A stretch of 64,000 nt of DNA from a virus (lineage: Duplodnaviria > Caudoviricetes): the IMG/VR virus record IMGVR_UViG_2561511197_000003, positions 2,976 to 66,975 of that record. The stretch is one strand, 5' to 3'. The position numbers and the translations under genes are program-made. The notes beneath the pieces were generated by a model that saw only the letters and a list, made by a program, of their open reading frames with translations, did not search any database and was not told where the DNA came from. How positions within the stretch are numbered: position 1 is the first letter of the stretch; each line of letters begins with the position of its first letter. This document shows positions 1 through 64,000 of the stretch, one piece after another.

Positions 1-282
1 ATTGATGTAGTGATTATTGTAGGGGCATACCCAACCGAACTTGATGCGGTGCAGCTGCTCGCTCCACCATTTCCAGGCGGAGTCGCCGCGCGCTTTGGGA
101 CTATCGGGAATCCGATCAGCCAGCACGGGCCGGTACAGATCCTGTACGCTGGGGCCTCTGGGGTCAGTCGACGTCGTCTCTACGACCGGAGCAGGCGCGG
201 CTACCGGCGGGGGATCGGTGGCCATCACCGACAGGGCAACGCCCAGCACGCCCGCCTTGATGAGTTTACCGACCTTATCCAT
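1..282 (-). CDS. Probable terminase large subunit, N-terminal part (runs off the left edge; absent from the ORF track)
   Basis: ATG at 282 is open to base 1: MDKVGKLIKAG...SAWKWWSEQLHRIKFGWVCPYNNHYIN. This resembles the W-x-E-x-x-R-x-x-x-G N-terminal motif of crAss-like TerL. It lies at the end of the head operon. Confidence 0.6.
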   Translation of the reverse strand, partial: MDKVGKLIKAGVLGVALSVMATDPPPVAAPAPVVETTSTDPRGPSVQDLYRPVLADRIPDSPKARGDSAWKWWSEQLHRIKFGWVCPYNNHYIN

Positions 283-302
283 TGTGTAGAGGAGAAAAAC
301 GA

Positions 303-638
303 TTAAAAAAGCCACTGAACCAGCCGGTACAGCCAGCTGTGGCGCGGAGGATAGCAGGCCGCGCGCGGTCTGCAGCGCGGTGGTGATTGGGCCGAACCGG
401 CGCTGCACCCCTTATCAGCCCAGAAGAGTTGTGGTGTTGGACAGCCGCAGCACATACAACTGCCGTTGGTGTAGCAGCTCCAGGCCTGCCGCTTGCGGGT
501 CTCGACGCTTGCCTTCAGATTCCGACCCAGCAGGAACGGTGCGTACTGAAAAAGCCAGTAGCGCACCGTTCCCTGCCAGAACCAGATGGCGTCGGCCGGC
601 TTGGCCCGCAGGTGCCTGATGGCCTCCCGCAAACCCAT
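303..638 (-). CDS. Small Cys-rich phage protein (CxxxGxCxxCGC)
   Basis: Motif CYTNGSCMCCGCP...KGC; start overlaps the stop of the upstream gene. Confidence 0.7.
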   Translation of the reverse strand: MGLREAIRHLRAKPADAIWFWQGTVRYWLFQYAPFLLGRNLKASVETRKRQAWSCYTNGSCMCCGCPTPQLFWADKGCSAGSAQSPPRCRPRAACYPPRHSWLYRLVQWLF

Positions 639-1735
639 TAGCTCAGCGCCAAGGCCGTACCCGTTCCGATCACATCCCCGGCCGTAACGACAGCGGGTTT
701 GGCTGAAGCTGTGCGCGTGACGGTGTACAGCGACCGGCCATTGCGGTAGGCGACCCGTTGAATCGTCACCGCACTATAATCCGTCTTAGCCGTCGCCATG
801 GCCGCCGCATCGCCCCCATCGGCGCGGTCGACGCTGAAGGGGTACACCAGAAAATCCTGGCAGGTCGGCGTTGCGCCCGTGGTGAACAGGTGCTTTTGTG
901 CCTTGAGGATGGTCACTGCGGCATCGTGAGCGGCCGTCGCGTTGGCATTATCGGCAAACAGAGCGACGCACCGGCGCTGGATAGGCACCATCCGCTGCGT
1001 TGTCTGCCCAAACGACGAGGTCATCTGGCCCAGCAATTCAGCAGCCTGATACTCCATGTAGTCCAGCTCAATGGCCCGCAGACACGTACCCGCGGGCACC
1101 GCCTCACCCGGAAACAGGCTGGCGATGAGCGCCGGGGTCAGCCCCACATTTTTACCGGGAACGACGATGCTTGCCGCCGACAGGCCATCGGTACCTTTCA
1201 TGTGGAAGAAATCGCCCGGTTTCAGGACTTCGATCTCCACGTATGAGGTACCGTTTTCCGTCACGGCCGTAGCGTTGCCGTACAACCCGTAGTACAGGTT
1301 GAACTGGCGCGCGGCGTCGGCGGCTTTCTGAGCAGCCGTCTCAATACGCCCCTCGTCGTAGCCCACAAAAATCGGCGTTTCCTCGTCAAGTTCTTTGGGC
1401 GCCACGCAGGTCGATACGGGCCGCAGATGCAGCATTACCGGCTGAGTTTGGGGAGCGATGACGGCGTATCGTACCTTTTGTTTGGTAGCCGCGTTGCAGC
1501 AGCGCAGGCCTACGCCTTTCCCACCCGGCAGGATATCGATCAGCGGTACCCCCAGTTCGGGGCCATCGTTGTCAGGTACGTTGGACAGCGCCCCCTTAAA
1601 CCGCAACAGGCCGTTCTCTTCGAGCGGCGTTACGTTGGTGGCCCCGGAATAATAAACAACCTGATCAAATTCGGGCTGGCAATCCGGCGTGCGAAGAATA
1701 GGCTCGTAAGCGGGAAAAACGCTTGAAATGTTCAT
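638..1735 (-). CDS. Putative auxiliary capsid/structural protein
   Basis: 365-aa ORF in the capsid operon. Function inferred from position only. Confidence 0.5.
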   Translation of the reverse strand: MNISSVFPAYEPILRTPDCQPEFDQVVYYSGATNVTPLEENGLLRFKGALSNVPDNDGPELGVPLIDILPGGKGVGLRCCNAATKQKVRYAVIAPQTQPVMLHLRPVSTCVAPKELDEETPIFVGYDEGRIETAAQKAADAARQFNLYYGLYGNATAVTENGTSYVEIEVLKPGDFFHMKGTDGLSAASIVVPGKNVGLTPALIASLFPGEAVPAGTCLRAIELDYMEYQAAELLGQMTSSFGQTTQRMVPIQRRCVALFADNANATAAHDAAVTILKAQKHLFTTGATPTCQDFLVYPFSVDRADGGDAAAMATAKTDYSAVTIQRVAYRNGRSLYTVTRTASAKPAVVTAGDVIGTGTALALS

Positions 1736-1748
1736 GCGACAGAGTTGG

Positions 1749-2396
1749 TTAAAGGTTTAGTTCACGCTGGGGTATCTCACTCCCAGTTAATGCGGCGTAA
1801 GCGGACGGGCCCGAAGGCCGAAGGTGCCGGGCTAGTACCCGATCCAGAATTTCACTAACCGCTTTATCTCCTTCGATCAACACCTGGGCATTGGTCGCAG
1901 TTGGTGGCGGAGGCAGCAAGGCAGGTGGCACCTGCCAGTAGCTGAGCATGGCGATGATCGGCGTCGTCTTACTCAATAGCGTCAGTTTTGTGCCTTCCTG
2001 CTGGTATTTAGGGTACCAGTCATCGGCACGGCGGGCTGGGTTACCTTGATCGACGGCCAGCGTATCGTCTTTGGCAGGCGCACACGGCCGATCGGGCAAC
2101 GGCCTGGTCAGCCCACCGACGTTGTACGAAAACGTCAGATTCAGCGCGCGAATCGGTCCCACAGCCGGGGTAATCGTGGCCAGATCAATGACCGTACCCG
2201 GATGCTGGATGAGCTTACGCACCACGAAGGCCGCCATCAGCTCCCGGATATAGTCGGTCTCTTTTTCGAGGGCCTTCAGTTTTTGCCACGCCGCTCGCTC
2301 AGTGGTGTAATACGCCGCAAATCGGTTCGGCGCCAAATAGGGCACATCCGATTTGCGCAGTTTTTCCCACAGAGCGAATACGTCGTAATTGGTCAT
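1749..2396 (-). CDS. Putative head-tail ring/adaptor protein
   Basis: 215 aa; size and position after the MCP match crAss-like ring proteins. Confidence 0.45.
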   Translation of the reverse strand: MTNYDVFALWEKLRKSDVPYLAPNRFAAYYTTERAAWQKLKALEKETDYIRELMAAFVVRKLIQHPGTVIDLATITPAVGPIRALNLTFSYNVGGLTRPLPDRPCAPAKDDTLAVDQGNPARRADDWYPKYQQEGTKLTLLSKTTPIIAMLSYWQVPPALLPPPPTATNAQVLIEGDKAVSEILDRVLARHLRPSGPSAYAALTGSEIPQRELNL

Positions 2397-2406
2397 TACC
2401 GTAGGG

Positions 2407-3426
2407 TTAGTAATTCACCAGGTCATCCATCATGGTCACCTGTTGCGGGTTTTCGGCAAAAAACGTATCGACTTCCTCGCGCGACATAAACGGCTTAGGT
2501 ACGTCGGCAATCGTCCAGACGCCGTCCGTTTCGACAACCAGCCCCTTTTGAATGTAGGCGTTGACCTTGTTGCTGATGGCCTTGTCGACAGTCGGAGCGG
2601 TAAGCTCCTCGGACACTTCCTGAACCGCCTCCGCATTTTTTACCCCGACGGTGGTAGCCAGTTGCAGCAGTTCCGACTCTTCCAGTTTTAGCTCGGTTGG
2701 TCGTTTGGCGAGCCGCGGCCGACCCGCTTGCTCTTTGATGGTTTGCTGCACATAATGGCGGGCGATTGAGTTGGTCGACAACTCGTAGATAGCCCGGGCG
2801 TAGGTTTCGCCCAGCACCTTTCCGTCGCGGCGCATGTACACCTCCCCGTCCAGATACAGGATGCCCGTTTCCAGGCCCGCGTCCAGCAGCACCTGCGTTT
2901 CGTAATCGTTATCCTCCCACAGCCAGGCACCCTCCACGGAGCGGAACGCATCGACACCCTCGCGGGCTTTGGCTTTCAGGGCAATAAACAGTGATGGTGC
3001 CGGAATGCCTGCCGTTGACCCCAGGCCCACGCGGCGGTAGAGGTTGCCCAGCGTTTCGGTATCCTGCCGGTGGTCCGACAGGTAGGTAGCCAGCTCCTGT
3101 TCCAGATCGAATTGCGCCATGGCTTTCCGGCTTTCTTCCTCGGGATCATGCAGCTGCACGCGTTCGGCGATCGTGGGGTCAAACTTGACGATGACCTTCA
3201 GCACGTCCCAGTTGTGCTTATCGTACTTGTCTTTCAGATTGAAGAGCCGGTGCGATTGAATGATCATCGGCGCGGGTTTACCCAGCCGATCGAGAAAGGT
3301 GAAGGTGTACGGTTGGCCTTTGATACTGTACTCGTGTTCGGCCTCGAGGTATTCCTCGGTTTCCGGACCCGGATCGCCTTCGCGAATGGCGTTGTTGCGA
3401 ACCAGTAAAGCTTTAGCGAACTCCAT
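2407..3426 (-). CDS. Phage protein following the major capsid gene
   Basis: Long ORF with likely ATG at 3426 (MEFAKA), immediately downstream of the MCP. Confidence 0.6.
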   Translation of the reverse strand: MEFAKALLVRNNAIREGDPGPETEEYLEAEHEYSIKGQPYTFTFLDRLGKPAPMIIQSHRLFNLKDKYDKHNWDVLKVIVKFDPTIAERVQLHDPEEESRKAMAQFDLEQELATYLSDHRQDTETLGNLYRRVGLGSTAGIPAPSLFIALKAKAREGVDAFRSVEGAWLWEDNDYETQVLLDAGLETGILYLDGEVYMRRDGKVLGETYARAIYELSTNSIARHYVQQTIKEQAGRPRLAKRPTELKLEESELLQLATTVGVKNAEAVQEVSEELTAPTVDKAISNKVNAYIQKGLVVETDGVWTIADVPKPFMSREEVDTFFAENPQQVTMMDDLVNY

Positions 3427-3483
3427 AAGAGGAACAGAATTAAGTCGGGTGAGCCAGTGACCCACCCGACAGTAGAATTAAGG

Positions 3484-5085
3484 TTATTTCAAATCCAGAA
3501 TCATGTTCTTGTCGTACGAGGCTTTCACCGTCAGTTGCGACAAAAAGCAGATTTCATCCCCGTCGACCATCGAATCAACCCGGTTACCGTTGTTAGCCAG
3601 TGTCCGTTTGACCTGCTCGTCCGACACGTTCAGTAGCTGCTCAGGCGTCCAGCTACCGCGACCGACGTGGCCTTTGGTGACGGCCGGGTTGAGCAACCGA
3701 CGGATATCGTCTTTCTCCTTGTGGTAAATCCGGACCGTGGGCTTCTTGGCGCCCGTGCGCGGATCGGTGGTCGATACCGGCATGAAGTAAATCCGGTTCG
3801 AGCGCGAGGGGTACGACACGCCGTTGTAGCCAATGCGGTCGCTCATACTCCAGCTATCCTGGGGCTGCGAAATATCGTAGATGAGAATTTTGCCATCCGG
3901 CGTTTCCATCGTATCAATGTCGTAGCCGACACTGCCGCCGTTGAGCTTGCCGTCGTTCACGCCCACGTGAATCTGATAATTCAGCTTCTTGGCCAGCGCG
4001 AAATAGGTGTCTTTGAGCCAGTCGCGGCCGAGGCCCTGACAGACGGCCAGCAGCGTTACTTTTTTGCCCGCAATCGCGCGCATCGATTTAAGCATCCACT
4101 CGAGCTTGGCCACCGAGGCCTCCTGCGAGGAACGCAGGTAGTGCTCGTAGCGTTTGGGCGCCAGATCCCATTGGTAATACACCCCGGCAAAAACCGGGCG
4201 CTCGGGGTAGCGGCTGTCGGCCATCGTGTTGGCGATGCGCCGATCTTTGGCCGTAAAGTTGGGTTTCCAGTGCATGACGGCATCGCTCAGTTCCTGGCAG
4301 GCCTGCCGGAATACCTGAACGGGAATATCCGACGACACGTCGATGCGTTTGCCCTGGGCATCTTCCAGGATTGCCGCCATGGCATTATCGGCTAACGCGC
4401 TACCCGTCGACACGGAGGCCGAGCGAATGATGGTCGTGACGTTGATTTCGTCGAACGATACCTCGCCGTTACCCACCATCGGCAGACCACCCAGGGAGCC
4501 CTGGCCCATCGTGTTGGCCATCTGGTAGCGGATCGGCGCATCCATCGACAGCAGCGAGCCGTCAGCCGTTTCACCCGGGATGCCTACTAACTGAGCCGTG
4601 TACTCGACTTCCTCCGTGCTGAGCGAGCGTTTGCCGACCGCCAGAATAAGCGTCTTCTCGTCGCGGAGCATAAAGATCGAGCCCGGCTCACCCATATCCC
4701 GGTTGGCCCGGAACGTAAAGTTGGTCTGGGCCGAATTGACGCCACCGGGGTTGGGCGCCACCAGCACGGCCGGCACGCGGCTGTTGTCGGTCACCCGGCC
4801 CGGAATCCGCTTTTCGACGAACGTGCGGGTTACGTGGTACTCGGTGCTGATGCCAGCCCGTTCGACGTTGATCAGCTGTGCCTGGCCGTCTTCGTTGTTG
4901 TCGGCCGAGATAAAGCCTTTGAAGTCCGAGAACATGTTCAGCGGCGAGCTGGGCACCGCCTCGCGCAGAAACATATTGATCGATTCACGCTGGCCCACGT
5001 AGGAGTTGATGTGCTCCATATCCAGCGCTTTGCGGCGGGGAACGCGCGTGGTCCGTACTACTTTAAGCGGATTATTGACTGCCAT
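3484..5085 (-). CDS. Major capsid protein (crAss-like)
   Basis: 533 aa with strong GC3 bias. Follows an acidic scaffold-like gene; size and context fit a crAss-like MCP. Confidence 0.7.
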   Translation of the reverse strand: MAVNNPLKVVRTTRVPRRKALDMEHINSYVGQRESINMFLREAVPSSPLNMFSDFKGFISADNNEDGQAQLINVERAGISTEYHVTRTFVEKRIPGRVTDNSRVPAVLVAPNPGGVNSAQTNFTFRANRDMGEPGSIFMLRDEKTLILAVGKRSLSTEEVEYTAQLVGIPGETADGSLLSMDAPIRYQMANTMGQGSLGGLPMVGNGEVSFDEINVTTIIRSASVSTGSALADNAMAAILEDAQGKRIDVSSDIPVQVFRQACQELSDAVMHWKPNFTAKDRRIANTMADSRYPERPVFAGVYYQWDLAPKRYEHYLRSSQEASVAKLEWMLKSMRAIAGKKVTLLAVCQGLGRDWLKDTYFALAKKLNYQIHVGVNDGKLNGGSVGYDIDTMETPDGKILIYDISQPQDSWSMSDRIGYNGVSYPSRSNRIYFMPVSTTDPRTGAKKPTVRIYHKEKDDIRRLLNPAVTKGHVGRGSWTPEQLLNVSDEQVKRTLANNGNRVDSMVDGDEICFLSQLTVKASYDKNMILDLK

Positions 5086-5157
5086 GAGAGGTAGTTGGAT
5101 AAAGGATTGGGTTTAGAAATAGTGGCGTCGGGCGATCCCCGCCGTGGCCGAGGAATC

Positions 5158-6129
5158 TTAGTTGAGCTGGCTGGCCAACCGTCGGTTAGCCCCTTCTTTG
5201 GCGCCGCGTTCGTAGTGGGCTGCCAGCCAGCGCGCGCGCAGCTGGGGATTGAGCACCAGCGCCATCAACCCCTGTTCTTCCGGGGTTAGCGCGTCGTAAT
5301 TGGTAAGCTTGGTCCGCAGCCCGTCCGAGTTGATAAAATCAATCAGGGCGGTGCGGTCGTCGTCGCTCAGCGGCACACCGCCGGGATTGAGCGTCTTTAT
5401 CGTGTTGGCCGTTTGCTGCCGGGCGGCAGCTTGCCGGTTGGCCACGTTGGCCCCGTGCTCCCAGGCCGCCTCCTGCTGCTGCTCCAGCCATTGGTTCTTT
5501 TGCTGCCGCAGCTGATCGACGCACTGCTGGCCTTTGGCGGTCAGGGCGCCTTCCTGGATGTAGGTGAGCATGTAGCGATCCCGATCTTCATCGTTGTCGC
5601 GCAGAATGGGCATTTGCCGGATCAGGTCTTGCTCCAGCAGGTATTGATTGTCGAGGAACCGCGCATGATCCCCGGCTTCGCCAGGCTCATAGGTGCGGCT
5701 CAGGCGCGCCTGCAGCTCAGCGTACTCAGGCACCTGCTGAATGAAGCGGCGGGCTTCTTCGAGCATCGTGAGGTTGCCCAGCACGTTTTCGGGCGTAGGC
5801 TCGATGTCGGCGGGAATGTCTTCGCCGAAGGCCTCTTTGTACTTCGCTCCCCAGTCGATGGTTACCGGGGCCACCTCCGTCGACGCATCGGCTTTCAGAT
5901 ACTCCGGAATCGAGGCATCAACAGGTGCCTTCTGGCCAGGCGCAAGCGTCTGATCCAGCGGCGGCGTGTTGGTGGTAATCTGACCCAATGCCTGCTTTTC
6001 GGTGTCATTGAGCCCGGCTTGCTCAGGCCCGCTTTCGGGTGCCTCAGCTAAGCCTTCTTCGGCTAGAATACTGTTCAGATCGAACCCGGAGGTGACGTTG
6101 AGTTGGGGACCAGAAGAGGTGTTTTCCAT
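5158..6129 (-). CDS. Putative capsid scaffolding protein
   Basis: Acidic low-complexity N-terminus, helical Q/E-rich body, directly upstream of the MCP. Confidence 0.6.
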   Translation of the reverse strand: MENTSSGPQLNVTSGFDLNSILAEEGLAEAPESGPEQAGLNDTEKQALGQITTNTPPLDQTLAPGQKAPVDASIPEYLKADASTEVAPVTIDWGAKYKEAFGEDIPADIEPTPENVLGNLTMLEEARRFIQQVPEYAELQARLSRTYEPGEAGDHARFLDNQYLLEQDLIRQMPILRDNDEDRDRYMLTYIQEGALTAKGQQCVDQLRQQKNQWLEQQQEAAWEHGANVANRQAAARQQTANTIKTLNPGGVPLSDDDRTALIDFINSDGLRTKLTNYDALTPEEQGLMALVLNPQLRARWLAAHYERGAKEGANRRLASQLN

Positions 6130-6290
6130 AAGAGGCAGCCGATGACGGCGATTGGTTGGCGCACGTGCGCTTTAGCTGCTTCAAAATTCCTCACTCTATA
6201 AGTACAATTGTAATGTTTCATGTTGTCTTTTCGGCGTCGTCTGTGTAGTTTTCCATCGTCATCGTGTATTTCCCTTCCTTTTTCCTACCT

Positions 6291-6959
6291 ATGAACACGG
6301 CTTTAGGGATGCCAACGGTCCCGTCGTTTGAACTTCTGTCCGATGTAAGCCAGTACAACAACTGGCAGGACGCGTTTTCAGCCCTGTATCGGCAAATCGG
6401 GTACCAGCATCAACAACTTAATCTGGTACACACGCGCATGGATGAGGCCGAGGGCCTGTTAGAATCCATCCTCTTCACCTATGGCCAGCACCAGCTCGAC
6501 CGGCAAACGCTGGTGGGTGCCCACGTGCTGGCCGTAGCGGCCTATTTCGACGTGGCGCGCGACGATTTACTGGGCCTGACGGGTCGCGGCGGGCTGGGCA
6601 TGGCGCGCACGACCCTATCAGGCGAGTACGATCAGCGTATCCGTCGCGCGCAGGACTGGCTGTTGATGCTGCTGGTACGGGCATTTCCGGTGGTGCGCCG
6701 GGCCGACTTCAAGGGGTTTCTGCGCTTTGCCTCCGAGCGCCGCTACAATCACTGCCGGGTGGCGGGCCAGGAGATTCGCAACAACCTCAAACACCCGGAT
6801 CGCCGCGACTGGGTGGCGCTCTGGCAACGTACCCTGGCCATCGCCAAACGCGGCGACGTGGATCTGCGGGAGTTCATGGCCCTGACCGAGCGCGAAATCG
6901 GCCAGTTCGTCACTCAGCTAGCGGAAACCGAGCAGCGGCAGGCAATCGACGCAAATTAA
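6291..6959 (+). CDS. Protein with DnaA C-terminal (HTH)-like segment
   Basis: VAAYFDVARDDLLG...RRAQDWLLMLL resembles DnaA domain IV. Divergent from the capsid operon. Confidence 0.5.
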   Translation: MNTALGMPTVPSFELLSDVSQYNNWQDAFSALYRQIGYQHQQLNLVHTRMDEAEGLLESILFTYGQHQLDRQTLVGAHVLAVAAYFDVARDDLLGLTGRGGLGMARTTLSGEYDQRIRRAQDWLLMLLVRAFPVVRRADFKGFLRFASERRYNHCRVAGQEIRNNLKHPDRRDWVALWQRTLAIAKRGDVDLREFMALTEREIGQFVTQLAETEQRQAIDAN

Positions 6960-6978
6960 CTAGCCTTACCAACCGCCT

Positions 6979-7004
6979 GCCCGGTGCGCAACCGGGCTTT
7001 TTTT
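6979..7004 (+). terminator. Intrinsic terminator
   Basis: GCCCGGT-GCGCA-ACCGGGC followed by a T run. Confidence 0.75.
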
Positions 7005-7724
7005 ATGAACCTAGCAATTTTGTTTGCAAACCGGAAACAGCGTGATCAGATGGCCGAAACACCTGGCATTGATACGGTCATTGGCATATCTATGAAAGCC
7101 CATCAGTCGATACTCGAGGAAGAGATTCGACGGGATGAGTACAAAGCCGCAGCGGCACTTGATCCACACATCAAAGGATGGCACGATACGCTGACCAGTG
7201 TTATCGATAAAGTAAAACGGGCAAGTCAGCGGTTAGAAGAATCCGGGCAGGCCGCAAGCAGTCAGGATATTATTGATTTGCATAAGGCTCTCGACTTTGC
7301 TACAGATGCTCAGTCAAAGATGGCCAGTCTGTGTGCCCATAGTATTCCACTGGCAGTTGCCGCGCGCGATTTGGTTTCATCGGGTATCGTGAACCCGCCT
7401 GCATCTTACCCAAGCCCTACACCCGAGCAACTTGACTCAACCGAGTTCAAAGAGCTGTGGTCGGTCATGAAAGACTGGGATATCAACGTACCTGGCTGGT
7501 ACGAGGGCTATACGGGCTGCATGGGTAACCACGTCATGGCGGTACTGAATGCCTTACCCGTGTTGAAAGAGGATGAATCCGGCCACGAGTATAAGGTGCC
7601 GGCATCGATGGCGGCCGAGTTTGACCGGATCATGGAAGGTATTAACGGTACCAAATCCTACTCGGAAGAATGGAACGCCTACTGCGATGAGCTGAATGAG
7701 ACGTTCGGTGATTACCGAGTATGA
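7005..7724 (+). CDS. Hypothetical phage protein
   Basis: Long ORF with ATGA overlap to the next gene. Confidence 0.7.
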   Translation: MNLAILFANRKQRDQMAETPGIDTVIGISMKAHQSILEEEIRRDEYKAAAALDPHIKGWHDTLTSVIDKVKRASQRLEESGQAASSQDIIDLHKALDFATDAQSKMASLCAHSIPLAVAARDLVSSGIVNPPASYPSPTPEQLDSTEFKELWSVMKDWDINVPGWYEGYTGCMGNHVMAVLNALPVLKEDESGHEYKVPASMAAEFDRIMEGINGTKSYSEEWNAYCDELNETFGDYRV

Positions 7725-7987
7725 AGAAGGGGTATTTCGCTGACGGGGGGCGGATCGTGCCGCCTACTCCGTCTCCCTGCAACCACCAGTGCGTATACGA
7801 TGAATTATTCGGGGTAATCCAACACATGTATGGCTATCACCCCGACGGCTCTACGTGGCATGGTGCAGAAATCGTTATGCGTTGCCGGGGGTGTCAAAAT
7901 GTGTATCACGATTTGATCTATAACGAAATCCGATTTTTGAAGCGGCTCGACGAGCTAAAGTATGAACAGCTATTTCAAAAGCGATAA
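7721..7987 (+). CDS. Small hypothetical protein (CxH / CxxC)
   Basis: ATGA-coupled ORF. Confidence 0.6.
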   Translation: MKKGYFADGGRIVPPTPSPCNHQCVYDELFGVIQHMYGYHPDGSTWHGAEIVMRCRGCQNVYHDLIYNEIRFLKRLDELKYEQLFQKR

Positions 7988-8183
7988 CGCCATTCTCCGA
8001 TTTTTTCGCTGGCTAAAATTGACGCTCTACCGCTGGTGGCTTTGTCTGTTTCAGCCTCGCAAAGTTTTCTCCATCCAGTTTAACGGTGAGCCCTACAAAG
8101 AGGGCGACGTAGTGACGATGGCTGAGGGACAAACCAAACTGCTGTGTATCGGTAAGAGCAAATTCATTCTTCTGAATTCTTAA
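7962..8183 (+). CDS. Hypothetical protein
   Basis: Fills the gap in the + strand gene run. Confidence 0.55.
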   Translation: MNSYFKSDNAILRFFRWLKLTLYRWWLCLFQPRKVFSIQFNGEPYKEGDVVTMAEGQTKLLCIGKSKFILLNS

Positions 8184-8193
8184 AACACCTTTC

Positions 8194-9090
8194 ATGAAAA
8201 CGATTAAACTATACTACGATACCGAGTTTATCGAGGGATTTCGTACGCCACTTTTTGGCAAAAAACGTCATTTCATTGACCTCATCAGCATTGGCATGGT
8301 CGACGAAACCGGGCGGGAATTTTACCGGGTTTGCAATGAATTTGACCTGGGCTATGCCTGGGAAGATGAATGGGTACGTGAAAACGTGCTCAAGCCGCTA
8401 CATGCTGAATTGTGCAGAGGTGTGTCAACCTACGGCAAGACGTATCATCACGACCTGTTCGAGTCATTTACCCGTCGCAGTCTAAAAAACCTGCTGAATT
8501 GGTACGGCAAAACGCGTGCGCAGATTGCGGGGGATTTGCGCGAATTCCTCTACGGCCCGGCTCTCGTCGACTATGATGAACTCTATGGCCGTGAGCCGGT
8601 CGATACACTGGCAAAGTTCTGGCTGGAAGAAAATCGGTATGAGCTGGTTGGGTATTATACCGATTACGACCACGTATTACTGGCTTCGCTGTTCGGTCGA
8701 ATGATCGATCTGCCCAAGGGCCTGCCGATGTTTACCACGGATTTGCGGCAAAAAGAGGAGGAACTAGAAGCCAAAATTAAACAGCGGTTTATTCACGTGC
8801 TGCGCGATGGCTTATTGATACAGGAGTTATACCCGGATGTTGATGTTAATGAGCCTTTAGTTGTCGGCAAACAATACTTCCGGTACTTCTCGGTTGCCGC
8901 CAAAGCGGGCGATGAACCTGATACGAAAAGAGCCTCAGGTTTAATCACATTTCCGATGGGTACCTACATTTCTGAGTGGGGTAATGCGCCATTGCAAACC
9001 CACCAGAATTACCCTGTCAATACGCAGGAGCATAACGCGCTGGCCGACGCCAAATGGAACCGCGCGCTCGACCAGTTTTTAAGCGTTTAA
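8194..9090 (+). CDS. DEDDh 3'-5' exonuclease (Rv2179c/DUF5051-like)
   Basis: Motifs YYDTEFIE, LISIGMV, YDHV and HNALADAKW. Confidence 0.85.
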   Translation: MKTIKLYYDTEFIEGFRTPLFGKKRHFIDLISIGMVDETGREFYRVCNEFDLGYAWEDEWVRENVLKPLHAELCRGVSTYGKTYHHDLFESFTRRSLKNLLNWYGKTRAQIAGDLREFLYGPALVDYDELYGREPVDTLAKFWLEENRYELVGYYTDYDHVLLASLFGRMIDLPKGLPMFTTDLRQKEEELEAKIKQRFIHVLRDGLLIQELYPDVDVNEPLVVGKQYFRYFSVAAKAGDEPDTKRASGLITFPMGTYISEWGNAPLQTHQNYPVNTQEHNALADAKWNRALDQFLSV

Positions 9091-9103
9091 CCCTGCTGGA
9101 CAA

Positions 9104-9655
9104 TTGAAGCCGACCCCTCAAAAAACTGACTTCGCTAGCCAGCTCGAAAAACACCGGCGGCACCTGTTTGCGCAGGCCTTGAACCTGGTGAAACATAATG
9201 AGGCCGACGCGGAAGATCTGGTACAGGACACGATGATACGCGCGTGGCTGAAGCAGGATTATTTTGAAGAGGGTACCAACCTGCGGGCCTGGCTCTCGCG
9301 GCTGCTCAAAAACCTGTTCATTAACGATTACCGCGACCGTAAAGGGATTTTGCTGATCAGCATCGACGCCGAGGTTGGCGATGATTTTACCCGGTACGAC
9401 TTTCTGCCTATCGCTGTGCACAGCGAAAACGATGGCCCGGCCAATGTCTTCGCCCAGCAGGTTGATTTGACAATCAGCAACCTGAGCGAGAATCAACAGC
9501 TAGTTATTCGCTATTGGATGGCAGGCTATCAGTACGATGAAATAGCCGATATAATGAAGCTGCCGATCGGTACAATTCGCTCCCGTCTTTTTTCGGCTCG
9601 CTGCAAAATGGAAGGCTCCAACCGCGACGCCGGCCGTAGGCCCAAACACGTTTAA
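9104..9655 (+). CDS. ECF-type RNA polymerase sigma factor
   Basis: Region 2 DAEDLVQDTMIRAW...NLRAWL; region 4 YDEIADIMKLPIGTIRSRLFSAR. Confidence 0.9.
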   Translation: MKPTPQKTDFASQLEKHRRHLFAQALNLVKHNEADAEDLVQDTMIRAWLKQDYFEEGTNLRAWLSRLLKNLFINDYRDRKGILLISIDAEVGDDFTRYDFLPIAVHSENDGPANVFAQQVDLTISNLSENQQLVIRYWMAGYQYDEIADIMKLPIGTIRSRLFSARCKMEGSNRDAGRRPKHV

Positions 9656-9680
9656 CTTTTCACTCTTACACTTCTTTATA

Positions 9681-10346
9681 ATGTCTCTCGAATTGGCGCT
9701 TTTGATTGGATTCCTATTCCATCTAATTGGCGATTACGTCACGCAAAACGACTGGCTAGCCCAGAATAAAACGAAGGATTGGAATGTAGCCTTCATACAT
9801 GCTTGTATTTATTCTGTACCATTCGCATGGCTGGTCAGCGGCAATGTTTATTGTGGATATCAATTGTTTATTATTATGATTACACACGCTCTGATCGATC
9901 ATTACAGACTGGCGGTGTATTGGATCAAGCTGGTCAACTGGAATTGGAGCAGCACCAACTACGGCTTTTCAGATAAAACACCGGCTTGGCTCAGTACGTG
10001 GCTGTTGATCATCGTCGATAACATCTTTCACATTATCATTAATTCGGCCTGTATCGTCTGGAGTTTTCAATATCATCCCTCGCCATCTGTTAAACAAGCT
10101 GGTGTTTTTAGTTGGGATCAGATACCCGTTAAAATTGAGGCAGGCTACTGTTATTTTTTGACGACTAAGACGAATAGCCCCTTTCCCGAAGTCTTCTCCG
10201 TTGTTCGCATAATTGATGTTCGATCTGGTTTCGCGCGCTATGATTATGTATCAGGTCACTTCAGGGGGCTCGACGATCAGATAGACACGCTCTCTTATTT
10301 TTCTGCTCGTCGCGCGCGTCCGTGTGATTGTCCAGACAAGCCATGA
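9681..10346 (+). CDS. DUF3307-like membrane protein with C-terminal extension
   Basis: Motifs HLIGDYVTQNDW, HACIY, THALIDHY and DNIFH; hydrophobic helices. Confidence 0.75.
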   Translation: MSLELALLIGFLFHLIGDYVTQNDWLAQNKTKDWNVAFIHACIYSVPFAWLVSGNVYCGYQLFIIMITHALIDHYRLAVYWIKLVNWNWSSTNYGFSDKTPAWLSTWLLIIVDNIFHIIINSACIVWSFQYHPSPSVKQAGVFSWDQIPVKIEAGYCYFLTTKTNSPFPEVFSVVRIIDVRSGFARYDYVSGHFRGLDDQIDTLSYFSARRARPCDCPDKP

Positions 10347-10744
10347 TCAACCTAATCACAACGATTCCTGCCAGCAACTTCAAAACGTGGGAACTGGCCG
10401 AGCGTGTGCTTCGTCGATGCGATGGCACAACCGACTGGGATGAAGTCGACCGGGAAGGCACCAACCAGGGCAAAGAATGGCTGTGGTTTATCCGCTGTCA
10501 TCGCTTGCCCAAAAAGCCGTTGACTGACTCGGTCTGCTTCATGATCTACAGTGGAAGAGTTCGCGGCTATTTCCACATCGTTTCTTCCGGTAGAGCCCAG
10601 GAGTGGGTAGACAAGGGCTATTTGCTGGAAGACAAACCATCTGGGTACGTTGTGGTGATGGCCAACTGGGTAGCGATTCCTGAATCTGAGCAAACTGAAT
10701 ACTCCGGCTTTCAGGGCTGGCGGTATACTGAAAAACAACCTTAA
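10343..10744 (+). CDS. Hypothetical protein (possibly PUA/EVE-like)
   Basis: ATGA-coupled ORF ending in GFQGWRY. Confidence 0.6.
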   Translation: MINLITTIPASNFKTWELAERVLRRCDGTTDWDEVDREGTNQGKEWLWFIRCHRLPKKPLTDSVCFMIYSGRVRGYFHIVSSGRAQEWVDKGYLLEDKPSGYVVVMANWVAIPESEQTEYSGFQGWRYTEKQP

Positions 10745-10787
10745 CCAACAGTATTCATTCGGCTTTAGCCGACTTAAACCCAATCCA

Positions 10788-11024
10788 ATGCAAACAATAC
10801 ATCAAGCCCGTCCTATGACTGGCGTAAAACCGTTTTTGATTGCTGTACTGGCCGCGACGGCGATCACAATCACTCTTCATGTTCCGACTGGTACAACAGT
10901 CGCTGACATTACAGTTTCAGTCGCTGAACCATCGTCTACGACGATCACAATGCCACAGGCTACTACGGTCGCAACCCCACCAATCAATACCACAACTTCT
11001 ACTCCCAGAACCTTGTCAAACTGA
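10788..11024 (+). CDS. Small Thr-rich exported/membrane protein
   Basis: Hydrophobic N-terminus and T/P-rich tail. Confidence 0.4.
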   Translation: MQTIHQARPMTGVKPFLIAVLAATAITITLHVPTGTTVADITVSVAEPSSTTITMPQATTVATPPINTTTSTPRTLSN

Positions 11025-11052
11025 ACGCTACGCTTTAAGTCAACTTAAGACT

Positions 11053-11430
11053 ATGTCAGAACAAGACCTTATCAATAAGATCAACCAAGCCAACGAAAAT
11101 ATCGAACGCTTGAACTCGCAACACAAGGCCAATATGGCTCCTTTCAAAAACGAGGTTGCGGAATTAACTCGGGAGTATAGCCAGGCATACTCACCTCTGA
11201 AAGTAGGCACTGTGATTGAACATAAACCCTACGGAGCCAAACACACAGGTATAGTTAAAATATTGAGTGCGACCTGCCTGGTTATACCAGATAGATGGTC
11301 TTATGAGGCTCAGATATTGTCTGTAGGTGATAACGCTGGTGAATCCGATAAAAAGCTTATTGGACGAAATACGATTGTGCTCCTGAATCGGAGTGAGACG
11401 CCCAAAATAATAACTGAAATCTCCGCTTAA
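11053..11430 (+). CDS. Hypothetical protein
   Basis: ATG at 11053 (MSEQDL); coiled-coil N-terminus. Confidence 0.65.
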   Translation: MSEQDLINKINQANENIERLNSQHKANMAPFKNEVAELTREYSQAYSPLKVGTVIEHKPYGAKHTGIVKILSATCLVIPDRWSYEAQILSVGDNAGESDKKLIGRNTIVLLNRSETPKIITEISA

Positions 11431-11465
11431 TACGTGGGGTTTTCGCTTCCCCAATTCAATAGGTA

Positions 11466-11867
11466 GTGAAGTTTTACCATCAAACGCGGCTGCACCAGCC
11501 CGATCTGGGCATCAACGGCAATTGCTTTCCGACGGCGCTGGCCTGTCTGCTCGACCTCGATAGTCCCGAGGCCGCCCCGCAGTTTCAGGAGTTGTTTGAC
11601 GACCCAGATCAGAACTGGTTTGCTATGATGCAAGACTGGTTATATGAGTTAGGCTGGGAGTTTATCACCGTGTACAAGCACCGCTCAAACGGCCAGCCGT
11701 ACCTGGTATCTGGCGACACCGAGCGCGGCACGTACCACGTCTGTATTTATCAGGATGGTAAGCTGCTGCATGATCCCCACCCCAGCGGCGCCGGGCTGAT
11801 CAACGTGAAAGAAATTCAGATGTTAATACCTGTAAGCAATGAAACGAACGACCCTGTTCAAGTTTGA
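11466..11867 (+). CDS. Hypothetical phage protein, possible papain-like (C...H...D) fold
   Basis: GNCFPTALACLL...YHVCIY...HDPHPSG. Confidence 0.6.
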   Translation: MKFYHQTRLHQPDLGINGNCFPTALACLLDLDSPEAAPQFQELFDDPDQNWFAMMQDWLYELGWEFITVYKHRSNGQPYLVSGDTERGTYHVCIYQDGKLLHDPHPSGAGLINVKEIQMLIPVSNETNDPVQV

Positions 11868-12300
11868 AGACGAGTTCATCACGATCGTTCACGAACCATT
11901 TTTTGACGGGTTGGCAGCACCGTTTTCGGGTATTGCCCACGTACCTGCGCTGGTGGCCTGGGTCGATCGGCACACGTTTGAGTTATTCACTAATCAACGT
12001 GTGCCTATTCAGCGGCAAAAGCGCGTCTATGGTGCGCTGCTTAAATCGCGCTGGTACACTGATACAACAAGCGTATTACTTGTTAAGACGGCCAGAGGCG
12101 ATTTGTCGCTGAATCCGCGCGAAGTCTACGGCTCAGTAACTCCTGATCGAGTTGTGCGGGCTTATTGGAAACAATCGATGGCCCATTATAGGGAGGGAGC
12201 CACGCTGTCTGATGGCTCACGAATAAGTGGGCAACAGTTTTACCAAATGGCCACCACAAGCGGATTACCCCTTGAAATAAACCATGTCTATGAAATTTGA
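11839..12300 (+). CDS. Hypothetical protein
   Basis: ORF in the + strand run. Confidence 0.6.
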   Translation: MKRTTLFKFEDEFITIVHEPFFDGLAAPFSGIAHVPALVAWVDRHTFELFTNQRVPIQRQKRVYGALLKSRWYTDTTSVLLVKTARGDLSLNPREVYGSVTPDRVVRAYWKQSMAHYREGATLSDGSRISGQQFYQMATTSGLPLEINHVYEI

Positions 12301-12940
12301 CCCTTCAACCAACCGCATTTACCGCGACCAAGACGATTTTCAGGTGCAGAACCGCGCGCTTCTGGAAGCCGAGGTAGGTGAAGCCGCCTGGGACGACTCA
12401 CACTATTGGCCTCACGTCGCCCAGCGCTATGATGCCTTGGTCGACGTGACCATGAGTTACGACGGCGGCTTTGATACGCTCCGCCATATACGTCGTGTGC
12501 AACAGCTACTCAACCTGGCAGCGATCGAGCTTTTGAGGCGCGCGAACGTGCACGACGACAGTAAGTTTGATGTCAAAGAGAAGTTCTACTTTGACCGAGA
12601 AACGCCGCTGCTGGCCGGGCTGACGTACGGCTCGGACGAATACAAGGCTTCGTTGGAACGGTTGGGCCCAGCGCTACAGCATCACTACGCCAACAATAGT
12701 CATCACCCGGAGCACTTCGGGAATGGCGTCGACGGTATGACGCTGTATGACGTGCTGGAAATGCTGCTCGGCTGGAAAGCGGCCGGCGAGCGCCACCGCG
12801 ACGGCGATATCTTCAAATCGATCGAGATCAACAAACAGCGGTTCGGCTTATCCGAGCAGCTATGCCAGATCCTGATCAACACCGCCAAAACGATCGGGCA
12901 GGAAACGTCGCCGGTAGCCTGGCTTAAACCGCACCGGTAA
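12284..12940 (+). CDS. DUF5662-like (HD-related) phage protein
   Basis: Motifs HDDSK, LQHHYANNSHHPEHF and DVLEMLLGWKAA. Confidence 0.75.
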   Translation: MSMKFDPSTNRIYRDQDDFQVQNRALLEAEVGEAAWDDSHYWPHVAQRYDALVDVTMSYDGGFDTLRHIRRVQQLLNLAAIELLRRANVHDDSKFDVKEKFYFDRETPLLAGLTYGSDEYKASLERLGPALQHHYANNSHHPEHFGNGVDGMTLYDVLEMLLGWKAAGERHRDGDIFKSIEINKQRFGLSEQLCQILINTAKTIGQETSPVAWLKPHR

Positions 12941-12942
12941 AC

Positions 12943-12974
12943 AAAACAGCCTGTCTCCAGAGGAAACAGGCTGT
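12943..12974 (-). terminator. Terminator at the convergence of the middle genes and the tRNA cluster
   Basis: ACAGCCTGT...ACAGGCTGT hairpin with TTTTGT on the - strand. Confidence 0.7.
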
Positions 12975-13072
12975 ACATACCCACCGTAACTTATACTTAA
13001 TCGTAATCTGTCTGGTAGCAGCCAGACCAGCCCCTAAACCGACCTAACTTCTGACGCTGGCCACCACCAGAC

Positions 13073-13149
13073 TGGGACAAAAGAGCGGATTCGAACCGCT
13101 GACCTCCGGAAATGGCAATCCGGTATTCTACCACTGAACTACAATCGTC
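13073..13149 (-). tRNA. Atypical tRNA-Gly(GCC)-like gene with 8-nt anticodon loop and encoded CCA
   Basis: D arm GTTC-AGTGGTA-GAAT; anticodon arm CCGGA-TTGCCATT-TCCGG; T arm AGCGG-TTCGAAT-CCGCT. Acceptor stem has two U-U mismatches. Confidence 0.65.
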
Positions 13150-13223
13150 ATCCACCTCCCGTTTCGCGGAGTCGTCTCGCGCTTCGTTCGCCCATCGACT
13201 GGGCTTCTCGTTCTAAAAATGTG

Positions 13224-13310
13224 CGGGCGATGAAGGGCTCGAACCTCCGACCTCACGTTTGGGGTGGCTGACTTCCCAAACATGCGCTCTACCATCTGAG
13301 CTAAACTCCC
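13224..13310 (-). tRNA. tRNA-like gene (GGG anticodon) with a 14-nt insertion at position 37/38
   Basis: D arm GCTC-AGATGGTA-GAGC and T arm GGAGG-TTCGAGC-CCTTC are canonical. The anticodon arm is 31 nt instead of 17. Confidence 0.65.
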
Positions 13311-13585
13311 AGTTTGCCAGCCCACCAGCAGAGCTATCCCTACCGGGTCTGGCTCCAGAAGCTACAGGCTCTGCGAACAGATCTGCACTACTGCCGGGCG
13401 TCTGGCTCGCCCCCCTTTCGGGCACGGGTTATCGTTTTCGCATAAACAGTAGGGGCCAGAGTCCAGCCCCGTGTTCGAGTATGCTTTATACAAAAATGAA
13501 AAGGCTAGGTTTGGCTGTCGAACAAGTGTGTCTTTGCCTTTTCCTCGTGCTTCAGTTTCCGCTCCGGATCGACAACCAAACTTTG

Positions 13586-13658
13586 TAGCGGGAGCGTGAC
13601 TCGAACACGCGACCTCTGGGTTATGAGCCCAGCGAGCTACCGACTGCTCCATCCCGCC
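13586..13658 (-). tRNA. tRNA-Met(CAT), initiator-like
   Basis: Complete cloverleaf GGCGGGA...TCCCGCT-A with anticodon arm CTGGG-CTCATAA-CCCAG (three G-C pairs) and A11-U24. It has G1-U72 rather than C1xA72. Confidence 0.92.
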
Positions 13659-13666
13659 ATACCGTC

Positions 13667-13708
13667 AAAAATGTGGCTAACGTATAAGGGTATGCGTTAG
13701 CCACATTT
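13667..13708. terminator. Long hairpin / possible terminator upstream of the tRNA cluster
   Basis: AAATGTGGCTAACGTATA...TATGCGTTAGCCACATTT. Confidence 0.55.
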
Positions 13709-13730
13709 CATTGTCAATTCTGGAAGTCAT

Positions 13731-14105
13731 TTACCCATGCAATAGCCCGCGGCCAAAGAGGGTAGTCATCAGGATTTGTCGGATACTGAAGAGCGCCGTC
13801 TGTACGATGGATCGGGCTAACTGCCGGTACCTGGCCACGAACAGCGCGAAGGCATGCACGTAGAGAATCAGGAAATCAAAGACACTGTAGCTTGAATCGG
13901 TCAGCTTAGGGGCTTCAGTAAACAGAGCCATGTCTTGCATGAGCCTATCTGACTGATCAGGCCAATCATCAAACGGTTCGACGGTAATTGGCGGCGAGGA
14001 AGCGGCCAGTAGTAGGATTGCCCCCGCGACGGCGGCCGATCCAATGATGAGAATAAGCATGATCGTAGAAAGGTAAGCGGTTGAATCGGTGGCAATTATA
14101 CCCAT
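13731..14105 (-). CDS. Hypothetical membrane protein
   Basis: Two hydrophobic segments. Confidence 0.55.
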   Translation of the reverse strand: MGIIATDSTAYLSTIMLILIIGSAAVAGAILLLAASSPPITVEPFDDWPDQSDRLMQDMALFTEAPKLTDSSYSVFDFLILYVHAFALFVARYRQLARSIVQTALFSIRQILMTTLFGRGLLHG

Positions 14106-14120
14106 AAAAGTATAATTCTA

Positions 14121-14468
14121 CTATTCCGGGTCGCTTTTTTTACGCCGCCGCCCCCCGGTATCCTCGCCATAACTGATCCACTCCGGGTTAACCAGGTACG
14201 TTCCCTTCTGCCCTTTATTTAGTAAGCCTTCCCGCTTGAGCATCCCCAGGTAGCGATAGATCGTAGACTCTTCCAGATCGTATAACTGCTTCAATGCTGT
14301 TCTCGCTGGACCGGTGTTGCTCCACTCCCCTGTGGCCCGGTTGAAGGTGGCAATGATGTAGCTGTAGAGGTGCGTCTGGCCCATGTGTTTGCACTTGCTA
14401 ACCCAGGTCGTCGTGCCTCCGTAGACCTTCATTTTTACCCAGTAACGTAGTTCGGTTTTCTCTTGCAT
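14121..14468 (-). CDS. Winged-HTH protein (RepL-like)
   Basis: STIYRYLGMLKREGLL...GTYLVNPEWISYG, followed by a basic tail. Confidence 0.6.
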   Translation of the reverse strand: MQEKTELRYWVKMKVYGGTTTWVSKCKHMGQTHLYSYIIATFNRATGEWSNTGPARTALKQLYDLEESTIYRYLGMLKREGLLNKGQKGTYLVNPEWISYGEDTGGRRRKKSDPE

Positions 14469-14497
14469 TACGTGGCAAGATAATGCGCGTTCTGGAA

Positions 14498-14555
14498 ACT
14501 ATATGAGAGTTTATCTCTCACTATTGGTGAGAGTTTGAAAACACTATATGAGAGT
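14498..14555. repeat. Three iteron-like direct repeats (ACTAT..TGAGAGT)
   Basis: ACTATATGAGAGT at 14498 and 14543; ACTATTGGTGAGAGT at 14520. Confidence 0.6.
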
Positions 14556-14763
14556 AGACTACTCACCAGTCAGGCAGTTACGCGTTTTTTAGCAATACAC
14601 AATTCGTCTATAGCGTCCCCCTGTCTGGATTGGGTAGTGTATACTGCGTCAACGACACACCCCGCCGCGCGCCGTTTCATTCGAATGGGTTTGTCAAAAA
14701 AGTGGATCTGTTTGACACGCTGGGACTACCGCCCACCGCCCCGCTATCGGCCCCCCGTTTTTT

Positions 14764-14792
14764 CCCTACCCCCCCCTTGACCCTCCCCCCCC
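14764..14792 (-). other. G-quadruplex-capable tract G8-A-G3-TCAA-G8-TA-G3
   Basis: C runs on the + strand, with further C runs at 14729-14756. Confidence 0.7.
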
Positions 14793-14875
14793 TACTTTGG
14801 CTATTGCACACCTGTTAGCCTGTTGAGTTGGGTACTGATTTGGGTAATTTGGTGAAGCAGTTACAAACCCATTGC

Positions 14876-15385
14876 TCAGGGAATGGCCAGCACCACAGGC
14901 AGGAACACATCAGGGCTGAGGTAGTATTCATCTGGATTTTGGGAACGAGCAATCAGGTTCATGCTTACCAGTCGGCTGATACTGGTGCTGACCTGCTGAC
15001 TCACGCCAACGTGCTGACGTAATACGGTCCTGGCTACGCATGAACGCCCTGTACTGTGGTCATAGTTGGCTCCTAATACCAGCAACAGCCGTATATCCGC
15101 ATGACGCAACGAAGTGAGTAAAGCAAGGGTGGAGTCATTGGGTGCATAGATCGTTGCTCTACGCTCATTTGTGGGGCTCACAAACGGGTTTTGCTTGTAT
15201 CTGAGTGGGTGACGGTTCGCTTGTGCCACTGTATTCACTGGATTGGGTTCTACAGCCACAGTATAATTGTGCTGATTCCCAACGAATATACAGGCTGTCT
15301 GTGCTTCATCGTGTAGGATAGGGCTGTAAACAGTGTGGTGGATAGCCCACCTTATTTTTTCACACCCTTGACAACGCCTGAACAC
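14876..15385 (-). CDS. Second winged-HTH protein (RepL-like C-terminus); start uncertain
   Basis: VGVSQQVSTSISRLVSMNLIAR...EYYLSPDVF. Confidence 0.5.
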   Translation of the reverse strand: MFRRCQGCEKIRWAIHHTVYSPILHDEAQTACIFVGNQHNYTVAVEPNPVNTVAQANRHPLRYKQNPFVSPTNERRATIYAPNDSTLALLTSLRHADIRLLLVLGANYDHSTGRSCVARTVLRQHVGVSQQVSTSISRLVSMNLIARSQNPDEYYLSPDVFLPVVLAIP

Positions 15386-15528
15386 CCTACTCGTTTTGCC
15401 AATCCTACCACCTGATAATGGCCCACAGTTATCATGATAATTTTACTATTTTATGTTATCAAATAATTATACTTTTTAAAGAATATTAGCCTTTGTAAGC
15501 CTTTTTTATTGCATCTTTCTAATAGCCT

Positions 15529-15561
15529 ATTGCTTTATGTCCCACATGGGACATACCTTTG
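15529..15561 (+). promoter_or_regulatory. Bacteroidota sigma-A-type promoter with overlapping palindromic operator
   Basis: -7 box TACCTTTG (15554-15561, consensus TAnnTTTG), upstream TTG and an AT-rich tract. Perfect inverted repeat ATGTCCCA-CA-TGGGACAT at 15537-15554. Confidence 0.75.
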
Positions 15562-15567
15562 ATGCAA

Positions 15568-15812
15568 GCAAACGGGGAAACGCCCTGAACGACCACAAAT
15601 TAACCTTCATTCATACAACAGCATCAGCCTAGCGTAACGGAGTGGGACCGGCACCATAAAAGCCGGAGACGTAATGCCCTGACGTGATTCAGGGGGCGGT
15701 CGGTTGAAATACCTGACCTACGGGAGACAAACCCAGCCTTAAACGAAGCTCGCCACTGAACGGCGCATGAAAGGCAACAGCGGACATATCAACCGTTGGC
15801 GATAGCAAACCA
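15568..15812 (+). ncRNA. Candidate structured non-coding RNA (unassigned)
   Basis: No ORF of 60 aa or more. Serial hairpins: CCGGC/GCCGG, CCCTGA/TCAGGG, GGTCGGT/ACCTGACC, GCCTT/AAGGC enclosing CGCC/GGCG, and CAGCGG/CCGTTG. Confidence 0.55.
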
Positions 15813-15814
15813 TG

Positions 15815-15899
15815 AGCGACTGTAATGCAGCTAGAAAAGTAGAATTCTACTTTCTCTAACGGTCTCAAGCCCGAACCAAATGCAGATGAGAAGTCAGCT
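15815..15899 (+). ncRNA. Twister ribozyme (type P1)
   Basis: P1 GACT/AGTC; TAATGCAGC; P3 hairpin; CGGTCTCAAGCCCG (P4/L4); TGCA-GA; pseudoknot TCTC/GAGA. Predicted cut at 15823/15824. Confidence 0.88.
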
Positions 15900-15927
15900 T
15901 AACACACTAACCAGAGTGAGCATCCAC

Positions 15928-16167
15928 ATGAAACAGACATTCGGACAGTGGCAGAATACGGTCGATATGGAAGTCCGTAGCCACTTAGGAACTCAGGCCT
16001 CATGCATAGGCATCTACACCTATGGCTACAATGACGTAGCAAAACGCAATGACCTTGCCCCTCACCCGATGGGGGAGCCTGACCAAGCCCACAAAAAGGG
16101 CATTCAGGCAAAGCAATACGCCGTTCATATCGCCACTGTACTGATAAACGCCTGTTGGTGCAACTAG
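15928..16167 (+). CDS. First early protein, hypothetical
   Basis: ATG at 15928 (MKQTFGQW), just after the ribozyme. Confidence 0.6.
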   Translation: MKQTFGQWQNTVDMEVRSHLGTQASCIGIYTYGYNDVAKRNDLAPHPMGEPDQAHKKGIQAKQYAVHIATVLINACWCN

Positions 16168-16169
16168 CT

Positions 16170-16316
16170 ATGACTGGAAGGCAAGCCATCGAAAAGATAC
16201 AGGCTCTGACTGGCTGTATCGTCTACAACCTTCTACCCGCTGACGAAGCGGGTTTTGTGTATCTGTACACGACCAATGATTACGAAACATTCAGACTAAT
16301 TGACCTAAAGCCATGA
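16170..16316 (+). CDS. 48-aa hypothetical protein (below the ORF-track cutoff)
   Basis: MTGRQAIEKIQALTGC...LIDLKP; ATGA overlap with the next gene. Confidence 0.6.
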   Translation: MTGRQAIEKIQALTGCIVYNLLPADEAGFVYLYTTNDYETFRLIDLKP

Positions 16317-16585
16317 TTTCAACCAACACAAACAACGTTTCTGTCACTGCTCAATGTAGCGTCTTTACCGTAGACGGTGATAGCTATTTCGGGACAGCCC
16401 ACTATCTGGTAGCCGGTCAGCACATCATCGTATTAGGCCACCACGTAGAAACCAACAGCGATTGGGAAGGCGATGAAGCCAACAAGGACGAACCGCTGTT
16501 CGAGGCACTACTGAAAGAAGTAACGACCCTGAAACGCCCGATTGTGGGTGTTCTGCCAGCCAGCCGAGTGGATTTCGGCCAATAA
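16313..16585 (+). CDS. Hypothetical early protein
   Basis: ATGA-coupled ORF. Confidence 0.65.
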   Translation: MISTNTNNVSVTAQCSVFTVDGDSYFGTAHYLVAGQHIIVLGHHVETNSDWEGDEANKDEPLFEALLKEVTTLKRPIVGVLPASRVDFGQ

Positions 16586-16609
16586 GCAAAGCCTTTCTAT
16601 CTATAGCCC

Positions 16610-16930
16610 ATGAGCACAAACACAACGTTCGACCACGCTTCACATTGGAAAGAGGTCGAAGCTAAAACCACTACCCTTACCCCTCACCAGCAAAGTTGGA
16701 TACAGAGCATAGTCGGCAAACTAAGCGCTGAACAGGTAAGCGCCGAAAACTACACCACAGAGCGGGCAGAATACGAGTTAAAGCCCTGCGTTGCAGGTGG
16801 TAAGCTGATAATGGTGTTACATGAACATGAAGACTTGATAAAAGCGTGCCTGATGCCGGAAGCCTACTTCGAGCAGCGTCGGCAAATGGAGGCTAACGCG
16901 CTACCTACCATCACTATAATATCTGCCTGA
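16610..16930 (+). CDS. Hypothetical early protein
   Basis: Its TGA stop lies inside the hammerhead core. Confidence 0.65.
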   Translation: MSTNTTFDHASHWKEVEAKTTTLTPHQQSWIQSIVGKLSAEQVSAENYTTERAEYELKPCVAGGKLIMVLHEHEDLIKACLMPEAYFEQRRQMEANALPTITIISA

Positions 16931-16976
16931 CGATGATACCCGGCACGTATCGAAACGCCCGATTGGGCGTCGCAGA
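16922..16976 (+). ncRNA. Hammerhead ribozyme (type I)
   Basis: Stem I TCTGC/GCAGA; core CTGACGA(T); stem II GATAC/GTATC; GAAA; stem III ACGCCC/GGGCGT. GTC triplet with predicted cut after 16971. Confidence 0.92.
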
Positions 16977-17009
16977 AGCCAAACGTTTAACTAAAACATA
17001 ACAATTATC

Positions 17010-17441
17010 ATGTTTTACCTCAACTCGAAAGTAAAGCCCCTGAGCGGCGACGACCAAGCCCTGTACGAGAATGCTGTTGCCAATGTGGACTCTATCGCGC
17101 GCCACACGTACACAAAACGCGAATCAAGTGCCATATCGGCGATTTACCACAAGTACGTGGACAGGGTAAAACCAGCGTTATATGCGTCCTACGTGAAGAA
17201 CCAGCGGTATCTGGATAATAAGCGGCCAACGGGCGCACAGGCAATGCACGCGCTGTTAACTGCCTATTTGTACTTCGTGAACCAAGGGAACTGCACCGAT
17301 GAAGACATGAGCACCCTCCTGTGGTCTGAGTGGGAGTCTGTTGAAGAAAGGCGGGAATTGTTACGGGCGATGTACGAGTACCAACCCACGATTCACCCAC
17401 TTGACCTTAGTCAAACACTCACCACCTGCGAACCCGTCTAG
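17010..17441 (+). CDS. Hypothetical early protein
   Basis: ORF with A-rich leader. Confidence 0.7.
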   Translation: MFYLNSKVKPLSGDDQALYENAVANVDSIARHTYTKRESSAISAIYHKYVDRVKPALYASYVKNQRYLDNKRPTGAQAMHALLTAYLYFVNQGNCTDEDMSTLLWSEWESVEERRELLRAMYEYQPTIHPLDLSQTLTTCEPV

Positions 17442-17474
17442 CCTTACCCAATCCTACCCATATCTGTGCCTTAC

Positions 17475-17506
17475 GGGCCTGCTAGTCATAGCAGGCCCTT
17501 CTTTTT
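17475..17506 (+). terminator. Intrinsic terminator
   Basis: GGGCCTGCTA-GTCA-TAGCAGGCCC followed by TTCTTTTT. Confidence 0.75.
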
Positions 17507-17530
17507 CAAGCATATCTATCAACTATCAGC

Positions 17531-18265
17531 ATGAACGTTTCAGACATCACACCGGCCCAACTGGCCCGACTCACCAGCGACTTCAACCAAATGGCTAAAC
17601 AGCCGGTACAGGTTGAGATTATCTCAGAAACCGCTTACGCCTACGGCACTGAATTGGCCGTATTACGGATATGGTCTAAGTACAAAGCCAGCCCTAAAAC
17701 GGCTTACGGCTATTCGACCAACCTGAATACATGGTTCTTTTCGCTGACTCTTGGCCCTGCAACCGAAGTGAGCGTTTGGTCAGACCAAATAACCAGCATC
17801 CGTGAAGCGTCTGCAAAAGCTATCCTATCCCGATTGGAGCAGGAACAGGACTGTACGCTGTACCTACTGCCAGCGTGTGAAATTCTTCACACCGATGGGG
17901 CATTCACCTACGCTTTACGTGGGATTGAGTCGTTAGGGGCCGAACTGGAAAGCCAGATTCAGCTGAGTTACGATGATGGCTCGTTCGATGTCGTTTGTGA
18001 TTTGACCGACCTGTCAACCGACGCCCTTGTTCACCTAGCCGAATGGATTCAGCAGCCCGTTCATCCGTCTGTTGAGGCAACGCTCGATGAAGCCCTGACC
18101 GAAGCCGTTGACACGTTCATGGACCTGTATGCCGATGTCATTGCCGCCAATGGACTGGACATTAAAGCCGTGTTCGACTGGTGGTCAGAAAATGACTACA
18201 AATGGCCCCACACCAAGTTTGAGGCGCTTAAGCAAGCAATTGCCCAACGAGTTCTAGCCGCATAG
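17531..18265 (+). CDS. Hypothetical acidic early protein
   Basis: 244-aa ORF. Confidence 0.7.
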   Translation: MNVSDITPAQLARLTSDFNQMAKQPVQVEIISETAYAYGTELAVLRIWSKYKASPKTAYGYSTNLNTWFFSLTLGPATEVSVWSDQITSIREASAKAILSRLEQEQDCTLYLLPACEILHTDGAFTYALRGIESLGAELESQIQLSYDDGSFDVVCDLTDLSTDALVHLAEWIQQPVHPSVEATLDEALTEAVDTFMDLYADVIAANGLDIKAVFDWWSENDYKWPHTKFEALKQAIAQRVLAA

Positions 18266-18661
18266 ATGATGAAAAAGCAGACTAAACACGTTGTCGGGTA
18301 CTACCACTACCCATCCTGCATTATCGTCGCCTACAACGACGTAGTAGAAAAAGGCGATTACATGCGACTGGCCCGTATGTCCCATAATGGGCGAACCATC
18401 ACCTACATCAAGAAAGACCTGCCCCCGGAAGTCAGGGGCGAAATTGAAGCCTACGCCAAGACACTACACACGCCTGACTTGTCCATCAACCTGACCATAG
18501 AGCAGATTGATAACGCTTTGAAAGGCATGTTTTTTCTCAACACAGAAGCCGTTGCCCTTTTGGCAGAAGCCCAGCGGCGCGAGTACGTGGTCATTTTAAG
18601 CGCCACCCAAGCGCAATGGACAGACGAGGGATTGAAGAAAGCCAGAACCGAATTAGCCTAG
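18266..18661 (+). CDS. Hypothetical early protein
   Basis: Abuts the previous gene. Confidence 0.7.
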   Translation: MMKKQTKHVVGYYHYPSCIIVAYNDVVEKGDYMRLARMSHNGRTITYIKKDLPPEVRGEIEAYAKTLHTPDLSINLTIEQIDNALKGMFFLNTEAVALLAEAQRREYVVILSATQAQWTDEGLKKARTELA

Positions 18662-18664
18662 CCG

Positions 18665-18898
18665 ATGGGACAGCAGACCAACGCCTTCAACGTACCCAAA
18701 AGCCGGGCCACGTTCGAGCAACACCTGTTGCAGCAGGCCATGAGCCAGAACGAGAACATTACAACCTCAGTGGCCGACCGAGCCGCCGAGCAGCGCCGCC
18801 AGAAGCTGGCCGAAACGCGCGCGAAAAAGCCAGTCAGTAACACGCCACAGCTATTCAGCGAACCCACAACCCCAACCAATCAAACCAGCATATTCTAG
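18665..18898 (+). CDS. Small protein ending in QTSIF (clamp-binding-like motif)
   Basis: ORF in the run; C-terminal QLF...QTSIF. Confidence 0.6.
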   Translation: MGQQTNAFNVPKSRATFEQHLLQQAMSQNENITTSVADRAAEQRRQKLAETRAKKPVSNTPQLFSEPTTPTNQTSIF

Positions 18899-18903
18899 CC
18901 GTT

Positions 18904-19446
18904 ATGACCCTATTCGATGAAGTTCTACCCGTAGCCGCCCAGCCGGTTGATTACACTGGCTACAACATGGCCACCACCTATAACACGGTTAACGACGTGT
19001 TTATCAAGAATCCGATCAGCTACACCGAAGCCAACGGGACGATCAATTACTTTAAAATCAAATGCCCCACCAGTTTCACGGCGGCGCTGATGAATCCGAA
19101 GCAGTACGCTGAACTCTCTGGCGCACTACGTGCGGCCAACATCCGCCACTCGTCTGAGTTCTATCCGGCTGGCTACTTCGATTATAAGAGTAAGGAAGTG
19201 TGGTACAGCATCACGGTGGATGCACCAGACTTTGACTATAACCTTGACGTTCGTTTGCTACAGTTCGGTTGTAGTTATGGGAAAATCAGCATTAACGGAC
19301 ACGTGTTTCGTATCTCACACGGTGGGGGCTCTGGCCAAACGGATGAAGGGCAACCTACTTGGACTGAGTACACTGGCAACTGGAATATCGTCGGTCAGCC
19401 GGTCGAACTGATTCGGCTCATTCTCGCCAGCCGCAAGCAATACTAA
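18904..19446 (+). CDS. Hypothetical early protein
   Basis: 180-aa ORF followed by a terminator. Confidence 0.7.
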   Translation: MTLFDEVLPVAAQPVDYTGYNMATTYNTVNDVFIKNPISYTEANGTINYFKIKCPTSFTAALMNPKQYAELSGALRAANIRHSSEFYPAGYFDYKSKEVWYSITVDAPDFDYNLDVRLLQFGCSYGKISINGHVFRISHGGGSGQTDEGQPTWTEYTGNWNIVGQPVELIRLILASRKQY

Positions 19447-19468
19447 TCGGTACTTCTACCGCTAACCT

Positions 19469-19497
19469 GCCCCGGCGCTACCAACGTCGGGGCTTTT
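19469..19497 (+). terminator. Intrinsic terminator
   Basis: GCCCCGGCG...CGTCGGGGC followed by TTTT. Confidence 0.7.
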
Positions 19498-19509
19498 CAT
19501 TTCCAGACC

Positions 19510-19710
19510 ATGAACACAGCGTACCTACAAGACAAGGTGGACAGCGTTCGCCAGCAGCACAAGCAATCACCCAAGCAAATGGCTGGCCTTCGAGCGGTCA
19601 TCTGTTTAACGGGGGCACACGTTCAGATACAGTACTGGACAGCAAGCGAGATTCAGCAGCGCACTATTCGCACCCACGGTCAGACTTTCAATTACATCGA
19701 ACGGCTGTAA
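19510..19710 (+). CDS. Hypothetical protein
   Basis: Short ORF in the run. Confidence 0.6.
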   Translation: MNTAYLQDKVDSVRQQHKQSPKQMAGLRAVICLTGAHVQIQYWTASEIQQRTIRTHGQTFNYIERL

Positions 19711-19712
19711 CC

Positions 19713-19844
19713 ATGCACTCAATTCTTCGCTATCGCTGGTCACTGCTACGCTGGGTGCGTCGGCACTGGCCCCTGATTGAAATCGCCCTGGCATTCGCTT
19801 CTGTGCCGGTTATCTGGCTTCTGTTTCACCTCTATTATCACTGA
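19713..19844 (+). CDS. 43-aa single-TM protein (below cutoff)
   Basis: MHSILRYRWSLLRWVRRHWPLIEIALAFASVPVIWLLFHLYYH; fills the gap between its neighbours. Confidence 0.5.
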   Translation: MHSILRYRWSLLRWVRRHWPLIEIALAFASVPVIWLLFHLYYH

Positions 19845-19846
19845 TT

Positions 19847-20068
19847 ATGAAAGCACTTAGAAATCTGTTGGAAGCCCTTCTTTGGCTGGTGCTAATTGTG
19901 GGGCTTTTCATGGGAATGGGGTACGTGCTCCAAGGCACAGACATTAAACTTCCAGCCTCAGAAAAACGGGCATTCGTTGACCGTGGCCTTATCTGGATGT
20001 ACGGGACAACAGGCGTTGTAGCCTTTTTGGCAATCTGCGGTAACTGGCTTATCAAAAAACTCGCCTAA
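19847..20068 (+). CDS. Small two-TM membrane protein
   Basis: Two hydrophobic helices. Confidence 0.65.
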   Translation: MKALRNLLEALLWLVLIVGLFMGMGYVLQGTDIKLPASEKRAFVDRGLIWMYGTTGVVAFLAICGNWLIKKLA

Positions 20069-20295
20069 TGCTTATGAACTCGGCAATCAAATACGGCTAT
20101 TGTCCCGGCTGCGGCCAGCCACACGCTGACATCAAACTGGAAACGACGCTGTGCGCTCCTTGTGAAGTGACACACTCCCCTGAGAATCGGATGCGTGAAT
20201 ACGTAACGTATTGTGAAACCTACAACACGTACCCCAACCGGGCCTTCTATGAGGAATGTAAGCAGAAGTTAAGCCAGCCTCAACCCCAAAACTAA
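20068..20295 (+). CDS. Small Zn-finger-like protein
   Basis: CPGC...CAPC. Confidence 0.6.
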   Translation: MLMNSAIKYGYCPGCGQPHADIKLETTLCAPCEVTHSPENRMREYVTYCETYNTYPNRAFYEECKQKLSQPQPQN

Positions 20296-20319
20296 CCCCG
20301 GCAGTCGTCGGGGTTTTTT
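20294..20319 (+). terminator. Intrinsic terminator
   Basis: AACCCCGGC...GTCGGGGTT followed by a T run. Confidence 0.7.
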
Positions 20320-20320
20320 C

Positions 20321-20584
20321 ATGCCCGAACTCGTCAAGAAACCGTCGCGCAGCCGCCAGATTGGCCGGTTGGCGAAGAAACTGCAAACGCAGCTCAACCG
20401 GGTGGCGCAGATGAATCTACAGTCGGACGCGCGCGGCACCCTCTACCTGACCTACGAAGACATCCCGGCCCCGATTTGGGATGCCGCGCTGGCCAAACTG
20501 CGGCCACCCAACAACACGCCCAGCGACCAGATTGGCCACGTATTCAGCGTGGGCCGCATTACCGTTTTCTTCTGTCTCAACTAA
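20321..20584 (+). CDS. Hypothetical protein
   Basis: ORF in the run. Confidence 0.6.
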   Translation: MPELVKKPSRSRQIGRLAKKLQTQLNRVAQMNLQSDARGTLYLTYEDIPAPIWDAALAKLRPPNNTPSDQIGHVFSVGRITVFFCLN

Positions 20585-20589
20585 TCAAG

Positions 20590-21108
20590 ATGCTCACAAC
20601 AACCAACCACGTACCCTACACGGTACAACAAACACCGAAGGGACAGTATCTGACCCTGTTCCCTATCCAACATATCCACAACGGTAAGGCACTCATTAAA
20701 GCCTCCGACGAAGTGCGCCAAATGTACCCCGATGCCCTGTTGGCCGTTGAGCCAACCGTGTGCGTGAGAACCAACGAGGCACTGATTGCACAGACCGACC
20801 GGGACGTATTTGTCTTTATGCTGAACCGCCTGCCGGAACAGCTACTGGTAACGGCCCGTATACAGGCCGTGTACGGCTCAGGCCGCGCTGTTCACATGGG
20901 TAAGTTACCCGATGCGTTCTGCCCTGAACTGACGCTTTTCCGGCGCTATGAGGAACCGATTCGCGCCGAGCAACGCGGCACCACAACGATCGGTGAAGTC
21001 TTTGACACCTACCAGTTCAGTTTCCCCCCAACGCGCTGGACGGTGTTGGGCTTCGTCGCAAGTGCTGGCATCGTGCTGGCTGCACTCTATAAATTCTATC
21101 ACTCATGA
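20590..21108 (+). CDS. Hypothetical protein with C-terminal TM anchor
   Basis: ATG at 20590 (MLTTTN); hydrophobic C-terminus. Confidence 0.65.
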   Translation: MLTTTNHVPYTVQQTPKGQYLTLFPIQHIHNGKALIKASDEVRQMYPDALLAVEPTVCVRTNEALIAQTDRDVFVFMLNRLPEQLLVTARIQAVYGSGRAVHMGKLPDAFCPELTLFRRYEEPIRAEQRGTTTIGEVFDTYQFSFPPTRWTVLGFVASAGIVLAALYKFYHS

Positions 21109-21974
21109 TTACGACACAAACGAAAAACACCCTGTTGGCTGGCCTGTTGGCTATGGTCAGACACCTTAGCCAGCACCCATTCATGGGGCTACCTGCCCCC
21201 GACCGGATTAGCGCCACCAACTTGATTAACGTCAGGGAGTTGAGCAAATTGATGCTCAACGGTTGGAGTGCCGAATACGCCCTCCGCATAACGCCAGTGG
21301 TCAATGATCAGCAATATCTGCACAGTTCATTGCACTGGACGTTTCCGCAAGCCTACTACAGCATCCTGTTCACCGCGCGCGCGCTGCTACTGATGCGGGG
21401 CTGTTCTGTCAGCAACGACGAGTTAGTAGCCAGAAAAGTGGCCAGCATGGTAGTGAGTGGACTCTACCCGCAAGGCTTAAACTACTACCTGACGGGCACC
21501 CCCCACGATTACAACGCCAAACGGCTACAGGGCGGGGCGGCGTTGTTTTCGGTGCTGACCCAAACGCGCGACAAACAGCTTAAAAAACAAGGCAATCAGG
21601 TTCAGACCAACCCCAAAACGGCAATGCGGTCACCGCGCACCGGGGAAGTATTAGATAAGCTGGGACCGGAACACTATAAGGCACTGGCTGACCAGACCGG
21701 TCCGACGTGCTTCTTCAACGTGCTGCACCGGCTGCGTATTTCCAGCAACCAGCCGAACCCGGACGTACTGACCACCGACGAGTTGGATGTGCGCGAACTA
21801 CACGCCTGTCTGGTCGAGCTGGTCAACCGAATCAATCAGGTACACGAGGCCTATCTAGCCAAGGCGCTCGGCCTTGATAACTACCAGACGCTGGTGGCGG
21901 GGTTACCGGGCTACCTGAACGAATCCTTTGTCAACGAACGACTCAACACCCTTATCCCCATTCTGGCCAAATGA
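21105..21974 (+). CDS. HEPN-like protein
   Basis: QAYYSILFTARALL and LHRLRISSNQ resemble HEPN motifs, but the catalytic Rx4-6H is not intact. Confidence 0.5.
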   Translation: MITTQTKNTLLAGLLAMVRHLSQHPFMGLPAPDRISATNLINVRELSKLMLNGWSAEYALRITPVVNDQQYLHSSLHWTFPQAYYSILFTARALLLMRGCSVSNDELVARKVASMVVSGLYPQGLNYYLTGTPHDYNAKRLQGGAALFSVLTQTRDKQLKKQGNQVQTNPKTAMRSPRTGEVLDKLGPEHYKALADQTGPTCFFNVLHRLRISSNQPNPDVLTTDELDVRELHACLVELVNRINQVHEAYLAKALGLDNYQTLVAGLPGYLNESFVNERLNTLIPILAK

Positions 21975-22495
21975 ACTCAGAAACCAACACCAACACGCTC
22001 GACATTCTGACCCAGCCCATTCAACCCGAAGAAATTGAGTGGCGGGTTCAGATGCAGACCAAAACCGGCAAAATCATCGTCGTCCCCTACATCACCAACC
22101 GCTGCGTGATGGAGCGATTCGACCGGCAGTTTGGTTGGGCCAACTGGCAGAATGAAATTACCGAGATTCAGGGCGGGTTTCTGTGCAAAGTGATTGTGAC
22201 CATTCCGGCCACCGACACTACGCCAGCCCAAACGCTGTTCAAAATGGACGGGGCCAGCCGCACCGACATCGAACCGGTGAAAGGCGGGATTTCGGATGCT
22301 ATGAAGCGGTGCGCGGTTCAGTTCGGGCTGGGCCGTTCGCTCTATAACTACCCGCGCGTGATGATTGACACGCCCGACAAGTTCATTCCTGATTGGGCCA
22401 GCCAGCAGTTAGACGTACTGGTGAAGAAGATTAACGACGGTAGTTACCGGGGCGGTGATATGGTCGTGCTAAAAGCCTCTTATGCCAAATCATGA
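21971..22495 (+). CDS. Rad52/22 (Sak-like) single-strand annealing protein
   Basis: IEWRVQ...YITNRCVMERFD...GWANW...KGGISDAMKRCAVQFGLGRSLY. Confidence 0.88.
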   Translation: MNSETNTNTLDILTQPIQPEEIEWRVQMQTKTGKIIVVPYITNRCVMERFDRQFGWANWQNEITEIQGGFLCKVIVTIPATDTTPAQTLFKMDGASRTDIEPVKGGISDAMKRCAVQFGLGRSLYNYPRVMIDTPDKFIPDWASQQLDVLVKKINDGSYRGGDMVVLKASYAKS

Positions 22496-22782
22496 GCGCA
22501 CCACCTGACGCGCTAGTCTCGCTCAGTATGGCCCTAAACGCCAAAGCGTGGATTCAGCACCACCTCAACCAATTGCCTCCTTTGCCGCATCAGTACGTTG
22601 GTCAGGAGGCAATTTTATTTCAATGCCCGTTCTCCAAATCGCCCCTCGTCAGCATCCGCCCCCGTCAGGGCGGCGGCTGGATCGGCGTACTCGACAACGG
22701 CCTTCTGGCCGATCTGAACGACAACGCCTACGCCATCGCCCAGGCACTCAACTCCGGCCAGTTTAAACCTCAAGCACCATGA
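22492..22782 (+). CDS. Hypothetical protein
   Basis: ATGA-coupled ORF. Confidence 0.6.
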   Translation: MSAPPDALVSLSMALNAKAWIQHHLNQLPPLPHQYVGQEAILFQCPFSKSPLVSIRPRQGGGWIGVLDNGLLADLNDNAYAIAQALNSGQFKPQAP

Positions 22783-22823
22783 TGTTTTTTTCTCGTAAAA
22801 AGCGGCAACGTACCTAAACGAAA

Positions 22824-24038
22824 ATGAGCCAACTCGACTTATTCACGCCTGCCCTTACCGATGGTGAATTGCCACCCGTTGCCCTGACGCCCGAAATTGA
22901 ATCGTTGCTGGCCAAGAATGCCCCCGTAGCGATTGGGGTAAGTGGTGGCAAGGATTCAGGCGCTGCGGTTTGGGCTGTGGTCAACCACCTCAACCAGATC
23001 GGCCACACCGGCCCGCGCCTGCTGATTCACGCCGATCTTGGCCGAATCGAGTGGGCGGATTCGCTGCCGATCTGTCAGCAACTGGCCGATCTGTTTGGGC
23101 TGGAACTGGTCGTTGTGCGTCGGCCTGCTGGTGGCATGGTGGAGCGGTGGATGAGTCGATGGGATGGCAATTGCACCCGTTATGCCGATCTGGCCTGCGT
23201 CAAACTGATTATGCCGTGGTCAAGCCCAGCCAATCGGTTCTGCACATCGGAGTTGAAAACGGCGATCATCAGCCGTGAACTGACCCGCCGCTTTCCCGGC
23301 CAGCGCATTGTGTCGGTGTCAGGGATTCGTCGGCAGGAAAGCAGTAAGCGCGCGCAAAAGCCCATCTGTTCCGAGCAAGCTCGACTGACAGTAAAAACGC
23401 TGGGTACGTCGGGCGTAGACTGGAATGCCATTATCGAGTGGAAGCTGGACCACGTATGGAACTGCCACAAGTGGCACAACCTGCCCATCCACGAGGCTTA
23501 CAGTACCTACAATATGACGCGGGTAAGCTGCTGCTTCTGCATCATGTCGTCCCTGCCCGATCTGCTGCGGTCAGCGGGCTGCGAAGCCAATCAGGACGTA
23601 TACCGCGAACTGGTCGATCTGGAAATTGCCTCGACCTACGCCTTCCACGAAGATACCTGGCTTGGCGACGTGGCCCCGCACCTGCTGACCGATGAACAAC
23701 GAACAGCCCTGAGTGGAGCCAAATACGCCGCTCGTCGGCGTGAACTGGCCGAATCCCGCATTCCTGAACATCTACTCTTTACGGAAGGCTGGCCAACGCG
23801 GATGCCCACCTACGACGAGGCGGTACTGCTGGCTGAGGTTCGGCAGGAAGTAGCCGACACGGTGGGCCTGACTATCGGTTTCACCGACCCGGCCTCTATC
23901 CTGCAACGCTACGCCGAATTGATGGCCGAGCGGGCTGAAAAGCAATTCTTAGCCGACTGGACCGAAGCCAAACGCGAGTTAAAAGCCCTGAACAAACGAC
24001 TCAAAGAAGCTTATGAAGAAGCCAATCAAACAGTATAA
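22824..24038 (+). CDS. PAPS-reductase-family (PP-loop, Fe-S) protein
   Basis: Motifs VSGGKDS, RFCTSELK, GIRRQESSKRA and RVSCCFC; N-terminal QLDLF. Confidence 0.85.
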   Translation: MSQLDLFTPALTDGELPPVALTPEIESLLAKNAPVAIGVSGGKDSGAAVWAVVNHLNQIGHTGPRLLIHADLGRIEWADSLPICQQLADLFGLELVVVRRPAGGMVERWMSRWDGNCTRYADLACVKLIMPWSSPANRFCTSELKTAIISRELTRRFPGQRIVSVSGIRRQESSKRAQKPICSEQARLTVKTLGTSGVDWNAIIEWKLDHVWNCHKWHNLPIHEAYSTYNMTRVSCCFCIMSSLPDLLRSAGCEANQDVYRELVDLEIASTYAFHEDTWLGDVAPHLLTDEQRTALSGAKYAARRRELAESRIPEHLLFTEGWPTRMPTYDEAVLLAEVRQEVADTVGLTIGFTDPASILQRYAELMAERAEKQFLADWTEAKRELKALNKRLKEAYEEANQTV

Positions 24039-24543
24039 CCTGTTTGGTGGGGTTGATCTGGTGCAACCGACTGAGCCAAAACCCAGCCCCGACCTGAAAC
24101 AACTGTCAGGCTCCAGATACGCCCAATATGGACTGGACGATATAAAGGAGCCCGCCGATAAAGGCGAAACGATTAGGCAACTATTCGACCCTTGGCTGTG
24201 CGTCGATTTTCCAATAACGGAACCCCACATCTACCTATGCTTCGGCTCCTTCGCGCTGAGCGGTCGAACGGTGGCGGCATTCAGCCAGCAACAACCCATC
24301 GACGGAATCACCGAAACGGAGTATTGCTTCAAATGTCGGGAAGTACGCGCGCGGCTCCACTACCATGTGAAGGGCGTTACTACTAACTATTTCGGTGAGC
24401 CCTTCGAGCCAAATCTTGGTGTATGTCCTGAATGCATCGAATGGGCGGCTGACTATCTGGCCCGACGTGCCGACGAGCAAGCGGCCAAGCTGGCCGAACC
24501 GCCACCGCCGCCACCTACGGGCACCCAACTTAGTCTTATCTAA
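24013..24543 (+). CDS. Zn-finger-like protein with terminal clamp-binding-like motifs
   Basis: CFKC...CPEC; N-terminal QYNLF and C-terminal QLSLI. Confidence 0.6.
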   Translation: MKKPIKQYNLFGGVDLVQPTEPKPSPDLKQLSGSRYAQYGLDDIKEPADKGETIRQLFDPWLCVDFPITEPHIYLCFGSFALSGRTVAAFSQQQPIDGITETEYCFKCREVRARLHYHVKGVTTNYFGEPFEPNLGVCPECIEWAADYLARRADEQAAKLAEPPPPPPTGTQLSLI

Positions 24544-24574
24544 TTTCTCACAATCAACCCCCAATTACACAGCT

Positions 24575-24796
24575 ATGGCATTGCCTATCGCAACCGCTGA
24601 ACGCATCGTCAGCGACCTCAAATCCCTGCTTCCTAATCTCTCAGCCACGATTGTTAAGGAAGATTGTCACATCAAAGGAACTGCCGATAACCTGACGCTG
24701 ACCGGCACGAATCTGGTCAGGCTGGGTCAGGTTGTTGGCCCCTTCAAATTGACTATCAAACGCTCAGGGGCGAAAGTCTCGATCACTATCAAGTAA
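24575..24796 (+). CDS. Hypothetical protein
   Basis: ATG at 24575 (MALPIA). Confidence 0.6.
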   Translation: MALPIATAERIVSDLKSLLPNLSATIVKEDCHIKGTADNLTLTGTNLVRLGQVVGPFKLTIKRSGAKVSITIK

Positions 24797-24798
24797 CC

Positions 24799-24828
24799 GA
24801 TGGTAAGGACATTAATGTCCTTACCATC
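24799..24828. repeat. Perfect 30-bp palindrome
   Basis: GATGGTAAGGACATTAATGTCCTTACCATC is its own reverse complement. Confidence 0.9.
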
Positions 24829-24842
24829 CATCCCCTAGATAT

Positions 24843-25958
24843 ATGAAATTCATTGTCTCATCTTCGGTTCTTCTCAAGAACCTACTGAACCTAAGCGGCG
24901 TGATCGCCGCCACTCCCATCGTGCCCGTCCTCGAAAACGTCCTGCTGCGGATTGAGGATGGTCTGATTACCGTTACGGCGTCTGATTTGCAGCTAACCAT
25001 GACCGTACAGGTTCCGGTGGATGCCTCCGCCGATGGCTCGGTTTGCATACCGGCCAAGTTGCTGCTCGATGTGCTCAAAAGCCTGCCTGAGCAGCCCATC
25101 ACCATCCATATCAACGCTAAAACCTTTGCCACTGAAATCCTGACGGATAACGGACGTTTCAAACTATCGGGCCAGAATCCAATCGACTACCCCAAACTGC
25201 CCAAGGTGGCCGCCATTACCACGGTTGAACTTCCATCGGGTACGCTACTGGATGCCATTACCCACACCGCCTTTGCGTGTAGTAACGACGATCTGAAAGC
25301 GGCTCAGACTGGCGTATATGCCCTGTTCGCTCCATCAGGTACAACGTTCTACGCCACCGATGGCCACAAACTCGCGCGCTACACCCGCACCGACGTACAG
25401 GCCCTTACCGAAAGTTCGTTCATCATACCCCGAAAAGCGATGGCCCAACTAAAAACGGCCCTTAGCGAAGGGGTTCCGGTGACGCTGGAAGCCAACCAAT
25501 CCCATGCTTCCTTTTCGTTTGGCTCGACGCAGCTCATTACCCGGCTGATCGACGAGGTATACCCCGGCGTTGAGGCGATGATTCCGACGACCAACACCAA
25601 TGATTTAGTTATAGGCCGCGCCGATCTGGTCAACTCGTTGAAGCGAACGATGATCTGCGCCAACCGCACGACGCACCAGATCAGACTGTCGTTGAAGAAA
25701 AACACGTTGACAATCTCAGCGGAAGACCTCGACTACGCCAATGAGGCCAGTGAAGTACTGCTTTGCGAGTACGAGGGCGACGATATGGAGATTGGTTTTA
25801 ACGCTAAAATTCTCACTGATCTGGCCACTACGCTGTCAGCAAAGATGGTCACGCTGTCGATGTCCACCTCAAACCGACCCGCGCTGCTCACTCCGGTCGA
25901 TAAGGACGAACACGAGGCCATTCTGATGCTCATTATGCCCTTGCAATTGAACGTGTAG
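24843..25958 (+). CDS. dnaN: DNA polymerase III beta sliding clamp
   Basis: MKFIVSSSVLLK...VTASDL...ATDGHKL...IGFNAK...LIMP; 371 aa, Bacteroidota-type. Confidence 0.95.
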   Translation: MKFIVSSSVLLKNLLNLSGVIAATPIVPVLENVLLRIEDGLITVTASDLQLTMTVQVPVDASADGSVCIPAKLLLDVLKSLPEQPITIHINAKTFATEILTDNGRFKLSGQNPIDYPKLPKVAAITTVELPSGTLLDAITHTAFACSNDDLKAAQTGVYALFAPSGTTFYATDGHKLARYTRTDVQALTESSFIIPRKAMAQLKTALSEGVPVTLEANQSHASFSFGSTQLITRLIDEVYPGVEAMIPTTNTNDLVIGRADLVNSLKRTMICANRTTHQIRLSLKKNTLTISAEDLDYANEASEVLLCEYEGDDMEIGFNAKILTDLATTLSAKMVTLSMSTSNRPALLTPVDKDEHEAILMLIMPLQLNV

Positions 25959-26026
25959 CGCGCGCCAGTACCCAATTAATTCATTCGTTTTCTCACCCAA
26001 AGCAGTCCGCACGTCGGGCTTTTTTT

Positions 26027-26794
26027 ATGACGTTTTTTCAACAACTCGCCGCCCTGAATCTGGTCGGCACCCTCAATTTTTCGGTAACGAAAGTGGGCGA
26101 CAAGATGACCGTATCGGTTCGGCTCGATAACCCATCCTGCGGCGATGCCGCGCGCAATCAGATTCGGCCCCTTACGTCCACTGGCACCCCTGTTGAACTT
26201 GATGCCGGTTGGTTTGACGCGATCACCAAGCCGATGCAATCCGCATCGGGATTGATGGTCGATATGGAAACCCATCAGAAGTCACTCGACAAAGCGCGGC
26301 AGGATTCAGCGATGAATAAGTCGAACGGCACCAAATCGACTACGCCTACCCCTGCCTCAAGTGCAGCTAGTACCCCTGCCAAACCGACCACGACGGTAAT
26401 CTCCGCTGTCGATAAAAAGACGCAGGTGTACATGGATGCCATGCAGAAGGTCGATAAGCTACGGGAGGAAGGCCGGTACATGGACGCGCTGTCCGAGTTG
26501 CCCAAGAGTAAGGATTACCCCAACAACAAGATTCTGGAAAAGCGACGTACCTGGCTGGCTAATATGGCAATGGGCGGGGTGCTGATTCCTGATCCGTGGC
26601 CGATTGATCCCGCCACCGAGAAACCCGCTGCGGCAACAGCAACGCCCGAAACTCCGGCACCAGCACCAGCCCCCACCGTCGAGGCCGGGCCAGTGGCGAC
26701 CGATAATCCGGCAGATGCGCCTGACGAGTCAGCCGACGACGACAAAGAGCCGGAGGAAAATCTGGACTCACCCCTTGTCGAAGAAACCATTTAA
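26027..26794 (+). CDS. PRTRC system protein E
   Basis: MTFFQQL...PLTSTGTPVELDAGWFDAITKP with a low-complexity tail; first gene of the cassette. Confidence 0.85.
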   Translation: MTFFQQLAALNLVGTLNFSVTKVGDKMTVSVRLDNPSCGDAARNQIRPLTSTGTPVELDAGWFDAITKPMQSASGLMVDMETHQKSLDKARQDSAMNKSNGTKSTTPTPASSAASTPAKPTTTVISAVDKKTQVYMDAMQKVDKLREEGRYMDALSELPKSKDYPNNKILEKRRTWLANMAMGGVLIPDPWPIDPATEKPAAATATPETPAPAPAPTVEAGPVATDNPADAPDESADDDKEPEENLDSPLVEETI

Positions 26795-26818
26795 TCACCT
26801 TTTTTTCAACGCAAAGCG

Positions 26819-27037
26819 ATGTTAGTAAACACTGATTTAGTCCGAAAATTTGAGTTCAAAAAGAACAACGAAACGATTGTAATCGACGACCCCAACCCTG
26901 ATTTGAGTACCGGGGCCGTGCAGAACCATTTGGCTGGGCAATACCCCGAACTGCTCACCGCCAAGCTCAAAGGGCCGGAAATTAAGAATGACGCCTTTGT
27001 CTACACGTTTGAAACGACAATGGGTACCAAAGGCTAA
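26819..27037 (+). CDS. PRTRC system protein C (ubiquitin-like)
   Basis: DPNPDLS...YPELLTA...GTKG C-terminus. Confidence 0.9.
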   Translation: MLVNTDLVRKFEFKKNNETIVIDDPNPDLSTGAVQNHLAGQYPELLTAKLKGPEIKNDAFVYTFETTMGTKG

Positions 27038-27150
27038 TTGCCCCTGACTAATCAACCCTGATTGAAACCAATGAAACGCAGCCAAAAAGCGGCAGCGCGG
27101 ACACCCGCAGCGGGTGTCCGCGTGATTGCCCAAAAACCCGACTATACAGT

Positions 27151-28344
27151 ATGCGCACTGCACAATCACCTCGGCGATCTACTCGCTCGGTTCAACCAAC
27201 TTCAGGACGCCGCCACCGTCAATCGCCTGCACCCCCAGTCCCAACCATTAGACCTGCTGGCCCCGCCTTTCTGACGCAGCCCATTTTACCTATCCAGTTC
27301 CAATCAGATCGCATTCAGGATAGTTATGGCCGGTTTTACAAGAAGTCCGGTCCAGACGATCAGGCCAAAGAGGTCGCCGAATATTATGCTTCACTGGATC
27401 ATCTGGCTAGCCTATATAACTTTCAACCGCGCAACTGTCGGGATATGGCTTACCCGATGAATATCGGATTGAGCTTTATAGCGGCTCGTCAGCAGCTAAA
27501 AGCGATCAAACCTGACCTGACGCTAGTACTGGTGGCTCAATCTTACAAAGACGAAAAAAAGTACCGTGCCACATTGGCTACGGTGCAGGCAGAAGATACA
27601 GATATATCGCTCTACAACGTACCGGTTCGCCCCTACCAACGCATGATCGGAGATCGGCGGCAACGTCAGCGATTGAGATTACTAGACAGCCTGTTTGCCT
27701 TTCTGTATCGCCGGGTTGCCTTCCCATATTGTGGGCCTGACGACTCAAGCTACTTTGATGACATACTAAGCTATACCATCGACGAAGATGGGATATATGC
27801 ATCAGAGCGCGACGCTGAGGAAGAATACGGTGATCACTACAAAGCGGCGAAGCGTAAAGTTTTCGATATACGTCGGCTGTGTTTACAGAGCAAGAAGCGC
27901 TTCAATCATGAGTATCACGTACAGCAACTCAGTCAACGGGTCAATTCATTCAAACCAAAATCAGAGCTTGATCAAGACCTCTTGATCGCCGCTCAGAAAC
28001 TGGTGGAAGTTGAGTGTCATTTCCCGCACCATTCGTTTAAGATGGCAACTGACAACCACCATCTTGAGATTAAAGACCGGGCGGAGGGTACCATTTTCGT
28101 TGATCAAATTGCAACATTCGTCTGGTCAGATAACGACGAATTCTATAGCCTTTACACGCAGTTTCTCGATGACGAGATGAGTAGTGGCTGTGATCAGGAA
28201 CCACTGCAATCTGTACAGGTCTTTGACTCACCGCAAGCCAAAGACATCCACGCTGACTATCAAGAATATTACCAACTACTGCTGGACGCCGTCGGCGATC
28301 TAGGTGCAGTACTATCCCGAATGGATCATGGAAAATGTGAATAA
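27151..28344 (+). CDS. PRTRC cassette protein (protein F position)
   Basis: 397 aa between proteins C and B; start uncertain. Confidence 0.6.
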   Translation: MRTAQSPRRSTRSVQPTSGRRHRQSPAPPVPTIRPAGPAFLTQPILPIQFQSDRIQDSYGRFYKKSGPDDQAKEVAEYYASLDHLASLYNFQPRNCRDMAYPMNIGLSFIAARQQLKAIKPDLTLVLVAQSYKDEKKYRATLATVQAEDTDISLYNVPVRPYQRMIGDRRQRQRLRLLDSLFAFLYRRVAFPYCGPDDSSYFDDILSYTIDEDGIYASERDAEEEYGDHYKAAKRKVFDIRRLCLQSKKRFNHEYHVQQLSQRVNSFKPKSELDQDLLIAAQKLVEVECHFPHHSFKMATDNHHLEIKDRAEGTIFVDQIATFVWSDNDEFYSLYTQFLDDEMSSGCDQEPLQSVQVFDSPQAKDIHADYQEYYQLLLDAVGDLGAVLSRMDHGKCE

Positions 28345-29074
28345 ACTGTTTCTGGATTTCGCTATCCCCAAATTTATCCTGTTGTTCTACCAGCAGCCGA
28401 ATAGCTACCAACAAGATCAAGACGATGACGGATCATTCTATGTCGAATCCTGCGACATAGACCCTGTAACGGGTCTGATGAGGAATCACCACCCACTGGC
28501 TGTGGAAGAATCGCAGGCACTGGGCAAACGTCTGAACGCCTCGCATGACCGAATTACCGGCTTTCTGCTGCCCAAAGGGCTTTTGCCAGAAAACGTATTG
28601 TACCTAAACCCACGCGGGGAAGGGAAAGTAATCTGGTACACCAAACCGGGGAAACGTACCCTGTATTTTAGCGATTATCGTAAAATTAAGGATGGAACAG
28701 CCCATGTACCTGGGCTACTTTGGTGCGCTACTGCCACCACCTTGCGTCTATTCGCCCTCAAGCCGGGTGTTGTCGAAGGCCGACCGGCCTCTAACACCCA
28801 GTTATACTACGCCCCCTTTTACAATACAAATTCGGCTGGGGAAGTGTGCCAGGGCGATGTTGACATCGACGTGACGGGGGAGTCTACGCTTGAGGATTTT
28901 ATCACAGGATGGGAGCGGTTTTACTTCGATAGTCGCTTTTCCCACCTGAGTGGCAATCTACCCATTAAAGGGAATCTGGATGAACTGTGGAACAGCCTGA
29001 TCGGTACAGAAACGCCATTCCCCCACGACTTAATGATCTCGACGAAACTCACACTAAAAGACCTACTGGCATGA
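28328..29074 (+). CDS. PRTRC system protein B (prokaryotic E2 family D)
   Basis: LLPENVL, VIWYT, VPGLLW, LYYAPFYN...VCQG, WERFYFDSRFSH. Confidence 0.88.
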   Translation: MENVNKLFLDFAIPKFILLFYQQPNSYQQDQDDDGSFYVESCDIDPVTGLMRNHHPLAVEESQALGKRLNASHDRITGFLLPKGLLPENVLYLNPRGEGKVIWYTKPGKRTLYFSDYRKIKDGTAHVPGLLWCATATTLRLFALKPGVVEGRPASNTQLYYAPFYNTNSAGEVCQGDVDIDVTGESTLEDFITGWERFYFDSRFSHLSGNLPIKGNLDELWNSLIGTETPFPHDLMISTKLTLKDLLA

Positions 29075-29862
29075 CTTCGGTACATCTTACTGCTAAATAC
29101 CTGATTAGCCCTCAAAACCCCATTACAGTCAACCTTATCGGCGCTGGCGGCACCGGTAGTCAGGTGTTGACTGCACTGGCCCGAATGAATGTAGCCATGC
29201 TGGCGCTTGGCCACCCCGGTCTGTATGTATGTGTATGGGACCACGATACGGTCAGTCGCGCCAACATGGGCCGACAGTTGTTTGCTCAGTGCGAGGTTGG
29301 CCAGCACAAGGCGGTAGCTCTGATTAACCGCACAAACCGGTTTTTCGGCACCAATTGGAAAGCGATTGCTCACAAGTACGAGAAGGCTAATTTATGGCAA
29401 AGCCCCTTCGCGCATGGGTCGGCGAATGTGACCATTAGCTGCGTCGATACTGTGGCTGCCCGTTTCCAGATTGCCGATACGCTCAAAACCCTTAACGTTC
29501 ATGAGGACCACCGCGACCGCCCCTATTACTGGATGGATTTTGGGAATAGCCTCACCAGCGGGCAGGTCATGCTCTCAACTGTTGGCAAGCACAAGCAACC
29601 GGACTCCAAGAAATTCAAGACGGTAGCGCATCTTCCGTTCATCACCGACGAGTACGCCGACGCGCTGCGGAACACAGTCGAGACAAACGAACCCTCCTGC
29701 TCACTGGCCGAAGCCTTGGAGCGCCAGGATTTATTCATCAACCCGACGCTGGCGCAAATGGGCTGCAAACTGCTGTGGAACCTGTTTCGGGAAGGTATGA
29801 CACCCAACCGGGGTTTCTTCCTGAATCTGGCTGACTTCCGCTCGATGCCCTTGCCGGTATGA
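29071..29862 (+). CDS. PRTRC system ThiF/E1-like protein
   Basis: IGAGGTGS, DHDTVSRANMGRQ, CVD, DFGN, PSCSLAEALERQDLFIN. Confidence 0.92.
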   Translation: MTSVHLTAKYLISPQNPITVNLIGAGGTGSQVLTALARMNVAMLALGHPGLYVCVWDHDTVSRANMGRQLFAQCEVGQHKAVALINRTNRFFGTNWKAIAHKYEKANLWQSPFAHGSANVTISCVDTVAARFQIADTLKTLNVHEDHRDRPYYWMDFGNSLTSGQVMLSTVGKHKQPDSKKFKTVAHLPFITDEYADALRNTVETNEPSCSLAEALERQDLFINPTLAQMGCKLLWNLFREGMTPNRGFFLNLADFRSMPLPV

Positions 29863-30137
29863 CCCCACCCCTCCTATCCGATCTGCACCAGCAGACACTT
29901 AAGAAACTACTGGCCAGCCTGACGATTCCCGATAAACCGGCGTACCTCGTCGTCGGGCTGGCCGCGCGCAAAGCGGAGGTACTGGTTAAGCTGGCCATCA
30001 CGGATGCCGCCTCGTCCGTCGAAGAAGATATTGCCCACACGCGCCGGGAGCAGGCCGCTATCTGCTTTCCCGACTTCGACCGTATTCTACTTTACCGTCG
30101 CAACGGCTCAGGTACGTTGGACGACATCACCAACTAG
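29859..30137 (+). CDS. Hypothetical protein
   Basis: ATGA-coupled to the ThiF gene. Confidence 0.6.
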   Translation: MTPPLLSDLHQQTLKKLLASLTIPDKPAYLVVGLAARKAEVLVKLAITDAASSVEEDIAHTRREQAAICFPDFDRILLYRRNGSGTLDDITN

Positions 30138-30139
30138 CT

Positions 30140-30304
30140 ATGGACATTATACTGATTTCGGGAATAGAATTTCCAGCAAACTGGCAAGCGACAAGCTGGG
30201 CACCAGCCCATTGTGGTGGCTTTACCAGCTACTACGCCAAAAATGTGCGAGGTATGGTCTTCGAGGTTCGGGTATGGAATGACGGAACATTAACTGCGCG
30301 CTAA
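30140..30304 (+). CDS. 54-aa hypothetical protein (below cutoff)
   Basis: MDIILISGIEFP...NDGTLTAR; fills the gap between its neighbours. Confidence 0.5.
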   Translation: MDIILISGIEFPANWQATSWAPAHCGGFTSYYAKNVRGMVFEVRVWNDGTLTAR

Positions 30305-30308
30305 TACT

Positions 30309-30737
30309 ATGGGACCGAACACCTTTCTTGGCCTGCTGCATAACGCCCTGACGCTGGGCAGTACCGCCAGTGAGCCGGATGAACTACTATGGGCATCCGA
30401 TAACGATTTCCCGGTTCATACCATCGCCCTGACCGAAACAGAGGTCAAGGGCTGGGAGGCTAAAACCGTCGATGGACGACCGGTACGCCCCGGCTCCTAC
30501 ATCGGCGGTCAGTTGCGGACGCTGGCCTTCGAGCCGGTGTTCCTGGATGATCTTGGCGAGGACTCGCTGACGGCCGCGCGCTGGCTGGGCCTGTTTGCGC
30601 TGTTCGGTGAGGTCAATCTGCGACAGCAATGCATATTCCAGCGTCCCACCGATCAGCCCGACGAGTACGACTTTTACCTGCTGGCCCATATCGGCGGCGA
30701 GTGGGTAGGTCTGAAAACGAAAGTTGTCGAAACCTAA
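30309..30737 (+). CDS. Nuclease A inhibitor (NuiA)-like protein
   Basis: LLWASDNDFP near the N-terminus and DFYLL...GLKTKVVET at the C-terminus match recalled NuiA motifs. Confidence 0.7.
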   Translation: MGPNTFLGLLHNALTLGSTASEPDELLWASDNDFPVHTIALTETEVKGWEAKTVDGRPVRPGSYIGGQLRTLAFEPVFLDDLGEDSLTAARWLGLFALFGEVNLRQQCIFQRPTDQPDEYDFYLLAHIGGEWVGLKTKVVET

Positions 30738-30748
30738 ACCCACACACC

Positions 30749-31396
30749 ATGCAACCTTTTCCCCTCCAGTGGCCCCTTGGGTGGCCGCAGTATAGTCAAC
30801 GCCCTAAATCGTGGTCAGTGGCCAAGCTGGGTACGTTAGCCTTCGAGCGCGACGCCGTGCTGAAAAAGCTGAAACTGCTGAAGGTAAACCGCTACGTACT
30901 GACCTCGAACGGGCGTACCGACAAACGGGGTAAACTCGTCGATGGCGCCGGGCGGCTCTCTGCTCCGGGCATCGCGCTTTATTTCTACTACATCAACGGT
31001 TGGTATGTGGTCGCAGCGGATCAGTATTCGACGCTGGCGGGCAATCTGCGGGCCGTGCGCGAGGTGCTGAACTCGCTTCATACTGTCAGCCGCTACCATT
31101 CCACAACCCTGATGCAGCGGCTGCTGGGTACGTTACAGGTCGATATACAACGGCTGGTGGATCGCTCAGAACCCATCAAGGCACAACCGATACAGACACC
31201 GCCCGCCGCCAGCAAACAGCCCGAACAACCTGCTTGGGTGAAAACGCTGGGTCTTGATGGGACCAAGAAGCTAACGTTTGCGGCGGTACGATCAGCGTAT
31301 AGTAAGCTGTCGATGGATGCCAACAGCCAGAAACGACGAGACGCACTAGTGAAAGCGTACGAGCAGGCCGCGCGGCATTTTGGCCATGCGATGTAA
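30749..31396 (+). CDS. Phage protein with degenerate C-terminal J-like domain
   Basis: FPLQWPLGWP, PGIALYF, DQY...NLRAV. The C-terminal VRSAY...AYEQA segment lacks HPD. Confidence 0.7.
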   Translation: MQPFPLQWPLGWPQYSQRPKSWSVAKLGTLAFERDAVLKKLKLLKVNRYVLTSNGRTDKRGKLVDGAGRLSAPGIALYFYYINGWYVVAADQYSTLAGNLRAVREVLNSLHTVSRYHSTTLMQRLLGTLQVDIQRLVDRSEPIKAQPIQTPPAASKQPEQPAWVKTLGLDGTKKLTFAAVRSAYSKLSMDANSQKRRDALVKAYEQAARHFGHAM

Positions 31397-31469
31397 CAGT
31401 GGCGCAGGAATTGGCGCGTCAACTGCACAGAATGAACAATAAGTGCGACTTTTGCGCTTATTCCGCTAT

Positions 31470-31859
31470 ATGAGTACCGATCTTCCCATGAGTAAAAAGC
31501 AAGCCAACCTCTACGTCCGACAGGACACCATCAACCGGATTTACCAGTTGGCTGATGAGCTAACCGATCCGATACTTCGTCTCCGCCCGTCGGACGGGCA
31601 GGTGATCGCACTAGCCACCAATCTGTTTCAGAAACACGTAGCTGTGGCGGCAACCCTGCAACTACCAGATACGGAGGTCAGCTACAGCGATAAACGGTAT
31701 CGGCTCGACACGACCACGATTGAAAAGATCGACGCGCTGAAAGAAACGTTGAGCCTAAGTGGCCGTGGGGCGATCGTAGACCGGGCCATTTACTTCTTTA
31801 ACAAACAACACGAAGCCCAGCAAGCCCGAAAAGGAACGGCGACAGCCAGTGCCCATTGA
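31470..31859 (+). CDS. Putative tandem ribbon-helix-helix regulator
   Basis: Two repeats of a strand-helix-helix pattern (NLYVRQDTINRI...; YRLDTTTIEKID...GAIVDRAI). Confidence 0.5.
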   Translation: MSTDLPMSKKQANLYVRQDTINRIYQLADELTDPILRLRPSDGQVIALATNLFQKHVAVAATLQLPDTEVSYSDKRYRLDTTTIEKIDALKETLSLSGRGAIVDRAIYFFNKQHEAQQARKGTATASAH

Positions 31860-31885
31860 GTGCGTCTTACCGACTGAATGCCCAC

Positions 31886-31910
31886 GCCCCGGCCCTCGCC
31901 GGGGTTTTTC
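31886..31910 (+). terminator. Intrinsic terminator
   Basis: CCCCGGC-CCTC-GCCGGGG followed by TTTTT. Confidence 0.7.
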
Positions 31911-31956
31911 GTTTTTAGGCGAAAACGCATCGAACACATCACCAACCAATACGCCG

Positions 31957-32163
31957 ATGGCAACACAATTAAGCCCTGAGACAATGACGCCCGAGCACGA
32001 AGGGCGCGCGGTCACCTACGTACCTCGACACGCCGAGGGTGATCTGAGCCACGAAGATTGTGAGCGTGGCAAGATTATGCACTGGAACCACTGTGGGGTG
32101 ATGGTCGATTACAGCCGCAACCAATGCCGGACTGATTACAAAGACCTCTATCTCGATTTCTGA
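31957..32163 (+). CDS. Hypothetical protein
   Basis: ATG at 31957 after the terminator. Confidence 0.6.
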   Translation: MATQLSPETMTPEHEGRAVTYVPRHAEGDLSHEDCERGKIMHWNHCGVMVDYSRNQCRTDYKDLYLDF

Positions 32164-32351
32164 TGACACCCGACCAAATCACCCTGGAACACGCTCGGCT
32201 GCTCGACCAGCTCGATCGCGCGCGCGCCCTGGCCAGCATCCTGCACATGCCGGGGTCACCTGCCTACCATGACGCCATAGCGGCGGACCAACGTACCCTG
32301 ACCGATTTTGAAACTACTCACGGTCTCACGTCGAGCCAACTTCCTTTCTGA
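32163..32351 (+). CDS. Hypothetical protein ending in QLPF
   Basis: TGATG coupling with the previous gene. Confidence 0.6.
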   Translation: MTPDQITLEHARLLDQLDRARALASILHMPGSPAYHDAIAADQRTLTDFETTHGLTSSQLPF

Positions 32352-32363
32352 TATTAAAACCCA

Positions 32364-32882
32364 ATGAGCTACACCGAAATTTTTGCCTTCAAGAAAACTG
32401 GCGAAATCGAATCCATCGCAGAAATCAGGAATTCACACCGTGGCGCTGCGGCAGTATGGTCAACAGTTGAAGATCGCTATCTGCCTAAAAAGCAATACTC
32501 TCGTATAGTCCTAAGTGAAATGCAGGATATATGGGATTTATGGAAACGCGATGATGTGAGCTTGACTGATAAGATTGTGCTGTTAAGTACGTTCGATCAC
32601 GTCATTGTCGAGAAAGAGCATATCCCTCGACTGATCGCGGCGTTTCGCGCTTTTGTTGGCCAAACCAGTCTCCCAGAACAGGCTGATGCTATTGCAAAAA
32701 TCCAAGACGATCCCGACCTGTGGGCTATTGGTTGGAATCAGACTTCCATAAACAGTGATGACTGGACAAACCTCGGTGGATATGATGAGGAAACGGATGA
32801 ACCTATACCCTACGATTTTAAGACGGGTGAGTTGCATTGGCGTTTGTTTAGCTTCGAAGAAAAACCCACAAAAGACCAATAA
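32364..32882 (+). CDS. Hypothetical protein
   Basis: 172-aa ORF, lower GC. Confidence 0.7.
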   Translation: MSYTEIFAFKKTGEIESIAEIRNSHRGAAAVWSTVEDRYLPKKQYSRIVLSEMQDIWDLWKRDDVSLTDKIVLLSTFDHVIVEKEHIPRLIAAFRAFVGQTSLPEQADAIAKIQDDPDLWAIGWNQTSINSDDWTNLGGYDEETDEPIPYDFKTGELHWRLFSFEEKPTKDQ

Positions 32883-32885
32883 CAT

Positions 32886-33086
32886 ATGGGACGAGAGGTA
32901 AGAAAGGTTGCCGCTGACTGGCAGCACCCAACCGATGAAAACGGCAGACTATCGCCTGAGCAGCTTGAAAAACTGAGGAATCAGACAATGAATAATAATA
33001 TGTCTGCTATGTTCTGGTCTGGCTTTTCGATAGGAATGTCTGTAGCGGTTATAGTGTTTTTACTTCTCATGCTGTTGCGTAAATGA
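32886..33086 (+). CDS. Small protein with C-terminal TM helix
   Basis: MGREVRKVAADWQHP followed by a hydrophobic tail. Confidence 0.55.
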   Translation: MGREVRKVAADWQHPTDENGRLSPEQLEKLRNQTMNNNMSAMFWSGFSIGMSVAVIVFLLLMLLRK

Positions 33087-33107
33087 TGAAGTTTTTCTTC
33101 AAGAATA

Positions 33108-33488
33108 ATGAACGAGCCACCGATTCAACCTAACGAAACTGAGCGTGTCGTGACAAGCTGGTACGTTCGCCTCACGATCACGAAAGGGCTAATTAACTGG
33201 CATTATCAGTACTGGTTTCGCAACGAAGCAGGTGAGTGGATCGACTACCCCGTTCGTGATCGGGGACGTGGTGACTGGTACATCGACCGGGCCGTTGATA
33301 AGCTGCTCACCTTGCCCGAACCTGAGCAGCAGACGCTAACCATGCAACAGGTAGGGCCACTGGCCTCAGCGATCCGGCAGCGGTATCAACGGTCAGGCGT
33401 GTACCCTAACAGCGGGGTCGGTGGGGGCAAAACACTCAAAGGGGTGATGGCATGGGCCGAGGGGGTTTTTAAGAAATACGGCCCTTGA
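33108..33488 (+). CDS. Hypothetical protein
   Basis: Last + strand ORF of the early region. Confidence 0.65.
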   Translation: MNEPPIQPNETERVVTSWYVRLTITKGLINWHYQYWFRNEAGEWIDYPVRDRGRGDWYIDRAVDKLLTLPEPEQQTLTMQQVGPLASAIRQRYQRSGVYPNSGVGGGKTLKGVMAWAEGVFKKYGP

Positions 33489-33597
33489 TTGTACTGCCGA
33501 CTAGACGAGTGTAGACAAAAAAGGTACGTTTGCCCCGCCCAAAACGGGCCTTCTGAATGCATGGGGCCACTTTGTACAGATTTAAGGTACGTTTACC

Positions 33598-34005
33598 TCA
33601 CTGCCTGACGAGGGTGAACTGGGTGGTGGTTTCCTTGCCGGTGGGTACGTAGGTGCAGTAGCCACTGCCCAGCGCGCGGCAGACGAGCGTGTTGCCAAAC
33701 GTCGAGGGCAGTACGTAATTGGTGCACTCCCGGTCTTTCTGTATCGGCCCATACTGATAGACTACGCGCAACACGCCGTTCTCAACCCGGTAGGTGTAGT
33801 AATTCGGTGAGCCTGGGCCAGTGACCAACAGCGTTCCATCGGACTTGAACTCGTAGATCGAATGCCAGTTCGGATTGGTATACGCCTCCATGTATTCCCA
33901 TTTACCAACCAGACTCGTGGCACTCACCGACGTGTCGGCGGGGGCGGGATCGCTGCCTTTACAGGCCAGCACCAGCGTCAGCACCAGTACATACAGGTGT
34001 CTCAT
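33598..34005 (-). CDS. Lipoprotein, lipocalin-like beta barrel
   Basis: Signal peptide II ...LVLAC; LVGKW; YEFKSDG. Confidence 0.75.
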   Translation of the reverse strand: MRHLYVLVLTLVLACKGSDPAPADTSVSATSLVGKWEYMEAYTNPNWHSIYEFKSDGTLLVTGPGSPNYYTYRVENGVLRVVYQYGPIQKDRECTNYVLPSTFGNTLVCRALGSGYCTYVPTGKETTTQFTLVRQ

Positions 34006-34457
34006 GCTACTGGGTCCGGATTGGTCCAGAGCGGCTTGATGATACCAATAATCTCCAGATACAGTTTAAACTCCTCTCCTGTCATAGTAGCAATCGGCTT
34101 GGTCATCAAGACGGTTTTTACTTCCGCAACTCGTTTCTCATAATGCAGGCGATAGAAACGTTTAGCGACGTCAAGCATCTGCGCACGCTTATCCTTATCT
34201 AGAAGAGTTTCATAAAACTTTGGGAAGGCTTTTTGCTCCGTAAGCTCTATCCTTAGATCATCTGTTTTCAGATCTCTAAACAGCGCTGTGTATTGGGTAT
34301 TTGTTACATCTGAAATAAGCAACCCTATTTTAAAGGCCATAGTCGCTTCGAACTGACTAACATGGCCTCGACTTAAGCTGTCTAACCGCTGCTCGTCGGA
34401 AAGGAGGGTGATAATCTGTTCTAGATCGGGCAGGTTTTGAGGAGAAGTAACTTGCAT
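34002..34457 (-). CDS. Hypothetical low-GC protein
   Basis: ATGA-coupled to the lipoprotein gene; lies after the late terminator. Confidence 0.65.
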   Translation of the reverse strand: MQVTSPQNLPDLEQIITLLSDEQRLDSLSRGHVSQFEATMAFKIGLLISDVTNTQYTALFRDLKTDDLRIELTEQKAFPKFYETLLDKDKRAQMLDVAKRFYRLHYEKRVAEVKTVLMTKPIATMTGEEFKLYLEIIGIIKPLWTNPDPVA

Positions 34458-34592
34458 GTGGTATAGAGAGTATTTGACACCAAATCAGCACGAAGTGTAA
34501 CTAATTTCCAAGCAAGTCAAACAGGCCACCCCGAAACAGCATAATTGTCATTTTACGCAGTCGCTTCTTTTACATTTCATTTATTTCGATAA

Positions 34593-34632
34593 ACGAAAAG
34601 CCCCGTTCCTGCATTGGAACGGGGCTTTTCGT
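34593..34632. terminator. Strong (bidirectional) terminator after the giant gene
   Basis: ACGAAAAGCCCCGTTCC...GGAACGGGGCTTTTCGT. Confidence 0.85.
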
Positions 34633-34656
34633 GTTTGTAGCTGTCGCTACTTCTTT

Positions 34657-37600
34657 TTAATCGTTTGTCAGCTGGCCACGGACCACGCGGGTCACTGTGC
34701 TAGGCAGGCCTACCCACTTCGAGACAAAATCAGTCGATTTTCGCACGAACGTATCCCCCGCCTGAGCGGCTTTCTTCTCATCCTCTTCGGTCATGTACCG
34801 GCCTGCTGCCAGCACCGCATCGACGCCCTGCTGCATGTTCGACAGACTGGGCACCTCGTACAGCTGCTCATTGCCACCAACACCATCGACCTTATTGATG
34901 GCGTACTCGACGAACAACGTACCCAGCCCGGGGAACGTACCTGACACGTTACGCAGCGAGTCGAACATCACGCGTTCGGTCAGCTTATCGGCTTCGGGCG
35001 GTTCCCCACCCGACAGCATGGCCATGATCACCGACGTACCCGCCGACACGGCGCCGACGTACACGGCGTTGGCCAGCACTCCGTAGCCCAGCGTCTGCAG
35101 GAGTTTGGCGCGCGCGGCTTTGGCCTCCGGCGTTCCCGGTGTGGCCTTCGTGTAGCCGATCATCGCCCGAATCACCAGCCCCGCAATTTTCTGCTGCTGG
35201 CTGCTGTACATGCCCAGCATTCGGGTAAAGAACTGCTCGGAGAGTTGCATCGGGGTACGTTCGGCCAGCGAATCCGTGTTATAGGTTTCGCTTACCACCC
35301 GCTCGGTCAGGTGGGCCACCCGATCCCACCACGCATCGCTGTTCTGCTGTAGCCCTTCGGCCGAGGCCTGCAGCTGCGCCGCCTGCACGTAATACAGGAT
35401 GGGCGCCCGGTCAGCCCGGCGCATGGCCGACATAAGGCGTTCCCCCGCGAAACTGTCGTACTTCCTGAGCAGCTTCTGCGCGTTGCTGAGCGTCGCGCTG
35501 TTGAGGCCCAAATCGTCAAAACTGACGTCACCGACGTGCTGCTGATTGGAGTCGAGTAGCCGGTTGATTACCGCGCCGAAGCGCCGTAGCTGCTTGGCCT
35601 TGGCCGCTTCGTCCATGCCCTGACCCAGCAACGCCTCGATGTAGGGCCGCTCGACTGTATCGCTCTCACTAATCAGCCCACCGTGAAGCCCCTGATCGGA
35701 GCCGTCGGCGCGTACCGACGCCCCTACACCCGCATCGCGGTATGCCCCGGCGGTTAGCTTGGCCAGCAGGCCCAGCGCCTGCGGATCGCGCAAATGCTGA
35801 TCCTCAATAATGCCCTGCCCCATCGCCGAGGCGGCCGTGCCCAGCTGTTTGGCAGGCAGGCCCAGGTTGAGCGAGAAAATCGAATTCGTGAACCGGCGCA
35901 TACCCCGCTCGACGCTCGTCAGGCCGGGGTTGTCCTGCCGAACCCGCATCATGCGCTCCCGGTAGCCACGCAGTACTTCGTATTCGCGCGTCAGGTAGCC
36001 CACCAGTCGCGCTTTCTGCGGCCCCTGGTACTTGTTTTCGATGGCGTCGCGCAGGTGCATGACGTTTTCCGACAACCGACCGTATTCCAGCAGATCAGCG
36101 ACCTCCTGTTCGTAGCGGATCATCGTTTGCAGCGGGTTGCCCAGCACGATGCCCTTCGCTTCACGCGACCGCGCAATCAACCGGCCCGACTTATCGTAGA
36201 GCTTCATGCGGCCCTGCGCCTCAGCGCGCGCGTTGGCATCCCCGCCCGTCACCCGAATGGGGTAATAGAACGTCTGGCGGGGCCGGTTTGCCGCCCGTCT
36301 GGCCCGGTTCTCGTCGCGCCGGTCGCGGGCTTCCGCCAGCCACTCCTGCGCGCCGGGCGCCAACGCCGGGTCGATGCCGGCACCCGCTTCGGCAGGCTCG
36401 ATGAGTCGAGGTGATTTACCACCGGTACGTTCGCCTACCCGCTCGAAGGGTTCGCCCGGTTTGAGCGCATTGTTTTCTTCTTCGAGCAGATCCGCTACCT
36501 CGTTGACGTTGAAAAACGAAATCAGCGCCTCGTAGCCTTCCACCTCCCCGGTTTTGGCGTCGTTACCCTCCACAAAGCGCGACAGCAGGCGATTGTATTC
36601 CGCCCGGGGTAACATCAACGTGTCGAGCCGATCGCGCGCGGCATCGTAATACTGGCCACCGTGGTCGAGTTTTTTCGACAACGTACCATCGGCATCGCGC
36701 TCGTAGAGTTCATTGGGACGCGGCTCAGCGTCGAACACGTGAGTTATGCCACCCGTGGGTGACGACCCCTGCTGGGTTTCAGCCAACGCAACCGCTTCCA
36801 TCACCGTCAGGAGCGGCACCTGCTTTTCGACCAGCACCACCTCACCCGTATTGGGATTGAAGTCATACGACTGCACCCCGATCAGCTGCTCCTCGAAGGG
36901 AGCCAGTAGCCGGGCGGCCGTAGAAAGCCGGTCCTGCAGGTACGTTTTCGCCGTACCCGCGCGACGTGATCCTTCGAGCTGCGGTTCATGGATCAGGCGT
37001 TTGATGCTGCCCTTCGTGTCGTCGATCAGATCGGCGAACGTAATCAGGTTGGTCCACGACTTGAGCCAGTCTGAGACAAAGTTGGTCAGCCGACCAACGT
37101 ACCCAGTATCATCACTGCGCTGGCCAAAGCCTGTACTCACTGCATTGGCCAGCGTTGCCTGATCAAGCGTCAGCACCTGCCCGTTCGCCAGATGGTAATG
37201 CGTCTGCGGATGGGTATAGGTGAGCTTTTGGGGTGAGGTCAACTCAAAGCCCGTCTGCTCGGCGATCTGTTTGATGTACGACTTATCGGCGTCGGTGTAG
37301 TTGACGGGGGACATTTCCCATAAATCGCGCGAAACAGCCGGTTGCTTCAGCCCCTGCACGGTGAGTTGCGTATTGGTCACCGGCGGGTTGCGCAGCTGCT
37401 GCTCGGCCACCGATAGCAGGTTGGCCAGCGTCGTGGGTTCGGCCCCCAGCACACTGTTGGCAGACGGGGCGGTCGGCTCAAGGGTCGAGGGGGCCGGATC
37501 AGGCGCCAACTGGAATTGGGGTACGTTGCTGGGGGGCGCAGGCTGAGCGCGATTACCCGGCCCTTCCATCAACCCCAACACCTGCCCGGCCCAACGCGCC

Positions 37601-40600
37601 AGCTTCGCATCGGCTAGTTTCTCATTCGAGGTCCAGCCGATCGCTTTTCCAATTTTGGCAAACAGTTCGTCGAGCCACAGCCGGAACGCCGATTTACGGC
37701 CCGACACTTTAAACTGTTCGCCCTTGTCGCCGATCGCCGTTTCGAGCGCTTCGATTTCCAGTTCGGGAGTGGACAGCGTTTTGTAATAGCTGTCGGTACG
37801 CAACCGGGCGAAGTAGCCTGAATCGCGCACCAGCGCCACGCCTTTGGTGTACAGATCGGGAAACTTGGTTCGCGCCGCTTCGGCCCACAGGCCGCCGAAC
37901 TCGTGAAAGACGGAATTCAGGTTTGCCTCGGGCGAGAAATACACCTTGCCCTGCCAGCGGAAGGCGAGCGGTCGACGAGTGGCAAGGCGAGCCCTGTCTG
38001 CTGGCTGCAGTCGGCTCAGGCTTTCCTGCAAGGCCTGCCCGTACGCGGCCGGATCGGTGATGGCGTCCACGCCGAAGGCCTGCGCCAGTCGCGCGACAGC
38101 CTGCCCAATGGGGGCAGTTGACCGGGCAGGTACGTTCCCCTGCTCGGGAGCCAGTTGGAAAAACGGGCTATCCGGCTCGGCAAACGGGTTGGAGGTATCG
38201 CCCAGCGAGTCCATCATGCTAGCCAGCCCGGCATCTTCCTGCGTGGCCGACGTACCTGGCGCGGTCAGGCCCGTAACCTGCTGGTAAAACTGCGCGGCTT
38301 TTTCGGCGGTCTGGAACTGGAAACCGGGGATGGCTCCTGATCCCTGAAACCGCGAGTAGTAGCCGCCCAGCGACTTGGCCTTATCCAGCGCGGCGTTGTA
38401 CTGCTCAGTACTGAGCCGCCCGTTAATGGGCACCACGAACGTGTCCCGTTGATTTTTGGCGTGAAACCCTTTGACGGGTTCTTTCAACGGTGCGTTTTCC
38501 GCTGTAACAGAGGAAGCCGCAGCGGTCTGCGGTGCAACAACCGGGACGGCAGCAGCAGCCTGAGCTGCTGGCTGGGCGACTGGCTGCGCTGGCAGTACCG
38601 ACGAGCGCGTTGATAAATCCACCCGCCCAGCATTTACCCGCTGTACGTCGGCTGAGGTGATCGTTGGCCGTTCAGGCACCTCGATCGTTTCCAACTCATC
38701 AAACAGTTCATTGATGTCTTTGACGTCGCGCAGATCAATTTCTTCCACCGACCCCGGATTGGCATCAGGCTGCAATTTATCAAGCACCAGCACCTGCGTG
38801 TTGACTGCCGTACCCGCCCGCCCGAACGTACTGCCGGGCAACAATATGCGCGCTGTCAAATGAACACTACTGGTAAGACGCCCCAGTTTTGGGGGCGTAT
38901 TCACTTCCTCCAACCACTTGTCAAACTTAGTATTGAAGGCGCCGACTGGTACCAGTGCCACCACCCGGCTACCGACGACCGAGTGTTGCTCAATCGCCTT
39001 TTTGACGTGCTCCAGTGCCGTTTTACCGGCCTGCCCATACGGCGGGTTCATGACCGTGACCTGGTACTTGTTCACCGGGTTATGATCCTCGTAAGCCTCG
39101 TTGAGCTTACGGCCATCGGTCACCAGCGATACTTTACTGAACAGTTCCGACGACGGTTCAATGACCGTTAGACTGGCATCTTCCGGCACCCAGCGGGCAA
39201 TGGCACCGTGGCCAGCCGAAGGCTCGTTTACGCGGTCGCCTGTTTTGATGTTACCCCACTCGACCATCTTCATGCCCAGCGGTTCAGGCGTGGCAAAGTA
39301 ATCGACGCCTTCGTAGGCTTTGGTTTTGGCGGTACGTTTGAGTTGTGCGAAGTAGTAGGTTTTTGCCTGATCCCACGGCGAAATCGGCTTGGTGAAACTG
39401 CGGTCAAATGCCTTACCGCCCGTACCATCCTTCTCAGAGGGTACGTACTCGGTGGTTGCCTCGAAGCCTTCAATGAACGCCTGCTTCAACCCACGGGCCA
39501 TTTCACCCATGCCCAAATTCTCAGCGGTACCGGCCCGGCCAGCAATCGTATCAGCAAAAGCCCGACGCTCCCAGTTGGTGCCCGTATTGAAATACACGAA
39601 CATACTGTTGGAGTCGGGATGCTGGCCAGTCCGGTAAATGCGCCCTTCCTGTTGAATCGAGCGGGTCGGTTGCGTGGGCAGGCCTAGGTTCACCAGCACG
39701 CGCGGATGCCTACCCGTCGTATCGTGGCCCGACCAACCCGCGTTGGCCGCCGCATTGACCAGAATGATGTTGGCCTCGGGCTTGGTGTCGTCGTTGAAGT
39801 TTTTGACGGTGGCGGTTTTAGCCGTTTTGCTCATGCCTCCCTTTAGGCGAGCCGCCTGCGGGAAGGCTTCGCCCAACGTGTCAAGGGGTGCCCCGTAATC
39901 AGCGGCGTTGATCGCGTAGAGGTCCGGTCGACGTTCGTAGAACTCCCGAATCAGCGTGCGAATCGAAATCGATTTTTGGCTACCATACGGGCCAGTCATT
40001 ACGTTGCCTTCGGGCAAATCGCCGTTTTCATTTTCGAAATGGAACGGCGCAAAGCCGCCCCCTTCCGTGTAATCGTAGAACACGACGACTTTCTTACCCT
40101 GATCCAGCCACTGTTGGATGTACGGTATGGCTTCCTTGGCCTTAATGGCTTCCAGTAACCGCTGGCGCTGAAGGTAATTGAACCGCTTTTCCAGCAGATC
40201 GATTAGCCCCGTATACCGCTTGTTATCGCCTTCCCGAACGAAGGCCAAACCCTCGTCGATCAACGTACCCACAGCTGACGGGGTGAGCGCAAACAAACGC
40301 TGATAGTCTGAATCAATATCCAGTACGCGGGCGCTGGCCACGCCTTCTTTTTGAAGCCAACCGTTGAAATTGCGCTCCATCAGCGACACGTCGACCGACA
40401 CATCGGGCTGCGTCAGGCGGTTATACCGCATCCGGTAGCCGAAATGCTGCACCATGAAGGCCTCATAGCCCGAGGGTACGTTGTAGGCGGTACTGTCGGA
40501 TTTTCCGTAGCTGAACAAATAGCCATTGGCCCACTGGATTGTTTCGCGGTAGGCAAAGGGCGTGGCCGATAGAAACACCGCGCGCGGACGGACGGCGCCC

Positions 40601-43600
40601 TGATTTTCTTTAATCAGGGCTTCATTCGCCTCCAGGTAGTTGTCCCACTCCCGTTCTTTCAGCGATCGTTCCTCGGAGAGTGCATCCAGTTCGGGTTTTA
40701 ACAGTTCCCGTTGATAAGCCGTATCCCGGCTTCTGAACTGGTCGTCAATCTCTCTGATGCGGGCCCGAATTTCGGAGAGCCGGGCAAACAACTCTTCGTG
40801 CTCCACCATCGTCCGATTCCAGGCCGAATCAGGGTGATAGGTATGCACCTGAAACGCTTTTAGGGCACCGGTCACGTCGGCCGACGACGACTGCATGAGG
40901 TTGTGCGCTTCATCGGCCAGCAGCAGATCAAACCTACGGGTAGCCAGCGCGTTATTACCGGCAAAATTGGCGTAGGTCGTTACATTGATCCCCGACCCGG
41001 CATCTTTCATGTCGTCGAGCGCGCGAATGGTCAGCCCCAGCGCAGGTGCTGACATGACCCACTCGTTCATTACGCTGACATTGGGCACGATCACCAGTGC
41101 GCTGGTTTTACCCTGCTTGGCAAAGCGTTTGATGATGCCCAGCCCCAAGAAGGTCTTGCCGGTGCCGGTGCCGTTGGTAAACAGCACTCCGTACCCGTCG
41201 GGCTTGGACAATCGCGCTTCGGCAAACTGCACATCTTCGCGCTGGCCATCCATCAGGTAGGGCAACGTGGCGTCAATGTTTGCGCGGTTGCCAACGACAA
41301 CCTCAATGGATTCGGCCTGCTGCTGAAGGGCTAGCTTTTCTGCACGAGTAAGTGAACGGCCTTCCTGAGCAGCTGCGATAGCTCGCTGCTCTCCGAGTCG
41401 GTCAGGCTGAATTCCTGCGTCGCCAAGCGCAGGGCTTCCGCTACGGTCGTCACTTCGGGCAGTGCTGTCCGCAGGGAATAAGCTTCCGAACTCGTTATAA
41501 ATTGGGTTAGCGCGTGATGTTCTACCAGTAGCGGCAGGATCTGCTGATACGCGCTGATCACCCGGGCGCTGTGTCCCTGACTCGTCAACCAGTCGGATTC
41601 CTTCGCCAACGCCTGGCTCAAGGCTTCCGGCGTCGGCTGGTTGAACATCGTTAGTGCCCACTGGCTGAGTAGTGGTTGTTCGTGGGCTATCTGGTTCCAC
41701 ACGGTTAGCGGTACCTGCGTCATTGGGTTGTGTATTTACATCATCAAGGGTAACGGCCCGCACCGTGCGACCGTCATCCATTTTATCAAACGTATCGTCG
41801 TCGACGGTGTTCTGGTAGGCACCGTAAACAGATTTCAGCGCCGCCAAGTCGTTTTCGGTCACCGGGCCCTGCAGTTTCACAAAGTCCCGAACCACCGCCG
41901 TAAACTTGTGTACACCCTGCTGAAATTTCACCGACAGGTATTCGGCACCGAGGGCCAGAAGCTCGGGGTCGGCAAACGGATTGCTCGACAGATTGCCCCG
42001 CATCTGACGCAGCTTTTCCTTTAACCGGGCGGCCAGATCAGCCTCACGCTGGGCCAGTTCGTCGAGTTTATTGACGGGGGCTGGCGTGTCGGTTTGAGCC
42101 GGAAGTGAGTCAGTAGTCGCGTTTTGTGGGACAGAATTGCCATTTACTGCGACAGTTGACCCGTTTTCTGCAACAGATGACCCAAACAGCGCGGTTTGTT
42201 GCGTGCTGGCGGCAACGGCCTGCTCGATCGCGCGCAGCTTATTGGCCTGGGCGGTTTTCTGCCGCTCGACGAGTGCTGCGCGCTGCTGTTTGGCCCGATC
42301 AATCGCCTGACGGGCGGCAGCTTCCGCCTCCAGTCCGGTGGTGTTACCAGCAAACAGATCAGATTGGGTCGCAGCTTTGGGATCGGCCGCAAACAGATCA
42401 CCCGTCTGCAGCCGGTTGCGGTTTTCGCGTTCAAGCCGGGCAATGGTGCGGTCGGCTGCATCGATCTCGCGTTGCAGGTTCGCCAGTTCAATGTCGAAGG
42501 GAGCCGTGGCCTCGGCCGTGCGCGGATCAACTACCGCCTCAGCCGCAATGGCTTCGTCAATTTCTTGGAGCAACGTGGCCGCCTGTAACCCGATGTCGGC
42601 GAGTTGTTCCTGCTGATCAGCCGGGCTTTCGTTCCTCGATTCCTGCGCACTAAGGGGCAGATACGAGGCAGTAGCGATCCGGCGATTACCCGCTTGGTCT
42701 GTGTATGCATACGAAAAGCCAGGAAGGTTCTTAGCTGAATACGCCGTAGCTACTTTACTACCCGGACTATCTTCCTTAATCTCATAGAAACCGGCCGCTT
42801 CCCAATTACCATCAACCAGTATTTCGGAAACAATACCAACGACACGCCCAGTCTTGCGTGTTTTTACACTACTGACAACGTACCGCTGTTCCTCATCAAC
42901 TTGAAATAGATCGCCTTTCTGAACCGTGGCTAGCAACCAATTAGCAATAGTTGGCCCATCATTGGTTGCAACGACGTCCTCATAACTGCTTTGTGTTGTT
43001 ACTGTCGGCTGATCACTTGGCGCGACCGAGTTAGTTTCGTTAACTAGGGTGTCTGTTCCGGCGCTTGGTTGTCCGACGGCTTCGGCAGCATTTTCGAGGT
43101 CCGCGACCGCAGACTCAAGAGCGACGAGAGTTTGTCCGACGGTGGTACCGCCCCCGGCCCCTGACTCAGTCGGGCTGTTAGTAAGGCCTCCGTCAGCTGC
43201 TGGCGCGGGCTTTTGTTGTTGGATGGCTTCATAGATGGGAAGAACACCGGCATGGCCAACGGCCAGATCGGATAAGAAACGGTTAAGTAAAACTAAACGT
43301 TCGGGCGTGTAACCCATTAATCCTGAGTTCACGAATGAGTAAACGGCAGAAAACTCATCCAGCAACGGGGCTAGATCGTAGCCCGCCTGCGAGTCCCAGT
43401 AACCCAGCGTGCGCATTTCTTTGAGCAGCGCCTCGACTTCCTCATCGGAATAGCCGTTGACCAGGTCGAGTACGTCGCGGGTTTCGGCGGCCAGCAGATC
43501 GGGGTTTTCCTGCCATTGGGCCGCTACCTCGGGGTCGAGTTCAGCCAGCACGTCGGCCTGCATCTGGGCCGCCGCCTCATCGGCCGCGCCTTCGTCGGCA

Positions 43601-46600
43601 TACTCCCGCAGTTGCTTACTCGGGGTGTTATCGCCCTGAAAGCTTACCACCATATCAATCAACTGCTGCTCCAACTCGTCGGGGCGAGTGTCCAGATCAC
43701 GGCCAGCGGCCTCCCACAGCGAGGTGGCAATTTGATCGATACCCGGTTGCCGGTTGCTTTGATCGATGTAGTTGATATAGACGTTACCTCCTTTGGGCCC
43801 AAGGCGCGCATTCTCACCAGCCATGCGGTCGAAATCGTTCCGGTTGATCTTGCCGCGCTGGGCAAAAAACTGCAATACCGCCCCCCGAAAATCGGTGGGT
43901 ACGAATGTTTTGGCAATGGACTGTTTGGGGCGTTTTAGCCGTTTTGCCGCGATGGCGCCACGGACTGCACCAGCAACACCCGGGTTAGCGGGTTGTTGTC
44001 CATCTGCTCCCTCATTCGCTGCAAGATCAGCTCCCGCTGCTGCACGCTCTCGCTCAAGCGCTTCGAGTAATCGCTCGTCGGGTCCTGCTGCGAGAGCAGC
44101 TGCTGCAAGGTCCGCTGCGTGTTGTGCATCGTCCTGTAGTTGCTCACCCGCCTGCGCGCGTTGTTGTAATCCAAGCGTTGATTGTACTGCGTCAACGTAT
44201 TGAGTAGCTGGGTCTGATGCGACCGGGTTAGCCGCCGGTACTGACCCGGTGGCTGCAGGTTGGGAAGTCGATACGACATTGATTAGTTGTCCGTTAGAAT
44301 CGGTGAACTGAAGGGTTGCTTTACGCTCGATTTTCCATTTATCGCCCTGCCGAACGAGCGTTCCCGGCTGGGTCGTTACCAAACCCGCCGCGCGGTCCAT
44401 GCCAGCCAGCGGGTAGGTGGCTCCATCCTGCAAATAGCTGTAGGGGTCGCTCAGGGCAAGCGCCGCCGCTTCTGGACGTACCTGGTACTCCGCCCTGTCT
44501 GCACCCGTTGGCGTGATCTGGTAAACACCCCGCTCGCTATCGGGCGTTAGATTACCGCTGCTGAAACCGTCGCCCAGATCGACCGACGAGGCGTACATAG
44601 ACGGGGTTGTCGCCGCTACCGGGCTACTCACCGGAACCGGGGTGGACGCAAGGGGCATTGTTGACACGCCGGGCAGGCCTTCGGCCAACAGATCGACATC
44701 GCCCCCCATCGGCTCAGCGGCCATCGGATCGACTGTAGTGGGGTCAGCCAGCAGCGGGGTCAGCCGGTCGGCCACTTCCATGAAGGGGGTCGCATACCGT
44801 TCGTTGGTGGCCAACACCGGGCCAGCCGCCGCCAGATACGCCGCCGCCAGCGCGCGCGTTTTGTCGAGGGCTTTCTTTTTACCCGGCGAGCGCGTCGCCC
44901 CCAACGTTTCCAGATCACCCACCAACTGCACGCCATCGGCCAGCAGGTTTCCCTCGACGCTGTTGTCAGGTTTGGTATAGCGACTCGTTTCGTAGCCGGG
45001 CTGGCCCGCCTGCACGCCGGTGGCCAACCGTACGTGCTCGTCGACGCTGGGCAGTGGATCGCCATACGACTGTTCGACGGGGTTGCGAACAGCCGGTACG
45101 TACGTGCCGGCATCGTCGAGGCGCGCCGGGCTGGTCACCTCCCCGCCCGTCTGCACCAGCGGCCGGTAGAGCCGCCCCTGCGGATCAGTCAGTACGACGG
45201 CGCCCGTTTGGGGGTCAGTCAGCTGACGGCTCGGTTTGAAGGTATCGGTATAGGTCGTATCGCCGTACTGCTGGGCGATAGCGCGCAGGGCATCCTGCGT
45301 GTAGGTACGTACCCCGGCCCGGCTCTCGGTGTCGGTCGCAAAGCGTTTGAGGGTTTCACCGACGACGTTCTCAATCGCGCTGCGGCGCGCGGCCATATCC
45401 AGTTCCGCCTGATAGACGGGACCACTGGGCGAATCGACGAGCCCACCCAGCTGCTTTTCGCCAGCGGCCAGTGCCATCTGCGCCTTGATCTGCTCGGCCA
45501 TCGTGGCGTCGGGACGGGCGACCTCGGCCGTCAGCTGCGCCTGGGTATTCTTTGCTTCATCGATCTGAGCCGCCTGCTGGGCGAGGCCTTCGCGCGCTTC
45601 TGACACGGCAAATAGTGTATACCGATCATTGTCGTTGTAGGTATCCACGTCAGCGAATTCAGCGGCCAGATTGGCCATGCGGGCCGCTTTCTGGACGAGG
45701 CCGGCGTGATCGTCGGGTGTCAGCTCCCCGCGCTGCAGTTTATCATCGAGCACACCCAGCAGCTTCAACCGGTTGGGGCTATCAGGGCGAATCAACTCGT
45801 CAGGCGATAACCCCCGCGCCAGCCCGTTTCTCACGTTGGCGCCAACGTACCCAAACAGAGTCGGCTCCATCGTTTTTTGCTGGAACGCCGCCCCCGGCAC
45901 GGTGCCGACCAACGTACCCAATATGGTGCCGTACACCGAATCAAAGGCGTACCGGCCAAAGCCCGGATCGTCGAAACGGCCCGTCGTATCGGCTGACTGC
46001 AGGTTGAGCATGATGTCTTTGGCTCCGTTCTCGACGATCGACTGCCAGAACTCCTCCCCGCCTTCGGGTATACCCTGTTCGACGAAACCACGCGCCACTC
46101 GCGCACCACCCCGACGCAGTCCTTCGGTCATTTGTACCCAGGCTTTAAGTTTGGCCGGGTTGCGCAGCAACTCCAGCGATCCTTTGGCGGCTTGCTCGGC
46201 GGTTTCGACCAGCGATTCCGCCGTGAGTTTGCTACCCGACCGAAGCAACGCCTCCACCGCTTCAGCCGTTGAGGCCTGCCGGATGGCAGAGCGGGCCGTT
46301 TGGGGCGCGACGCCCATGGCTTTGGCCAGCGCGCCCATATTGGCCGTTTCGATCAGCGCGTTAACCGCCGCCACCGGTAGCGCGTACAACGTGGCGTGCA
46401 TGGGGTCATAGCCCTGCTGCATCGCCTCCCGCTGGTACATGGGAAAGGTCTGCAGAAAGGCCGATGCGCTCGTTGCCCGGGTGGCCATCGACGCGGCCCC
46501 TTCGAGGGTATTGACGGCGAGCTGTCGTTCGGCCGCCGTCGCGGCCCCGCGCAGGGCCGCGCGGGCGCCACCGGTAGCCAGCGACGCCCCGCCCATGGTC

Positions 46601-47220
46601 AGTATACCCGGCAGGATATACGAGATCAAATTGCCGGTCGTACCGACGATGGCTTTAAAATCGCCGTTCAAACTAATGTCGCCCGTCTGGTCGTTGTATT
46701 CGGCCAAACCCCGCTGCCAGTCGGTCGACACGTAGGTCCGCAGCCCGGAAAGCGCTTTTTCAACCCCCTGATTAGCTTGTCGCCACTGGTTTTGATCAAT
46801 GCCGCCCGTCAGGCCAGCCCCCGCAACGACGAGTTTGGGTACGGCCTCCACCAGATCGGCCAGGCCGTTGGTGATGGAGCCGAAAAAGGCCTGCGCGGTG
46901 GGCACGGAGTTATACTGCGGGGTGACCTCTTCGGGCGATTGCAGCCGGTGCTGATCGAGCAGGCTCTGCCCGGCCGCGCCGCCCTGAATCTGGTCGGTCA
47001 GGCCCGCGAACTGTTCGGCCAGTTGCTTTTTGGTATAAAAATCCCCCCTGGCGTGTGCCTCCTGGAATTGCTTGCGCAGGGCGGTGGGGTTCTGGCCGTT
47101 TTGCCGCAAGACGGTCTCGACGCTTTTGCCGAACGCGAAGTCGGTCAGGGTCGGGTATAGATCCTGCGGTTGGGCGGGGCTGGCTGGCGCCGCCGCCTGT
47201 TGTACGTTTCTTGGCAGCAT
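34657..47220 (-). CDS. Giant polyvalent virion (ejected) protein: SF2 helicase + N6-adenine methyltransferase (DarB-like)
   Basis: Helicase motifs GTGTGKT, DEAH, SATP, QQEGRIYR. MTase motifs EPSAGHG and NPPY. Degenerate zincin HEFGG. Last gene of the tail/cargo operon. Confidence 0.85.
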   Translation of the reverse strand: MLPRNVQQAAAPASPAQPQDLYPTLTDFAFGKSVETVLRQNGQNPTALRKQFQEAHARGDFYTKKQLAEQFAGLTDQIQGGAAGQSLLDQHRLQSPEEVTPQYNSVPTAQAFFGSITNGLADLVEAVPKLVVAGAGLTGGIDQNQWRQANQGVEKALSGLRTYVSTDWQRGLAEYNDQTGDISLNGDFKAIVGTTGNLISYILPGILTMGGASLATGGARAALRGAATAAERQLAVNTLEGAASMATRATSASAFLQTFPMYQREAMQQGYDPMHATLYALPVAAVNALIETANMGALAKAMGVAPQTARSAIRQASTAEAVEALLRSGSKLTAESLVETAEQAAKGSLELLRNPAKLKAWVQMTEGLRRGGARVARGFVEQGIPEGGEEFWQSIVENGAKDIMLNLQSADTTGRFDDPGFGRYAFDSVYGTILGTLVGTVPGAAFQQKTMEPTLFGYVGANVRNGLARGLSPDELIRPDSPNRLKLLGVLDDKLQRGELTPDDHAGLVQKAARMANLAAEFADVDTYNDNDRYTLFAVSEAREGLAQQAAQIDEAKNTQAQLTAEVARPDATMAEQIKAQMALAAGEKQLGGLVDSPSGPVYQAELDMAARRSAIENVVGETLKRFATDTESRAGVRTYTQDALRAIAQQYGDTTYTDTFKPSRQLTDPQTGAVVLTDPQGRLYRPLVQTGGEVTSPARLDDAGTYVPAVRNPVEQSYGDPLPSVDEHVRLATGVQAGQPGYETSRYTKPDNSVEGNLLADGVQLVGDLETLGATRSPGKKKALDKTRALAAAYLAAAGPVLATNERYATPFMEVADRLTPLLADPTTVDPMAAEPMGGDVDLLAEGLPGVSTMPLASTPVPVSSPVAATTPSMYASSVDLGDGFSSGNLTPDSERGVYQITPTGADRAEYQVRPEAAALALSDPYSYLQDGATYPLAGMDRAAGLVTTQPGTLVRQGDKWKIERKATLQFTDSNGQLINVVSTSQPAATGSVPAANPVASDPATQYVDAVQSTLGLQQRAQAGEQLQDDAQHAADLAAAALAAGPDERLLEALERERAAAGADLAANEGADGQQPANPGVAGAVRGAIAAKRLKRPKQSIAKTFVPTDFRGAVLQFFAQRGKINRNDFDRMAGENARLGPKGGNVYINYIDQSNRQPGIDQIATSLWEAAGRDLDTRPDELEQQLIDMVVSFQGDNTPSKQLREYADEGAADEAAAQMQADVLAELDPEVAAQWQENPDLLAAETRDVLDLVNGYSDEEVEALLKEMRTLGYWDSQAGYDLAPLLDEFSAVYSFVNSGLMGYTPERLVLLNRFLSDLAVGHAGVLPIYEAIQQQKPAPAADGGLTNSPTESGAGGGTTVGQTLVALESAVADLENAAEAVGQPSAGTDTLVNETNSVAPSDQPTVTTQSSYEDVVATNDGPTIANWLLATVQKGDLFQVDEEQRYVVSSVKTRKTGRVVGIVSEILVDGNWEAAGFYEIKEDSPGSKVATAYSAKNLPGFSYAYTDQAGNRRIATASYLPLSAQESRNESPADQQEQLADIGLQAATLLQEIDEAIAAEAVVDPRTAEATAPFDIELANLQREIDAADRTIARLERENRNRLQTGDLFAADPKAATQSDLFAGNTTGLEAEAAARQAIDRAKQQRAALVERQKTAQANKLRAIEQAVAASTQQTALFGSSVAENGSTVAVNGNSVPQNATTDSLPAQTDTPAPVNKLDELAQREADLAARLKEKLRQMRGNLSSNPFADPELLALGAEYLSVKFQQGVHKFTAVVRDFVKLQGPVTENDLAALKSVYGAYQNTVDDDTFDKMDDGRTVRAVTLDDVNTQPNDAGTANRVEPDSPRTTTTQPVGTNDVQPADAGSLEPGVGEGIRLVDESGTQRPGDQRVSADPAATGRTSRANPIYNEFGSLFPADSTARSDDRSGSPALGDAGIQPDRLGEQRAIAAAQEGRSLTRAEKLALQQQAESIEVVVGNRANIDATLPYLMDGQREDVQFAEARLSKPDGYGVLFTNGTGTGKTFLGLGIIKRFAKQGKTSALVIVPNVSVMNEWVMSAPALGLTIRALDDMKDAGSGINVTTYANFAGNNALATRRFDLLLADEAHNLMQSSSADVTGALKAFQVHTYHPDSAWNRTMVEHEELFARLSEIRARIREIDDQFRSRDTAYQRELLKPELDALSEERSLKEREWDNYLEANEALIKENQGAVRPRAVFLSATPFAYRETIQWANGYLFSYGKSDSTAYNVPSGYEAFMVQHFGYRMRYNRLTQPDVSVDVSLMERNFNGWLQKEGVASARVLDIDSDYQRLFALTPSAVGTLIDEGLAFVREGDNKRYTGLIDLLEKRFNYLQRQRLLEAIKAKEAIPYIQQWLDQGKKVVVFYDYTEGGGFAPFHFENENGDLPEGNVMTGPYGSQKSISIRTLIREFYERRPDLYAINAADYGAPLDTLGEAFPQAARLKGGMSKTAKTATVKNFNDDTKPEANIILVNAAANAGWSGHDTTGRHPRVLVNLGLPTQPTRSIQQEGRIYRTGQHPDSNSMFVYFNTGTNWERRAFADTIAGRAGTAENLGMGEMARGLKQAFIEGFEATTEYVPSEKDGTGGKAFDRSFTKPISPWDQAKTYYFAQLKRTAKTKAYEGVDYFATPEPLGMKMVEWGNIKTGDRVNEPSAGHGAIARWVPEDASLTVIEPSSELFSKVSLVTDGRKLNEAYEDHNPVNKYQVTVMNPPYGQAGKTALEHVKKAIEQHSVVGSRVVALVPVGAFNTKFDKWLEEVNTPPKLGRLTSSVHLTARILLPGSTFGRAGTAVNTQVLVLDKLQPDANPGSVEEIDLRDVKDINELFDELETIEVPERPTITSADVQRVNAGRVDLSTRSSVLPAQPVAQPAAQAAAAVPVVAPQTAAASSVTAENAPLKEPVKGFHAKNQRDTFVVPINGRLSTEQYNAALDKAKSLGGYYSRFQGSGAIPGFQFQTAEKAAQFYQQVTGLTAPGTSATQEDAGLASMMDSLGDTSNPFAEPDSPFFQLAPEQGNVPARSTAPIGQAVARLAQAFGVDAITDPAAYGQALQESLSRLQPADRARLATRRPLAFRWQGKVYFSPEANLNSVFHEFGGLWAEAARTKFPDLYTKGVALVRDSGYFARLRTDSYYKTLSTPELEIEALETAIGDKGEQFKVSGRKSAFRLWLDELFAKIGKAIGWTSNEKLADAKLARWAGQVLGLMEGPGNRAQPAPPSNVPQFQLAPDPAPSTLEPTAPSANSVLGAEPTTLANLLSVAEQQLRNPPVTNTQLTVQGLKQPAVSRDLWEMSPVNYTDADKSYIKQIAEQTGFELTSPQKLTYTHPQTHYHLANGQVLTLDQATLANAVSTGFGQRSDDTGYVGRLTNFVSDWLKSWTNLITFADLIDDTKGSIKRLIHEPQLEGSRRAGTAKTYLQDRLSTAARLLAPFEEQLIGVQSYDFNPNTGEVVLVEKQVPLLTVMEAVALAETQQGSSPTGGITHVFDAEPRPNELYERDADGTLSKKLDHGGQYYDAARDRLDTLMLPRAEYNRLLSRFVEGNDAKTGEVEGYEALISFFNVNEVADLLEEENNALKPGEPFERVGERTGGKSPRLIEPAEAGAGIDPALAPGAQEWLAEARDRRDENRARRAANRPRQTFYYPIRVTGGDANARAEAQGRMKLYDKSGRLIARSREAKGIVLGNPLQTMIRYEQEVADLLEYGRLSENVMHLRDAIENKYQGPQKARLVGYLTREYEVLRGYRERMMRVRQDNPGLTSVERGMRRFTNSIFSLNLGLPAKQLGTAASAMGQGIIEDQHLRDPQALGLLAKLTAGAYRDAGVGASVRADGSDQGLHGGLISESDTVERPYIEALLGQGMDEAAKAKQLRRFGAVINRLLDSNQQHVGDVSFDDLGLNSATLSNAQKLLRKYDSFAGERLMSAMRRADRAPILYYVQAAQLQASAEGLQQNSDAWWDRVAHLTERVVSETYNTDSLAERTPMQLSEQFFTRMLGMYSSQQQKIAGLVIRAMIGYTKATPGTPEAKAARAKLLQTLGYGVLANAVYVGAVSAGTSVIMAMLSGGEPPEADKLTERVMFDSLRNVSGTFPGLGTLFVEYAINKVDGVGGNEQLYEVPSLSNMQQGVDAVLAAGRYMTEEDEKKAAQAGDTFVRKSTDFVSKWVGLPSTVTRVVRGQLTND
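41331..41723 (-). CDS. Candidate nested +1-frame gene inside the giant gene
   Basis: 130-aa protein-like ORF. GC3 bias shifts to this frame while the main frame reads as a low-complexity linker. Confidence 0.55.
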   Translation of the reverse strand: MTQVPLTVWNQIAHEQPLLSQWALTMFNQPTPEALSQALAKESDWLTSQGHSARVISAYQQILPLLVEHHALTQFITSSEAYSLRTALPEVTTVAEALRLATQEFSLTDSESSELSQLLRKAVHLLVQKS

Positions 47221-47228
47221 GGGTCGAG

Positions 47229-48794
47229 TTAAAAAATGGAAGTGTCCAGAAACGGCATGGCCGCTTCGGCGGACGCCTCTTTTTTGCCAGCCGCCTGAAT
47301 CTGCTGCTGGCGCATGAACGTGAAGTTGTTTTTGCGGTCAATCGCCCCCATCGGCACAAACAGCGTGGCGCTCATGCTGGCCGGGTCATAGACGCCCGCG
47401 CCCCCTTTGGTGACCGAATCGAACATGCCCGTGGCATCGCCGTTGCCGAACAGGCCCATGCTGAGCCGGTTGGGATCGTAGAGCCCAGCTTTTTCAGCCT
47501 CGCGGACGTTGTTGAATTTGACCACGACGCGGGCAAACCCACGCACGCCTTTGGGGTTGAGCCCAGCGGTGCCCACGTCGCGCGGATCGTAATACAGACG
47601 AGGGTCAACGCCTACCACGTCGAAATGCCGGTCTTTCAAATCGAACGTGGCCACCCCGTTGGCATCGGTGAAGGCATCCTTGATGCTCCCTTTCGAATAC
47701 ACGCCGTTTTTGCCTTTCGACAGACCCAGCTGCGAGGCAATGAACTGCTCGCCTTCGCCAAACAGGCCCGTAGCGTGCAACCCACGCATCCCACCGATGT
47801 CCAGGCCCGAGTGGGGCAGCTTCTTTTTGGGGTCGTCGGTGGCCAGCTTGATGACCTGTTGCGGGCGACTGAGCATCCCGTAGTCGAAGCCCATACCAGC
47901 GGTACCATTCTGCTCCCCTTTTTCCTTGGCGATTTTGAGGTCGAGCAACTGCCCCTGTTTGCGACGCAGCGCCGAAGCCTCTCCCGCCTGCTGCACCGAC
48001 AGGTTAAACCGGCTCTTTTCCAGCGCCAGCCGCTGCTGATCGTTCTGGAACTCGACTTTCTTGGTAATCGGGTCGGTTTTGTAATAGGTCGGCACCCCGA
48101 CGTGCTGGCGTAGGTATTTGTCGATGCCCATGTCGGCCCCGTAGCTGTTGACCAGGTGCGCCTGCTTGTCGGCCTCGGAAACCGGGGTTTGCTCCCACGG
48201 CATTTTACCGGGGGCATACTGGTTGCGCAGTTCCTTAAGATCATCTTCGGGCTTATACGACCCGCGCATGGCGAATGTCTCCGCCCGCCCGGCCAGAAAA
48301 TCAGCGAGTGCCGCCTCGCCGGTGCGGTAGTTGGTCGGCGAATCGCCGTAGCCAACCAACACCTCGCCTTTAGCCAGCGCCGCTTTGGCCCTTTCGACTT
48401 CTTCAAGGTGCTTTTTGGCCTGCAAATAGAACGGCTGCTGCTCCAGCTCCGCTTTTTTCTGGGCTAACAGGCCCGGCTCAGCAGCCAGCATCCGGGCCGC
48501 TGAGCCATTATAGACCGTGGCCAGCCGCTCAAAAAAGGGCTTGGTGACGGTCTCTCGGACGTACTGGTGCAGCTTTGTTTTGTCGGCCCCCACGAACGGC
48601 AGGGCGTTGAGGTACTGTAGCGCCTGTTCGGACTGGGCACCGGCCAGCGCTTCCTGCTGCTGTTCCTGCTGAGCCTGCTGGGTAATGTAAGCCGACAGTT
48701 GTAGCCCTTCCTGACGAGCAGCGGACCGGCCAGCGATATTGTCATACGGGGTAGCCAGCGCGGCGATCAGGCCCGCTCCTCCAGTTGGTGTCAT
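47229..48794 (-). CDS. Putative internal virion (cargo) protein
   Basis: 521 aa, Q/A-rich helical, between the cargo gene and the giant gene. Confidence 0.6.
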   Translation of the reverse strand: MTPTGGAGLIAALATPYDNIAGRSAARQEGLQLSAYITQQAQQEQQQEALAGAQSEQALQYLNALPFVGADKTKLHQYVRETVTKPFFERLATVYNGSAARMLAAEPGLLAQKKAELEQQPFYLQAKKHLEEVERAKAALAKGEVLVGYGDSPTNYRTGEAALADFLAGRAETFAMRGSYKPEDDLKELRNQYAPGKMPWEQTPVSEADKQAHLVNSYGADMGIDKYLRQHVGVPTYYKTDPITKKVEFQNDQQRLALEKSRFNLSVQQAGEASALRRKQGQLLDLKIAKEKGEQNGTAGMGFDYGMLSRPQQVIKLATDDPKKKLPHSGLDIGGMRGLHATGLFGEGEQFIASQLGLSKGKNGVYSKGSIKDAFTDANGVATFDLKDRHFDVVGVDPRLYYDPRDVGTAGLNPKGVRGFARVVVKFNNVREAEKAGLYDPNRLSMGLFGNGDATGMFDSVTKGGAGVYDPASMSATLFVPMGAIDRKNNFTFMRQQQIQAAGKKEASAEAAMPFLDTSIF

Positions 48795-48835
48795 ACGATT
48801 TTAGTGCAAAATAGTACAATTATACTTTTTTGTGA

Positions 48836-51800
48836 CTACGAAACAGCCGTGCCGGAGGTCAGTAGCCCCGCGCGCTTGCGGTAATAATCCCGCATAGCAG
48901 CCATTGAATCTGCTGCCTGTTGTTGCTGGGTTAGCTGGTTCTGGGCGATCTGGTCATAGAGGGGCTGGTTCTGGGCCAGCACGCTCCGGTTCTCGGCATT
49001 CTGCAACGTGCGGGCGATGAGCTGCTGGCCTGCCGCCTGCTCGGCGATGCCGTCAGGCTGCTGGTTAGCTTCCATCGCTGCCGTTTGGGCGGCTACACTG
49101 CCAAAGCGGCTAAAATTCTGCGCCCGGCGGGCTGCATCCAGGCCCAACAGGTTCTGGGTCGCGTTGTTACGCTGCGCCCCCAGATTAGCCAGCCCCGCCA
49201 GTACCGTACCCGACGAGGCACCCCCACCCACGGCATTGGTCAGCGTCGTGACGCCCTGTCGATAATTGCTGGCCAGGGCGTTGTTGGCCACCGACCGTTC
49301 TGTTGGCGTCAGGCCTTGGTCTTTTTGAGCGGTAACTTCCTCCGTGTAGGTTTTCCAGGCGGAGTCACCCGAGGGTTTTTCTATGGGCCTGGTCGCCAGC
49401 AGTATGCCCGCACCTAGCCGACCGACATCTTTCAACGTATTGACCAAACCGGCTGAATTCGAGGCGGCTGTCGTGGAAGCAGCGTCCCCTGTGGCCGCCG
49501 CCGGAGGCGCGGTTGCGGCCGCTTGAACCGCAGGTGCAGGCATCGTCGTAGGCTTGCCCCCACCGATGGGCCCGAGCAGACTAGCCTGCGGCCGGGGTTT
49601 GGGGGCGTACTTATCCTCGATCGATTTCCACAGCTGCGCGCCAAACTCGCCGATAGCCCCACCAACGGCGGGAGTGGTTGCCGCCGGTTTAGTTACGGGC
49701 GGGGCAGCCGGAGCCGTCGATCGGGCCGCAGGACGACCGGTGCCGCTGCCACCGCGTGGCCCGGCGGTATTACTGCCCGCCGACGATGTGGGAGCGGACA
49801 GTAACGGGGGCCGCGTGGCCGCAGCGGGAGCCGTGACGGGCGTGAGTGTTTTGGGGTCGGTCGGCGTGACGGTCTGCGGCCCCCAGCTACGCAGGGAAAC
49901 GACCTTACCGTAGTCGGGATGGTCTTTTTTGCGGCCATACTGGTCCATACCCAACGCAATCGCGTTCTGACGGGCTTTGTTGGAACCCGGACTGGTCGCG
50001 TACTGCGCATCACCCACAAAACTGTTAACGGCCTTTTCGGCGTCGAGCAGGGCGTTACTGTTGGCGGCGGCAGGCGTCGAGTAGAATGTAGTATACCCTT
50101 CGTTCAACTGGTTGCGCAGGCCATTGATTTTAGCCAACGTCGCTTTCTGGTCGAAATCGAGGGGTGCCTTTTCGCCTGGCTTTGCCAGACGAATATCGGC
50201 CTCATATCGGTCCAGTTTAGCAAGGGCAGCCGCTTTGCGCTTGGCCAATTCACTGTTGACCGGATCGGGCCCGGCGAAACCACCCGTAGCGAAGTAACGC
50301 GGAATGGTTTTTTTACGGGGCTCGTCGGCAACGGTATAGTTAGTAGCCGCTTCGGCAGGAATGGTCAACGCGGGCCGGTTTGCCGGGGGCGTAATGGTCC
50401 GAATCGGCTCGACCGTTTCCAGCGTTGGCGTGTAGGCCAGCGGCGTCGATGCAGGCAAAGTAGCCGCGCGCGCCTGCGCGGTTTGAGCGTACTCGGTATT
50501 GACCCCGCGAATACCGTCAACCGCCAGTGGTTTGCCGTTGGCGCCAACGTACCCGGCGGCGTTGAGGCGGCGTTGCAGATCGGCCACAGCCGGATCGAAC
50601 CGGGGCGCTGGCTTCTGGCTTGACGCGGGCCGGGCGGGCGTCGGTATGGCGCCCCCCGTGAGCGGCTTGCCAATCGTTTCGGCGGGCTGGGGTACGTCCA
50701 GCAACCGGGCCCGGCGCTCGGCCCGGCGCTGCGCGGTTTGATCGGCCGCGATATTGCCACCAGGCCCAACCGATCCGGCAACATCGCGCGCTTCGCGGGC
50801 ATCACGAAGCGCTGCGTTGCGGTCATCCCAGCGGGCATACATCGCACTCAGGTTGAGGCGATCGTTGCGCTCGGCCCGGCGCTGGCTCACCAATGGGGGC
50901 AGCTCAGAGTGGCGCGTAACCGTATTGACGCCTTCCCGATCGTCGGGCGTAAAGGTGTAGACGCCATCAGTGCCTTTCGTTGCGGTCATCACCGACGGGG
51001 TGAGCAGCCCGCTGCGCTTTTTAAAATACTCTGACGCCCGGTACCGGCGCAGTTGATCGGTCACGCTGGCCGCCCCACCGTTTTTGAACGCGACCGTATC
51101 GGCTGCCGCCTCGGCTGGAATGGGTTGGGCACTCAGTTGCTCGTGGAGCAGGTGACCCAGCGCGTTTACTTTGCTCGTTGTGGGAATGTCTTTCTGCATA
51201 ATGTCGCCTGCAATCAGGCTGCGTTTTTGATTGAGCACGTACTCACCAACGCGCATGTGGCCGTATACCCGCTTGCCGTCGGGCGTCAGAATGGGCAGAT
51301 CTTCCGAATGATCGTTATCGGCGTAAAGCGTGTAGCTGGTGGGTTTGGGGGCTACCCCCGCTACACGGCCGTATCGATATGGCAGCACAGGCCCACCCTC
51401 TTTGAAGGTGTTATTGAGCGAATCGAAGACATTTTGTTTGGTAGTCACCCGCTTTAGGTCCTGAAAGGCTTCGTGCGCGCGGCGGTTGGTGGCCCCAATG
51501 CCCAGGCCACCCAACAGATTGGCACCCATCCAGGCCAACCGCTTGAATGGTTTGTCTGGGGTCTGCCCCACGGCCTGCCGCATCTGCATCAGCCGCGCGT
51601 GCTGTTCGGTGGGCGAGGACAGGTAGGACAATGTATCGTAGGGTCGGCCCTGAACGCGCAACTCGGGATTGGTGCGTTCGTTGAGCAGCTTCATGGTCTG
51701 CTGCATGGCTGGGTTCGCGTCGAGCACCCCCTGTAACTGGTGGGTTGACTCATGAGTCGCCAGTGACGGCATGTTGCGGGCGGAGCCTGCCCCGGTCGAC

Positions 51801-52756
51801 ACGTACGCCTGCCCAACGCCACCCATACCGACGTAGATGCCCAGGGCATTGGCTCCGCCCATGACCGATTTCATACCCTCGGGGGTTTCGATCGACACCG
51901 GGTTGAGCAGCTTGGCCGCTTCTGGATACCCCTTTGCCGTCGCCCAATTTCGGACAAACTGCGTTCCTTTTTCCGCTTGCCGCACGTACGGCACATTGGC
52001 GCCTGGTGCCCGATCAGGATGCGCCCGATTGAACGCGATTTCCTGATCGGCCAGCCGATCGGCTACGTCCCAGTCGACGCGATCCGTAGCCGCCGCTGGA
52101 GCCCGTTCGGCCAACCTTTTGGCTCGATCGTTAAGGCGCTGCAGCCCAACGACCGAGTGCGCCAGCGGCGCTAGTACCGGCCCGCCCTCTTTGAAGGTGA
52201 ACAACTGGGTGTTTTTGGGCCGCTTGGTCCCAAACAGACGCTCCTCCTGCTGCCAGATGGGTACGTTCGGATTGGGCAACGACTGACTTGGCTCGCCCGG
52301 TGGAGGCGGCAAAATAGACGGTGCCAGCGCCGCCTTGTTGACCGTCGGCGTAAAGCCGGGGGTTGGCGCTACGGCGGGTGTTGAACTGGGTGATTTAAGG
52401 CTACCCGCCAGGTTGCTGGCCAGCCCACCAACCATGCTGCCGATCTGCGTCAGTCCCATCTGCTTGCCCGCGGTTAGCTCGGCCTGATCGGCGCTGTCAG
52501 TACCGCGCATGCCATCGGTCGCCAGCGCAGTCAACCCCTGGGCTCCAAGTTTGCCCACTTCCTTACCGATGGCCGCGCCAGTGGGGCCACCCAGCAACGC
52601 GCCGCCCACGGCTCCCACGATGGGCAGCCCCGTGGCCACTACGTCACCCATCAGTGTGGATTTGCCAAACCGGTTCACCAGCAGATTACCCCGCGTCGCA
52701 AAGCTCGGTGGTCGAAAGTAGGCGGACGGTGGCACTTGATTGTCGAATAAAGCCAT
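48836..52756 (-). CDS. Multi-domain cargo protein with HExxH module, peptidoglycan-binding module and FxxGG repeats
   Basis: Likely ATG at 52756. HESTH...PTEQHARL; VADLQRRLNAAGY...VDGIRGVNT; FKEGG x2, FKNGG, FATGG. Confidence 0.7.
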   Translation of the reverse strand: MALFDNQVPPSAYFRPPSFATRGNLLVNRFGKSTLMGDVVATGLPIVGAVGGALLGGPTGAAIGKEVGKLGAQGLTALATDGMRGTDSADQAELTAGKQMGLTQIGSMVGGLASNLAGSLKSPSSTPAVAPTPGFTPTVNKAALAPSILPPPPGEPSQSLPNPNVPIWQQEERLFGTKRPKNTQLFTFKEGGPVLAPLAHSVVGLQRLNDRAKRLAERAPAAATDRVDWDVADRLADQEIAFNRAHPDRAPGANVPYVRQAEKGTQFVRNWATAKGYPEAAKLLNPVSIETPEGMKSVMGGANALGIYVGMGGVGQAYVSTGAGSARNMPSLATHESTHQLQGVLDANPAMQQTMKLLNERTNPELRVQGRPYDTLSYLSSPTEQHARLMQMRQAVGQTPDKPFKRLAWMGANLLGGLGIGATNRRAHEAFQDLKRVTTKQNVFDSLNNTFKEGGPVLPYRYGRVAGVAPKPTSYTLYADNDHSEDLPILTPDGKRVYGHMRVGEYVLNQKRSLIAGDIMQKDIPTTSKVNALGHLLHEQLSAQPIPAEAAADTVAFKNGGAASVTDQLRRYRASEYFKKRSGLLTPSVMTATKGTDGVYTFTPDDREGVNTVTRHSELPPLVSQRRAERNDRLNLSAMYARWDDRNAALRDAREARDVAGSVGPGGNIAADQTAQRRAERRARLLDVPQPAETIGKPLTGGAIPTPARPASSQKPAPRFDPAVADLQRRLNAAGYVGANGKPLAVDGIRGVNTEYAQTAQARAATLPASTPLAYTPTLETVEPIRTITPPANRPALTIPAEAATNYTVADEPRKKTIPRYFATGGFAGPDPVNSELAKRKAAALAKLDRYEADIRLAKPGEKAPLDFDQKATLAKINGLRNQLNEGYTTFYSTPAAANSNALLDAEKAVNSFVGDAQYATSPGSNKARQNAIALGMDQYGRKKDHPDYGKVVSLRSWGPQTVTPTDPKTLTPVTAPAAATRPPLLSAPTSSAGSNTAGPRGGSGTGRPAARSTAPAAPPVTKPAATTPAVGGAIGEFGAQLWKSIEDKYAPKPRPQASLLGPIGGGKPTTMPAPAVQAAATAPPAAATGDAASTTAASNSAGLVNTLKDVGRLGAGILLATRPIEKPSGDSAWKTYTEEVTAQKDQGLTPTERSVANNALASNYRQGVTTLTNAVGGGASSGTVLAGLANLGAQRNNATQNLLGLDAARRAQNFSRFGSVAAQTAAMEANQQPDGIAEQAAGQQLIARTLQNAENRSVLAQNQPLYDQIAQNQLTQQQQAADSMAAMRDYYRKRAGLLTSGTAVS

Positions 52757-52760
52757 GGTA

Positions 52761-55700
52761 TTAGTCGAAGTAGGTGGTGATCGACAGCAGATCCAGACTG
52801 ACAGGATCGGCGTCATTGGAAAACGTCAGGGTTACCAGCAGGTAGCCATCGCGCAGGGGTTGTTTGAGGCCGTTCCAGTCCCATTCGTGGAGCGGCACCA
52901 TCAGCCCGCCATCTTCGTAAAAGCAGCGCTCGTCGATCGGCGGGGTCAGCTCGTGTTGAAAAGCCGCCTCGGGCCGTGACGTCCGAAGCGAAACGTGCAC
53001 CAGCTGGCGGGCAGCCGCCTGCGGCATATTCAGCTTCAGGGTGTTGAAGGTCATCATGCGGCCTGGTGCGACCACGGCCGTCAGCACCGTGGGCTGCGGT
53101 TGGCCGTACCAGGTGCCGGGGCTACCCTGATTGTGCACCCAGAGCGTTGCCGACTCCTCTTGCACCGACAGCAGCGCGCCGCCCCGGTTCAAATACCGCC
53201 GGGGTGCAATCGGGTACTGGCCCATAATCGCCCCCAGCCGGGTTTGGTACACCCACGTCTGGGGCTGACCACCCGGCCGGTTAAACGTCAACAGCACTTC
53301 GCCAGTGCTGGCATCAGCCCCAGCGCGGCAGTCGTAGCCCGGCTGGCCAAAGGGGGCCGTCAGCAGGGGCGCCGAAATCGCTTTGATGCTGTCGTCGATG
53401 TTTTCCCGGATCGACAGCGGATCGATGCCACCCGCCAGCCGGTGCAACACCCCGCGCCGGGCATCCCAGGCCCCCACCTGACCGCCCACCTTCCACACCG
53501 ACAACGGGTGCTGGGTGCCAAACTCACGGCTCAGGGGAATCTCTTTGCGGAACACCGCGCCGCTGTCGGTCTGCACGGTGCCATCGGCACCCGACTGAAA
53601 CTGCGCGACCTCCAGGGGAATAAGGCACGTACCCGCCTGCTGGTAGCAGATCAGGCCCGAGCCCTCCGCCCGGATCAGCTCGACGATGCCACCTAGCCTG
53701 CCGTCGACGCGGCCCATGTCGCCCACCAGATGCTGCCGCCAGGCATCCCAGCGCGAAGAATCCGACCGTTTTGGGGTCCACACAAAGCCCGCCGGATCGT
53801 CGGTGATCTCGATCAGATCACTCGGTCTGGGCGCGTAGGGCACCAGCCCCGTGGTCACCAGCAGCGTACGGTTGTAGTTGGGATCGTCGGGCTGGTAGGG
53901 CCGCAGACCGTTGGCGGTCTGCGGCTTGATGTTGTCGCAGTCGGCGATTTCGGGCCGCACGGCGTTGCGGGCGAACGAGCGGCCAGGCATCAACATAAGG
54001 TTGTACTTGGTTTCAATGGGCACGATGTGTCCCACCGAATAGTCGTTCTTCGAGCAATCGCCGGAGGCAAAGGGGAAAATGCGCAGAAAATCCCACAGCT
54101 GTACGTGCCCGTCCCCACCCCACAATTCGACGTCGTTGTAGACGTAATGCGTCACCCGGCCCAACGTACCCCGCCGCTTTTCGGCCTGTTCCAGCCAGGT
54201 AGGCGTCAGCGGCTGAAAATGCCCGATGCTTTCGTAGGGTAGGCCGGGTACGTCGTTTTCGCCCGTAGCCGTGGGCAGGCTAGCCACCTGCTCGTAGTTC
54301 GCTAGCCGGAAGCTGAACGGCTTATCGGAATTGCCTTGCTCATCGACAACGGGGCAGGCATCGACGGCTTTCCAATCCAGCGCGCGCAAAAGTAGCGAAC
54401 CCCGACGGATCAGGCCGTGCACGATCACCGGCGCGAAGATATTGGGGCTCAGCTGCGGATGCACCGCCGTCTCAAACATCAGGTTCTGATCCGTCTTATC
54501 CCACTCTTTGTAGGTATCGACGAATTGGCGGTCGAGTAGCAGCCCACCCGACAACCGGGTGGTGTCGCCCAGCCGCGGGCGTCCGTTTTTAGCCAGCACC
54601 TCCAGGCGGGCGTAGCGCCGGGTCTCGTAGCTTTTGGCGTACCCATGCGTAGTCACCCCGTTGATTGCCGGTGCCAGGCCAACATAGATAGCGCCGGTCG
54701 GCTGGCTGACGATGCCCACGTGCCGCAGCACATCGCCCGATGTAATTCCCCGGAACGTACCCTCGATGAGCAGATCGGGGGAGTGGTAGGTGAAAATATT
54801 GGGTTGGGAAAAGGTTCTATTGTACGCGCCCCGATCGCCCTCGCAGGGCGTATCGATTGGGTACTTAAACCGGTCCGGCAGCTCACTTTGCGTTTTAAAG
54901 TTGTTGCCTCGGGGCAGCGGAAACGTCAGAAAATCGGTCCGGTTGTCGTTGCGCTTGTTGCCGGTTTCGCAATAGTCCGTGCGACAGACGGGCACCACGA
55001 TCCCCTGATGCAGCAGCCGGGGTTGGCGCGGCCGACGCACGAGCATGAAGCCAGACACGCGCAGGTTACCCGCAGCGTCGTAGAGCTGATCCGTGGGCAG
55101 CGCCAGGCCTGACACGTTGAGGCCCATAATGCGGGGCTGCGGGAAGGGGTAAACCGACAGCTCACCCGTCAGCCGGTAGTAATCCTCCTCACCATTGGGC
55201 CCGGCATCCGCCTGATTGGGAAATGTATAGGCTGGGATCGGCTGCACGTACATGGGTTGCCCCTGCCGGTCCAGCAGCAGAACGCCAAACTCGTAGGTTT
55301 CTCCCCGGAAATACGACCCGTGCAGGTATTCCCAGACCTGCCCTTTGTCGTTGGCGTAATCGTCGGTGATGGTATAGGTTTCGGCCACCGAGCCAAATAG
55401 GCGGCGCGTAATGCCCATCGTGCTGACGGGCGTCGAGGTGAGCGGGTTGCCATCATCGCGCCCCGAAATAAGGTTGGTCAGCGCGTCAAAGGTGCTGTTG
55501 CCCTGGATGTCGGCCCCCACCGTTTTCAACTCGGGCGTCAGGCTGACCGTCGACACATCCATCTGCAGGGTCGGGGCCAGCCGCAGCCCCCCCTCCACGA
55601 GCCGGTCGGCTTCAGTACTTAACGTACCCACGCGCTCGAGGACCAGGTTGCGGGCCAGTAGATCGCTAACCGTCAGCTCCTCGCCTTCCAACTGGGTGAT

Positions 55701-56717
55701 GTTCACCCGCAGGCGATTGCCAAAGGCGTCACCCGTGGCCTGTACCTGCTGGGCGATATCGATGGCAGGCAGCGCGATGATCTTACTGGGTTTGCCCAGG
55801 GTGTCGTAGTAGAGCGCCACCACGCGCACCTTCGCCCAGCGCGTATCGACGCCCCGCAGTTCCAGGGCAAGGCCTTCTCGGGTGAGCACGCCCGAGGCGC
55901 CCATCGTGCGGTTGTGAAAATTACTACGCAGACTGATTTGCCGGACCGGGTCGGCATCGTCAAGCGGGAACTCGGTCACAAACAGCCGCTGCGTAATGTA
56001 GGGGATAGCCGAGCGAACGCCTTCAGGGTGTTCGTAATACACCCCAAACTGATAACACCCCGACAGTAGCCGACCACTGATGCGGCCTAGCGGCTTGATC
56101 AGCGGCGGCACCATGTCGGGCCGATCACAAAAGCCATGCACGGAAAAATAAGCCGGGTAATACCCGTCGGGCTGCAGCGTGGGTACGTTGCGGATGTTCA
56201 GCACAGACTTAATACCCCGGCGCGTGGTCCAGTACACCCGCTCGACCAGCTCGTTGGCGTACACGGTTTCCAGCCGGGGCGTGTCGTCGAGGGCAAAACC
56301 CAGTCGCATATGGGTCGCATCGGCGGGCGTGCGGCGGCGGTAGGCCTCACCCGGCACGTGCGGATCAAAGGCGTCGTCGTAGAGCACCGTATAGGCACCT
56401 GCCGCGACGCTATCGCCCTGCGGCTCGTCGAAGGCCCACAGCCCGATCTGCGAGCGGCTACCCGTCGTGGTTAGCAGCACCGTACCCAGCCGGGTATCGA
56501 TATGGGCCAGGTAACGCTGACCACCCGACAGTTGCAGCACGGCTCTCGTGCCGGGCAGGTTGACGATGGTACCGCCTTTGCCCAGCGTGGGGTCATCCAC
56601 GTCGGGGTTCACCACGATACGGCCATTCGACAGCGTACGGTAGGTGCCTGTCGGCTGGCGGTGGGCATCGACGTCCTGATGCAGCCCCCGCTCGAAGGTT
56701 TGCGTGAGTTGTGGCAT
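52761..56717 (-). CDS. Tail muzzle / stabilization protein (crAss-like, P22 gp10-like)
   Basis: Likely ATG at 56717: QTFERGLHQD...TYRTLSNGRI; SYFRGETYEFGVLL; FGTQHPLSV. About 1320 aa. Confidence 0.8.
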   Translation of the reverse strand: MPQLTQTFERGLHQDVDAHRQPTGTYRTLSNGRIVVNPDVDDPTLGKGGTIVNLPGTRAVLQLSGGQRYLAHIDTRLGTVLLTTTGSRSQIGLWAFDEPQGDSVAAGAYTVLYDDAFDPHVPGEAYRRRTPADATHMRLGFALDDTPRLETVYANELVERVYWTTRRGIKSVLNIRNVPTLQPDGYYPAYFSVHGFCDRPDMVPPLIKPLGRISGRLLSGCYQFGVYYEHPEGVRSAIPYITQRLFVTEFPLDDADPVRQISLRSNFHNRTMGASGVLTREGLALELRGVDTRWAKVRVVALYYDTLGKPSKIIALPAIDIAQQVQATGDAFGNRLRVNITQLEGEELTVSDLLARNLVLERVGTLSTEADRLVEGGLRLAPTLQMDVSTVSLTPELKTVGADIQGNSTFDALTNLISGRDDGNPLTSTPVSTMGITRRLFGSVAETYTITDDYANDKGQVWEYLHGSYFRGETYEFGVLLLDRQGQPMYVQPIPAYTFPNQADAGPNGEEDYYRLTGELSVYPFPQPRIMGLNVSGLALPTDQLYDAAGNLRVSGFMLVRRPRQPRLLHQGIVVPVCRTDYCETGNKRNDNRTDFLTFPLPRGNNFKTQSELPDRFKYPIDTPCEGDRGAYNRTFSQPNIFTYHSPDLLIEGTFRGITSGDVLRHVGIVSQPTGAIYVGLAPAINGVTTHGYAKSYETRRYARLEVLAKNGRPRLGDTTRLSGGLLLDRQFVDTYKEWDKTDQNLMFETAVHPQLSPNIFAPVIVHGLIRRGSLLLRALDWKAVDACPVVDEQGNSDKPFSFRLANYEQVASLPTATGENDVPGLPYESIGHFQPLTPTWLEQAEKRRGTLGRVTHYVYNDVELWGGDGHVQLWDFLRIFPFASGDCSKNDYSVGHIVPIETKYNLMLMPGRSFARNAVRPEIADCDNIKPQTANGLRPYQPDDPNYNRTLLVTTGLVPYAPRPSDLIEITDDPAGFVWTPKRSDSSRWDAWRQHLVGDMGRVDGRLGGIVELIRAEGSGLICYQQAGTCLIPLEVAQFQSGADGTVQTDSGAVFRKEIPLSREFGTQHPLSVWKVGGQVGAWDARRGVLHRLAGGIDPLSIRENIDDSIKAISAPLLTAPFGQPGYDCRAGADASTGEVLLTFNRPGGQPQTWVYQTRLGAIMGQYPIAPRRYLNRGGALLSVQEESATLWVHNQGSPGTWYGQPQPTVLTAVVAPGRMMTFNTLKLNMPQAAARQLVHVSLRTSRPEAAFQHELTPPIDERCFYEDGGLMVPLHEWDWNGLKQPLRDGYLLVTLTFSNDADPVSLDLLSITTYFD

Positions 56718-56719
56718 GG

Positions 56720-57316
56720 TTATTCGTGATAGCCGATGTAGCGGCGGATGGTCCGGTCGGCGGCTTCGCCTCTGGGCGTCAGGGCGGCGCGCGCGCGACC
56801 GATCCAAGTGTCGGCGCTGCGTTGCAGGCTGCTGCGTTCACCGAAGCGGGGGTGTTGCGGCTGGGTGCCCAGCACTTCGGCCAGACACAGGTCGTAGGCC
56901 GCTGGAAAGCAGGCCTCGGGTATCAGCGCCTGCTCGTCGGCATCGGTCTGGAGCCGGTAGCCGCGCACGTAGAGGGCCGCGCCAGTGAAATACGGGAAGG
57001 TAACGCCGTAGGGATCACGCTGCATCGTCAGCACGTGCAGGGGCCCCAGCTGATCGGTCGGCCCCTCGACCGCCGTCCAGTCGGCGCCGTTAAGCGACGC
57101 GTCGGTAATGGTCAGAATTGAATCGGCCAGTTCAATACGCCGGTTGGTGGGCAGGTTGACGGGCTCCACGAAGCGCACGCCCACCCGCTCGTAACCGATC
57201 CGGCGCCACAGGCGGGTACGTAACGTGTTGATCACCCGCACGCGGAAGGCCTGCACGTCGCCGACCGACACGTCCTGTTGCAGCTGATCGAGTAAATCGT
57301 CGATCGTATAAGTCAT
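56720..57316 (-). CDS. Putative tail ring protein
   Basis: 198 aa immediately upstream of the muzzle; LYVRGY...D...ALIPE pattern. Confidence 0.55.
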   Translation of the reverse strand: MTYTIDDLLDQLQQDVSVGDVQAFRVRVINTLRTRLWRRIGYERVGVRFVEPVNLPTNRRIELADSILTITDASLNGADWTAVEGPTDQLGPLHVLTMQRDPYGVTFPYFTGAALYVRGYRLQTDADEQALIPEACFPAAYDLCLAEVLGTQPQHPRFGERSSLQRSADTWIGRARAALTPRGEAADRTIRRYIGYHE

Positions 57317-57318
57317 GG

Positions 57319-58026
57319 CTAGGGTTTGTTGAGGGCGTTTTCAGTGCCGTTATTGATTTGGTCTTTGCGTTGAAAGGTGGCCACCGCACCCCCTTTGAGC
57401 CGGATTTCAGCCCGCTCGACCATCACCGCCCGGTCGTCCAGCCCGATGGGCATGGGCCACAGCCAACGCAGCGGATCATTGATGTCGGCCTCGACGCCCC
57501 CGGTGAACGGGTTGGCCGGGACGCCACTGACGATCACCTGCGACACGGCCAGCGTGCGGGGGCCGTGAAAGATTTCCAGGTACGGCCCCACGTGCACGTA
57601 GGCGCCGCGCCGGGTGAGTTTAGCGGTGCGCTCCAGGGAGGCTACCGTTCCAGCCGGCACGAAGGAGGTACTGCCCACCAGCACACCCGTGATGTAGGAA
57701 GTGCCGCCCCGGTTGGCGTAGGTACCGATCGTTGCGCGGCGGCGATGCAGCTGCTGGGAGGGCGTCATGGTCGGCTCATCAACGCGGCTCAGCGTCACCG
57801 TGCGGGTAACGATGCGCTGGGGATCGGCCGCCAGATTATTGCGAAACTCCAGCGCATCGCCGCTTTTTCGAATAAACGCGTACTGCTCGATGAGCAGATC
57901 CTCAATTTCCCGAATGCCGATCGTGGCGTCGTCGGTAACCGCTCCACCATAGACGTTCTGCTGCACCCGCATGGCCAGCGCGCGCAGCGAGTCGGGATGC
58001 ACACTTAGGCTGTCAGATTGTTCCAT
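57319..58026 (-). CDS. Putative tail ring protein
   Basis: DDATIGIREIE...VIVSGVPANP...WPMP...DQINN, as recalled for crAss-like ring proteins. Confidence 0.6.
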   Translation of the reverse strand: MEQSDSLSVHPDSLRALAMRVQQNVYGGAVTDDATIGIREIEDLLIEQYAFIRKSGDALEFRNNLAADPQRIVTRTVTLSRVDEPTMTPSQQLHRRRATIGTYANRGGTSYITGVLVGSTSFVPAGTVASLERTAKLTRRGAYVHVGPYLEIFHGPRTLAVSQVIVSGVPANPFTGGVEADINDPLRWLWPMPIGLDDRAVMVERAEIRLKGGAVATFQRKDQINNGTENALNKP

Positions 58027-58559
58027 ATCATGTCGAGCGAAATCATCCCCCCCGTACCCAGCGCCCGAACTAACTCCGTTTCCTGTTCGGCCAGGTCTTT
58101 AGTGAGGTCTTTGAGGTACTTGTTGAGGTCGGTTTTACTTTTGATATTCTTGGTAATTTCGTCCGGTTTATTGGCGTCGAGCTTGATGGCCGTCAGCGTC
58201 TGGTTACAGGAAATGATTTCCTCGGTTAAGCTCAGCCAGCGTTCCAGACTCGGCATTTGCAGGAAGCTGTAGAGTTCCTTGGCGGCCTCGGGAAACAGCT
58301 TATCGGTGTAGAGTTTGGTAGGGTAGGTTGCCCGCCCACTCGCTTGTTTGTTGATGCCCCGTTGCCGCAGGGTGTCGATCACCTGTTCGTCGCGGTCGGC
58401 ATCCGCCGTGAGGTGGCGCAGCAGCAGGGGATGGGAAAACCAGGCCACGTAGTGTAGCCCGGCATCCCCCCAGCGGTTATAGATTGATTGCAGGGCTGGC
58501 TTTTGCAACACCACGTCGGTGACGAAGGAAAAGCCAGCCTCGGGATCAAAAATGACCAT
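58005..58559 (-). CDS. crAss-like helical protein (possible terminase small subunit)
   Basis: LHYVAWFSHP motif and a C-terminal coiled coil ending VRALGTGG. Function inferred. Confidence 0.45.
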   Translation of the reverse strand: MVIFDPEAGFSFVTDVVLQKPALQSIYNRWGDAGLHYVAWFSHPLLLRHLTADADRDEQVIDTLRQRGINKQASGRATYPTKLYTDKLFPEAAKELYSFLQMPSLERWLSLTEEIISCNQTLTAIKLDANKPDEITKNIKSKTDLNKYLKDLTKDLAEQETELVRALGTGGMISLDMIWNNLTA

Positions 58560-58562
58560 GCC

Positions 58563-59378
58563 TTATTCGGATTTTGGCGCAGCAGGCGCCCGACGACGCG
58601 ATGATTTTGCGGGCGGTGCCTGCGTACCCCCATCACCCTGACTGCCATCACCCTGACTGCCATCACCTTGGTTGCCGTCGCCCTGGCTGCTGTCACCGCC
58701 CTCTTCGACACCCTGGCCGTTGTTGACTTGGTCACTATCGCCCTGTGCACCGTCCTGCTGTGCACCGTCCTGCTGGCTATCATCGGCCGATTTATTATCA
58801 CCCGCGCCTTCATTTCCCGCCTCAGCGTCGTCAGCCGAACCGCCCACCGGTGGAACTATCGGATCGGGGACCGCTTGCCCGGTCTTATCATCCGTTGAGT
58901 CGCCAGTAGTGGGCGAATTGGATTCAGCCCCCTCAGTTTTAGCATCGGTGACCAGTGACTGATCCCACTCTTTGTAGCCTTGTTGGCTGGCCGTCATTAC
59001 CTCGCCATCGGGCGTTGTGGGCGGGAGCTGATCAGACGGCGTAGACTCCTCTCCTATCATCGGCGAACCAGACCTTACACCTACAATACCACTTGTCTTG
59101 GCGTCATACAGCGCCTGAAGGGTTTCATCGACGGGCGGCTCGGTGGCATCCTTCCAGCTGACCATGTAATAGTCGTCCAGACCCTCCACGGGCGTCAGCG
59201 TGTACTTACCGTCTTCTTCCAACAGGGTTTTATTCGCCGCTGAGACGCGCACCATGCCGCCCAGCGATAGGTCGCCACCGTCAGCTGCCTGTTCGATGGC
59301 CGCCAGGATGGTCTTTAACTCCAGCCGCTCAGGGCTATACGTGGTGGCCAGTTGCTTGGCCTCATGCGCAGTAAACAT
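58563..59378 (-). CDS. Acidic low-complexity protein with QGDG(S/N) repeats
   Basis: Tandem 15-bp repeats at about 58630-58775. Confidence 0.7.
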   Translation of the reverse strand: MFTAHEAKQLATTYSPERLELKTILAAIEQAADGGDLSLGGMVRVSAANKTLLEEDGKYTLTPVEGLDDYYMVSWKDATEPPVDETLQALYDAKTSGIVGVRSGSPMIGEESTPSDQLPPTTPDGEVMTASQQGYKEWDQSLVTDAKTEGAESNSPTTGDSTDDKTGQAVPDPIVPPVGGSADDAEAGNEGAGDNKSADDSQQDGAQQDGAQGDSDQVNNGQGVEEGGDSSQGDGNQGDGSQGDGSQGDGGTQAPPAKSSRRRAPAAPKSE

Positions 59379-59383
59379 ATCAA

Positions 59384-61840
59384 TTAGGATTTATTGGTTG
59401 ACTCGTTTTCGTGTTCGCGCTTGTAGTCCAGCTCCATTTCTTTGAGCTTGAGTTCTTTGCGCTCGTTGATCTCGGCAACGGCTTTGTCGCCTTCGTTCTT
59501 CTTCTCCTGAAGCGCCAAATCGAACTGCTGCTTTTCGCGCTGCTGTTGCAACTGGATCTCGGCCGTTTTCTGACCCGCTGCGGCTTCGTCGGCCTTACGC
59601 TGCTGCTGCTGCTGGTTGATCTGCCGCAGCTTGGCCAGCCCCTCGGTGGGGTTATCTTCCACCTGAATGGTCATCAGCGCCTCGTATTCTTCGGCGGACG
59701 CACTGGCAGCCATAATTTTGACCATTTCGGTCAACAGTTGCTTTTTGTCGGCCAGCGACTTACCCGATTGCAGGTAGATCCCAAAGTCAGCCAGGCTTAG
59801 ACTGGTCGTCAATCGAAGTACCTGCTGCTCACGTTCCGACAACCGCACCACCATATCGGCGTCTTTGGCGTACAGAAACTTGAGGATATCGGCCGCCGTC
59901 TGCAGGACCTGGGTCATCAGGTCGTTGTGCTCCATGTTGAAATCGACGTTCAGCAGCTGCTGCCCGGCCAGATTCATCTGCTGTTTGGTGGCCGACTGGT
60001 AGGGGTTACCCGCTCCCTGCACGTCGGCGCCGTTGCCGACCCGCACCTCGTAGCCCTGCTTAATGGTCCGAATCATCATGAACAGATCGGCGATCTGCTT
60101 CAGGTCATTCGACACTTTCACTGTCGTCAGGTGTTTGAGCGCGGCGGGGTTGTTGCGTTCGTACTCGCTCGAATCAATGCGGACGACGCCCGACTGCTTG
60201 ATGTTGTAGAGGTAGGTGATCGGATCATGCCCGTGCACGTCGTCGACAATCAGTGCCTCCTCGTAGCCCATGCCCGCGACAAACTGGTTGATCTTCTGGT
60301 GCAGGATGTTCACCTTGACGGCATCCTCTTCCCCCAGTTTGACCATCGACTTATCGTAAGACACCCGCAGGGCGATCGGCCAGTTGATGCGGTCCCGCTC
60401 GGAGGTGTCAGTAGCCCAGTCGGGTTGGTGCTCATATGGCCCGATGTCGAAAAAGTCGGCGTGGCCCACGCGCAGAAACGTCCACAACTCGGGTTTACCG
60501 TAGGTCATCACCAGCCCACCCGCGCCTTTGTCTTTGTCGGCCAGCGGCGAGAAGTCAATCGAATGACTGATGTTGGCGCGGTTGACGCGCCAGGCCTCGA
60601 TTTCGCGTTTGGTGGGGCGGCTCCGCTGCCCGTTCTCCACCTTATGCACCAGAAACCGTTTCTCGCGCAGCATGGTAAAGTAGTTGCGTTGCACCAGCAT
60701 CTGCCGCTGCAGGCGATTGCCCATGTAGTACGCCGGATAAAACAGGTTGTTCATCCAGTTGTATTGCATGGGCACGGCCGAACCATCCGGGGTCCACAGC
60801 GCCGAATAACCCTGCTCGGTAAAGTACGAGGCGTGCGGGTCGTAGTAGGGTAAACCGTACTTACGGGTGTTTTCCAGCGACTCGAAAAAGGAAAAGACGC
60901 CCTTCAGTCCCGTTCCCGGTTTGGTGAAATAGGTGGTGCCGTAGCGATTGAACAGCTCCGAGAGCGTCATGTAGTCGTTCACCTGGCAGGCAAACACGCT
61001 CGGGTCGTGCAGCGTCTCGATCGGTCGCCCACCCGACAGCCACCGCACCTGGTTGGGGTGCACCGGCTCAGCCACCAGTTCGGTTCCTTTGCGCACGTCC
61101 AGGTGGACGGCCTGGGCATTCAGATCAAATTTGTGGCCCAGCGTGGCGCGCACCATCCGGCGAAACGAGGGCTGAAACGTCAGGTGCTTGAGCAGCTTGG
61201 TCATGATGCCCTCCACCTGCTCGACACCTGTCGCATAAGCCAGCCAGTCGTCGGGGGCTTTGGGTACCTTAATCTTGGGGTTGATCAGCGCGCGGGCGGC
61301 CCCGTCCCCTTCACTGGCCATCTGCCCAAAAAGCGCCTGTGTCAGCATGGCCGCGCCACGATCGGCATCGTCGAGAATCGACTGCTTGGCGAAGGCCTGG
61401 CTAATGTTGCTGGCCGAAAACTCAATGGGCTGCCCGATGATCTGGGCGATAAGCGTCTTTTTGGCTTCCTCGAAAAAATGATTGTCCTTCAGGGGTAGCA
61501 CCGGCCCCTGCCCAAACAACAACAGCATGGGGTCGTAATCATCCCTACGCAGTTTTCCGGCGGCAACCTCACTCTGATAGGGCTTGTTGGGATTGTGTGA
61601 CCCGTAGAGCGGATGCGGATTGAGCAGCATCACGTCGGATAACTGCTGGCAATGCCGAATCAACTCAGCCGGTTTTTTAGCAAACGCATCGCGCCAGGTC
61701 AGCACCGGCTGGTTCAGTACGTGGCTGGTGTAACTGGTAATGGCACCGTAGACCGGGGCGGGTACCCCCGACTGCCCCAGCAGCGCGCTGCGGTAATTTT
61801 CTTCGTGTTGCTGGAGTAGCGTTTGCATGGAAAGCAGCAC
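59384..61840 (-). CDS. Portal protein (crAss-like)
   Basis: 818 aa. Segments VHPNQV, PELWTFLRVG, KSMVKL...LHQKINQ, DFGIYL and a Q/E-rich C-terminal coiled coil follow the crAss-like portal pattern. Confidence 0.75.
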   Translation of the reverse strand: MLLSMQTLLQQHEENYRSALLGQSGVPAPVYGAITSYTSHVLNQPVLTWRDAFAKKPAELIRHCQQLSDVMLLNPHPLYGSHNPNKPYQSEVAAGKLRRDDYDPMLLLFGQGPVLPLKDNHFFEEAKKTLIAQIIGQPIEFSASNISQAFAKQSILDDADRGAAMLTQALFGQMASEGDGAARALINPKIKVPKAPDDWLAYATGVEQVEGIMTKLLKHLTFQPSFRRMVRATLGHKFDLNAQAVHLDVRKGTELVAEPVHPNQVRWLSGGRPIETLHDPSVFACQVNDYMTLSELFNRYGTTYFTKPGTGLKGVFSFFESLENTRKYGLPYYDPHASYFTEQGYSALWTPDGSAVPMQYNWMNNLFYPAYYMGNRLQRQMLVQRNYFTMLREKRFLVHKVENGQRSRPTKREIEAWRVNRANISHSIDFSPLADKDKGAGGLVMTYGKPELWTFLRVGHADFFDIGPYEHQPDWATDTSERDRINWPIALRVSYDKSMVKLGEEDAVKVNILHQKINQFVAGMGYEEALIVDDVHGHDPITYLYNIKQSGVVRIDSSEYERNNPAALKHLTTVKVSNDLKQIADLFMMIRTIKQGYEVRVGNGADVQGAGNPYQSATKQQMNLAGQQLLNVDFNMEHNDLMTQVLQTAADILKFLYAKDADMVVRLSEREQQVLRLTTSLSLADFGIYLQSGKSLADKKQLLTEMVKIMAASASAEEYEALMTIQVEDNPTEGLAKLRQINQQQQQRKADEAAAGQKTAEIQLQQQREKQQFDLALQEKKNEGDKAVAEINERKELKLKEMELDYKREHENESTNKS

Positions 61841-61940
61841 CCCATAGGGGTGAACTACTCAAAGCTATCCGCTCCACAGCTTGCGCGGTACGAGACTACA
61901 GACACGACGACGAAAAGAACAGCCGCTACGGCGCAACCCG

Positions 61941-62624
61941 TTACAGGGTGGGGCCACTGATGCCCAGCGGCGCGTCGATGCGGTACGTTTGGTACACGTA
62001 GGGTCGCTGCAGCTTGCGTACCGACTGACGCCCCGTTGCCGTTTCCAGTACCAGATACTCCTGCACGATCTTTTCCAGCCAGCCAATCTCGAAACCTTCG
62101 GCCGTGCGGACCACCAGCAAGGCGCCCAGCGGCGGCAATTCGTCCTCGGTTACCAGCCGGGTAATCAGCAGCGTGTCGGCCAGCAAACGCGGGGGCGGTA
62201 CCGAGCCCAGCACAAAGCCCACGTGCTCGTCGTTCAGCAGCGGATGCACGTAGTAGGTAAACCCCTGCCGACCCCGACTGGCGTGAAAAGTGGCCAGGCT
62301 GTCGGGCAGCACCAGCTTCAGGTTACCGCGCTTGGCTTCCGTAGGGTTGGTTTTCGCGCGCTGTACGCTGGTGAAGTGCGGCCCCTGGTTGTGGAGAATG
62401 TACGCCCGTGAGGCGCCCAGGTGCTTCACGTACAGATCCACCGTCAGCCGGCCGATGGGCACCCGGCCGTTTTCCAGCGACGATATGAGCGTTTGTCGGC
62501 CCGAGGCGGCGTAACCGAACAGTTCGCCCAGCTCGTGCTGCTTAAGGTCTTTTTCCCGCCGCAGCTGCCGGAGCCGCATACCGATTTCTTTGAGTTGTTC
62601 AGGGGTAAACTTATACTCGACCAT
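61941..62624 (-). CDS. XRE-family HTH regulator (repressor-like)
   Basis: IGMRLRQLRREKDLKQHELG...ISSLENG. The C-terminus is S24-like but degenerate. Confidence 0.8.
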   Translation of the reverse strand: MVEYKFTPEQLKEIGMRLRQLRREKDLKQHELGELFGYAASGRQTLISSLENGRVPIGRLTVDLYVKHLGASRAYILHNQGPHFTSVQRAKTNPTEAKRGNLKLVLPDSLATFHASRGRQGFTYYVHPLLNDEHVGFVLGSVPPPRLLADTLLITRLVTEDELPPLGALLVVRTAEGFEIGWLEKIVQEYLVLETATGRQSVRKLQRPYVYQTYRIDAPLGISGPTL

Positions 62625-62626
62625 GG

Positions 62627-64000
62627 TCAGGGTTGGGGGGTTAATAGCAGGTGATCAATGGCATCGTCGAGTTCCGAATCCCCAAACGGTGCGAAATAGG
62701 TGTTGGTCTGTTCTTCGGTGGCGTGATCCATCAGGTCGGAAATCAGCGAGCCCGCCACTTTCTTTTTGCGGAGCGTGGTGGCCATCGTGTGCCGAAATAC
62801 GTAGAATGTGAAGTCTTCAGGATCGATGCCTACCGCATCGGCGATCGTTTTCAGGTTCACGTTGATGCGGTCGGAGGTGTCTTTGCGCCGGGTTTCGATC
62901 TGCTTGGGCGTTTTGTGGGTGTGCCGGTTGAGGATAAACGAAAACACGTACTGCTCGTCATCCCATTTGCCCACAGGTCGGTAGCGGTCAATGATCGCCC
63001 GCGCTGGCGGCAGCAGCTTAAGCCGGAACTTGCCTTTCGTCTTGCGGCGGGTGTAGTGCACCCGCACGACCCCATCCTGATCGGGGCGGATGTCGCGCCA
63101 GCGCAGGTGAATGAGGTCCACGAAGTTGATGCCCGCCACGTAGTAGGAGAACAGCGCCAGGTCCTTGGCGTACTGAAGCCAGACGACCTGGTGGGCATTC
63201 TTCATCTTCCAGTAATCGCCGTCGGCCTGTTTAGTGTGGGTGCCCACGGGTACGTACCCAATGAAGGCTTCCAGCTGTTCGACTGATATGGCGCGCGGCT
63301 CGGTGTCGGCCGAGAATTTGGCGATGGAGAACCGGTGCTTCTCCCCGGCCCGTTCCGTGAAGGGGTACGCCGACGCGTCGTACTGTTTTTCAGCAATGGC
63401 CAGGTTAAGCAGTTTTCGCAGCGAGGAGAAGCGCTGGCGCATGGTGTTTTCACTCAGGCCTTCCTTCCGCATCCAGGTTTCCAGCCGGTTTAAAAACCGC
63501 ACGTCGACCCAGGACAGCGGCACGTCGATGTTATCCAGAAACACGGCCAGCCGGTTGCGTAGTTGTTGGTAGACGCCCGCCGTGCCGATGCGCCCCGCCT
63601 CGCGGAGTTCAGCGACGACCTGATCGATAAACGGCAACAGCATCACCGTTGGCCCCGTGCTGCTGCCCCGCTGCTGATTGGCTTCCGCCAGCACGTCCTC
63701 GGCCGTGTGAGGCCCTTTGAGTTGCAGGGTTTTGGCGGCGGCTTTGTAGCGTTTTTCCCAGTTGTCGATTTCGGTCAGCAGCTCGTCGCGCTCCGCGTCG
63801 GGCAGCGTGCGCCGAATCGTGGCGCGCTTGTCGTCCCAGTGCTTGGCGGGCAGCGACAGGCCCGTGGCCACGTACTTGGAGCGGCGGTTCTTGGTGACCC
63901 GGACCATAAACGGGTGGCTCCCATCAGCCAGCGTCTTTTGCGTATAGTAGATTACGTTGACCGTGGCAAGCCCTTCTTTATGTGCGGTGGTACGCGACAT
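62627..64000 (-). CDS. Tyrosine integrase (Bacteroidota type: arm-binding + SAM-like + catalytic domains)
   Basis: VRVTKNRRSKYVATG...W; GINFVDL; YTRRKT; YVFRHTMAT; MDH; TNTY. Confidence 0.92.
   Translation of the reverse strand: MSRTTAHKEGLATVNVIYYTQKTLADGSHPFMVRVTKNRRSKYVATGLSLPAKHWDDKRATIRRTLPDAERDELLTEIDNWEKRYKAAAKTLQLKGPHTAEDVLAEANQQRGSSTGPTVMLLPFIDQVVAELREAGRIGTAGVYQQLRNRLAVFLDNIDVPLSWVDVRFLNRLETWMRKEGLSENTMRQRFSSLRKLLNLAIAEKQYDASAYPFTERAGEKHRFSIAKFSADTEPRAISVEQLEAFIGYVPVGTHTKQADGDYWKMKNAHQVVWLQYAKDLALFSYYVAGINFVDLIHLRWRDIRPDQDGVVRVHYTRRKTKGKFRLKLLPPARAIIDRYRPVGKWDDEQYVFSFILNRHTHKTPKQIETRRKDTSDRINVNLKTIADAVGIDPEDFTFYVFRHTMATTLRKKKVAGSLISDLMDHATEEQTNTYFAPFGDSELDDAIDHLLLTPQP

Follow-up and report, generated by a model that had tools for sequence, protein, structure and literature searches.

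A tRNA-derived gene on a low-GC bacterial island has its anticodon locked in a long hairpin by 14 extra bases

We found that positions 13310–13224, on the minus strand of the window (the whole 64,000-nt stretch of DNA that was analysed), hold a real tRNA-derived gene with 14 extra bases that lock the anticodon into a long hairpin. The window corresponds to C1:4024961-4088960 in a bacterial genome of 6.94 Mb and two contigs, 99.99% complete. This genome carries no known splicing system, and the insert is unique within it. Our preferred explanation, a tentative one that may well prove wrong, is that the gene specifies an unspliced, non-decoding accessory tRNA, a disabled relic on an island rather than a working adaptor.

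ARAGORN and Rfam both recognized a tRNA-shaped gene of 87 nt at this location, with one end placed at 13223/13224. The match to RF00005 covered model positions 1–71 and scored 43.7 bits (gathering score 29; E 5.5e-6 for the window); in the Rfam alignment, the anticodon-loop slot held 16 residues compared with 2 in the model, and two acceptor pairs were non-standard. Read directly, the 5′ part of the gene is composed of GGGAGUU, UA, GCUC, AGAUGGUA, GAGC, G and CAUGU, followed by UUGGGAAGUCAGCCACCCCAA, after which the 3′ part continues with ACGUG, AGGUC, GGAGG, UUCGAGC, CCUUC, AUCGCCC and G. The next letters are CAC, and no CCA is encoded; encoded CCA is likewise absent from most tRNA genes of the host genome. 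The discriminator is G73, and pairs 1-72 and 2-71 are both G-C. Five of the seven acceptor pairs form, and the two acceptor-stem mismatches that had been noted in the preliminary description are A4.G69 and U6.U67. The D arm, T arm and variable loop (AGGUC) are intact, as are the usual tertiary nucleotides (U8, A14, G18 G19, A21, U54 U55 C56 and A58). Judging from these features, the RNA, if made, can fold into a tRNA L-shape that is recognisable by end-processing enzymes.

The anticodon-loop site holds 21 nt between the stem strands, where 7 nt are expected. Instead of a standard 7-nt loop on a 5-bp stem, the 21 nt fold as five further pairs and an 11-nt loop. In minimum-free-energy folds, the extended anticodon arm spans 13254–13284 on the minus strand, with 13284–13275 pairing with 13263–13254 in a 10-bp helix (C27-G57 to G36-C48 in raw numbering) that the folding programme returned as continuous and without bulges. 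The helix is closed by the 11-nt loop AAGUCAGCCAC (13274–13264). The folding energy was −29.2 kcal/mol for the whole RNA and −13.8 kcal/mol for the extended arm alone. The first of the five extension pairs uses the resident A38, and the other four are supplied by the insert. All four insert-supplied pairs are Watson-Crick, which has a probability of 1/256 for a random insert; with G.U allowed, a simulation of 200,000 random inserts gave 0.063. The four Watson-Crick pairs indicate that the self-complementarity is unlikely to be accidental, though not overwhelmingly so. Two earlier observations were confirmed at this site: a 14-nt insertion masks the anticodon of a tRNA-like gene (ARAGORN, Rfam and direct reading), and its pairing extends the arm to 10 bp (folding).

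The self-complementarity, UUUGGG...CCCAAA, allows the 14 bases to be excised in two ways. On direct reading, the insert is AGUCAGCCACCCCA (13260–13273, minus strand), located after position 37; its removal leaves the loop UUGGGAA between the strands CAUGU and ACGUG, exactly as first described, with the anticodon GGG (Pro). In ARAGORN intron mode, the insert is GGGAAGUCAGCCAC (13264–13277, minus strand), located between positions 33 and 34, and its removal leaves the loop UUCCCAA with the anticodon CCC (Gly). Because both excisions are possible, the 37/38 position and the anticodon GGG assigned in the preliminary description stand as one clean reading, but Gly-CCC via 33/34 is equally clean. 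ARAGORN intron mode, the check recommended at that stage, did call the gene but excised the 33/34 segment and not the 37/38 one. The default ARAGORN call, a Pro-GGG tRNA with a long variable arm, was rejected; it needs two anticodon-stem mismatches and is clearly worse than the extended hairpin.

We compared the gene with tRNAs of defined isotype. Over 38 aligned columns, the 5′ half, through UUUGGGA, shared 89.5% identity with the annotated tRNA-Pro of Erwinia phage Hena1, whose anticodon, read from the alignment, is UGG and which has G37, whereas the Pro reading here has A37. This likeness leans towards a Pro-type origin of the 5′ half. Among the host tRNAs, neither half had a clear parent (best local scores 21/31 and 19/35). 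Bacterial tRNA-Pro is characterized by G35 G36, G37, A73 and C1-G72, and bacterial tRNA-Gly by C35 C36, U73, G1-C72, C2-G71 and G3-C70. In the host, tRNA-Pro genes carry C1-G72 and A73, and tRNA-Gly genes, in agreement with the rules, carry C2-G71 and U73. The gene departs from both isotypes: G35 and G36 arise only after 37/38 excision, with A37, G73 and G1-C72 in place of the Pro elements, and C35 and C36 arise only after 33/34 excision, with G2-C71 and G73 in place of the Gly elements. The earlier remark that typical Pro identity elements are missing is correct against both the E. coli-type rules and the host tRNA-Pro genes. The spliced product too would be a poor substrate for Pro or Gly synthetase. 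Moreover, the host already encodes tRNA-Pro(GGG) and tRNA-Gly(CCC). An automatic label of 'tRNA-Pro' or 'tRNA-Gly' can mislabel a molecule that is probably unable to decode.

The gene is the middle one of three tRNA genes that ARAGORN and Rfam placed within 600 nt on the minus strand. The first gene of the cluster is an initiator-type tRNA-Met (13585–13658, minus strand; ARAGORN, Rfam 68.4 bits), in which three G-C pairs close the anticodon stem and the first acceptor pair is G1.U72; the host copy at G000:C1:6451315-6451395 shares 89% identity with it. The third is a Trp-like tRNA (13073–13148, minus strand; Rfam 52.9 bits; ARAGORN anticodon 'gcca') with an 8-nt anticodon loop, UUGCCAUU, an encoded CCA and discriminator C; its acceptor stem contains G3.U70, U5.U68 and U6.U67. 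Approximately 100 nt beyond the cluster's last tRNA, on its downstream side, a consensus scan alone placed a terminator-like hairpin (12974–12946, minus strand) of 13 pairs followed by UUUGUUU. A sigma-70 promoter scan returned 0 sites. The word CACAUUUUU occurs twice in the cluster and four times in the window, compared with 0.59 expected.

The cluster lies in a low-GC island at 7000–34500 (no strand assigned), with 47.7–55.5% G+C per 2-kb windows compared with 56.5% for the chromosome. The flanks at 1–7000 and 33000–41000 showed no DNA match in five congeners; therefore, the island borders stay approximate. Matches among the proteins of the island include an RNase H-like/Rv2179c-like exonuclease, a sigma-70-family factor, DUF3307, DUF5662, a PAPS-reductase-like protein, a sliding clamp, PRTRC system protein E and a ThiF-family protein. 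A search of the 400 other genomes of the family found no copy of the DUF5662 protein. Two island genes have chromosomal paralogues elsewhere, including beside a tRNA array at ~4.99–5.01 Mb. PADLOC defence models matched none of six island proteins and NCBIfam none of five, and none of the proteins near the tRNA cluster matched an RNA-processing or RNA-binding family. The genome has 67 Rfam tRNA matches compared with 28–41 in the 11 congeners searched, indicating that the three cluster tRNAs and the arrays at 4.93 and 4.99 Mb are accessory. Several accessory tRNAs are malformed: one, at C1:4931769-4931866, contains a 20-nt insert, and another, at C1:4647803-4647875, has a 6-nt loop.

The accessory tRNA with the 20-nt insert (C1:4931866-4931769, minus strand) has an encoded CCA and scored 43.9 bits in Rfam. 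It contains 27 nt between the anticodon-stem strands, readable as CUCAUG, 20 nt and A; under such a reading, the anticodon is CAU and the insert is at 37/38. The insert folds weakly, and no relative of this tRNA was found in 60 related genomes. ARAGORN intron mode gave many implausible long-intron calls over the whole genome, and we used the two short-insert calls with Rfam support. The call Val(aac) i(35,10) at C1:4377197-4377300 had no Rfam support and was dropped.

We searched for relatives of the odd tRNAs in several collections. Exact and degenerate patterns of the masked-anticodon gene and the Trp-like tRNA found 0 stretches in viral_contigs, genome_contigs and metagenome_contigs. When the masked-anticodon gene was compared with 50,697 phage records using blastn, three records matched, each only over the 5′ 36–39 nt, and neither of the two tRNAs matched any of 72,556 plasmids. 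Whole-genome blastn against 61 relatives, 401 family genomes and 401 order genomes, which are overlapping samples whose counts each include the window's own genome, returned short generic tRNA pieces and no homologue; the single order-level match was a tRNA-His and was rejected. Searches anchored on neighbouring proteins were also negative: the DUF5662 anchor gave six viral loci, five without tRNA and one with ordinary tRNA-Arg and tRNA-Lys; the RNase H-like-protein anchor gave 13 viral loci, of which only L055 had tRNAs, all ordinary; and the phrog_5845 protein anchor gave no loci.

The comparative evidence on the masked-anticodon gene came from Logan contigs of public runs. A contig of 1265 nt from run X1 covers 13048–13433 at ~94% identity, with 22 other letters, 19 of them listed, and 5 gap letters. 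The five gap letters all fall outside the gene, at 13153 and 13219, indicating that the insert is retained at full length. The changes listed inside the gene are at 13295 (A16>G, D-loop), 13272 (G39>U, hairpin loop) and 13282 (U29>C), the last of which converts U29.G55 to C29-G55. All three listed in-gene changes are structure-compatible, with a probability of 0.088 for random substitutions because 116 of 261 single substitutions are tolerated. The search for homologues with compensatory changes, proposed at the outset, yielded one relative, X1, that keeps the insert and carries a stem-strengthening U29>C. In X1, the spacer at 13149–13223 changed at 10/75 positions compared with 6/163 in the masked-anticodon and Trp-like tRNAs (Fisher p 0.010); with both spacers pooled (13/198), the difference from the two odd tRNAs was not significant (p 0.25). 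Run X3 has a contig in which 138 other letters, between conserved flanks, take the place of the slot 13220–13315, and the match of the run X2 contig stops at 13305, indicating that the gene is a variable cassette and not a fixed part of the cluster.

The Trp-like tRNA was found in four runs. The differences for X2, X3 and X6 are listed in part, and no statistics were drawn from them. Among the differences listed, there is no insertion or deletion in any of the four runs; therefore, the 8-nt loop appears conserved. U70>C occurs in all four runs and converts G3.U70 to G3-C70. Also among the differences listed, U67>A and U68>A restore two pairs in X2, U24>C converts G10.U24 to G-C in X6, and T-loop positions 59 and 60 vary.

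We then considered how the insert might be removed. The splicing endonuclease family PF01974 (EndA/Sen family) gave 0 matches in the whole genome, and the same search gave matches in the 4 archaea among 14 control genomes; the absence of this endonuclease, stated for bacteria in the preliminary description, holds for the host. That description had also reported no bulge-helix-bulge, and we agree: two 3-nt bulges flanking a 4-bp helix were not found, and the helix is continuous over 10 bp. Within 12000–15000, Rfam at E<=1 detected the three tRNAs only and no group I intron or ribozyme; an insert of 14 nt cannot hold a group I core. The genome encodes RtcB (C1:4195437-4196534, 277.9 bits) ~157 kb from the gene; it lies behind a YrlA-like RNA (37.7 bits, below the family cut-off), which is the usual repair-operon layout. 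Bacteria are generally regarded as having no tRNA introns other than self-splicing ones (group I). The passages retrieved in full-text literature searches contained no description of protein-spliced short introns in bacterial tRNAs.

In two other families of the order, we observed arrays of tRNA-like genes, each 113–125 nt long, whose anticodon region is enlarged by 44–58 nt; in the first loci, eight were called by Rfam or ARAGORN, and wider flanks added a ninth. The array inserts share a motif (AUUAYY, a hairpin, RGUYAA, 5–9 nt and UUACUYC). A gene for a ~750-aa protein directly follows the arrays on their strand; the protein matches NF041916 (MXAN_6230/SCO0854 RING-domain family) at 137 bits, far below the cut-off of 600, and weakly matches Pfam Prok-RING_4. 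The AlphaFold model of this protein (pLDDT 75) predicts a C-terminal TerD-like domain; in a Foldseek search with the model, the TerD matches (probability 1.00) and a weak RING match were credible, and the other rows (probabilities ~0.05–0.3) were discarded as noise. A search of 301 genomes of the order located the protein in 53, two of these with distant matches only; it was not found in any of 21 genomes of the window's family. Of 30 fetched loci, 24 have the motif upstream on the same strand, in 49 copies altogether. ARAGORN tRNA calls with 'introns' enclose 37 of the 49 copies, and at three more loci there are such calls but no strict motif. The alignment of 29 units comprises the tRNA arms and an 8-bp helix inside the insert, with double-sided changes at seven of its eight pairs in 2–12 sequences; read from this alignment, the insert in several units begins immediately behind a YU-NNN-R loop start. 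No Rfam 15 family covers these RNAs, and PF01974 is absent from five genomes carrying them. The window's genome had 0 motif matches, and the RING/TerD protein was not found there with the query used. Judged by sequence, this family is unrelated to the window's insert. It shows that tRNA scaffolds with extra RNA at the intron site recur in the order and, in the RING/TerD-associated case, are clearly selected. This widespread, apparently uncatalogued family is a better-founded target for the same question.

In the relic explanation that we prefer, the masked-anticodon gene is a genuine tRNA-derived gene with a Pro-type 5′ half that came as cargo of a mobile island. Its 14 extra bases pair with the anticodon loop and turn a 5-bp stem with a 7-nt loop into a 10-bp helix with an 11-nt loop. 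From the intact acceptor/T/D core, we infer that the RNA is co-transcribed with the adjacent tRNAs and that both its ends are processed as in a tRNA. It would probably not be spliced, and if so, no anticodon would be presented. The unspliced RNA would also lack the discriminator and the 1-72/2-71 features expected by the host Pro or Gly synthetase. The result would be a non-decoding, probably uncharged accessory tRNA. This explanation is favoured by the aberrant cluster-mate (the 8-nt loop and two U.U mismatches of the Trp-like tRNA); by the surplus of accessory tRNAs in the genome, several of them malformed; by the two broken acceptor pairs of seven and a G73 and G1-C72 unlike those of host Pro or Gly tRNAs; and by the combination of no PF01974, no group I intron and a continuous, bulge-free helix. 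A precedent is the experimentally studied Anabaena accessory tRNA operon, in which, according to the available text of PMC8421152, 3 of 26 tRNAs were undetected and their genes were considered pseudogenes. However, X1 keeps the insert at identical length, its three listed changes are all compatible and one strengthens the stem (p 0.088), and the four insert-supplied Watson-Crick pairs would arise by chance at 1/256. The faster spacer change in X1 (p 0.010) also stands against a relic and vanishes when the spacers are pooled (p 0.25). Taken together, these observations hint at maintenance of the hairpin form, which would favour function over a dead relic. Two functional alternatives stay alive through these hints of constraint: the insert kept in X1, the change that strengthens the stem, and the Watson-Crick extension.

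In the first, which we consider unlikely but deserving of attention, the gene specifies a selected tRNA mimic: an end-processed, unspliced L-shaped RNA with an elongated, closed anticodon arm would serve the island, e.g., by occupying or titrating an enzyme or sensor that binds tRNAs through the elbow and acceptor end and not through the anticodon. The intact tRNA core and tertiary nucleotides, the all-Watson-Crick extension (1/256), and the retained insert and three structure-compatible changes of X1, including the stem-strengthening one, are consistent with such a role. The module-bearing RNAs of other families, with a conserved structured anticodon-region module and covarying helices, suggest that tRNA scaffolds are reused in the order for non-decoding RNAs, and a YrlA-like tRNA mimic is encoded in the same genome. 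However, the evidence of constraint comes from one relative with weak statistics (p 0.088; pooled spacers p 0.25), and the gene is not fixed in the cluster, as X3 has its slot replaced and X2 stops at 13305. No partner protein was found, with PADLOC at 0/6 island proteins and neighbours that match no RNA-binding family, and the 45–60-nt module of the order-level family is absent from the genome (0 motif matches), where the RING protein was not found either with the query used. The preliminary description had suggested an unspliced mimic or decoy. An unspliced RNA is also the leading reading here, but a decoy for anticodon nucleases or uncharged-tRNA sensors gained no support: the anticodon is buried in a helix, and no PADLOC model matched any of the six island proteins scanned. 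If the insert is kept, the gene would represent a new way of making a non-decoding RNA from a tRNA on a mobile element.

The second alternative, a true short intron, is distinctly improbable. It assumes that the 14 nt are cut out post-transcriptionally by a pathway that is neither archaeal nor eukaryal, e.g., another endoribonuclease with RtcB ligase, to give a 73-nt tRNA, Pro (GGG) or Gly (CCC). Either excision would leave a perfect 7-nt loop with U33 and A37/A38, and the X1 change G39>U, in the loop region, is inside the removed segment under both readings. The presence of RtcB in the genome, the second accessory tRNA with its 20-nt insert readable at 37/38, and the 45–60-nt inserts that directly follow the YU-NNN-R loop start in other families of the order point in the same direction. 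Conversely, neither a bulge-helix-bulge nor a bulge-helix-loop is present, the genome lacks a PF01974 homologue, and protein-spliced short introns in bacterial tRNAs were not found in the literature passages retrieved. Splicing would not mend the two acceptor mismatches, and neither the discriminator nor the 1-72/2-71 pairs of the product would suit Pro or Gly; in the Pro reading the product would have A37 against the G37 of Hena1 tRNA-Pro. Moreover, the host already has both tRNAs, and RtcB lies ~157 kb off in its usual repair-operon layout behind the YrlA-like RNA. If the insert is processed, it would mean an unknown bacterial tRNA splicing route. The preliminary description had likewise raised a substrate for such a route; RtcB and the second insert-bearing tRNA are compatible with this, but the analysis yielded no positive evidence for it, and the Pro assignment is itself ambiguous. 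We likewise regard as doubtful a broader proposal that the 37/38-region inserts of accessory bacterial tRNAs (14 nt, 20 nt and the 45–60-nt module) form one class and are not decay, being either removed independently of EndA (endonuclease and RtcB) or retained as functional modules that make tRNAs into protein-binding RNAs.

It is very unlikely that the insert is a DNA-level scar with no RNA-level meaning, left by a mobile hairpin or palindromic element or by recombination of two tRNA halves: the near-perfect inverted repeat UUUGGG...CCCAAA of insert and loop, and the mismatches at two places between GGGAGUU and AUCGCCC, as expected of halves with different histories, would fit, but the insert occurs only once in the genome, neither half has a clear parent among the host tRNAs (21/31 and 19/35), and a scar would concern origin, not present function, and is compatible with the relic reading. 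The 17-nt insert core had one genome match at up to two mismatches (itself), the 23-nt inner arm had one at up to four mismatches, and the 11-nt loop had three exact matches in 6.9 Mb; a multi-copy hairpin or palindromic mobile element was rejected because the insert is not repeated in the genome.

Finally, we compared the gene with known systems. Like archaeal and eukaryal pre-tRNA introns at 37/38, it has a short (14-nt) anticodon-loop insert, exactly after position 37 in one reading, that pairs with the anticodon, as anticodon-intron helices do. Unlike them, it has a continuous helix with no bulge-helix-bulge or bulge-helix-loop, its host is bacterial with no endonuclease homologue, and its excision site is ambiguous (33/34 or 37/38). 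Group I introns occur in the anticodon loops of cyanobacterial tRNA-Leu and tRNA-fMet and of alpha/beta-proteobacterial tRNA-Arg and tRNA-Ile. They share with this gene the interruption of a bacterial tRNA gene in the anticodon loop; however, the insert is 14 nt compared with a catalytic core (P3-P9) of at least 200 nt, and there is no Rfam intron match. The 33/34 insert follows U but ends in C, not G; depending on the reading, the last base of the insert is C or A, and the G end of group I introns is lacking in both. Bacterial tRNA group I introns are covered in the available text of bioRxiv 10.1101/2020.01.27.920355.

Another counterpart is offered by accessory tRNA genes and pseudogenes of phages, integrative elements and arrays, as presented in the available text of PMC8421152 and PMC4758250. 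Like them, this gene is clustered, low-GC mobile-island cargo that is redundant with host tRNAs, and its neighbours here are aberrant. In contrast to the pseudogenes as presented in that text, it has a clean, self-complementary 14-nt insert kept in a ~94%-identical relative, not scattered decay; the available text of these two sources contains no description of such an insert. Lastly, the RING/TerD-associated tRNA-like RNAs have a shared motif, an 8-bp covarying helix and an adjoining protein gene, whereas the window's insert has neither the motif nor the protein. Nevertheless, both keep the acceptor, D and T arms and carry extra RNA in the anticodon region, which in several of the RING/TerD-associated units directly follows the YU-NNN-R loop start.

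We compared the tRNA cluster of the low-GC island (window ~7000-34500) with contigs of public sequencing runs. The odd tRNA gene (window 13224-13310, minus strand), whose 14-nt insert masks the anticodon, is the middle one of its three genes. In the contig of run X3, 138 other letters stood in place of window 13220-13315 and the flanks were conserved; that is, the replaced slot was exactly the odd tRNA gene with a few flanking bases. The comparison suggests that the odd tRNA gene is exchanged in a cassette-like manner. The 9-mer CACAUUUUU occurred four times in the window compared with 0.59 expected, and two of the copies lay in the cluster on the minus strand. One of these (window 13667-13675) ended 8 nt upstream of the initiator-type tRNA-Met gene, and the other (window 13215-13223) followed immediately 3' of the end of the odd tRNA. 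Possibly, the 9-mer serves as a promoter or as a signal for processing. Very long ORFs of 4187, 521, 1326 and 1348 aa (window 34657-56807, minus strand) directly adjoin the island.

The Trp-like tRNA of the cluster (window 13073-13148, minus strand) has an anticodon loop of 8 nt, UUGCCAUU, in which a four-base anticodon GCCA is possible. It encodes CCA, its discriminator is C, and its acceptor stem contains G3.U70 as well as two U.U mismatches. Among the differences listed for this tRNA in the contigs of four public runs, there was no indel; therefore, the 8-nt loop appears to be conserved. The substitutions listed there restore base pairs or make them stronger: U70>C was found in all four runs, U67>A together with U68>A in run X2, and U24>C in run X6. 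The Trp-like tRNA could be of the frameshift-suppressor type or non-decoding.

Unusual tRNA genes were also found elsewhere in the chromosome contig (C1) of the bacterial genome that contains the window (G000). A second accessory tRNA with a short insert (C1:4931769-4931866, that is, L043:2270-2367; minus strand; Rfam 43.9 bits) encodes CCA, and the strands of its anticodon stem are 27 nt apart. Its loop, consisting of CUCAUG, 20 nt and A, is readable as a CAU anticodon with an insert at 37/38. This gene belongs to an array of eight tRNAs (C1:4929868-4933623), and no relatives of it were found among 60 related genomes searched. ARAGORN assigned a two-base "anticodon" (at) to the tRNA at C1:4647803-4647875 (minus strand; Rfam 54.1 bits), indicating a 6-nt anticodon loop; this is a further malformed tRNA of the genome. 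The genome had 67 Rfam tRNA matches, compared with 28-41 in the 11 congeners searched, and the surplus was located in the island cluster, the eight-tRNA array and a further array at C1:4989606-4992437. CCA is encoded by many of the array tRNA genes, whereas most housekeeping tRNA genes lack it.

In other families of the same order, we found arrays of one to seven tRNA-like genes, each of about 113-139 nt (L065:9022-10084, minus strand; L066:9332-9990, plus strand; and upstream of a long ORF in L070-L099). A conserved structured module of 45-60 nt, namely AUUAYY, a hairpin, RGUYAA, 5-9 nt and UUACUYC with an 8-bp covarying helix, occupies their anticodon region. The gene directly downstream encodes a RING/TerD protein of about 750 aa, which was found in 53 of the 301 genomes searched of the order. 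The module motif occurred in 24 of 30 RING/TerD loci, and all 49 copies lay upstream on the same strand. Rfam contained no family for these module-bearing RNAs, PF01974 was absent from all five array-bearing genomes checked, and our literature search found no description of such arrays with a RING/TerD protein gene. Together, the arrays and the protein look like an undescribed RNA-protein system.

Finally, a YrlA-like (Y RNA-like) match was obtained at C1:4193311-4193402 (L069:4311-4402); it scored 37.7 bits and did not reach the cut-off of 69. A partial tRNA match (33.8 bits) overlaps it, and two ORFs follow downstream, RtcB being the second. This below-cut-off match and its two ORFs, including RtcB, resemble the known Y-RNA/RtcB repair operons.

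Follow-up and report, generated by a model that had tools for sequence, protein, structure and literature searches.

In an integrated mobile element, we have found a predicted promoter that adjoins a candidate operator; a long non-coding leader follows, and a twister-type ribozyme motif stands before the first rightward gene. Based on our results, we consider it about an even bet (probability 0.5) that a twister ribozyme would here process the 5' end of the rightward operon mRNA, the piece of about 256 nt that is cut off being a by-product. The parts of this reading differ in strength: the motif is probably derived from a twister, and its chance of cleaving is put somewhat above even. The outline of the original prediction, in which promoter, candidate operator, leader and twister-type motif precede the first rightward gene, is supported as a reading of the sequence. 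All positions refer to the window, by which we mean the whole 64,000-nt stretch of DNA that was analysed, and the features are collected in Table 1.

Table 1. Features of the promoter-ribozyme region and of the surrounding element, in window coordinates
Feature	Position	Strand	Remark
Intergenic region	15386-15927		between leftward ORF 14876-15385 and first ORF of long rightward block
Perfect 9-2-9 palindrome TATGTCCCA-CA-TGGGACATA	15536..15555	.	candidate operator
Bacteroidota-type -7 box TACCTTTG	15554..15561	+	fits TAnnTTTG
5' leader fragment, ~256-258 nt	15566..15823	+	released if cut; non-coding, no detectable special structure
Twister-P1-type ribozyme motif	15813..15901	+	Rfam RF03160 match and folding
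Predicted scissile U/A linkage	15823..15824	+	alignment to RF03160
P1	15813-15821 with 15892-15901		9 bp, A15896 bulged
L1			GUAA on 5' side, GAUGAGA on 3' side
P2 (UGCA/UGCA)	15826-15829 with 15881-15884		4 bp
P3	15832-15842 with 15847-15858		11 bp
P4	15860-15862 with 15871-15873		3 bp
L4			UCUCAAGC; 7/8 positions equal Rfam consensus UCCCAAGC
T1	15864-15866 with 15888-15890		C15864-G15890, U15865-A15889, C15866-G15888
T2	15830-15831 with 15869-15870		G15830-C15870, C15831-G15869
First rightward gene, 79 aa	15928..16167	+	G174 homology from M15928; frame 1 scores as coding
Terminator-like hairpin	16235..16253	+	directly after first gene; consensus scan only
Rad52/22	21971-22495	rightward	
PAPS-reductase-like protein	22824-24038	rightward	
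DNA polymerase III beta clamp	24843-25958	rightward	
PRTRC protein E	26027-26794	rightward	
ThiF-family protein	28987-29862	rightward	
4187-aa ORF	34657-47220	minus	ResIII and Strawberry-notch helicase; methyltransferase-type PHROG matches
1348-aa muzzle-like protein	52761-56807	minus	PF25731 (Crassvirus muzzle, distant), 114 bits, and C-terminal domain

A scan of the window at Rfam gathering thresholds returned three tRNAs only; it omits the twister motif because the alignment to RF03160 (twister-P1), which covers 15819-15893, scores 33.6 bits, half of the gathering score of 67.2. The E-values of this match are small: 2e-5 when 651 nt were compared with all families, 0.002 when the 64-kb window was compared with all 4227 families, and 5e-5 when the 6.9-Mb genome was searched with the single family. 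With the limit set at E 1, the scan of the whole window gave it as the sole non-tRNA match, and it was the sole match in the genome at E up to 10. When 151 family genomes were scanned with RF03160, one other match appeared at E 0.01 (G147, 25.5 bits); we regard it as noise, since it lies antisense within an 806-aa ORF and has a broken P4. The claim of a full twister is upheld for its location and for the predicted cut site U15823/A15824, and falls short in score. For an Infernal/Rfam scan, the original prediction had pointed to twister-P1 and RAGATH motifs; the former is recovered at small E-values and not at the gathering threshold, and none of the latter was found in the leader.

The type-P1 twister is a self-cleaving ribozyme, reportedly described by Roth et al. 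in 2014. Passages of PMC6154101 describe the twister structures 4OJI and 4RGE, the pairing of L4 with L1 and with L2 that forms T1 and T2, the U-A step that is the scissile bond, and a P3 found in 78% of twisters; in the corresponding passages of PMC11662667, T1 is named PK2 and T2 is named PK1. Our motif resembles the type-P1 twister in its order P1-L1-P2-L2-P3-P4-L4 (P1, P2 and P4 of the type, with the optional P3), in a UAA at the cut site (U15823, A15824, A15825), in the pseudoknot predicted between L4 and L2 and, if a shifted register is allowed, that between L4 and L1, and in an L4 that is nearly identical (UCUCAAGC here, UCCCAAGC there). L2 carries the GC, three A's precede the 3' strand of P2, and directly after that strand comes the general-base G15885, which together with A15886 opens the 3' strand of L1. 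The catalytic residues are thus all in place, as A15824, A15825 and G15885. With both pseudoknots counted, 32 of the 32 pairs in the full model are standard.

The single change in L4, from C to U, is matched by a change from G to A in L1, so that T1 reads C-G, U-A, C-G. The complement that L4 needs for T1 would be present by chance in a random 5-mer with p = 0.046, and the covariance model gives no credit for the pairs of T1 and T2. The three Watson-Crick pairs of T1 need an extra U15887 after G15885-A15886 (the Rfam register has two mismatches and a wobble), and once T1 is in register an unpaired G15822 and an unpaired A15891 adjoin P1. The 9-bp P1 emerged from unconstrained folding, whereas the Rfam alignment pairs P1 badly. 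Both the minimum free energy (MFE) fold and the centroid fold of 15810-15904 contain P1, P2 and P3 in twister order, and these three helices are also kept when the 360-nt leader is folded as a whole by MFE. The stretch 15810-15904 has a folding z of -1.96, with 6 of 200 shuffles as stable. The canonical nested twister fold is at -21.2 kcal/mol against -21.5 for the MFE, which departs from it solely by a local hairpin that replaces the 3-bp P4.

The motif differs from the type-P1 twister in scoring half of the gathering threshold, in the middle pair of T1 (U-A here, C-G there), in the extra U15887, in the unpaired G15822 and A15891, in a P4 of three pairs, and in that no relatives of it were found in our searches. 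According to passages of PMC11662667, the twister P1 is dispensable, and imperfections in P1, P2 and P4, weak P4 stems and insertions in L1 are broadly tolerated; mismatches in the pseudoknots are harmful, as are changes of the general acid A, the next A and the general base G, all of which matter.

The sequence TAnnTTTG is the -7 box consensus of Bacteroidota sigma-A promoters. Across the genome, it is enriched about 14-fold in the interval 31-40 nt ahead of start codons (over 3735 long ORFs, this bin ahead of the first ATG contains 92 boxes, where the background per bin is 6.4), and SD-like cores precede just 27 of these 3735 ORFs; we take this peak and the near-lack of SD cores to be Bacteroidota expression signals. 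Counted by itself in the window, TAnnTTTG shows no enrichment (18 observed, 22.4 expected). The box at 15554 is the sole perfect or one-mismatch -7 box on the + strand of 15500-15960 and the sole perfect one on that strand from 13506 to 33525, which makes it the leading candidate for a main promoter serving all of the rightward block; no further canonical -7 box stands downstream of the ribozyme before the first gene. From the promoters of its own genome, no -33 element at a fixed position could be derived. Transcription is predicted to start at about 15566-15568, and the box lies 374 nt from the start codon, with a non-coding leader of about 360 nt in between. In this genome, -7 boxes are found mainly 20-60 nt ahead of start codons and fall to background level past about 150 nt; relative to this spacing, it is in length, and only in length, that the leader is unusual.

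The TAnnTTTG box had been described as overlapped by an inverted repeat, and so it is: TACCTTTG at 15554-15561 has 2 nt in common with the right arm of the palindrome, which lies on the upstream side of the box. The repeat itself is real and perfect, with arms (TATGTCCCA at 15536-15544 and TGGGACATA at 15547-15555) that make it 9-2-9 instead of the 8-2-8 claimed. It occurs once in the window when 3 mismatches are permitted, and 0 of 100 shuffles matched. A repressor may bind it, hence our term candidate operator, and the promoter is probably under repressor control through it. Two ORFs, 14121-14468 and 14876-15385, are encoded divergently on the minus strand. A genome of the same genus (G008) shows 100% identity over the box and the 21 nt that follow it, and has an ORF that starts 56 nt after the start of the box. 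At that locus (L004 1440-1510), two copies of another palindrome, TTATGA-TT-TCATAA, stand ahead of the box, and the leader behind it is short. An identical promoter with differing candidate operators would be in keeping with regulatory modules that mobile elements interchange. The divergent region also has, in its A+T-rich part, a weak Rfam match, to the HTH-XRE motif (15477-15524, minus strand; 16 bits against a gathering score of 49.8, E 3.5), which is probably due to chance.

The protein of the first rightward gene was found in 2 of 401 family genomes. A search of 5.8 billion proteins (candidates of 43-139 aa) returned only the protein itself, and a two-row profile of the protein matched in 1 of 401 order genomes, its own. 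The homologue in the second genome (G174) is an ORF of 153 aa that is 74 residues longer at the N-terminus, the homology beginning exactly at M15928; an alternative ATG for our gene lies at 15880, within the ribozyme. Upstream of the G174 homologue, no twister was found at E up to 5. Directly upstream of it (L011 1-1030) there is a TnpB-like ORF with, by eye, a C-terminus of the zinc-ribbon type, and the promoter-like word TACCTTCG stands ahead of its ATG. With no perfect + strand -7 box until 33525, the 17-kb block may need read-through of the terminator-like hairpin that follows the first gene.

The element that carries these features is an integrated mobile element. Within the rightward block, a PRTRC-type cassette (26027-29862, + strand) lies beside the genes for the beta clamp, the PAPS-reductase-like protein and Rad52. 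Beyond 33.6 kb lies a leftward block that includes the 4187-aa ORF, the muzzle-like protein and, where the window ends, an integrase. The 4187-aa ORF is similar to giant helicase-methylase proteins known from mobile elements. For the 1348-aa muzzle-like protein, neither PHROG nor tblastn against 50,697 phage records gave a match, and among the ten ORFs around the switch, Pfam matched none and PHROG one. No clear virion module was identified in the element, and two window proteins used as queries found no related loci in viral contigs. To call the promoter at 15554 an early phage promoter is uncertain: the element may be a prophage or one of another kind, such as an ICE, and "early" is to be taken as "first rightward". 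Three tRNA genes are clustered in the window, two of which are odd (13073-13148 and 13223-13310, minus strand): ARAGORN gives one a four-letter anticodon (gcca), and in the Rfam alignment a tRNA-Pro(GGG) has an insertion of 16 nt just past the anticodon. These odd genes sit in a stretch of lower G+C and may belong to the element.

Taken from sequence features and their statistics, the mechanism that we propose treats use of the promoter, control by a repressor, cleavage and the consequence of cleavage as predictions. The host-type promoter at 15554, probably controlled through its candidate operator, would start the main rightward transcript of the element. This transcript would open with a non-coding leader of about 360 nt, whose last 89 nt before the first gene would be a type-P1 twister, and the ribozyme would cut between U15823 and A15824 during or soon after transcription. 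Twister cleavage leaves a 2',3'-cyclic phosphate and a 5'-OH. An active ribozyme would thus be expected, from established twister chemistry, to yield a 5' fragment of about 256 nt whose 3' end carries a 2',3'-cyclic phosphate; the cut would remove this fragment as a leader with a 5'-triphosphate, and the mRNA would keep a 5'-hydroxyl and a compact ribozyme fold 27 nt upstream of the start codon (15928). The P1 duplex between the two products is about -9.9 kcal/mol, which makes release of the 5' piece plausible. The cut may alter the stability or the translation of the mRNA and may shield it from the sequence of operator and leader. As the purpose of the predicted cut, processing of the mRNA 5' end is most likely, ahead of the making of a separate functional RNA.

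The main rival to processing by an active ribozyme is that the motif resembles a twister by chance, or is a relic that has decayed and lost activity, in what would then be simply a long 5' UTR or a non-functional spacer. We hold this to be unlikely. Its case is helped by the score below the gathering score, by the extra nucleotide in the 3' strand of L1, the 3-bp P4 and the substitution in a highly conserved L4, and by an E-value that rises to about 0.2 if scaled to the whole genome and all families (our own scaling, not the output of a tool). It is helped as well by the motif being a single example without conservation. In blastn with 15400-16200, 6 of 101 related genomes matched, our own counted; the stretch of promoter and transcription start (29 nt) was matched in G008 alone, and the matches in four others, of 27-49 nt, lay outside the leader. 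Among 401 family genomes, this 29-mer occurred with up to 3 mismatches in two, G000 and G008; a 23-mer of the same stretch was found in 0 metagenome contigs, and a distant-mode blastn with 15500-15930 gave no match in phage and plasmid records. The G008 locus, with the same promoter, lacks a twister. The collection of leader homologues that the original prediction had envisaged for covariation came to nothing in genomes, phage and plasmid records or metagenome contigs, and with no homologue of the leader or of the ribozyme variant, conservation and covariation lend no support.

A pattern for the ribozyme variant matched 28 loci, 25 of them in genome contigs and three in viral contigs. We judge all of them to be chance. 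The NAA-N4-GC word with 4 of 4 P2 pairs occurs in none; three (L019, L020, L026) have 3 of 4 P2 pairs at unrelated distances, and several appear to have a common conserved coding sequence. A fuller pattern gave 0 matches in viral contigs and one in metagenomes (L041), likewise a chance match, inside an open coding-like frame and devoid of P2 complementarity. The exact pattern found no second copy of the variant in one-genome-per-species representatives, viral contigs or metagenome contigs. Against a chance or dead motif stand its rank as the only non-tRNA match in the window at E up to 1 and as the best among 151 family genomes, the exact compensation in T1 of the L4 substitution, the 9-bp P1 that the Rfam alignment overlooks, and its placement on the sense strand of a non-coding leader directly before a gene.

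A different reading accepts the cut and gives its purpose to the other product: the released piece of about 256 nt would be a functional, structured non-coding RNA (acting, for example, in anti-defence as a decoy, in host takeover or in antitermination), made under repressor control and given its 3' end by self-cleavage. The leader is indeed unusually long for its own genome, and it is non-coding in all six frames. By eye, its G+C resembles that of the neighbouring genes more than that of the A+T-rich intergenic DNA just upstream. The terminator-like hairpin after the first gene makes a promoter-proximal antitermination RNA conceivable; put of phage HK022 is such an RNA, and the likeness, that of a non-coding RNA which comes first from its promoter and lies ahead of a terminator, is one of functional analogy only. 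The serial and nested hairpins that had been described for the leader are no more stable than those of shuffled sequences (z = -0.47 for 15568-15823 with 200 dinucleotide shuffles; z = -0.88 for 15560-15900, with 19 of 100 shuffles at least as stable). Three sub-windows gave z = 0.00, -1.74 and -0.23, the second of them (15640-15760) being a point in favour of a functional RNA. It was correctly stated that the leader cannot be assigned to a known family: on its + strand (15568-15812), no Rfam family, RAGATH included, matched at E up to 10. Nothing else sets the sequence apart, its longest complement elsewhere in the genome being 17 nt (E 0.12), its own genome holding no second copy, and a homologue of the leader being absent from the 101 relatives, the 401 family genomes, the phage and plasmid records and the metagenome contigs; the leader behind the related G008 promoter is short. 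The claim of a structured functional RNA of about 256 nt thus fares badly on excess stability, Rfam family, complement, second copy and homologue alike, and we regard it as improbable. That such a twister-made RNA, as the first product of the promoter, acts alone (in antitermination at 16235 or in anti-defence) would be a long shot; if true, a bacterial twister would gain a defined job in the 3'-end formation of a regulatory RNA.

It is very improbable that the leader holds a small coding gene or a remnant of one, such as the lost N-terminal half of the G174 homologue, with the RNA features incidental. The 74 additional residues of that homologue and the ORFs of 8-15 codons that visual reading finds in the leader would fit it. 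However, tblastn with the G174 protein finds nothing in the leader, its match beginning at 15928, and in bits per codon the six frames lie at -0.68 to -1.28, where the neighbouring genes lie at about 0 to +0.27. No + strand ORF of at least 20 aa starts within 15568-15823, in agreement with the original statement that the leader has no long ORF. The leader also contains ACCGUU (15792-15797), which can pair with AACGGU (15858-15863, part of repeat I2); the latter spans the 5' strand of P4, and this pairing could possibly compete with folding of the ribozyme. Two metatranscriptome runs, in which 5% of the words were present, placed no reads on the stretch and are neutral on expression.

Processing of the mRNA 5' end, our preferred reading, can be set beside what is known of other ribozymes. 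The printed examples of bacterial twisters come mostly from anaerobic Firmicutes. The host here, with its Bacteroidota-type signals, is unlike them; a passage of PMC11662667 gives the hosts of bacterial twisters as "anaerobic bacteria". Like the bacterial twisters treated in passages of PMC6765202, the motif lies near genes of mobile-element or phage type, and like bacterial hammerhead and twister ribozymes in the same source it has an intergenic or UTR site in the operon of a mobile element. For those ribozymes, the processing of polycistronic or phage-linked mRNAs into parts that differ in stability or translation has been proposed (PMC6765202, in the passages concerned), and these passages describe the biological role of bacterial twisters as still open. 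Unlike those cases, which lie between cistrons or in a 3' UTR, the motif here would be in the promoter-proximal leader of a whole operon. For the glmS ribozyme, passages of PMC6765202 likewise describe self-cleavage in a bacterial 5' leader, a 5'-OH on the coding part and an altered fate of the message, as we predict here; glmS differs in that it needs GlcN6P and has an unrelated fold, whereas nothing here points to a ligand. In a limited literature search, we found no published twister in the leader of a Bacteroidota mobile element. The motif is best described as a candidate: a sub-threshold member of the twister class in a known kind of neighbourhood, present as a single sequence without relatives.

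In conclusion, the layout consists of one host-type promoter, one candidate operator, one predicted ribozyme and then the first gene of a block of about 17-18 kb. If the motif is active, the simplicity of this layout would allow its cutting to be tied directly to the expression of the operon. An active motif would also be a variant from nature that escapes the Rfam threshold, its T1 having a U-A pair and its L1 an insertion, and it would extend twisters to a host with expression signals of the Bacteroidota type.

Follow-up and report, generated by a model that had tools for sequence, protein, structure and literature searches.

In prophages, short blocks of small genes with ribozymes at their flanks have already been described (PMC3088659, PMC6155905). 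The open reading frames (ORFs) enclosed in the published arrangements are characterized as 'small and non-conserved' (PMC6155905), and bacterial ribozymes have been reported to occur close to one another and to phage genes (PMC6765202). The ribozyme-flanked arrangement itself is not new; the purpose of such arrangements is unexplained, and what hammerheads, twisters and related ribozymes, which number in the hundreds, do in bacteria and phages is a standing question in this literature (PMC6765202, PMC6155905).

We analyzed a stretch of DNA of 64,000 nucleotides (hereinafter, the window) that contains a compact, well-bounded case of this arrangement in a complete genome, in which a leader twister, four small genes, a hammerhead, one more gene and a terminator-like hairpin follow one another (Table 1). 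The locus belongs to an integrated phage-like element that contains small orphan ORFs, and the genes of this element include those for an Erf-like protein, a sliding clamp, a PRTRC cassette, a homolog of the crAss-type muzzle protein and a tyrosine integrase. The locus resembles the clustered prophage hammerheads (Perreault et al. 2011, PMC3088659; De la Pena 2017, PMC6155905) in that self-cleaving motifs are spaced within about 1-2 kb of one another on the coding strand of an integrated phage-like element, where they bracket a short block of genes that are small and not conserved; the role proposed for the published ribozymes, processing of a long transcript, is also the one we propose here. 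Unlike in those clusters, the hammerhead contains an inserted U and has a twister in place of another hammerhead as its upstream partner, and the element, which is known from sequence alone, carries the PRTRC cassette and the muzzle protein homolog. We consider it probable, albeit well short of certain, that two genuine ribozymes on an early-type operon of small orphan genes cut the transcript into three RNAs, and the likely purpose of this cleavage would be to uncouple the stability and translation of the parts of one polycistronic transcript.

Table 1. Coordinates of the predicted ribozymes, genes and transcript signals, numbered from the first letter of the window
Feature	Position	Strand	Basis
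Promoter-like site CTGATA-18-GATAAT, candidate transcript start	15412-15441	+	9/12 hexamer matches; weak lead
Twister ribozyme candidate, type P1 with optional P3 hairpin, in 5' leader	15819-15893	+	Rfam RF03160
Predicted twister cleavage site, U/A	15823/15824	+	aligned to the U-A of the family
ORF1, 80 aa from ATG 15928	15928-16167	+	reading frame
ORF2, ATG 2 nt after ORF1 stop	16170-16316	+	reading frame
ORF3, ATG overlaps ORF2 stop (ATGA)	16313-16585	+	reading frame
ORF4, 106 aa, TGA inside hammerhead core	16610-16930	+	reading frame
Type I hammerhead ribozyme candidate	16922-16976	+	core, helices, descriptor, fold
Stem I, UCUGC/GCAGA	16922-16926/16972-16976	+	read from sequence
Core C3-A9, CUGACGA	16927-16933	+	read from sequence
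Stem II, GAUAC/GUAUC, loop CCGGCAC	16935-16939/16947-16951	+	read from sequence
G12-A14 (GAA)	16952-16954	+	read from sequence
Stem III, ACGCCC/GGGCGU, loop GAUU	16955-16960/16965-16970	+	read from sequence
Predicted hammerhead cleavage site, after C17 (C16971)	16971/16972	+	standard hammerhead numbering; consensus in PMC3088659
ORF5, 143 aa, first gene on the 3' cleavage product	17010-17441	+	reading frame
Terminator-like hairpin, 10 bp, 7 G-C, then T run; possible transcript end	17475-17498	+	hairpin search

A type I hammerhead candidate with one inserted base

All nucleotides that define the hammerhead core, as set out in PMC3088659, are present at 16922-16976 on the plus strand: C3 U4 G5 A6 N7 G8 A9, G12 A13 A14, H17 and the A15.1-U16.1 pair, which is formed by A16955 at the start of stem III and U16970 at its end. 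The helices of 5, 5 and 6 bp are arranged in the type I order, in which stem I is open whereas loops cap stems II and III, and the junction is closed by the pairs G16972-C16926, G16935-C16951 and A16955-U16970, without core-adjacent mispairs. The single departure is an extra U (U16934) inserted between A9 and G10.1. Thus, the core and helices bear out the earlier reading of this DNA, made from the letters alone, as a complete type I hammerhead with an extra U between A9 and stem II. Natural hammerhead variants with an unpaired base on the 5' side of stem II are known, and an extra A in the same place, between A9 and G10.1, has been reported to cause a moderate loss of rate (PMC4209133, PMC1636495). 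The candidate shares with these bacterial-type type I and extra-base hammerheads (PMC4209133; CChMVd (+), PMC1636495) the open stem I, the 6-bp helix III, the unpaired stem II 5' base and the lack of a recognizable loop-loop contact, whereas the extra base is a U in a DNA-encoded mRNA here and an A in the described cases. No convincing tertiary contact between stems I and II was found in 16922-16976, the sole candidate being a 3-bp pairing of GGC 16942-16944 with GCC 16978-16980, of a kind that often occurs by chance.

Both strands of the genome (6,937,263 bases) were searched with a type I descriptor that demands the core, tolerates at most one insertion behind A9 and sets a minimum stem length of 4 bp. 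In the whole 6.9 Mb genome, this descriptor retrieves a single match, the candidate at 16922-16976. Among 12 chromosomes simulated with a first-order Markov model, the numbers of matches were 0, 1, 0, 0, 1, 0, 0, 0, 0, 1, 0 and 0 (mean 0.25, or about 0.0024 per 64 kb), and in none of the 12 did the stems reach at least 5/5/6. Descriptors for all three hammerhead topologies detected no other hammerhead in the window; elsewhere in the genome, these descriptors yielded only weak matches with long loops, which were judged to be due to chance.

The Rfam hammerhead model RF00163 aligned over its full length to the candidate when 121 nt were searched (14.1 bits, E 0.8), below its gathering score of 34, and there was no Rfam hammerhead match to 16922-16976 at E<=10 in 2.8 kb, nor in the whole-genome search. 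At E<=1, the Rfam search of the whole window yielded three tRNAs and the twister, and nothing else. The best Hammerhead_1 match in this genome is located elsewhere (C1:4752105-4752148) and, with 21.8 bits, is also below the cut-off. The minimum-energy fold of both 71 nt and 136 nt around the candidate is the exact three-way junction; the respective fold-energy z-scores, -1.48 and -0.51, are weak and no better than those of shuffled sequences.

A twister candidate in the 5' leader

The sequence-only reading had also placed a twister 1.1 kb upstream of the hammerhead, with a cut at 15823/24, and Rfam recovered this motif on the same strand, although with a score below the threshold. The match to RF03160 spans the full model (1-68) with 33.6 bits, compared to the gathering score of 67.2, and is the sole one in the genome; its E value is 8.6e-5 in 2.8 kb, 0.002 in the window search and 5e-5 in the genome search. 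In the alignment and the predicted fold, the U-A site lies between P1 and P2, in accord with the scissile U-A described for twisters (PMC6154101), and P2 and P4 are accompanied by the optional P3: P1 is GACU/AGUC with a G-A mismatch beside the cleavage site, P2 is UGCA/UGCA, P3 occupies 15832-15858, and P4 is CGG/CCG. These nested helices are retained in the fold. Of the two twister pseudoknots, T1 joins L4 with L1, and T2 joins L4 with L2 (PMC6154101). Here, T1 can be drawn by eye as CUC/GAG, a doubly changed pair compared to the consensus CCC/GGG, and T2 as GC/GC, in both cases with a one-base shift from the Infernal alignment.

Thus, the candidate has in common with the RF03160 twisters (PMC6154101) the U-A site, the P1-P2-P3-P4 order, an L4 ending with AAGC and possible T1 and T2 but, apart from its low score, differs from them in several conserved letters (GCU for GCC and UCUC for UCCC) and in one extra L1 base. 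The fold-energy z-scores of the twister (-1.27) and of the leader 15445-15823 (-1.02) are no better than those of shuffles.

The departures of both motifs from their consensus raise the alternative that the hammerhead, the twister or both lack activity, either as look-alikes or as relics in decay, such that the transcript is not processed at this locus. The scores below the Rfam cut-offs, the base inserted in the hammerhead core, the altered letters of the twister and the failure to find a convincing tertiary contact in the hammerhead would fit this explanation, and some of the prophage hammerhead-like candidates described in PMC3088659 proved inactive. We nevertheless consider it unlikely: the strictly conserved hammerhead positions are all intact in a motif with a chance expectation of about 0.0024 per window, the location of this motif is 1.1 kb from the sole twister match of the genome, on the same strand, and its 5' half is conserved beside a patch that is rich in insertions and deletions (see below).

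The gene block and the predicted RNAs

The predicted cuts, at 15823/24 and 16971/72, are separated by 1,148 nt and enclose ORF1 to ORF4, all on the plus strand, which supports both the cut positions and the four-ORF segment proposed previously. The longest reading of ORF1, from ATG 15880, would begin inside the twister. No Pfam or PHROG family was found for ORF1 and ORF2. ORF4 is an orphan: in a search of 5.8 billion proteins, its sole match was to itself. No useful lead to this protein came from the ESM Atlas, in which its own model has a pLDDT of 0.40. ORF5, with its ATG 38 nt after the hammerhead cut, is also an orphan that matches only itself. The intergenic region that holds the promoter-like site is divergent and AT-rich. 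Both the promoter calls and the terminator calls are at the background level, with three promoter-like sites in the region compared to 2.4 expected from shuffles and five terminator-like sites compared to 2.3 expected.

Under the favored reading, in which two active ribozymes process the message, a polycistronic early-type transcript would carry the twister in its 5' leader, with ORF4 separated from ORF5 by the type I hammerhead variant, and each ribozyme would fold locally during transcription and cut itself. The first of the resulting RNAs would be a discarded leader. The second would be the 1,148-nt ORF1-4 message, which would start with a 5'-OH in the folded twister and finish with the hammerhead, likewise folded, and a 2',3'-cyclic phosphate, whereas the third would be the ORF5 message, in which an A-rich leader devoid of structure would follow the 5'-OH. 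The ends of the middle piece, which had been predicted earlier, follow from the established chemistry of both classes (PMC8782182), provided that the two ribozymes are active. The sequence shows the presence of the motifs, with their strand, positions and rarity; from these we infer the activity of the ribozymes, the co-transcription of the genes and the effect on RNA decay. The locus is compact and bounded, and therefore, ribozyme-dead, start-codon and rtcB-deletion experiments would be easy to design.

Conservation in close relatives

Relatives with about 92% identity (approximately 90-95%) to this DNA were found in two public runs (X3 and X4), as contigs for which the RNA label is a guess and has no bearing on transcription of the locus. 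Both relatives retain the 5' half of the hammerhead and the stop-codon overlap. Across the span compared, 16922-16940, the one listed change is in loop II (16940), whereas the 15 nt just upstream of the hammerhead contain nine inserted letters and two substitutions. For the twister of the relatives, the comparison covered the first 13 nt (15819-15831). Three codons are inserted just upstream of the hammerhead, and yet, as worked out by hand, the frame in which ORF4 enters the hammerhead is kept. In the comparison of ORF4 with a relative, 11 of the 17 substitutions fall on third codon positions (p=0.008). A stretch that includes ORF3 is replaced in the X3 relative, in which 16288 is followed by 16604, with 315 letters skipped and 496 others in between.

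All other searches for relatives of the locus were unproductive. No DNA match was detected in phage records or in 11 other genomes of the genus, and one 27-nt match among 60 related genomes was spurious. Viral contigs gave no match in protein-seeded scans with ORF4, a 244-aa ORF, the Erf-like protein or PRTRC_E, nor in a scan with a 30-nt stretch of ORF4, and two metagenome scans were likewise negative. The pattern of the hammerhead 5' half had no match in viral contigs, and its three matches in a collection of species genomes all lack stems I and III and were attributed to chance. Nothing was placed on the locus from a small share of the words of two metatranscriptome runs (X1 and X2), a result with no bearing on its transcription.

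The ORF4 stop codon in the hammerhead core

As had been noticed from the sequence, the TGA that ends ORF4 (16928-16930) coincides with U4-G5-A6 of the hammerhead core, and the final three codons of this ORF form the 5' strand of stem I plus CUGA. The predicted cut is 41 nt 3' of the stop, and therefore, normal termination of ORF4 would be untouched. The overlap is real and statistically unsurprising, given that roughly a third of the frames in which an ORF can enter a CUGA core would produce it; by itself, it is therefore no sign of coupling to translation. We propose that the stop codon lies inside the core because the genes are tightly packed. Among the papers listed by a shallow literature search, none was seen by title or abstract to report an overlap between a hammerhead and a stop codon, although we do not claim its absence from print.

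The overlap raises the alternative that cleavage is gated by translation. Ribosomes finishing ORF4 would occupy stem I and the core together with one half of stem II and could block the folding of the hammerhead until the site is free; cleavage, which detaches ORF5 from ORF1-4, would then serve as a readout of the level of ORF4 translation. The overlap and the frame that are kept in both relatives despite the three inserted codons are compatible with such gating. In addition, upstream ORF4 sequence can pair with the 5' half of the hammerhead (16877-16884 with 16924-16932) and with the loop II region (16835-16850 with 16942-16953), and a passing ribosome would undo this pairing. When at least 100 nt of upstream RNA are added, the equilibrium probability of the full hammerhead falls to 0.036 or less, and the hammerhead fold is absent from the 2-kb minimum-energy fold, which also counts against the favored reading of two active ribozymes. 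However, the competing pairing is no stronger than that of shuffled upstream sequence, with 25% of 200 shuffles resulting in an equal or lower hammerhead probability; a riboswitch-like competitor fold formed by ORF4 was considered, and a designed switch is not claimed. Furthermore, because cleavage is irreversible, occlusion by ribosomes can only delay it, and the one-in-three expectation for the overlap also weighs against gating, which we regard as improbable.

Possible circularization of the middle RNA

Retrozymes, viroid-like RNAs and the engineered Tornado RNAs are bounded by two ribozymes that leave RtcB-ligatable ends on the middle piece, as predicted for the ORF1-4 RNA. In those systems, the ends are paired and circles have been shown, whereas here no helix that joins the ends is predicted. 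In the Tornado design, the ribozymes are reportedly removed from the circularized piece; at this locus, both would stay inside it. The excised 1,148-nt RNA might be ligated end to end, by the host RtcB or by the reverse reaction of the type I hammerhead, to yield a circular mRNA. This fate is allowed by the chemistry of the predicted 5'-OH and 2',3'-cyclic phosphate ends and by the RtcB encoded by the host (PF01139, 277.9 bits), and a type I hammerhead retains its catalytic fold on the cyclic-phosphate product (PMC3088659). We still consider circularization very unlikely. The predicted fold of the 1,148-nt piece contains no pairs between its first 60 and last 100 nt, and the co-folded terminal 80-mers gain 6 kcal/mol, a value that has no shuffle baseline and does not come from pairing between the very ends. 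Post hoc, GCAG 15827-15830 (bases 4-7 of the new 5' end) could be seen to pair with the freed CUGC of stem I, but 3 nt separate this motif from the 5'-OH, the twister itself employs it in P2/T2, and a 4-base match easily arises by chance. Moreover, Perreault et al. state that their search for circular or spliced products of comparable arrangements was negative (data not shown in that paper; PMC3088659).

Among the papers listed by a shallow literature search, none was seen by title or abstract to describe natural bacterial or phage circles bounded by ribozymes, and here, too, we make no claim of absence from print. The combined scenario, in which the twister and the type I hammerhead on the ORF1-4 RNA, together with RtcB or the reverse reaction, produce a natural, circular and translatable phage mRNA, with the cut timed by terminating ribosomes, appears very unlikely. 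Were it true, this RNA would be a natural counterpart of the engineered ribozyme-plus-RtcB circles, in a crAss-related integrated phage.

Ribozymes in other genomes of the family

A model built from the single hammerhead sequence (R1) produced matches at E<=1 in 16 of 150 other genomes. No intact hammerhead core was present in the 10 alignments obtained for 13 of the 18 matching loci outside the window, and the nearest match (L066), which requires three inserted bases and a stem II mismatch, was rejected. Twister-P1 matches were found in two of 151 genomes of the family, this one included; the other match (G131) scores 25.5 bits, and no hammerhead was detected within 1.5 kb of it.

PRTRC_E is present in 20 of 401 genomes of the family, this one included, and the upstream DNA of 20 of the 23 other PRTRC_E places was compared with the present locus. 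Only the genes for the PAPS-reductase-like protein, the Erf-like protein and the clamp are common to these loci, each being shared with one or two of them, and the small ORFs are not shared. At the gathering level, Rfam identified no ribozyme in the 20 upstream regions. An independent type III hammerhead (L055, stems 6/4/7) was found in another genome of the family, where it occupies the leader of an operon of small ORFs, at a distance of 5.5 kb upstream from PRTRC_E; the chance expectation is 0.005-0.09 per set scanned. Rfam missed this canonical hammerhead at E<=5, and thus, the Rfam models are insensitive to such bacterial hammerheads. The locus described here shows that annotation based on Rfam overlooks elements of this kind, the hammerhead scoring 14 bits and the textbook type III ribozyme of a related element going unreported.

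Candidate ribozymes around a small-ORF operon

All parts of a type I hammerhead can be read in the segment 16922-16976 (+) of the window (see the table). A base-by-base re-reading upheld both the description and the coordinates of the sequence-only reading, including the stop codon that it had placed in the catalytic core: the TGA at 16928-16930, which terminates ORF4, corresponds to U4-G5-A6. An additional base in this place, at the 5' end of stem II, has already been described for other hammerheads (PMC4209133; PMC1636495). The minimum-energy folds of 71 nt and 136 nt around the site are exactly the predicted junction, with fold energies that are not unusual (z of -1.48 and -0.51, respectively). 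A descriptor that demands the core and stems of 4 bp or more, and tolerates up to one inserted base after A9, matched this site alone on both strands of the 6,937,263-base genome. As a measure of chance, 12 first-order Markov chromosomes averaged 0.25 hits, which corresponds to about 0.0024 per 64 kb, and stems of 5/5/6 were reached in 0 of the 12. A cruder, core-only pattern has 7 matches in the window against 2.4 expected, among which, across the whole window, the hammerhead site alone satisfies the helix-requiring descriptors.

Rfam returned no hammerhead match in a search of 2.8 kb at E<=10, and a genome search, with 150 of its 934 candidates scored, did not list the site either. In a search narrowed to 121 nt, the full model aligned with 14.1 bits (E 0.8; cut-off 34), a low score that arises because the longer stems II and III are treated by the model as insertions. 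Rfam is nearly blind to this motif, and the weakness is the model's rather than the motif's, because a canonical type III hammerhead from another genome of the family (locus L055, see below) likewise went unreported at E<=5.

The genome's best Rfam Hammerhead_1 match among the scored candidates (150 of 934) is G000:C1:4752105-4752148 (-), with 21.8 bits (cut-off 34); the hammerhead descriptor did not pick it up.

Upstream of the hammerhead, 15819-15893 (+) is a full-length match to the Rfam twister-P1 model; its 33.6 bits are below the unusually high cut-off of 67.2 (E of 8.6e-5 for the 2.8-kb search, 0.002 for the window and 5e-5 for the genome). The genome has no other match of this kind, and in the family such matches are rare, with 2 of 151 genomes at E<=0.01, the window's included. 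The twister proposed by the sequence-only reading is borne out as a sub-cut-off match, the two predicted cuts lie 1,148 nt apart, and the four plus-strand ORFs that it had placed between them (ORF1-ORF4) are indeed there. In the candidate twister, P2 and P4 are present along with the optional P3 hairpin. Its departures from the conserved letters are GCU instead of GCC, UCUC instead of UCCC in the loop, and one additional base in L1. With the L1 strand moved by one base, CUC of the loop could pair with GAG, a pairing that would replace the CCC/GGG of the consensus T1 in compensated form (T1/T2 as defined in PMC6154101).

Predicted ribozyme elements, ORFs and other features of the window
Feature	Position	Strand	Details
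Promoter-like site	15412-15441		in AT-rich divergent region
Predicted twister cut	U15823-A15824	+	aligned with the family's U-A cleavage site
ORF1	15928-16167	+	earlier in-frame ATG at 15880, within the twister
ORF2	16170-16316	+	
ORF3	16313-16585	+	
ORF4	16610-16930	+	
Hammerhead stem I	16922-16926 / 16972-16976	+	UCUGC / GCAGA
Hammerhead core	16927-16933	+	CUGACGA, then one extra U (16934)
Hammerhead stem II		+	GAUAC/GUAUC, 7-nt loop CCGGCAC
Hammerhead core GAA	16952-16954	+	
Hammerhead stem III		+	ACGCCC/GGGCGU, loop GAUU; A15.1 at opening, U16.1 at closing
Hammerhead C17	16971	+	predicted cut 16971/16972
ORF5	17010-17441	+	3' of the hammerhead
Terminator-like hairpin	17475-17498		after ORF5
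PAPS-reductase-like gene	22824-24038	+	same strand as the ribozyme-bearing operon
PRTRC-type cassette	26027-29862	+	same strand as the ribozyme-bearing operon
4,187-aa ORF	34657-47220	-	ResIII/Sno-type helicase
Crassvirus muzzle protein homologue	52761-56807	-	1,348 aa; PF25731, 114 bits, plus C-terminal domain
Tyrosine integrase	62627-64000	-	Bacteroidota-type arm-binding and SAM-like domains; runs off the right end

None of ORF1-ORF5 belongs to a Pfam or PHROG family, and a comparison with 5.8 billion proteins matched ORF4 and ORF5 to nothing but themselves. Promoter-like and terminator-like sites occur in this region in numbers near background. A perfect 18-nt palindrome, ATGTCCCACATGGGACAT, that could be an operator is located upstream of the twister, at 15538-15555 within the divergent, AT-rich intergenic region, and ORF2 contains a terminator-like hairpin of 7 bp followed by a T run (16235-16253, +).

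Relatives and a second hammerhead

No relatives were found in phage, viral, metagenome or species-genome collections. Two public sequence runs of one study (X3 and X4) contain relatives that are 90-95% alike, as contigs whose RNA label is a guess. In one X3 contig, 15813-15831, which comprises twister P1, the cleavage site and P2, is unchanged, and the alignment is then lost until 16097. In the X3 relative of about 92%, the ORF3 stretch (16288-16604) is replaced by 496 unrelated letters between flanks that are alike, a cassette swap inside the ribozyme-bounded block. Over 16604-17100, the X3 contig has 29 changed and 9 inserted letters. Of the 17 ORF4 substitutions that precede the indel patch, 9 are synonymous and 11 alter a third codon position (binomial p 0.008); therefore, ORF4 is a real gene. 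In both runs, the insertions just upstream of stem I (16903-16917) total nine letters, that is, three codons. The end of ORF4, worked out by hand from the listed changes, acquires no new stop and keeps its last two codons as well as the TGA in the hammerhead core. Among the listed changes, which extend as far as 16940, a single one falls within 16922-16940: C16940, with which loop II begins, is replaced by G.

PRTRC_E is present in 20 of 401 family genomes, the window's included. We ran the hammerhead descriptors on up to 15 kb upstream of this gene at 20 of 23 other places (258,635 bases in total), a set for which 0.09 relaxed and 0.005 strong hits are expected by chance. In a different genome of the same family, L055 6475-6530 (-) (G342:C4) is a textbook type III hammerhead: its stems measure 6, 4 and 7 bp, and it is also the minimum-energy fold of the site. 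It lies 5.5 kb upstream of PRTRC_E on the same strand, and 15 nt separate it from the ATG that opens a run of small ORFs downstream. The small ORFs have no homology to those of the window.

Other RNA matches in PRTRC-bearing elements of related genomes, at L052:3333-3411 (-) and L047:8334-8367 (+), are to group II intron domain 5/6, with 62.1 and 55 bits, and to DUF805b RNA, with 37.6 bits.

Possible processing of the transcript

Bacterial self-cleaving ribozymes have been reported near one another and near phage genes (PMC6765202), and the ORFs flanked by such ribozymes have been described as 'small and non-conserved' (PMC6155905). For clustered hammerheads in prophages, native transcripts of roughly 2 kb were cleaved in vitro, and one set cleaves in E. 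coli too (PMC3088659). This picture fits the present locus, which we therefore take to encode a polycistronic transcript cut by two ribozymes; it is best classed with the ribozyme-flanked gene blocks of prophages, an arrangement already known. An early-type transcript would be divided by the twister and the hammerhead into a leader and two messages, one of ORF1-4 and one of ORF5, and ORF4 would keep its stop because the hammerhead cut falls 41 nt beyond the TGA. The middle piece would retain both ribozymes, with a 5'-OH end within the folded twister and a 3' end formed by the folded hammerhead with a cyclic phosphate, ends that should alter the access of end-dependent nucleases. The host genome encodes an RNase E/G homologue.

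The sequence-only reading had further suggested that cleavage could be linked to ribosome termination on ORF4. Ribosomes that reach the end of ORF4 have to open stem I, the core and part of stem II, so that occlusion of the hammerhead is certain. Overlap of a stop codon with the core would arise in roughly one of every three frames, and we consider translation-timed cleavage unlikely. Predicted equilibrium folding indicates possible competition between the hammerhead and the ORF4 sequence upstream of it: the probability of all 16 pairs is 0.39-0.47 for the hammerhead alone and at most 0.036 with at least 100 nt upstream. We do not claim a designed switch because shuffled upstream sequence lowers the probability likewise in 25% of 200 trials.

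It is also unlikely that the excised ORF1-4 RNA becomes a circular mRNA, which that reading had raised as a possibility. The end chemistry would suit circularisation, and the host encodes RtcB about 107 kb beyond the end of the window, but no helix connects the two ends in the predicted fold, and Perreault et al. (2011) sought circular or spliced products and detected none (data not shown; PMC3088659).

The integrated element

Beyond the operon, the window holds an integrated phage-like element that encodes an Erf-like annealing protein, a sliding clamp, a PAPS-reductase-like protein and an RNase H-like protein, along with a PRTRC cassette consisting of PRTRC_E (147 bits), Prok-E2_D and ThiF. 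The muzzle protein homologue, the helicase ORF and the tyrosine integrase together suggest an integrated crAss-related phage. Beside the operon, there are three tRNA genes, at 13073-13148, 13223-13310 and 13585-13658 (all -): according to ARAGORN, one has a four-base anticodon (gcca) and acceptor-stem mismatches; in the tRNA-Pro(GGG), the region of the anticodon arm is interrupted by an insert of about 16 nt, and the third is a normal tRNA-Met.

Follow-up and report, generated by a model that had tools for sequence, protein, structure and literature searches.

A JAB-less PRTRC ubiquitin-like conjugation cassette behind a beta clamp gene in a Bacteroidota prophage, with a possible link to the sliding clamp

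The window (the whole 64-kb stretch of phage DNA analysed here) carries a single co-directional array of six genes on the + strand at 24843-29862: dnaN, PRTRC E, PRTRC C, a gene in the F position, PRTRC B and PRTRC ThiF. An earlier sequence-only reading had reported a PRTRC E-C-F-B-ThiF cassette directly 3' of the element's beta clamp gene, and all six genes were found as described. The first, dnaN (24843..25958, +), encodes a DNA polymerase III beta sliding clamp of 371 aa (TIGR00663, 248.8 bits, cut-off 137.65) with matches to all three Pfam clamp domains. It is separated from E by 68 nt (ORF coordinates, as for all spacings here), and a weak hairpin followed by T7 at 26004..26020 (+) in this interval is possibly a partial terminator; terminator-like sites were not in excess in the region (22 vs. 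16.6 +/- 4.3 in shuffles). Protein E (26027..26794, +; 255 aa) matched TIGR03741 (45.1, cut-off 37.95) and PF19556 (147.2 bits), and its model (pLDDT 74) consists of a small N-domain of beta-sheet, one long helix, a hairpin of helices and an acidic tail that is disordered. Protein C follows after 24 nt (26819..27037, +) and is a 72-aa beta-grasp ubiquitin-like protein (Ubl) that matched TIGR03738 (57.5, cut-off 45.95) and PF14454 Prok_Ub (88 bits). It ends in ...MGTKG with a free C-terminal Gly, and in the alignment of C proteins G69 and G72 are invariant and K71 is present in 79 of 81.

The F-position gene (27151..28344, +; 397 aa), 113 nt behind C, was placed by homology to F-position ORFs of Bacteroidota loci, 10 of 11 of which were found by phmmer (E 2e-8 to 5e-25). 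Its product had no match in NCBIfam (including TIGR03742), Pfam or PHROGs, and the TIGR03742 search of the genome was also without a match, with the controls equally silent. The model of the protein (pLDDT 75.8) is helical over most of its body, with an N-terminus that is basic and disordered; fold searches gave no match, and the nearest Atlas structure rows are named PRTRC protein F, at a TM of only 0.34-0.36. Overlapping F is the gene of the E2-like protein B (28304..29074, +; start GTG 28304 or ATG 28328), which matched PF14460 Prok-E2_D (100.9 bits, threshold 25) and scored 102.4 bits with TIGR03737, under the cut-off of 131.45; judged by these profiles it is a divergent B. The E1-like adenylating enzyme ThiF (29071..29862, +; 263 aa) gave 247 bits with TIGR03736 (cut-off 144.75) and is encoded by the only gene of this type in the genome; its longest ORF is 28987-29862, and the likely start is ATG 29071, overlapping the B stop as ATGA. 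Among the PRTRC profiles that had been proposed as a check, TIGR03736, TIGR03738 and TIGR03741 were thus matched above cut-off, TIGR03737 was matched under it and TIGR03742 was unmatched. The short motifs read from the letters (GTKG of the Ubl, VCQG of the E2-like and PSC of the E1-like protein) hold up in the alignments: Cys182 of B, in VCQG, is present in 91/91 B proteins and His214 in 86/91, and the invariant columns of ThiF are the GAGGTGS loop, R68, D126 and C210, the Cys of PSC within a PSCSLAE block. We therefore regard the cassette, as predicted from its sequence, as an intact five-gene PRTRC-type Ubl conjugation module that is JAB-less and ParB-less.

The absence of JAB and ParB, previously stated for the window, was confirmed. 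A whole-genome search for the JAB protein (protein A, TIGR03735) gave no match, although the controls matched nothing either; there is no space for a JAB gene because B and ThiF overlap. In the related loci, protein A was found in 0/79 viral and 0/11 genomic loci by a search seeded with a single phage protein. A PRTRC-type ParB is absent from the prophage, and the sole TIGR03734 match of the genome (126.7, cut-off 278.6) lies outside it, at 3.68 Mb. The idea that the exposed Gly makes JAB maturation unnecessary agrees with the comparison of Ubls, since a free Gly accompanies the absence of JAB: a terminal Gly was present in 88/88 Ubls of JAB-less cassettes (88/89 over all C ORFs, the exception being Dina), and in the two JAB-bearing phage cassettes examined (Dina and BgVeeders33) the Ubl has an extension of ~63 aa after G[RT]KG.

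The genes around the cassette (Erf, an RNase H-like protein, an HTH_36 protein and an AAA ATPase) form a replication/recombination block. A 92-aa protein is encoded at 29859..30137 (+), translationally coupled to the end of ThiF by an ATGA overlap; in a PRTRC-free sister element, a homologue lies 3' of the clamp module. Just 5' of dnaN is a gene for a 176-aa protein (24013..24543, +) whose C-terminal end, ...QLSLI, was clamp-binding-like in a motif scan and which had no match in searches with the NCBIfam, Pfam and PADLOC models. Before it, at 22824..24038 (+), lies a gene for a PAPS-reductase/DndC/BrxP-like protein (PF01507, 34.4 bits; weak BrxP and DndC matches). The motif scan found a clamp-binding-like N-terminus, MSQLDLF, in this protein too, which bears on what the phage clamp may do. 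The position of this DndC/BrxP-like gene, two genes upstream of dnaN, also raises the question of whether ThiF thiocarboxylates C as a sulfur carrier (cf. ThiS, MoaD) in the thio-modification of DNA or tRNA, with the PAPS-reductase/DndC-like protein as a possible partner; according to the part of PMC1779556 available to us, ThiF-family E1s and beta-grasp carriers act in this way in thiamine and molybdopterin synthesis. We consider a sulfur carrier very improbable, because the PAPS-reductase-like gene occurs in 0 of the related loci, the E2-like protein with its invariant Cys is always there (91/91), canonical cassettes include a JAB peptidase, and the C-terminus of C is GxKG instead of GG.

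The element is a prophage of ~99.9 kb that is integrated in a tRNA-Leu gene of a 6.9-Mb Bacteroidota chromosome, with a 37-bp att repeat and an integrase, and the phage origin proposed for the window is supported; across the window, the GC content per 2-kb interval is 48-64%, vs. 56% for the genome. It is a temperate and distantly crAss-like prophage. The earlier label "crAss-like" stood in part: a muzzle protein matched PF25731 (114 bits) and PF25729 (27.6 bits) in Pfam, and a capsid look-alike reached 0.98 to Crass_capsid clusters by language-model features (Atlas), but the Crass_capsid HMM PF23898 gave no match at E <= 1 and tblastn with the muzzle protein against 50,697 phage records found nothing. 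The capsid look-alike had one homologue besides itself in a search of 5.8 billion proteins. In the search for a crAss-type portal, terminase and virion RNA polymerase, nine of 10 virion-side proteins were without a PHROG match, 10/10 others were without a Pfam match, and PDB sequence searches were blank. A 4,186-aa ORF showed helicase domains only, and neither a DNA polymerase nor a DFDxD-type RNA-polymerase motif was found when searched for in the phage. Points in common with the crAss-like phages (Crassvirales) are the muzzle match, a Bacteroidota host, giant ORFs on the virion side and a genome size of ~100 kb; the prophage differs in being integrated with an integrase, in its GC content, in the unmatched capsid HMM, in the blank tblastn search with the muzzle protein and in the polymerase motifs that were not found.

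The stripped cassette was compared across a set of ~90 related loci. In 11/11 loci from 9 other Bacteroidota genomes the order was E-C-F-B-ThiF, without JAB and with B abutting ThiF; the same JAB-less five-gene form was found across the fetched IMG/VR loci, and a relative of ThiF is encoded in 158 IMG/VR contigs. The form without JAB and ParB is common, not unique. The statement of the sequence-only reading that PRTRC cassettes are mostly described from plasmids and ICEs overstated their rarity in phages, given these contigs, the annotation of phage PRTRC cassettes in RefSeq (Ralstonia phage Dina gp02-gp07, NC_055026) and mentions of phage-borne PRTRC already in print. In the related loci the cassette is accompanied by genes for an SF2 helicase, a topoisomerase, SSB and VRR-NUC. 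In the classification of Iyer, Burroughs and Aravind 2006 (PMC1779556), PRTRC is operon type 6d. This E1/E2/Ubl family is widespread in bacteria, and the accessible parts of the literature give no tested function or substrate for it. Compared with the PRTRC system (NCBIfam TIGR03734-03742; e.g., Dina), the window has the E, C, B and ThiF families in the order E-C-F-B-...-ThiF minus A, an E2-like protein whose conserved Cys is followed C-terminally by a His (as in the table of PMC1779556, seen in part), and a fast-evolving helical protein in the F position; it differs in lacking JAB (protein A) and ParB, in the free terminal Gly of the Ubl, in the leading clamp gene, and in F and B falling under TIGR03742 and the TIGR03737 cut-off, respectively.

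PRTRC stands for ParB-Related, ThiF-Related Cassette, and this name, like some annotations, points to partition or maintenance as the function; one paper, as far as its text was available, calls it a "ParB/ThiF-partitioning cassette"; in 11 related viral loci, ParB_N-methyltransferase genes were found ~8 kb downstream (3') of ThiF. There is, however, hardly any chance that this is what the cassette does here, as the prophage has no PRTRC-type ParB, an element integrated by an integrase does not need a partition system, and the literature, in the parts available, holds no functional test of the cassette.

The gene immediately 5' of E on the same strand was dnaN in 21 of the 69 evaluable viral loci (22 if the locus L083 is counted) and in 1 of 11 genomic loci, the two genes being spaced by -11 to +199 nt; the related loci share ancestry, so that these counts, like the motif counts and shuffles given below, overstate independence. 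The linkage is recurrent, so the refuting case that had been named beforehand, a linkage confined to this genome, does not apply. Among all upstream neighbours dnaN was the most frequent (21/75 loci vs. 4 for the next cluster), while 48/69 evaluable viral and 10/11 genomic loci are without an adjacent dnaN. On the ThiF tree, dnaN adjacency costs 11 changes, at least 3 of which are forced by starred branches. The DnaN of the window is 64-67% identical to DnaN of same-genus genomes vs. 21-32% to other PRTRC-linked DnaN, and it clusters with host-lineage DnaN (SH-aLRT 96), apart from the other PRTRC-linked clamps; therefore the adjacency arose separately here, and the dnaN of the window is a separately captured gene derived from the host lineage. 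In the sister element of the same genome, dnaN lies in an equivalent module without PRTRC, flanked by proteins with clamp-binding-like ends, and the clamp may therefore serve replication or DNA modification regardless of PRTRC.

Bacterial proteins bind the clamp by a peptide with the consensus QL[SD]LF, with hexapeptide variants (e.g., Hda, Pol IV) and a MutL-type form, Qxx[LI]xP. A similar peptide, x-[GP]-[STD]-[LMI]-F and often QxSLF, occurs at or near the end of the disordered tail of protein E: the pattern [STDGN][LIM][FW] was found in the tail of 71/87 unique E proteins vs. 10.3 expected from shuffles, and a stricter form in 35 vs. 1.1 expected. Its Phe column is one of five invariant or near-invariant positions of E, in a region modelled as disordered, and holds F in 32/35 aligned E proteins. 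In the E of the window the canonical motif is replaced at this alignment column by a degenerate GGVLIP (residues 183-188; 26573..26590, +), with Ile for Phe, which resembles the MutL-type variant; E of Dina ends in GLDLPI. The peptide is named clamp-binding solely by likeness to the QL[SD]LF consensus, and its partner may be another molecule. Gln at position 1 occurs in some E proteins only, and binding by E is putative.

In eukaryotes, PCNA ubiquitylation and PIP-box-dependent modification represent clamp-centred ubiquitin signalling. The same logic would apply if E docked on the beta clamp by its peptide and the Ubl were attached there, although the clamp, the E3 and the motif are all non-homologous. 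A strict bacterial counterpart of PCNA ubiquitylation would have the phage DnaN or the host clamp itself as the covalent substrate of the Ubl, with the outcome that a modified clamp switches partners, or that the host clamp is disabled while the phage clamp escapes. The dnaN linkage and the E motif speak for this as they do for docking, and a separately captured clamp that is 64-67% identical to that of the host fits either a resistant replacement or a dedicated substrate. We nevertheless think it quite unlikely, because the majority of PRTRC loci do not carry a clamp gene and the adjacency is equally explained if E only docks on the clamp; the motif of E supports action at the clamp rather than tagging of the clamp.

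F proteins evolve fast (11-31% identity, with 0 invariant columns in 22 sequences), and any role of F is a guess because it has neither an invariant residue in these sequences nor a fold match. Such divergence would also fit a conflict system in which F and B, as fast-evolving target readers, direct the tag to a variable host defence protein or a protein of a rival element (anti-defence), or to invaders on behalf of the lysogen (defence, like Bil). A preprint, in the part available to us, reports that mutations repeatedly hit PRTRC B in a prophage of Phocaeicola vulgatus, a hotspot linked to a diversity-generating retroelement, and 9 of the related loci have reverse-transcriptase genes close to the cassette. 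The biochemically characterised bacterial Ubl conjugation pathways are Bil (BilABCD), type II CBASS Cap2/Cap3 and Bub, and Bil and CBASS Cap2 work in phage-host conflict; as far as the accessible accounts go, all of them are borne by mobile elements or islands and have an E1-like adenylation domain and an E2-like carrier, with a Ubl in Bil and Bub. In the window, by contrast, two small proteins provide E1 and E2 separately, E and F come in addition, and the cassette lies within phage replication genes, outside any defence island. The PADLOC E1-E2 models matched ThiF weakly (a generic similarity of the E1 domain, <=25 bits), and no PADLOC defence model matched B, C, E or F. Nor would a conflict system account for the dnaN linkage or for the conservation of the E motif, and we regard it as rather unlikely.

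The recurrent clamp gene 5' of the cassette, the multiple origins of this adjacency and the conserved peptide of E lead to the hypothesis that the system works on the replisome. The explanation we prefer, and hold tentatively as one that may well be right, is a JAB-less PRTRC conjugation module tethered by E to the beta clamp that tags proteins on replicating DNA. Its chemistry is drawn from homology to E1/E2 systems, with the catalytic residues as the basis seen. ThiF would adenylate the already exposed C-terminal Gly72 of C, would then hold C as a thioester on Cys210, and would hand it to Cys182 of B; B, perhaps guided by the fast-evolving F, would link C to a lysine of the target. Through the short clamp-binding-like peptide in its disordered tail, E would tether the system to the sliding clamp, the presumed site of action, and thereby bring tagging onto replicating DNA, where the candidate targets are the clamp, a client bound to it and E. 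The DnaN of the phage, host-derived and encoded by the gene next upstream, would be the preferred platform.

The presence of PRTRC cassettes in phages was already known; what is new is the mechanistic lead to the sliding clamp, and our literature search found no paper combining "PRTRC" and "clamp". The window alone is a modest case, a further member of a common stripped-down subtype with a degenerate E motif. The clamp hypothesis for PRTRC is concrete and cheap. It is possible, if doubtful, that PRTRC is generally a clamp-directed Ubl system of mobile elements, in which E plugs into the clamp by a canonical clamp-binding peptide, the E1/E2 pair tags the clamp or clamp-bound proteins, and a clamp added by a phage (in the window, the one captured from the host lineage) provides a dedicated or resistant platform for the takeover of replication. 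Such a system would be the counterpart of PCNA-centred ubiquitin signalling in prokaryotes and viruses. If true, clamp-centred ubiquitin-type signalling would not have originated with eukaryotes, and a means of steering replication would be common to phages, ICEs and plasmids.

The six genes at 24843-29862 lie on the + strand, are co-directional, and begin with a beta clamp gene, dnaN (24843-25958; three clamp domains; TIGR00663, 248.8 bits, cut-off 137.65). The five genes behind it confirm by family scores, coordinates and catalytic residues in place what the sequence-only reading had claimed, a ubiquitin-like conjugation cassette of the PRTRC (ParB-Related, ThiF-Related Cassette) type directly following the clamp. 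Protein E (26027-26794, +) matches PF19556 with 147.2 bits and TIGR03741 with 45.1 (cut-off 37.95), the Ubl-like protein C (26819-27037, +; 72 aa, C-terminus MGTKG) matches PF14454 with 88 bits and TIGR03738 with 57.5 (cut-off 45.95), and the E1-like ThiF matches TIGR03736 with 247 (cut-off 144.75). In the profile search with the PRTRC TIGRFAMs, these three thus exceed their cut-offs, whereas the E2-like protein B (28304-29074, +; PF14460, 100.9 bits) stays below that of TIGR03737 (102.4 against 131.45), and the 397-aa product of the gene at the F position (27151-28344, +) has no NCBIfam, Pfam or PHROGs match. The longest frame of ThiF opens at GTG 28987 (+), but ATG 29071 is the preferred start because it overlaps the stop codon of B (ATGA) and agrees better with the HMM and with the relatives. 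ThiF retains a GAGGTGS loop, R68, D126 and Cys210, the last within a PSCSLAE block that is invariant in 10 sequences; in B, Cys182 is present in 91 of 91 and His214 in 86 of 91 sequences; and in C, G69 and G72 are invariant (81/81) and K71 is found in 79 of 81. The intergenic gaps measure 68, 24 and 113 nt and give way to overlaps thereafter, and the end of ThiF is coupled to a gene for a 92-aa protein. On either side of the whole array stands a strong terminator-like hairpin (20294-20315 and 31886-31905), and a weak one lies in the dnaN-E gap, although the number of such hairpins in the scan overall was not above that in shuffles; promoters, likewise, were predicted at shuffle level (12 against 11.6).

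The window corresponds to C1:4024961-4088960 of a 6.94-Mb, two-contig genome. Among the host genes immediately to its right are ones for a T9SS sorting domain, Porin_10 and LpxK, which we take to indicate Bacteroidota. Two direct copies of a 37-bp sequence, identical to the 3' portion of tRNA-Leu(GAG), lie just outside the window, at C1:3989255-3989291 (the left tRNA-Leu(GAG)/att site being given as C1:3989209-3989292) and at C1:4089101-4089137, and an integrase gene (62627-64000) lies beside the right-hand copy, so that the element is a prophage, integrated and about 99.9 kb long. The proposal that it is a crAss-like phage gained support from a 1,347-aa virion-side protein matching Crassvirus muzzle families (PF25731, 114 bits; PF25729, 27.6 bits) and from a 532-aa protein that resembles the crAss capsid by a protein language model (0.98; 220 of 256 features in common), but the Crass_capsid HMM found no match in the genome at E <= 1 and the muzzle protein had no tblastn match among 50,697 phage records. 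The 532-aa protein has one homologue apart from itself in 5.8 billion proteins; PDB sequence searches were blank for it, the muzzle protein and an 817-aa protein; PHROGs returned nothing for 9 of 10 virion-side proteins, Pfam nothing for 10 further proteins, and two unrelated herpesvirus Pfam families gave no match. As far as this evidence goes, the element is a distantly crAss-like, temperate phage. A single ORF of 4,186 aa (34657-47220, -) shows SF2 helicase domains only (ResIII and a Strawberry-notch-type C-terminal domain) and adjoins proteins of 520 and 1,325 aa of no known family and the muzzle-like protein; a scan of the giant ORFs for the RNA-polymerase-type motif DxDxD found a single DIDSD, in this ORF, which is not informative. 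Inside the prophage, ARAGORN also predicts a tRNA with a four-base anticodon (gcca; 13073-13148, -) beside tRNA-Pro(GGG) and tRNA-Met, which may resemble a frameshift suppressor or be an artefact.

The + strand block that carries the cassette also holds an ECF-type sigma-70 factor (9104-9655), RNase H-like and Erf-type annealing proteins and a PAPS-reductase/DndC-like protein, and a second block at the left end encodes an HTH_36 protein, an AAA ATPase, DUF5131 and a polynucleotide kinase-phosphatase; PADLOC reported no defence-system membership. No DNA polymerase was found in the phage, which therefore probably relies on the host replisome.

Phage PRTRC cassettes have been annotated before. 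RefSeq gives the order E-C-F-B-A-ThiF, A being the JAB peptidase, for Ralstonia phage Dina, and the available part of a 2026 paper describes a full cassette in the Burkholderia gladioli prophage AB2, where it is termed a partitioning cassette and its function is unstudied. Among cultured or deposited phages, relatives of the ThiF are rare (5 of 50,697 records), and in IMG/VR they are not, being encoded by 158 of 166 pattern-matching stretches, from which 79 loci were retrieved for comparison. PRTRC ThiF scored above the cut-off in 10 of 401 genomes (an even phylum sample, own genome counted). In all 11 loci from nine other genomes the order is E-C-F-B-ThiF, B adjoins ThiF and JAB is absent, and the viral loci have the same layout; protein A was detected in none of 90 related loci by a search seeded from a single phage protein. 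The five-gene layout in genomic and viral loci alike indicates that the form lacking JAB and ParB is standard in this branch of the family. The cassette is thus a JAB-less variant, itself widespread, of a known but uncharacterised family, which is operon type 6d of Iyer et al. [quoted passage not shown] In the literature searched, no paper joins 'PRTRC' with 'clamp', or 'crAss-like' with 'ThiF' and 'ubiquitin-like'. Eleven related viral loci carry genes for ParB_N-methyltransferase fusions about 8 kb downstream of ThiF (e.g., 17227-18534 in L048), and these may represent the 'ParB-related' partner of the JAB-less cassettes.

The sequence-only reading had further suggested that a ready-made C-terminal glycine makes a maturing peptidase unnecessary, and the comparison fits this: of 89 C ORFs, 88 have Gly as the last residue, and 75 of these end in GTKG. 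The exception is Dina, in which C continues for about 63 residues past GRKG and the cassette has a JAB; in the JAB-bearing BgVeeders33, C is extended likewise, after GTKG. In these two phages, extension and JAB go together, whereas the window's C ends in GTKG and its cassette has no JAB; Dina and BgVeeders33 are mutually related, so that one JAB-bearing lineage is set against many.

Protein F is 11-31% identical to its counterparts at the F position in relatives; its N-terminus is basic, and no column is invariant across 22 sequences. Its model is fair and mostly helical (pLDDT 75.8, pTM 0.66), which recalls the alpha-helical protein of type 6d that diverges rapidly, and no PDB structure was matched by Foldseek at E <= 0.001. 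PprA was rejected as a structural relative (VIA wide; best Z 5.2 over 82 residues, rmsd 3.2), not standing above background. An enzyme role was suggested for the type 6d protein in the available text of Iyer et al. (PMC1779556), but conserved charged residues are missing from this F subfamily, which argues for a putative adaptor rather than an enzyme. The fast evolution of F and B would also suit a role of the cassette in conflict or anti-defence, and so would a link to retroelements: a 2026 preprint, in its available part, describes PRTRC B in a Phocaeicola vulgatus prophage as a hotspot of mutation that is tied to a diversity-generating retroelement. We consider such a role rather unlikely. 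RVT_1 reverse-transcriptase genes do occur about 6.5 kb upstream of ThiF in nine related viral loci (e.g., 3315-4322 in L094), which fits the preprint's account of B as a retroelement target; none was seen in the window.

The linkage of dnaN to the cassette is not unique to this genome. Of the 69 viral loci with enough upstream sequence, 21 have a same-strand dnaN immediately upstream of E (gap -11 to +199 nt), as does 1 of 11 genomic loci; a further viral case, L083, with 671 nt between E and C, falls outside the counting rule. No other gene cluster precedes E as often as dnaN (21 of 75 loci; the next cluster reaches 4), and DUF932 takes this position in 6 of 11 ICE-type genomic loci. On the ThiF tree (92 rows, with L083 scored as non-adjacent), adjacency takes 11 changes, at least 3 of them forced by well-supported branches. 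The window belongs to an 18-row clade (SH-aLRT 99) composed chiefly of ICE-type loci; in the window's sister, L037, the 3 kb of sequence upstream of E, up to the contig end, contain no dnaN. The window's DnaN shares 67% and 64% identity with the two further copies in its own genome and 64-67% with DnaN of same-genus genomes (11/11), but only 21-32% with other PRTRC-linked clamps, and a DnaN tree of 32 rows (which left out L118-L121, L124, L093 and all other bacterial clamps) places it within the host lineage (SH-aLRT 96), separate from two viral clamp groups. Placement and identities together show that the clamp before this cassette was captured separately, which argues for an arrangement under selection and not merely inherited.

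A possible physical tie to the clamp is found in E. In its model (pLDDT 74), a small beta-sheet domain leads into a long helix and a helical hairpin, and from about residue 182 onwards the chain is a disordered tail; the fold had no Foldseek match in the PDB at E <= 0.001. Directly after the hairpin, often at the very C-terminus, E proteins share a peptide x-[GP]-[STD]-[LMI]-F (e.g., QTSLF, QNSLF, QASIF, APSLF and HPSLF). The beta-clamp-binding consensus is QL[SD]LF, with hexapeptide variants, and we take the tail peptide to match it. Of 87 unique E proteins, 71 carry the pattern [STDGN][LIM][FW] in the tail, where shuffled tails would give 10.3 (kinship ignored), and 35 carry the stricter Q-x or x-P form, where shuffling would give 1.1 (the sequences are not independent). 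In an alignment of 35 E sequences, five positions along the entire protein are invariant or almost so, and the motif Phe (F in 32) is among them; the motif is similarly frequent with (19/24) and without (52/63) a linked dnaN. E of Dina ends in GLDLPI. The window's own E has GGVLIP at the motif position, with Ile replacing Phe; this resembles the MutL-type clamp-binding variant and, by the numbers, is a degenerate copy of the motif.

Clamp-binding-like termini are also borne by two proteins encoded just upstream of the prophage dnaN, the PAPS-reductase/DndC/BrxP-like protein (22824-24038; N-terminus MSQLDLF) and a 176-aa protein of no known family (24013-24543; C-terminus QLSLI), which hints at clamp-tethered DNA modification. 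The PAPS-reductase-like gene is ruled out as a regular PRTRC partner, being present in none of the related loci. A sister element in the same genome, L126 (C1:4998020-5012583), shares Erf (87% identity), a 289-aa protein, the 92-aa protein and a dnaN of its own (64% identity), and the stretch from dnaN to the 92-aa gene holds, instead of PRTRC, proteins that include a ParB-like one and a C5 DNA methyltransferase (both labels are readings of the translations, not family matches); QLKLF or QLSFL is the C-terminal sequence of several proteins of the element. Together with the termini upstream of the prophage dnaN, this makes the clamp look like a hub for swappable, putatively clamp-tethered cargo in this phage lineage, of which PRTRC would be one. 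Such a hub fits a cassette that acts at the clamp, yet it weakens the notion that the clamp is present for PRTRC in particular. That DnaN itself is the substrate, the obvious candidate in the sequence-only reading, is a minority option that we hold to be quite improbable, and the earlier interpretation as a whole is supported in part. We tentatively favor, at somewhat less than an even chance, the reading that the cassette is a working, predicted E1-E2-Ubl module, which E would recruit to the sliding clamp while the phage replicates.
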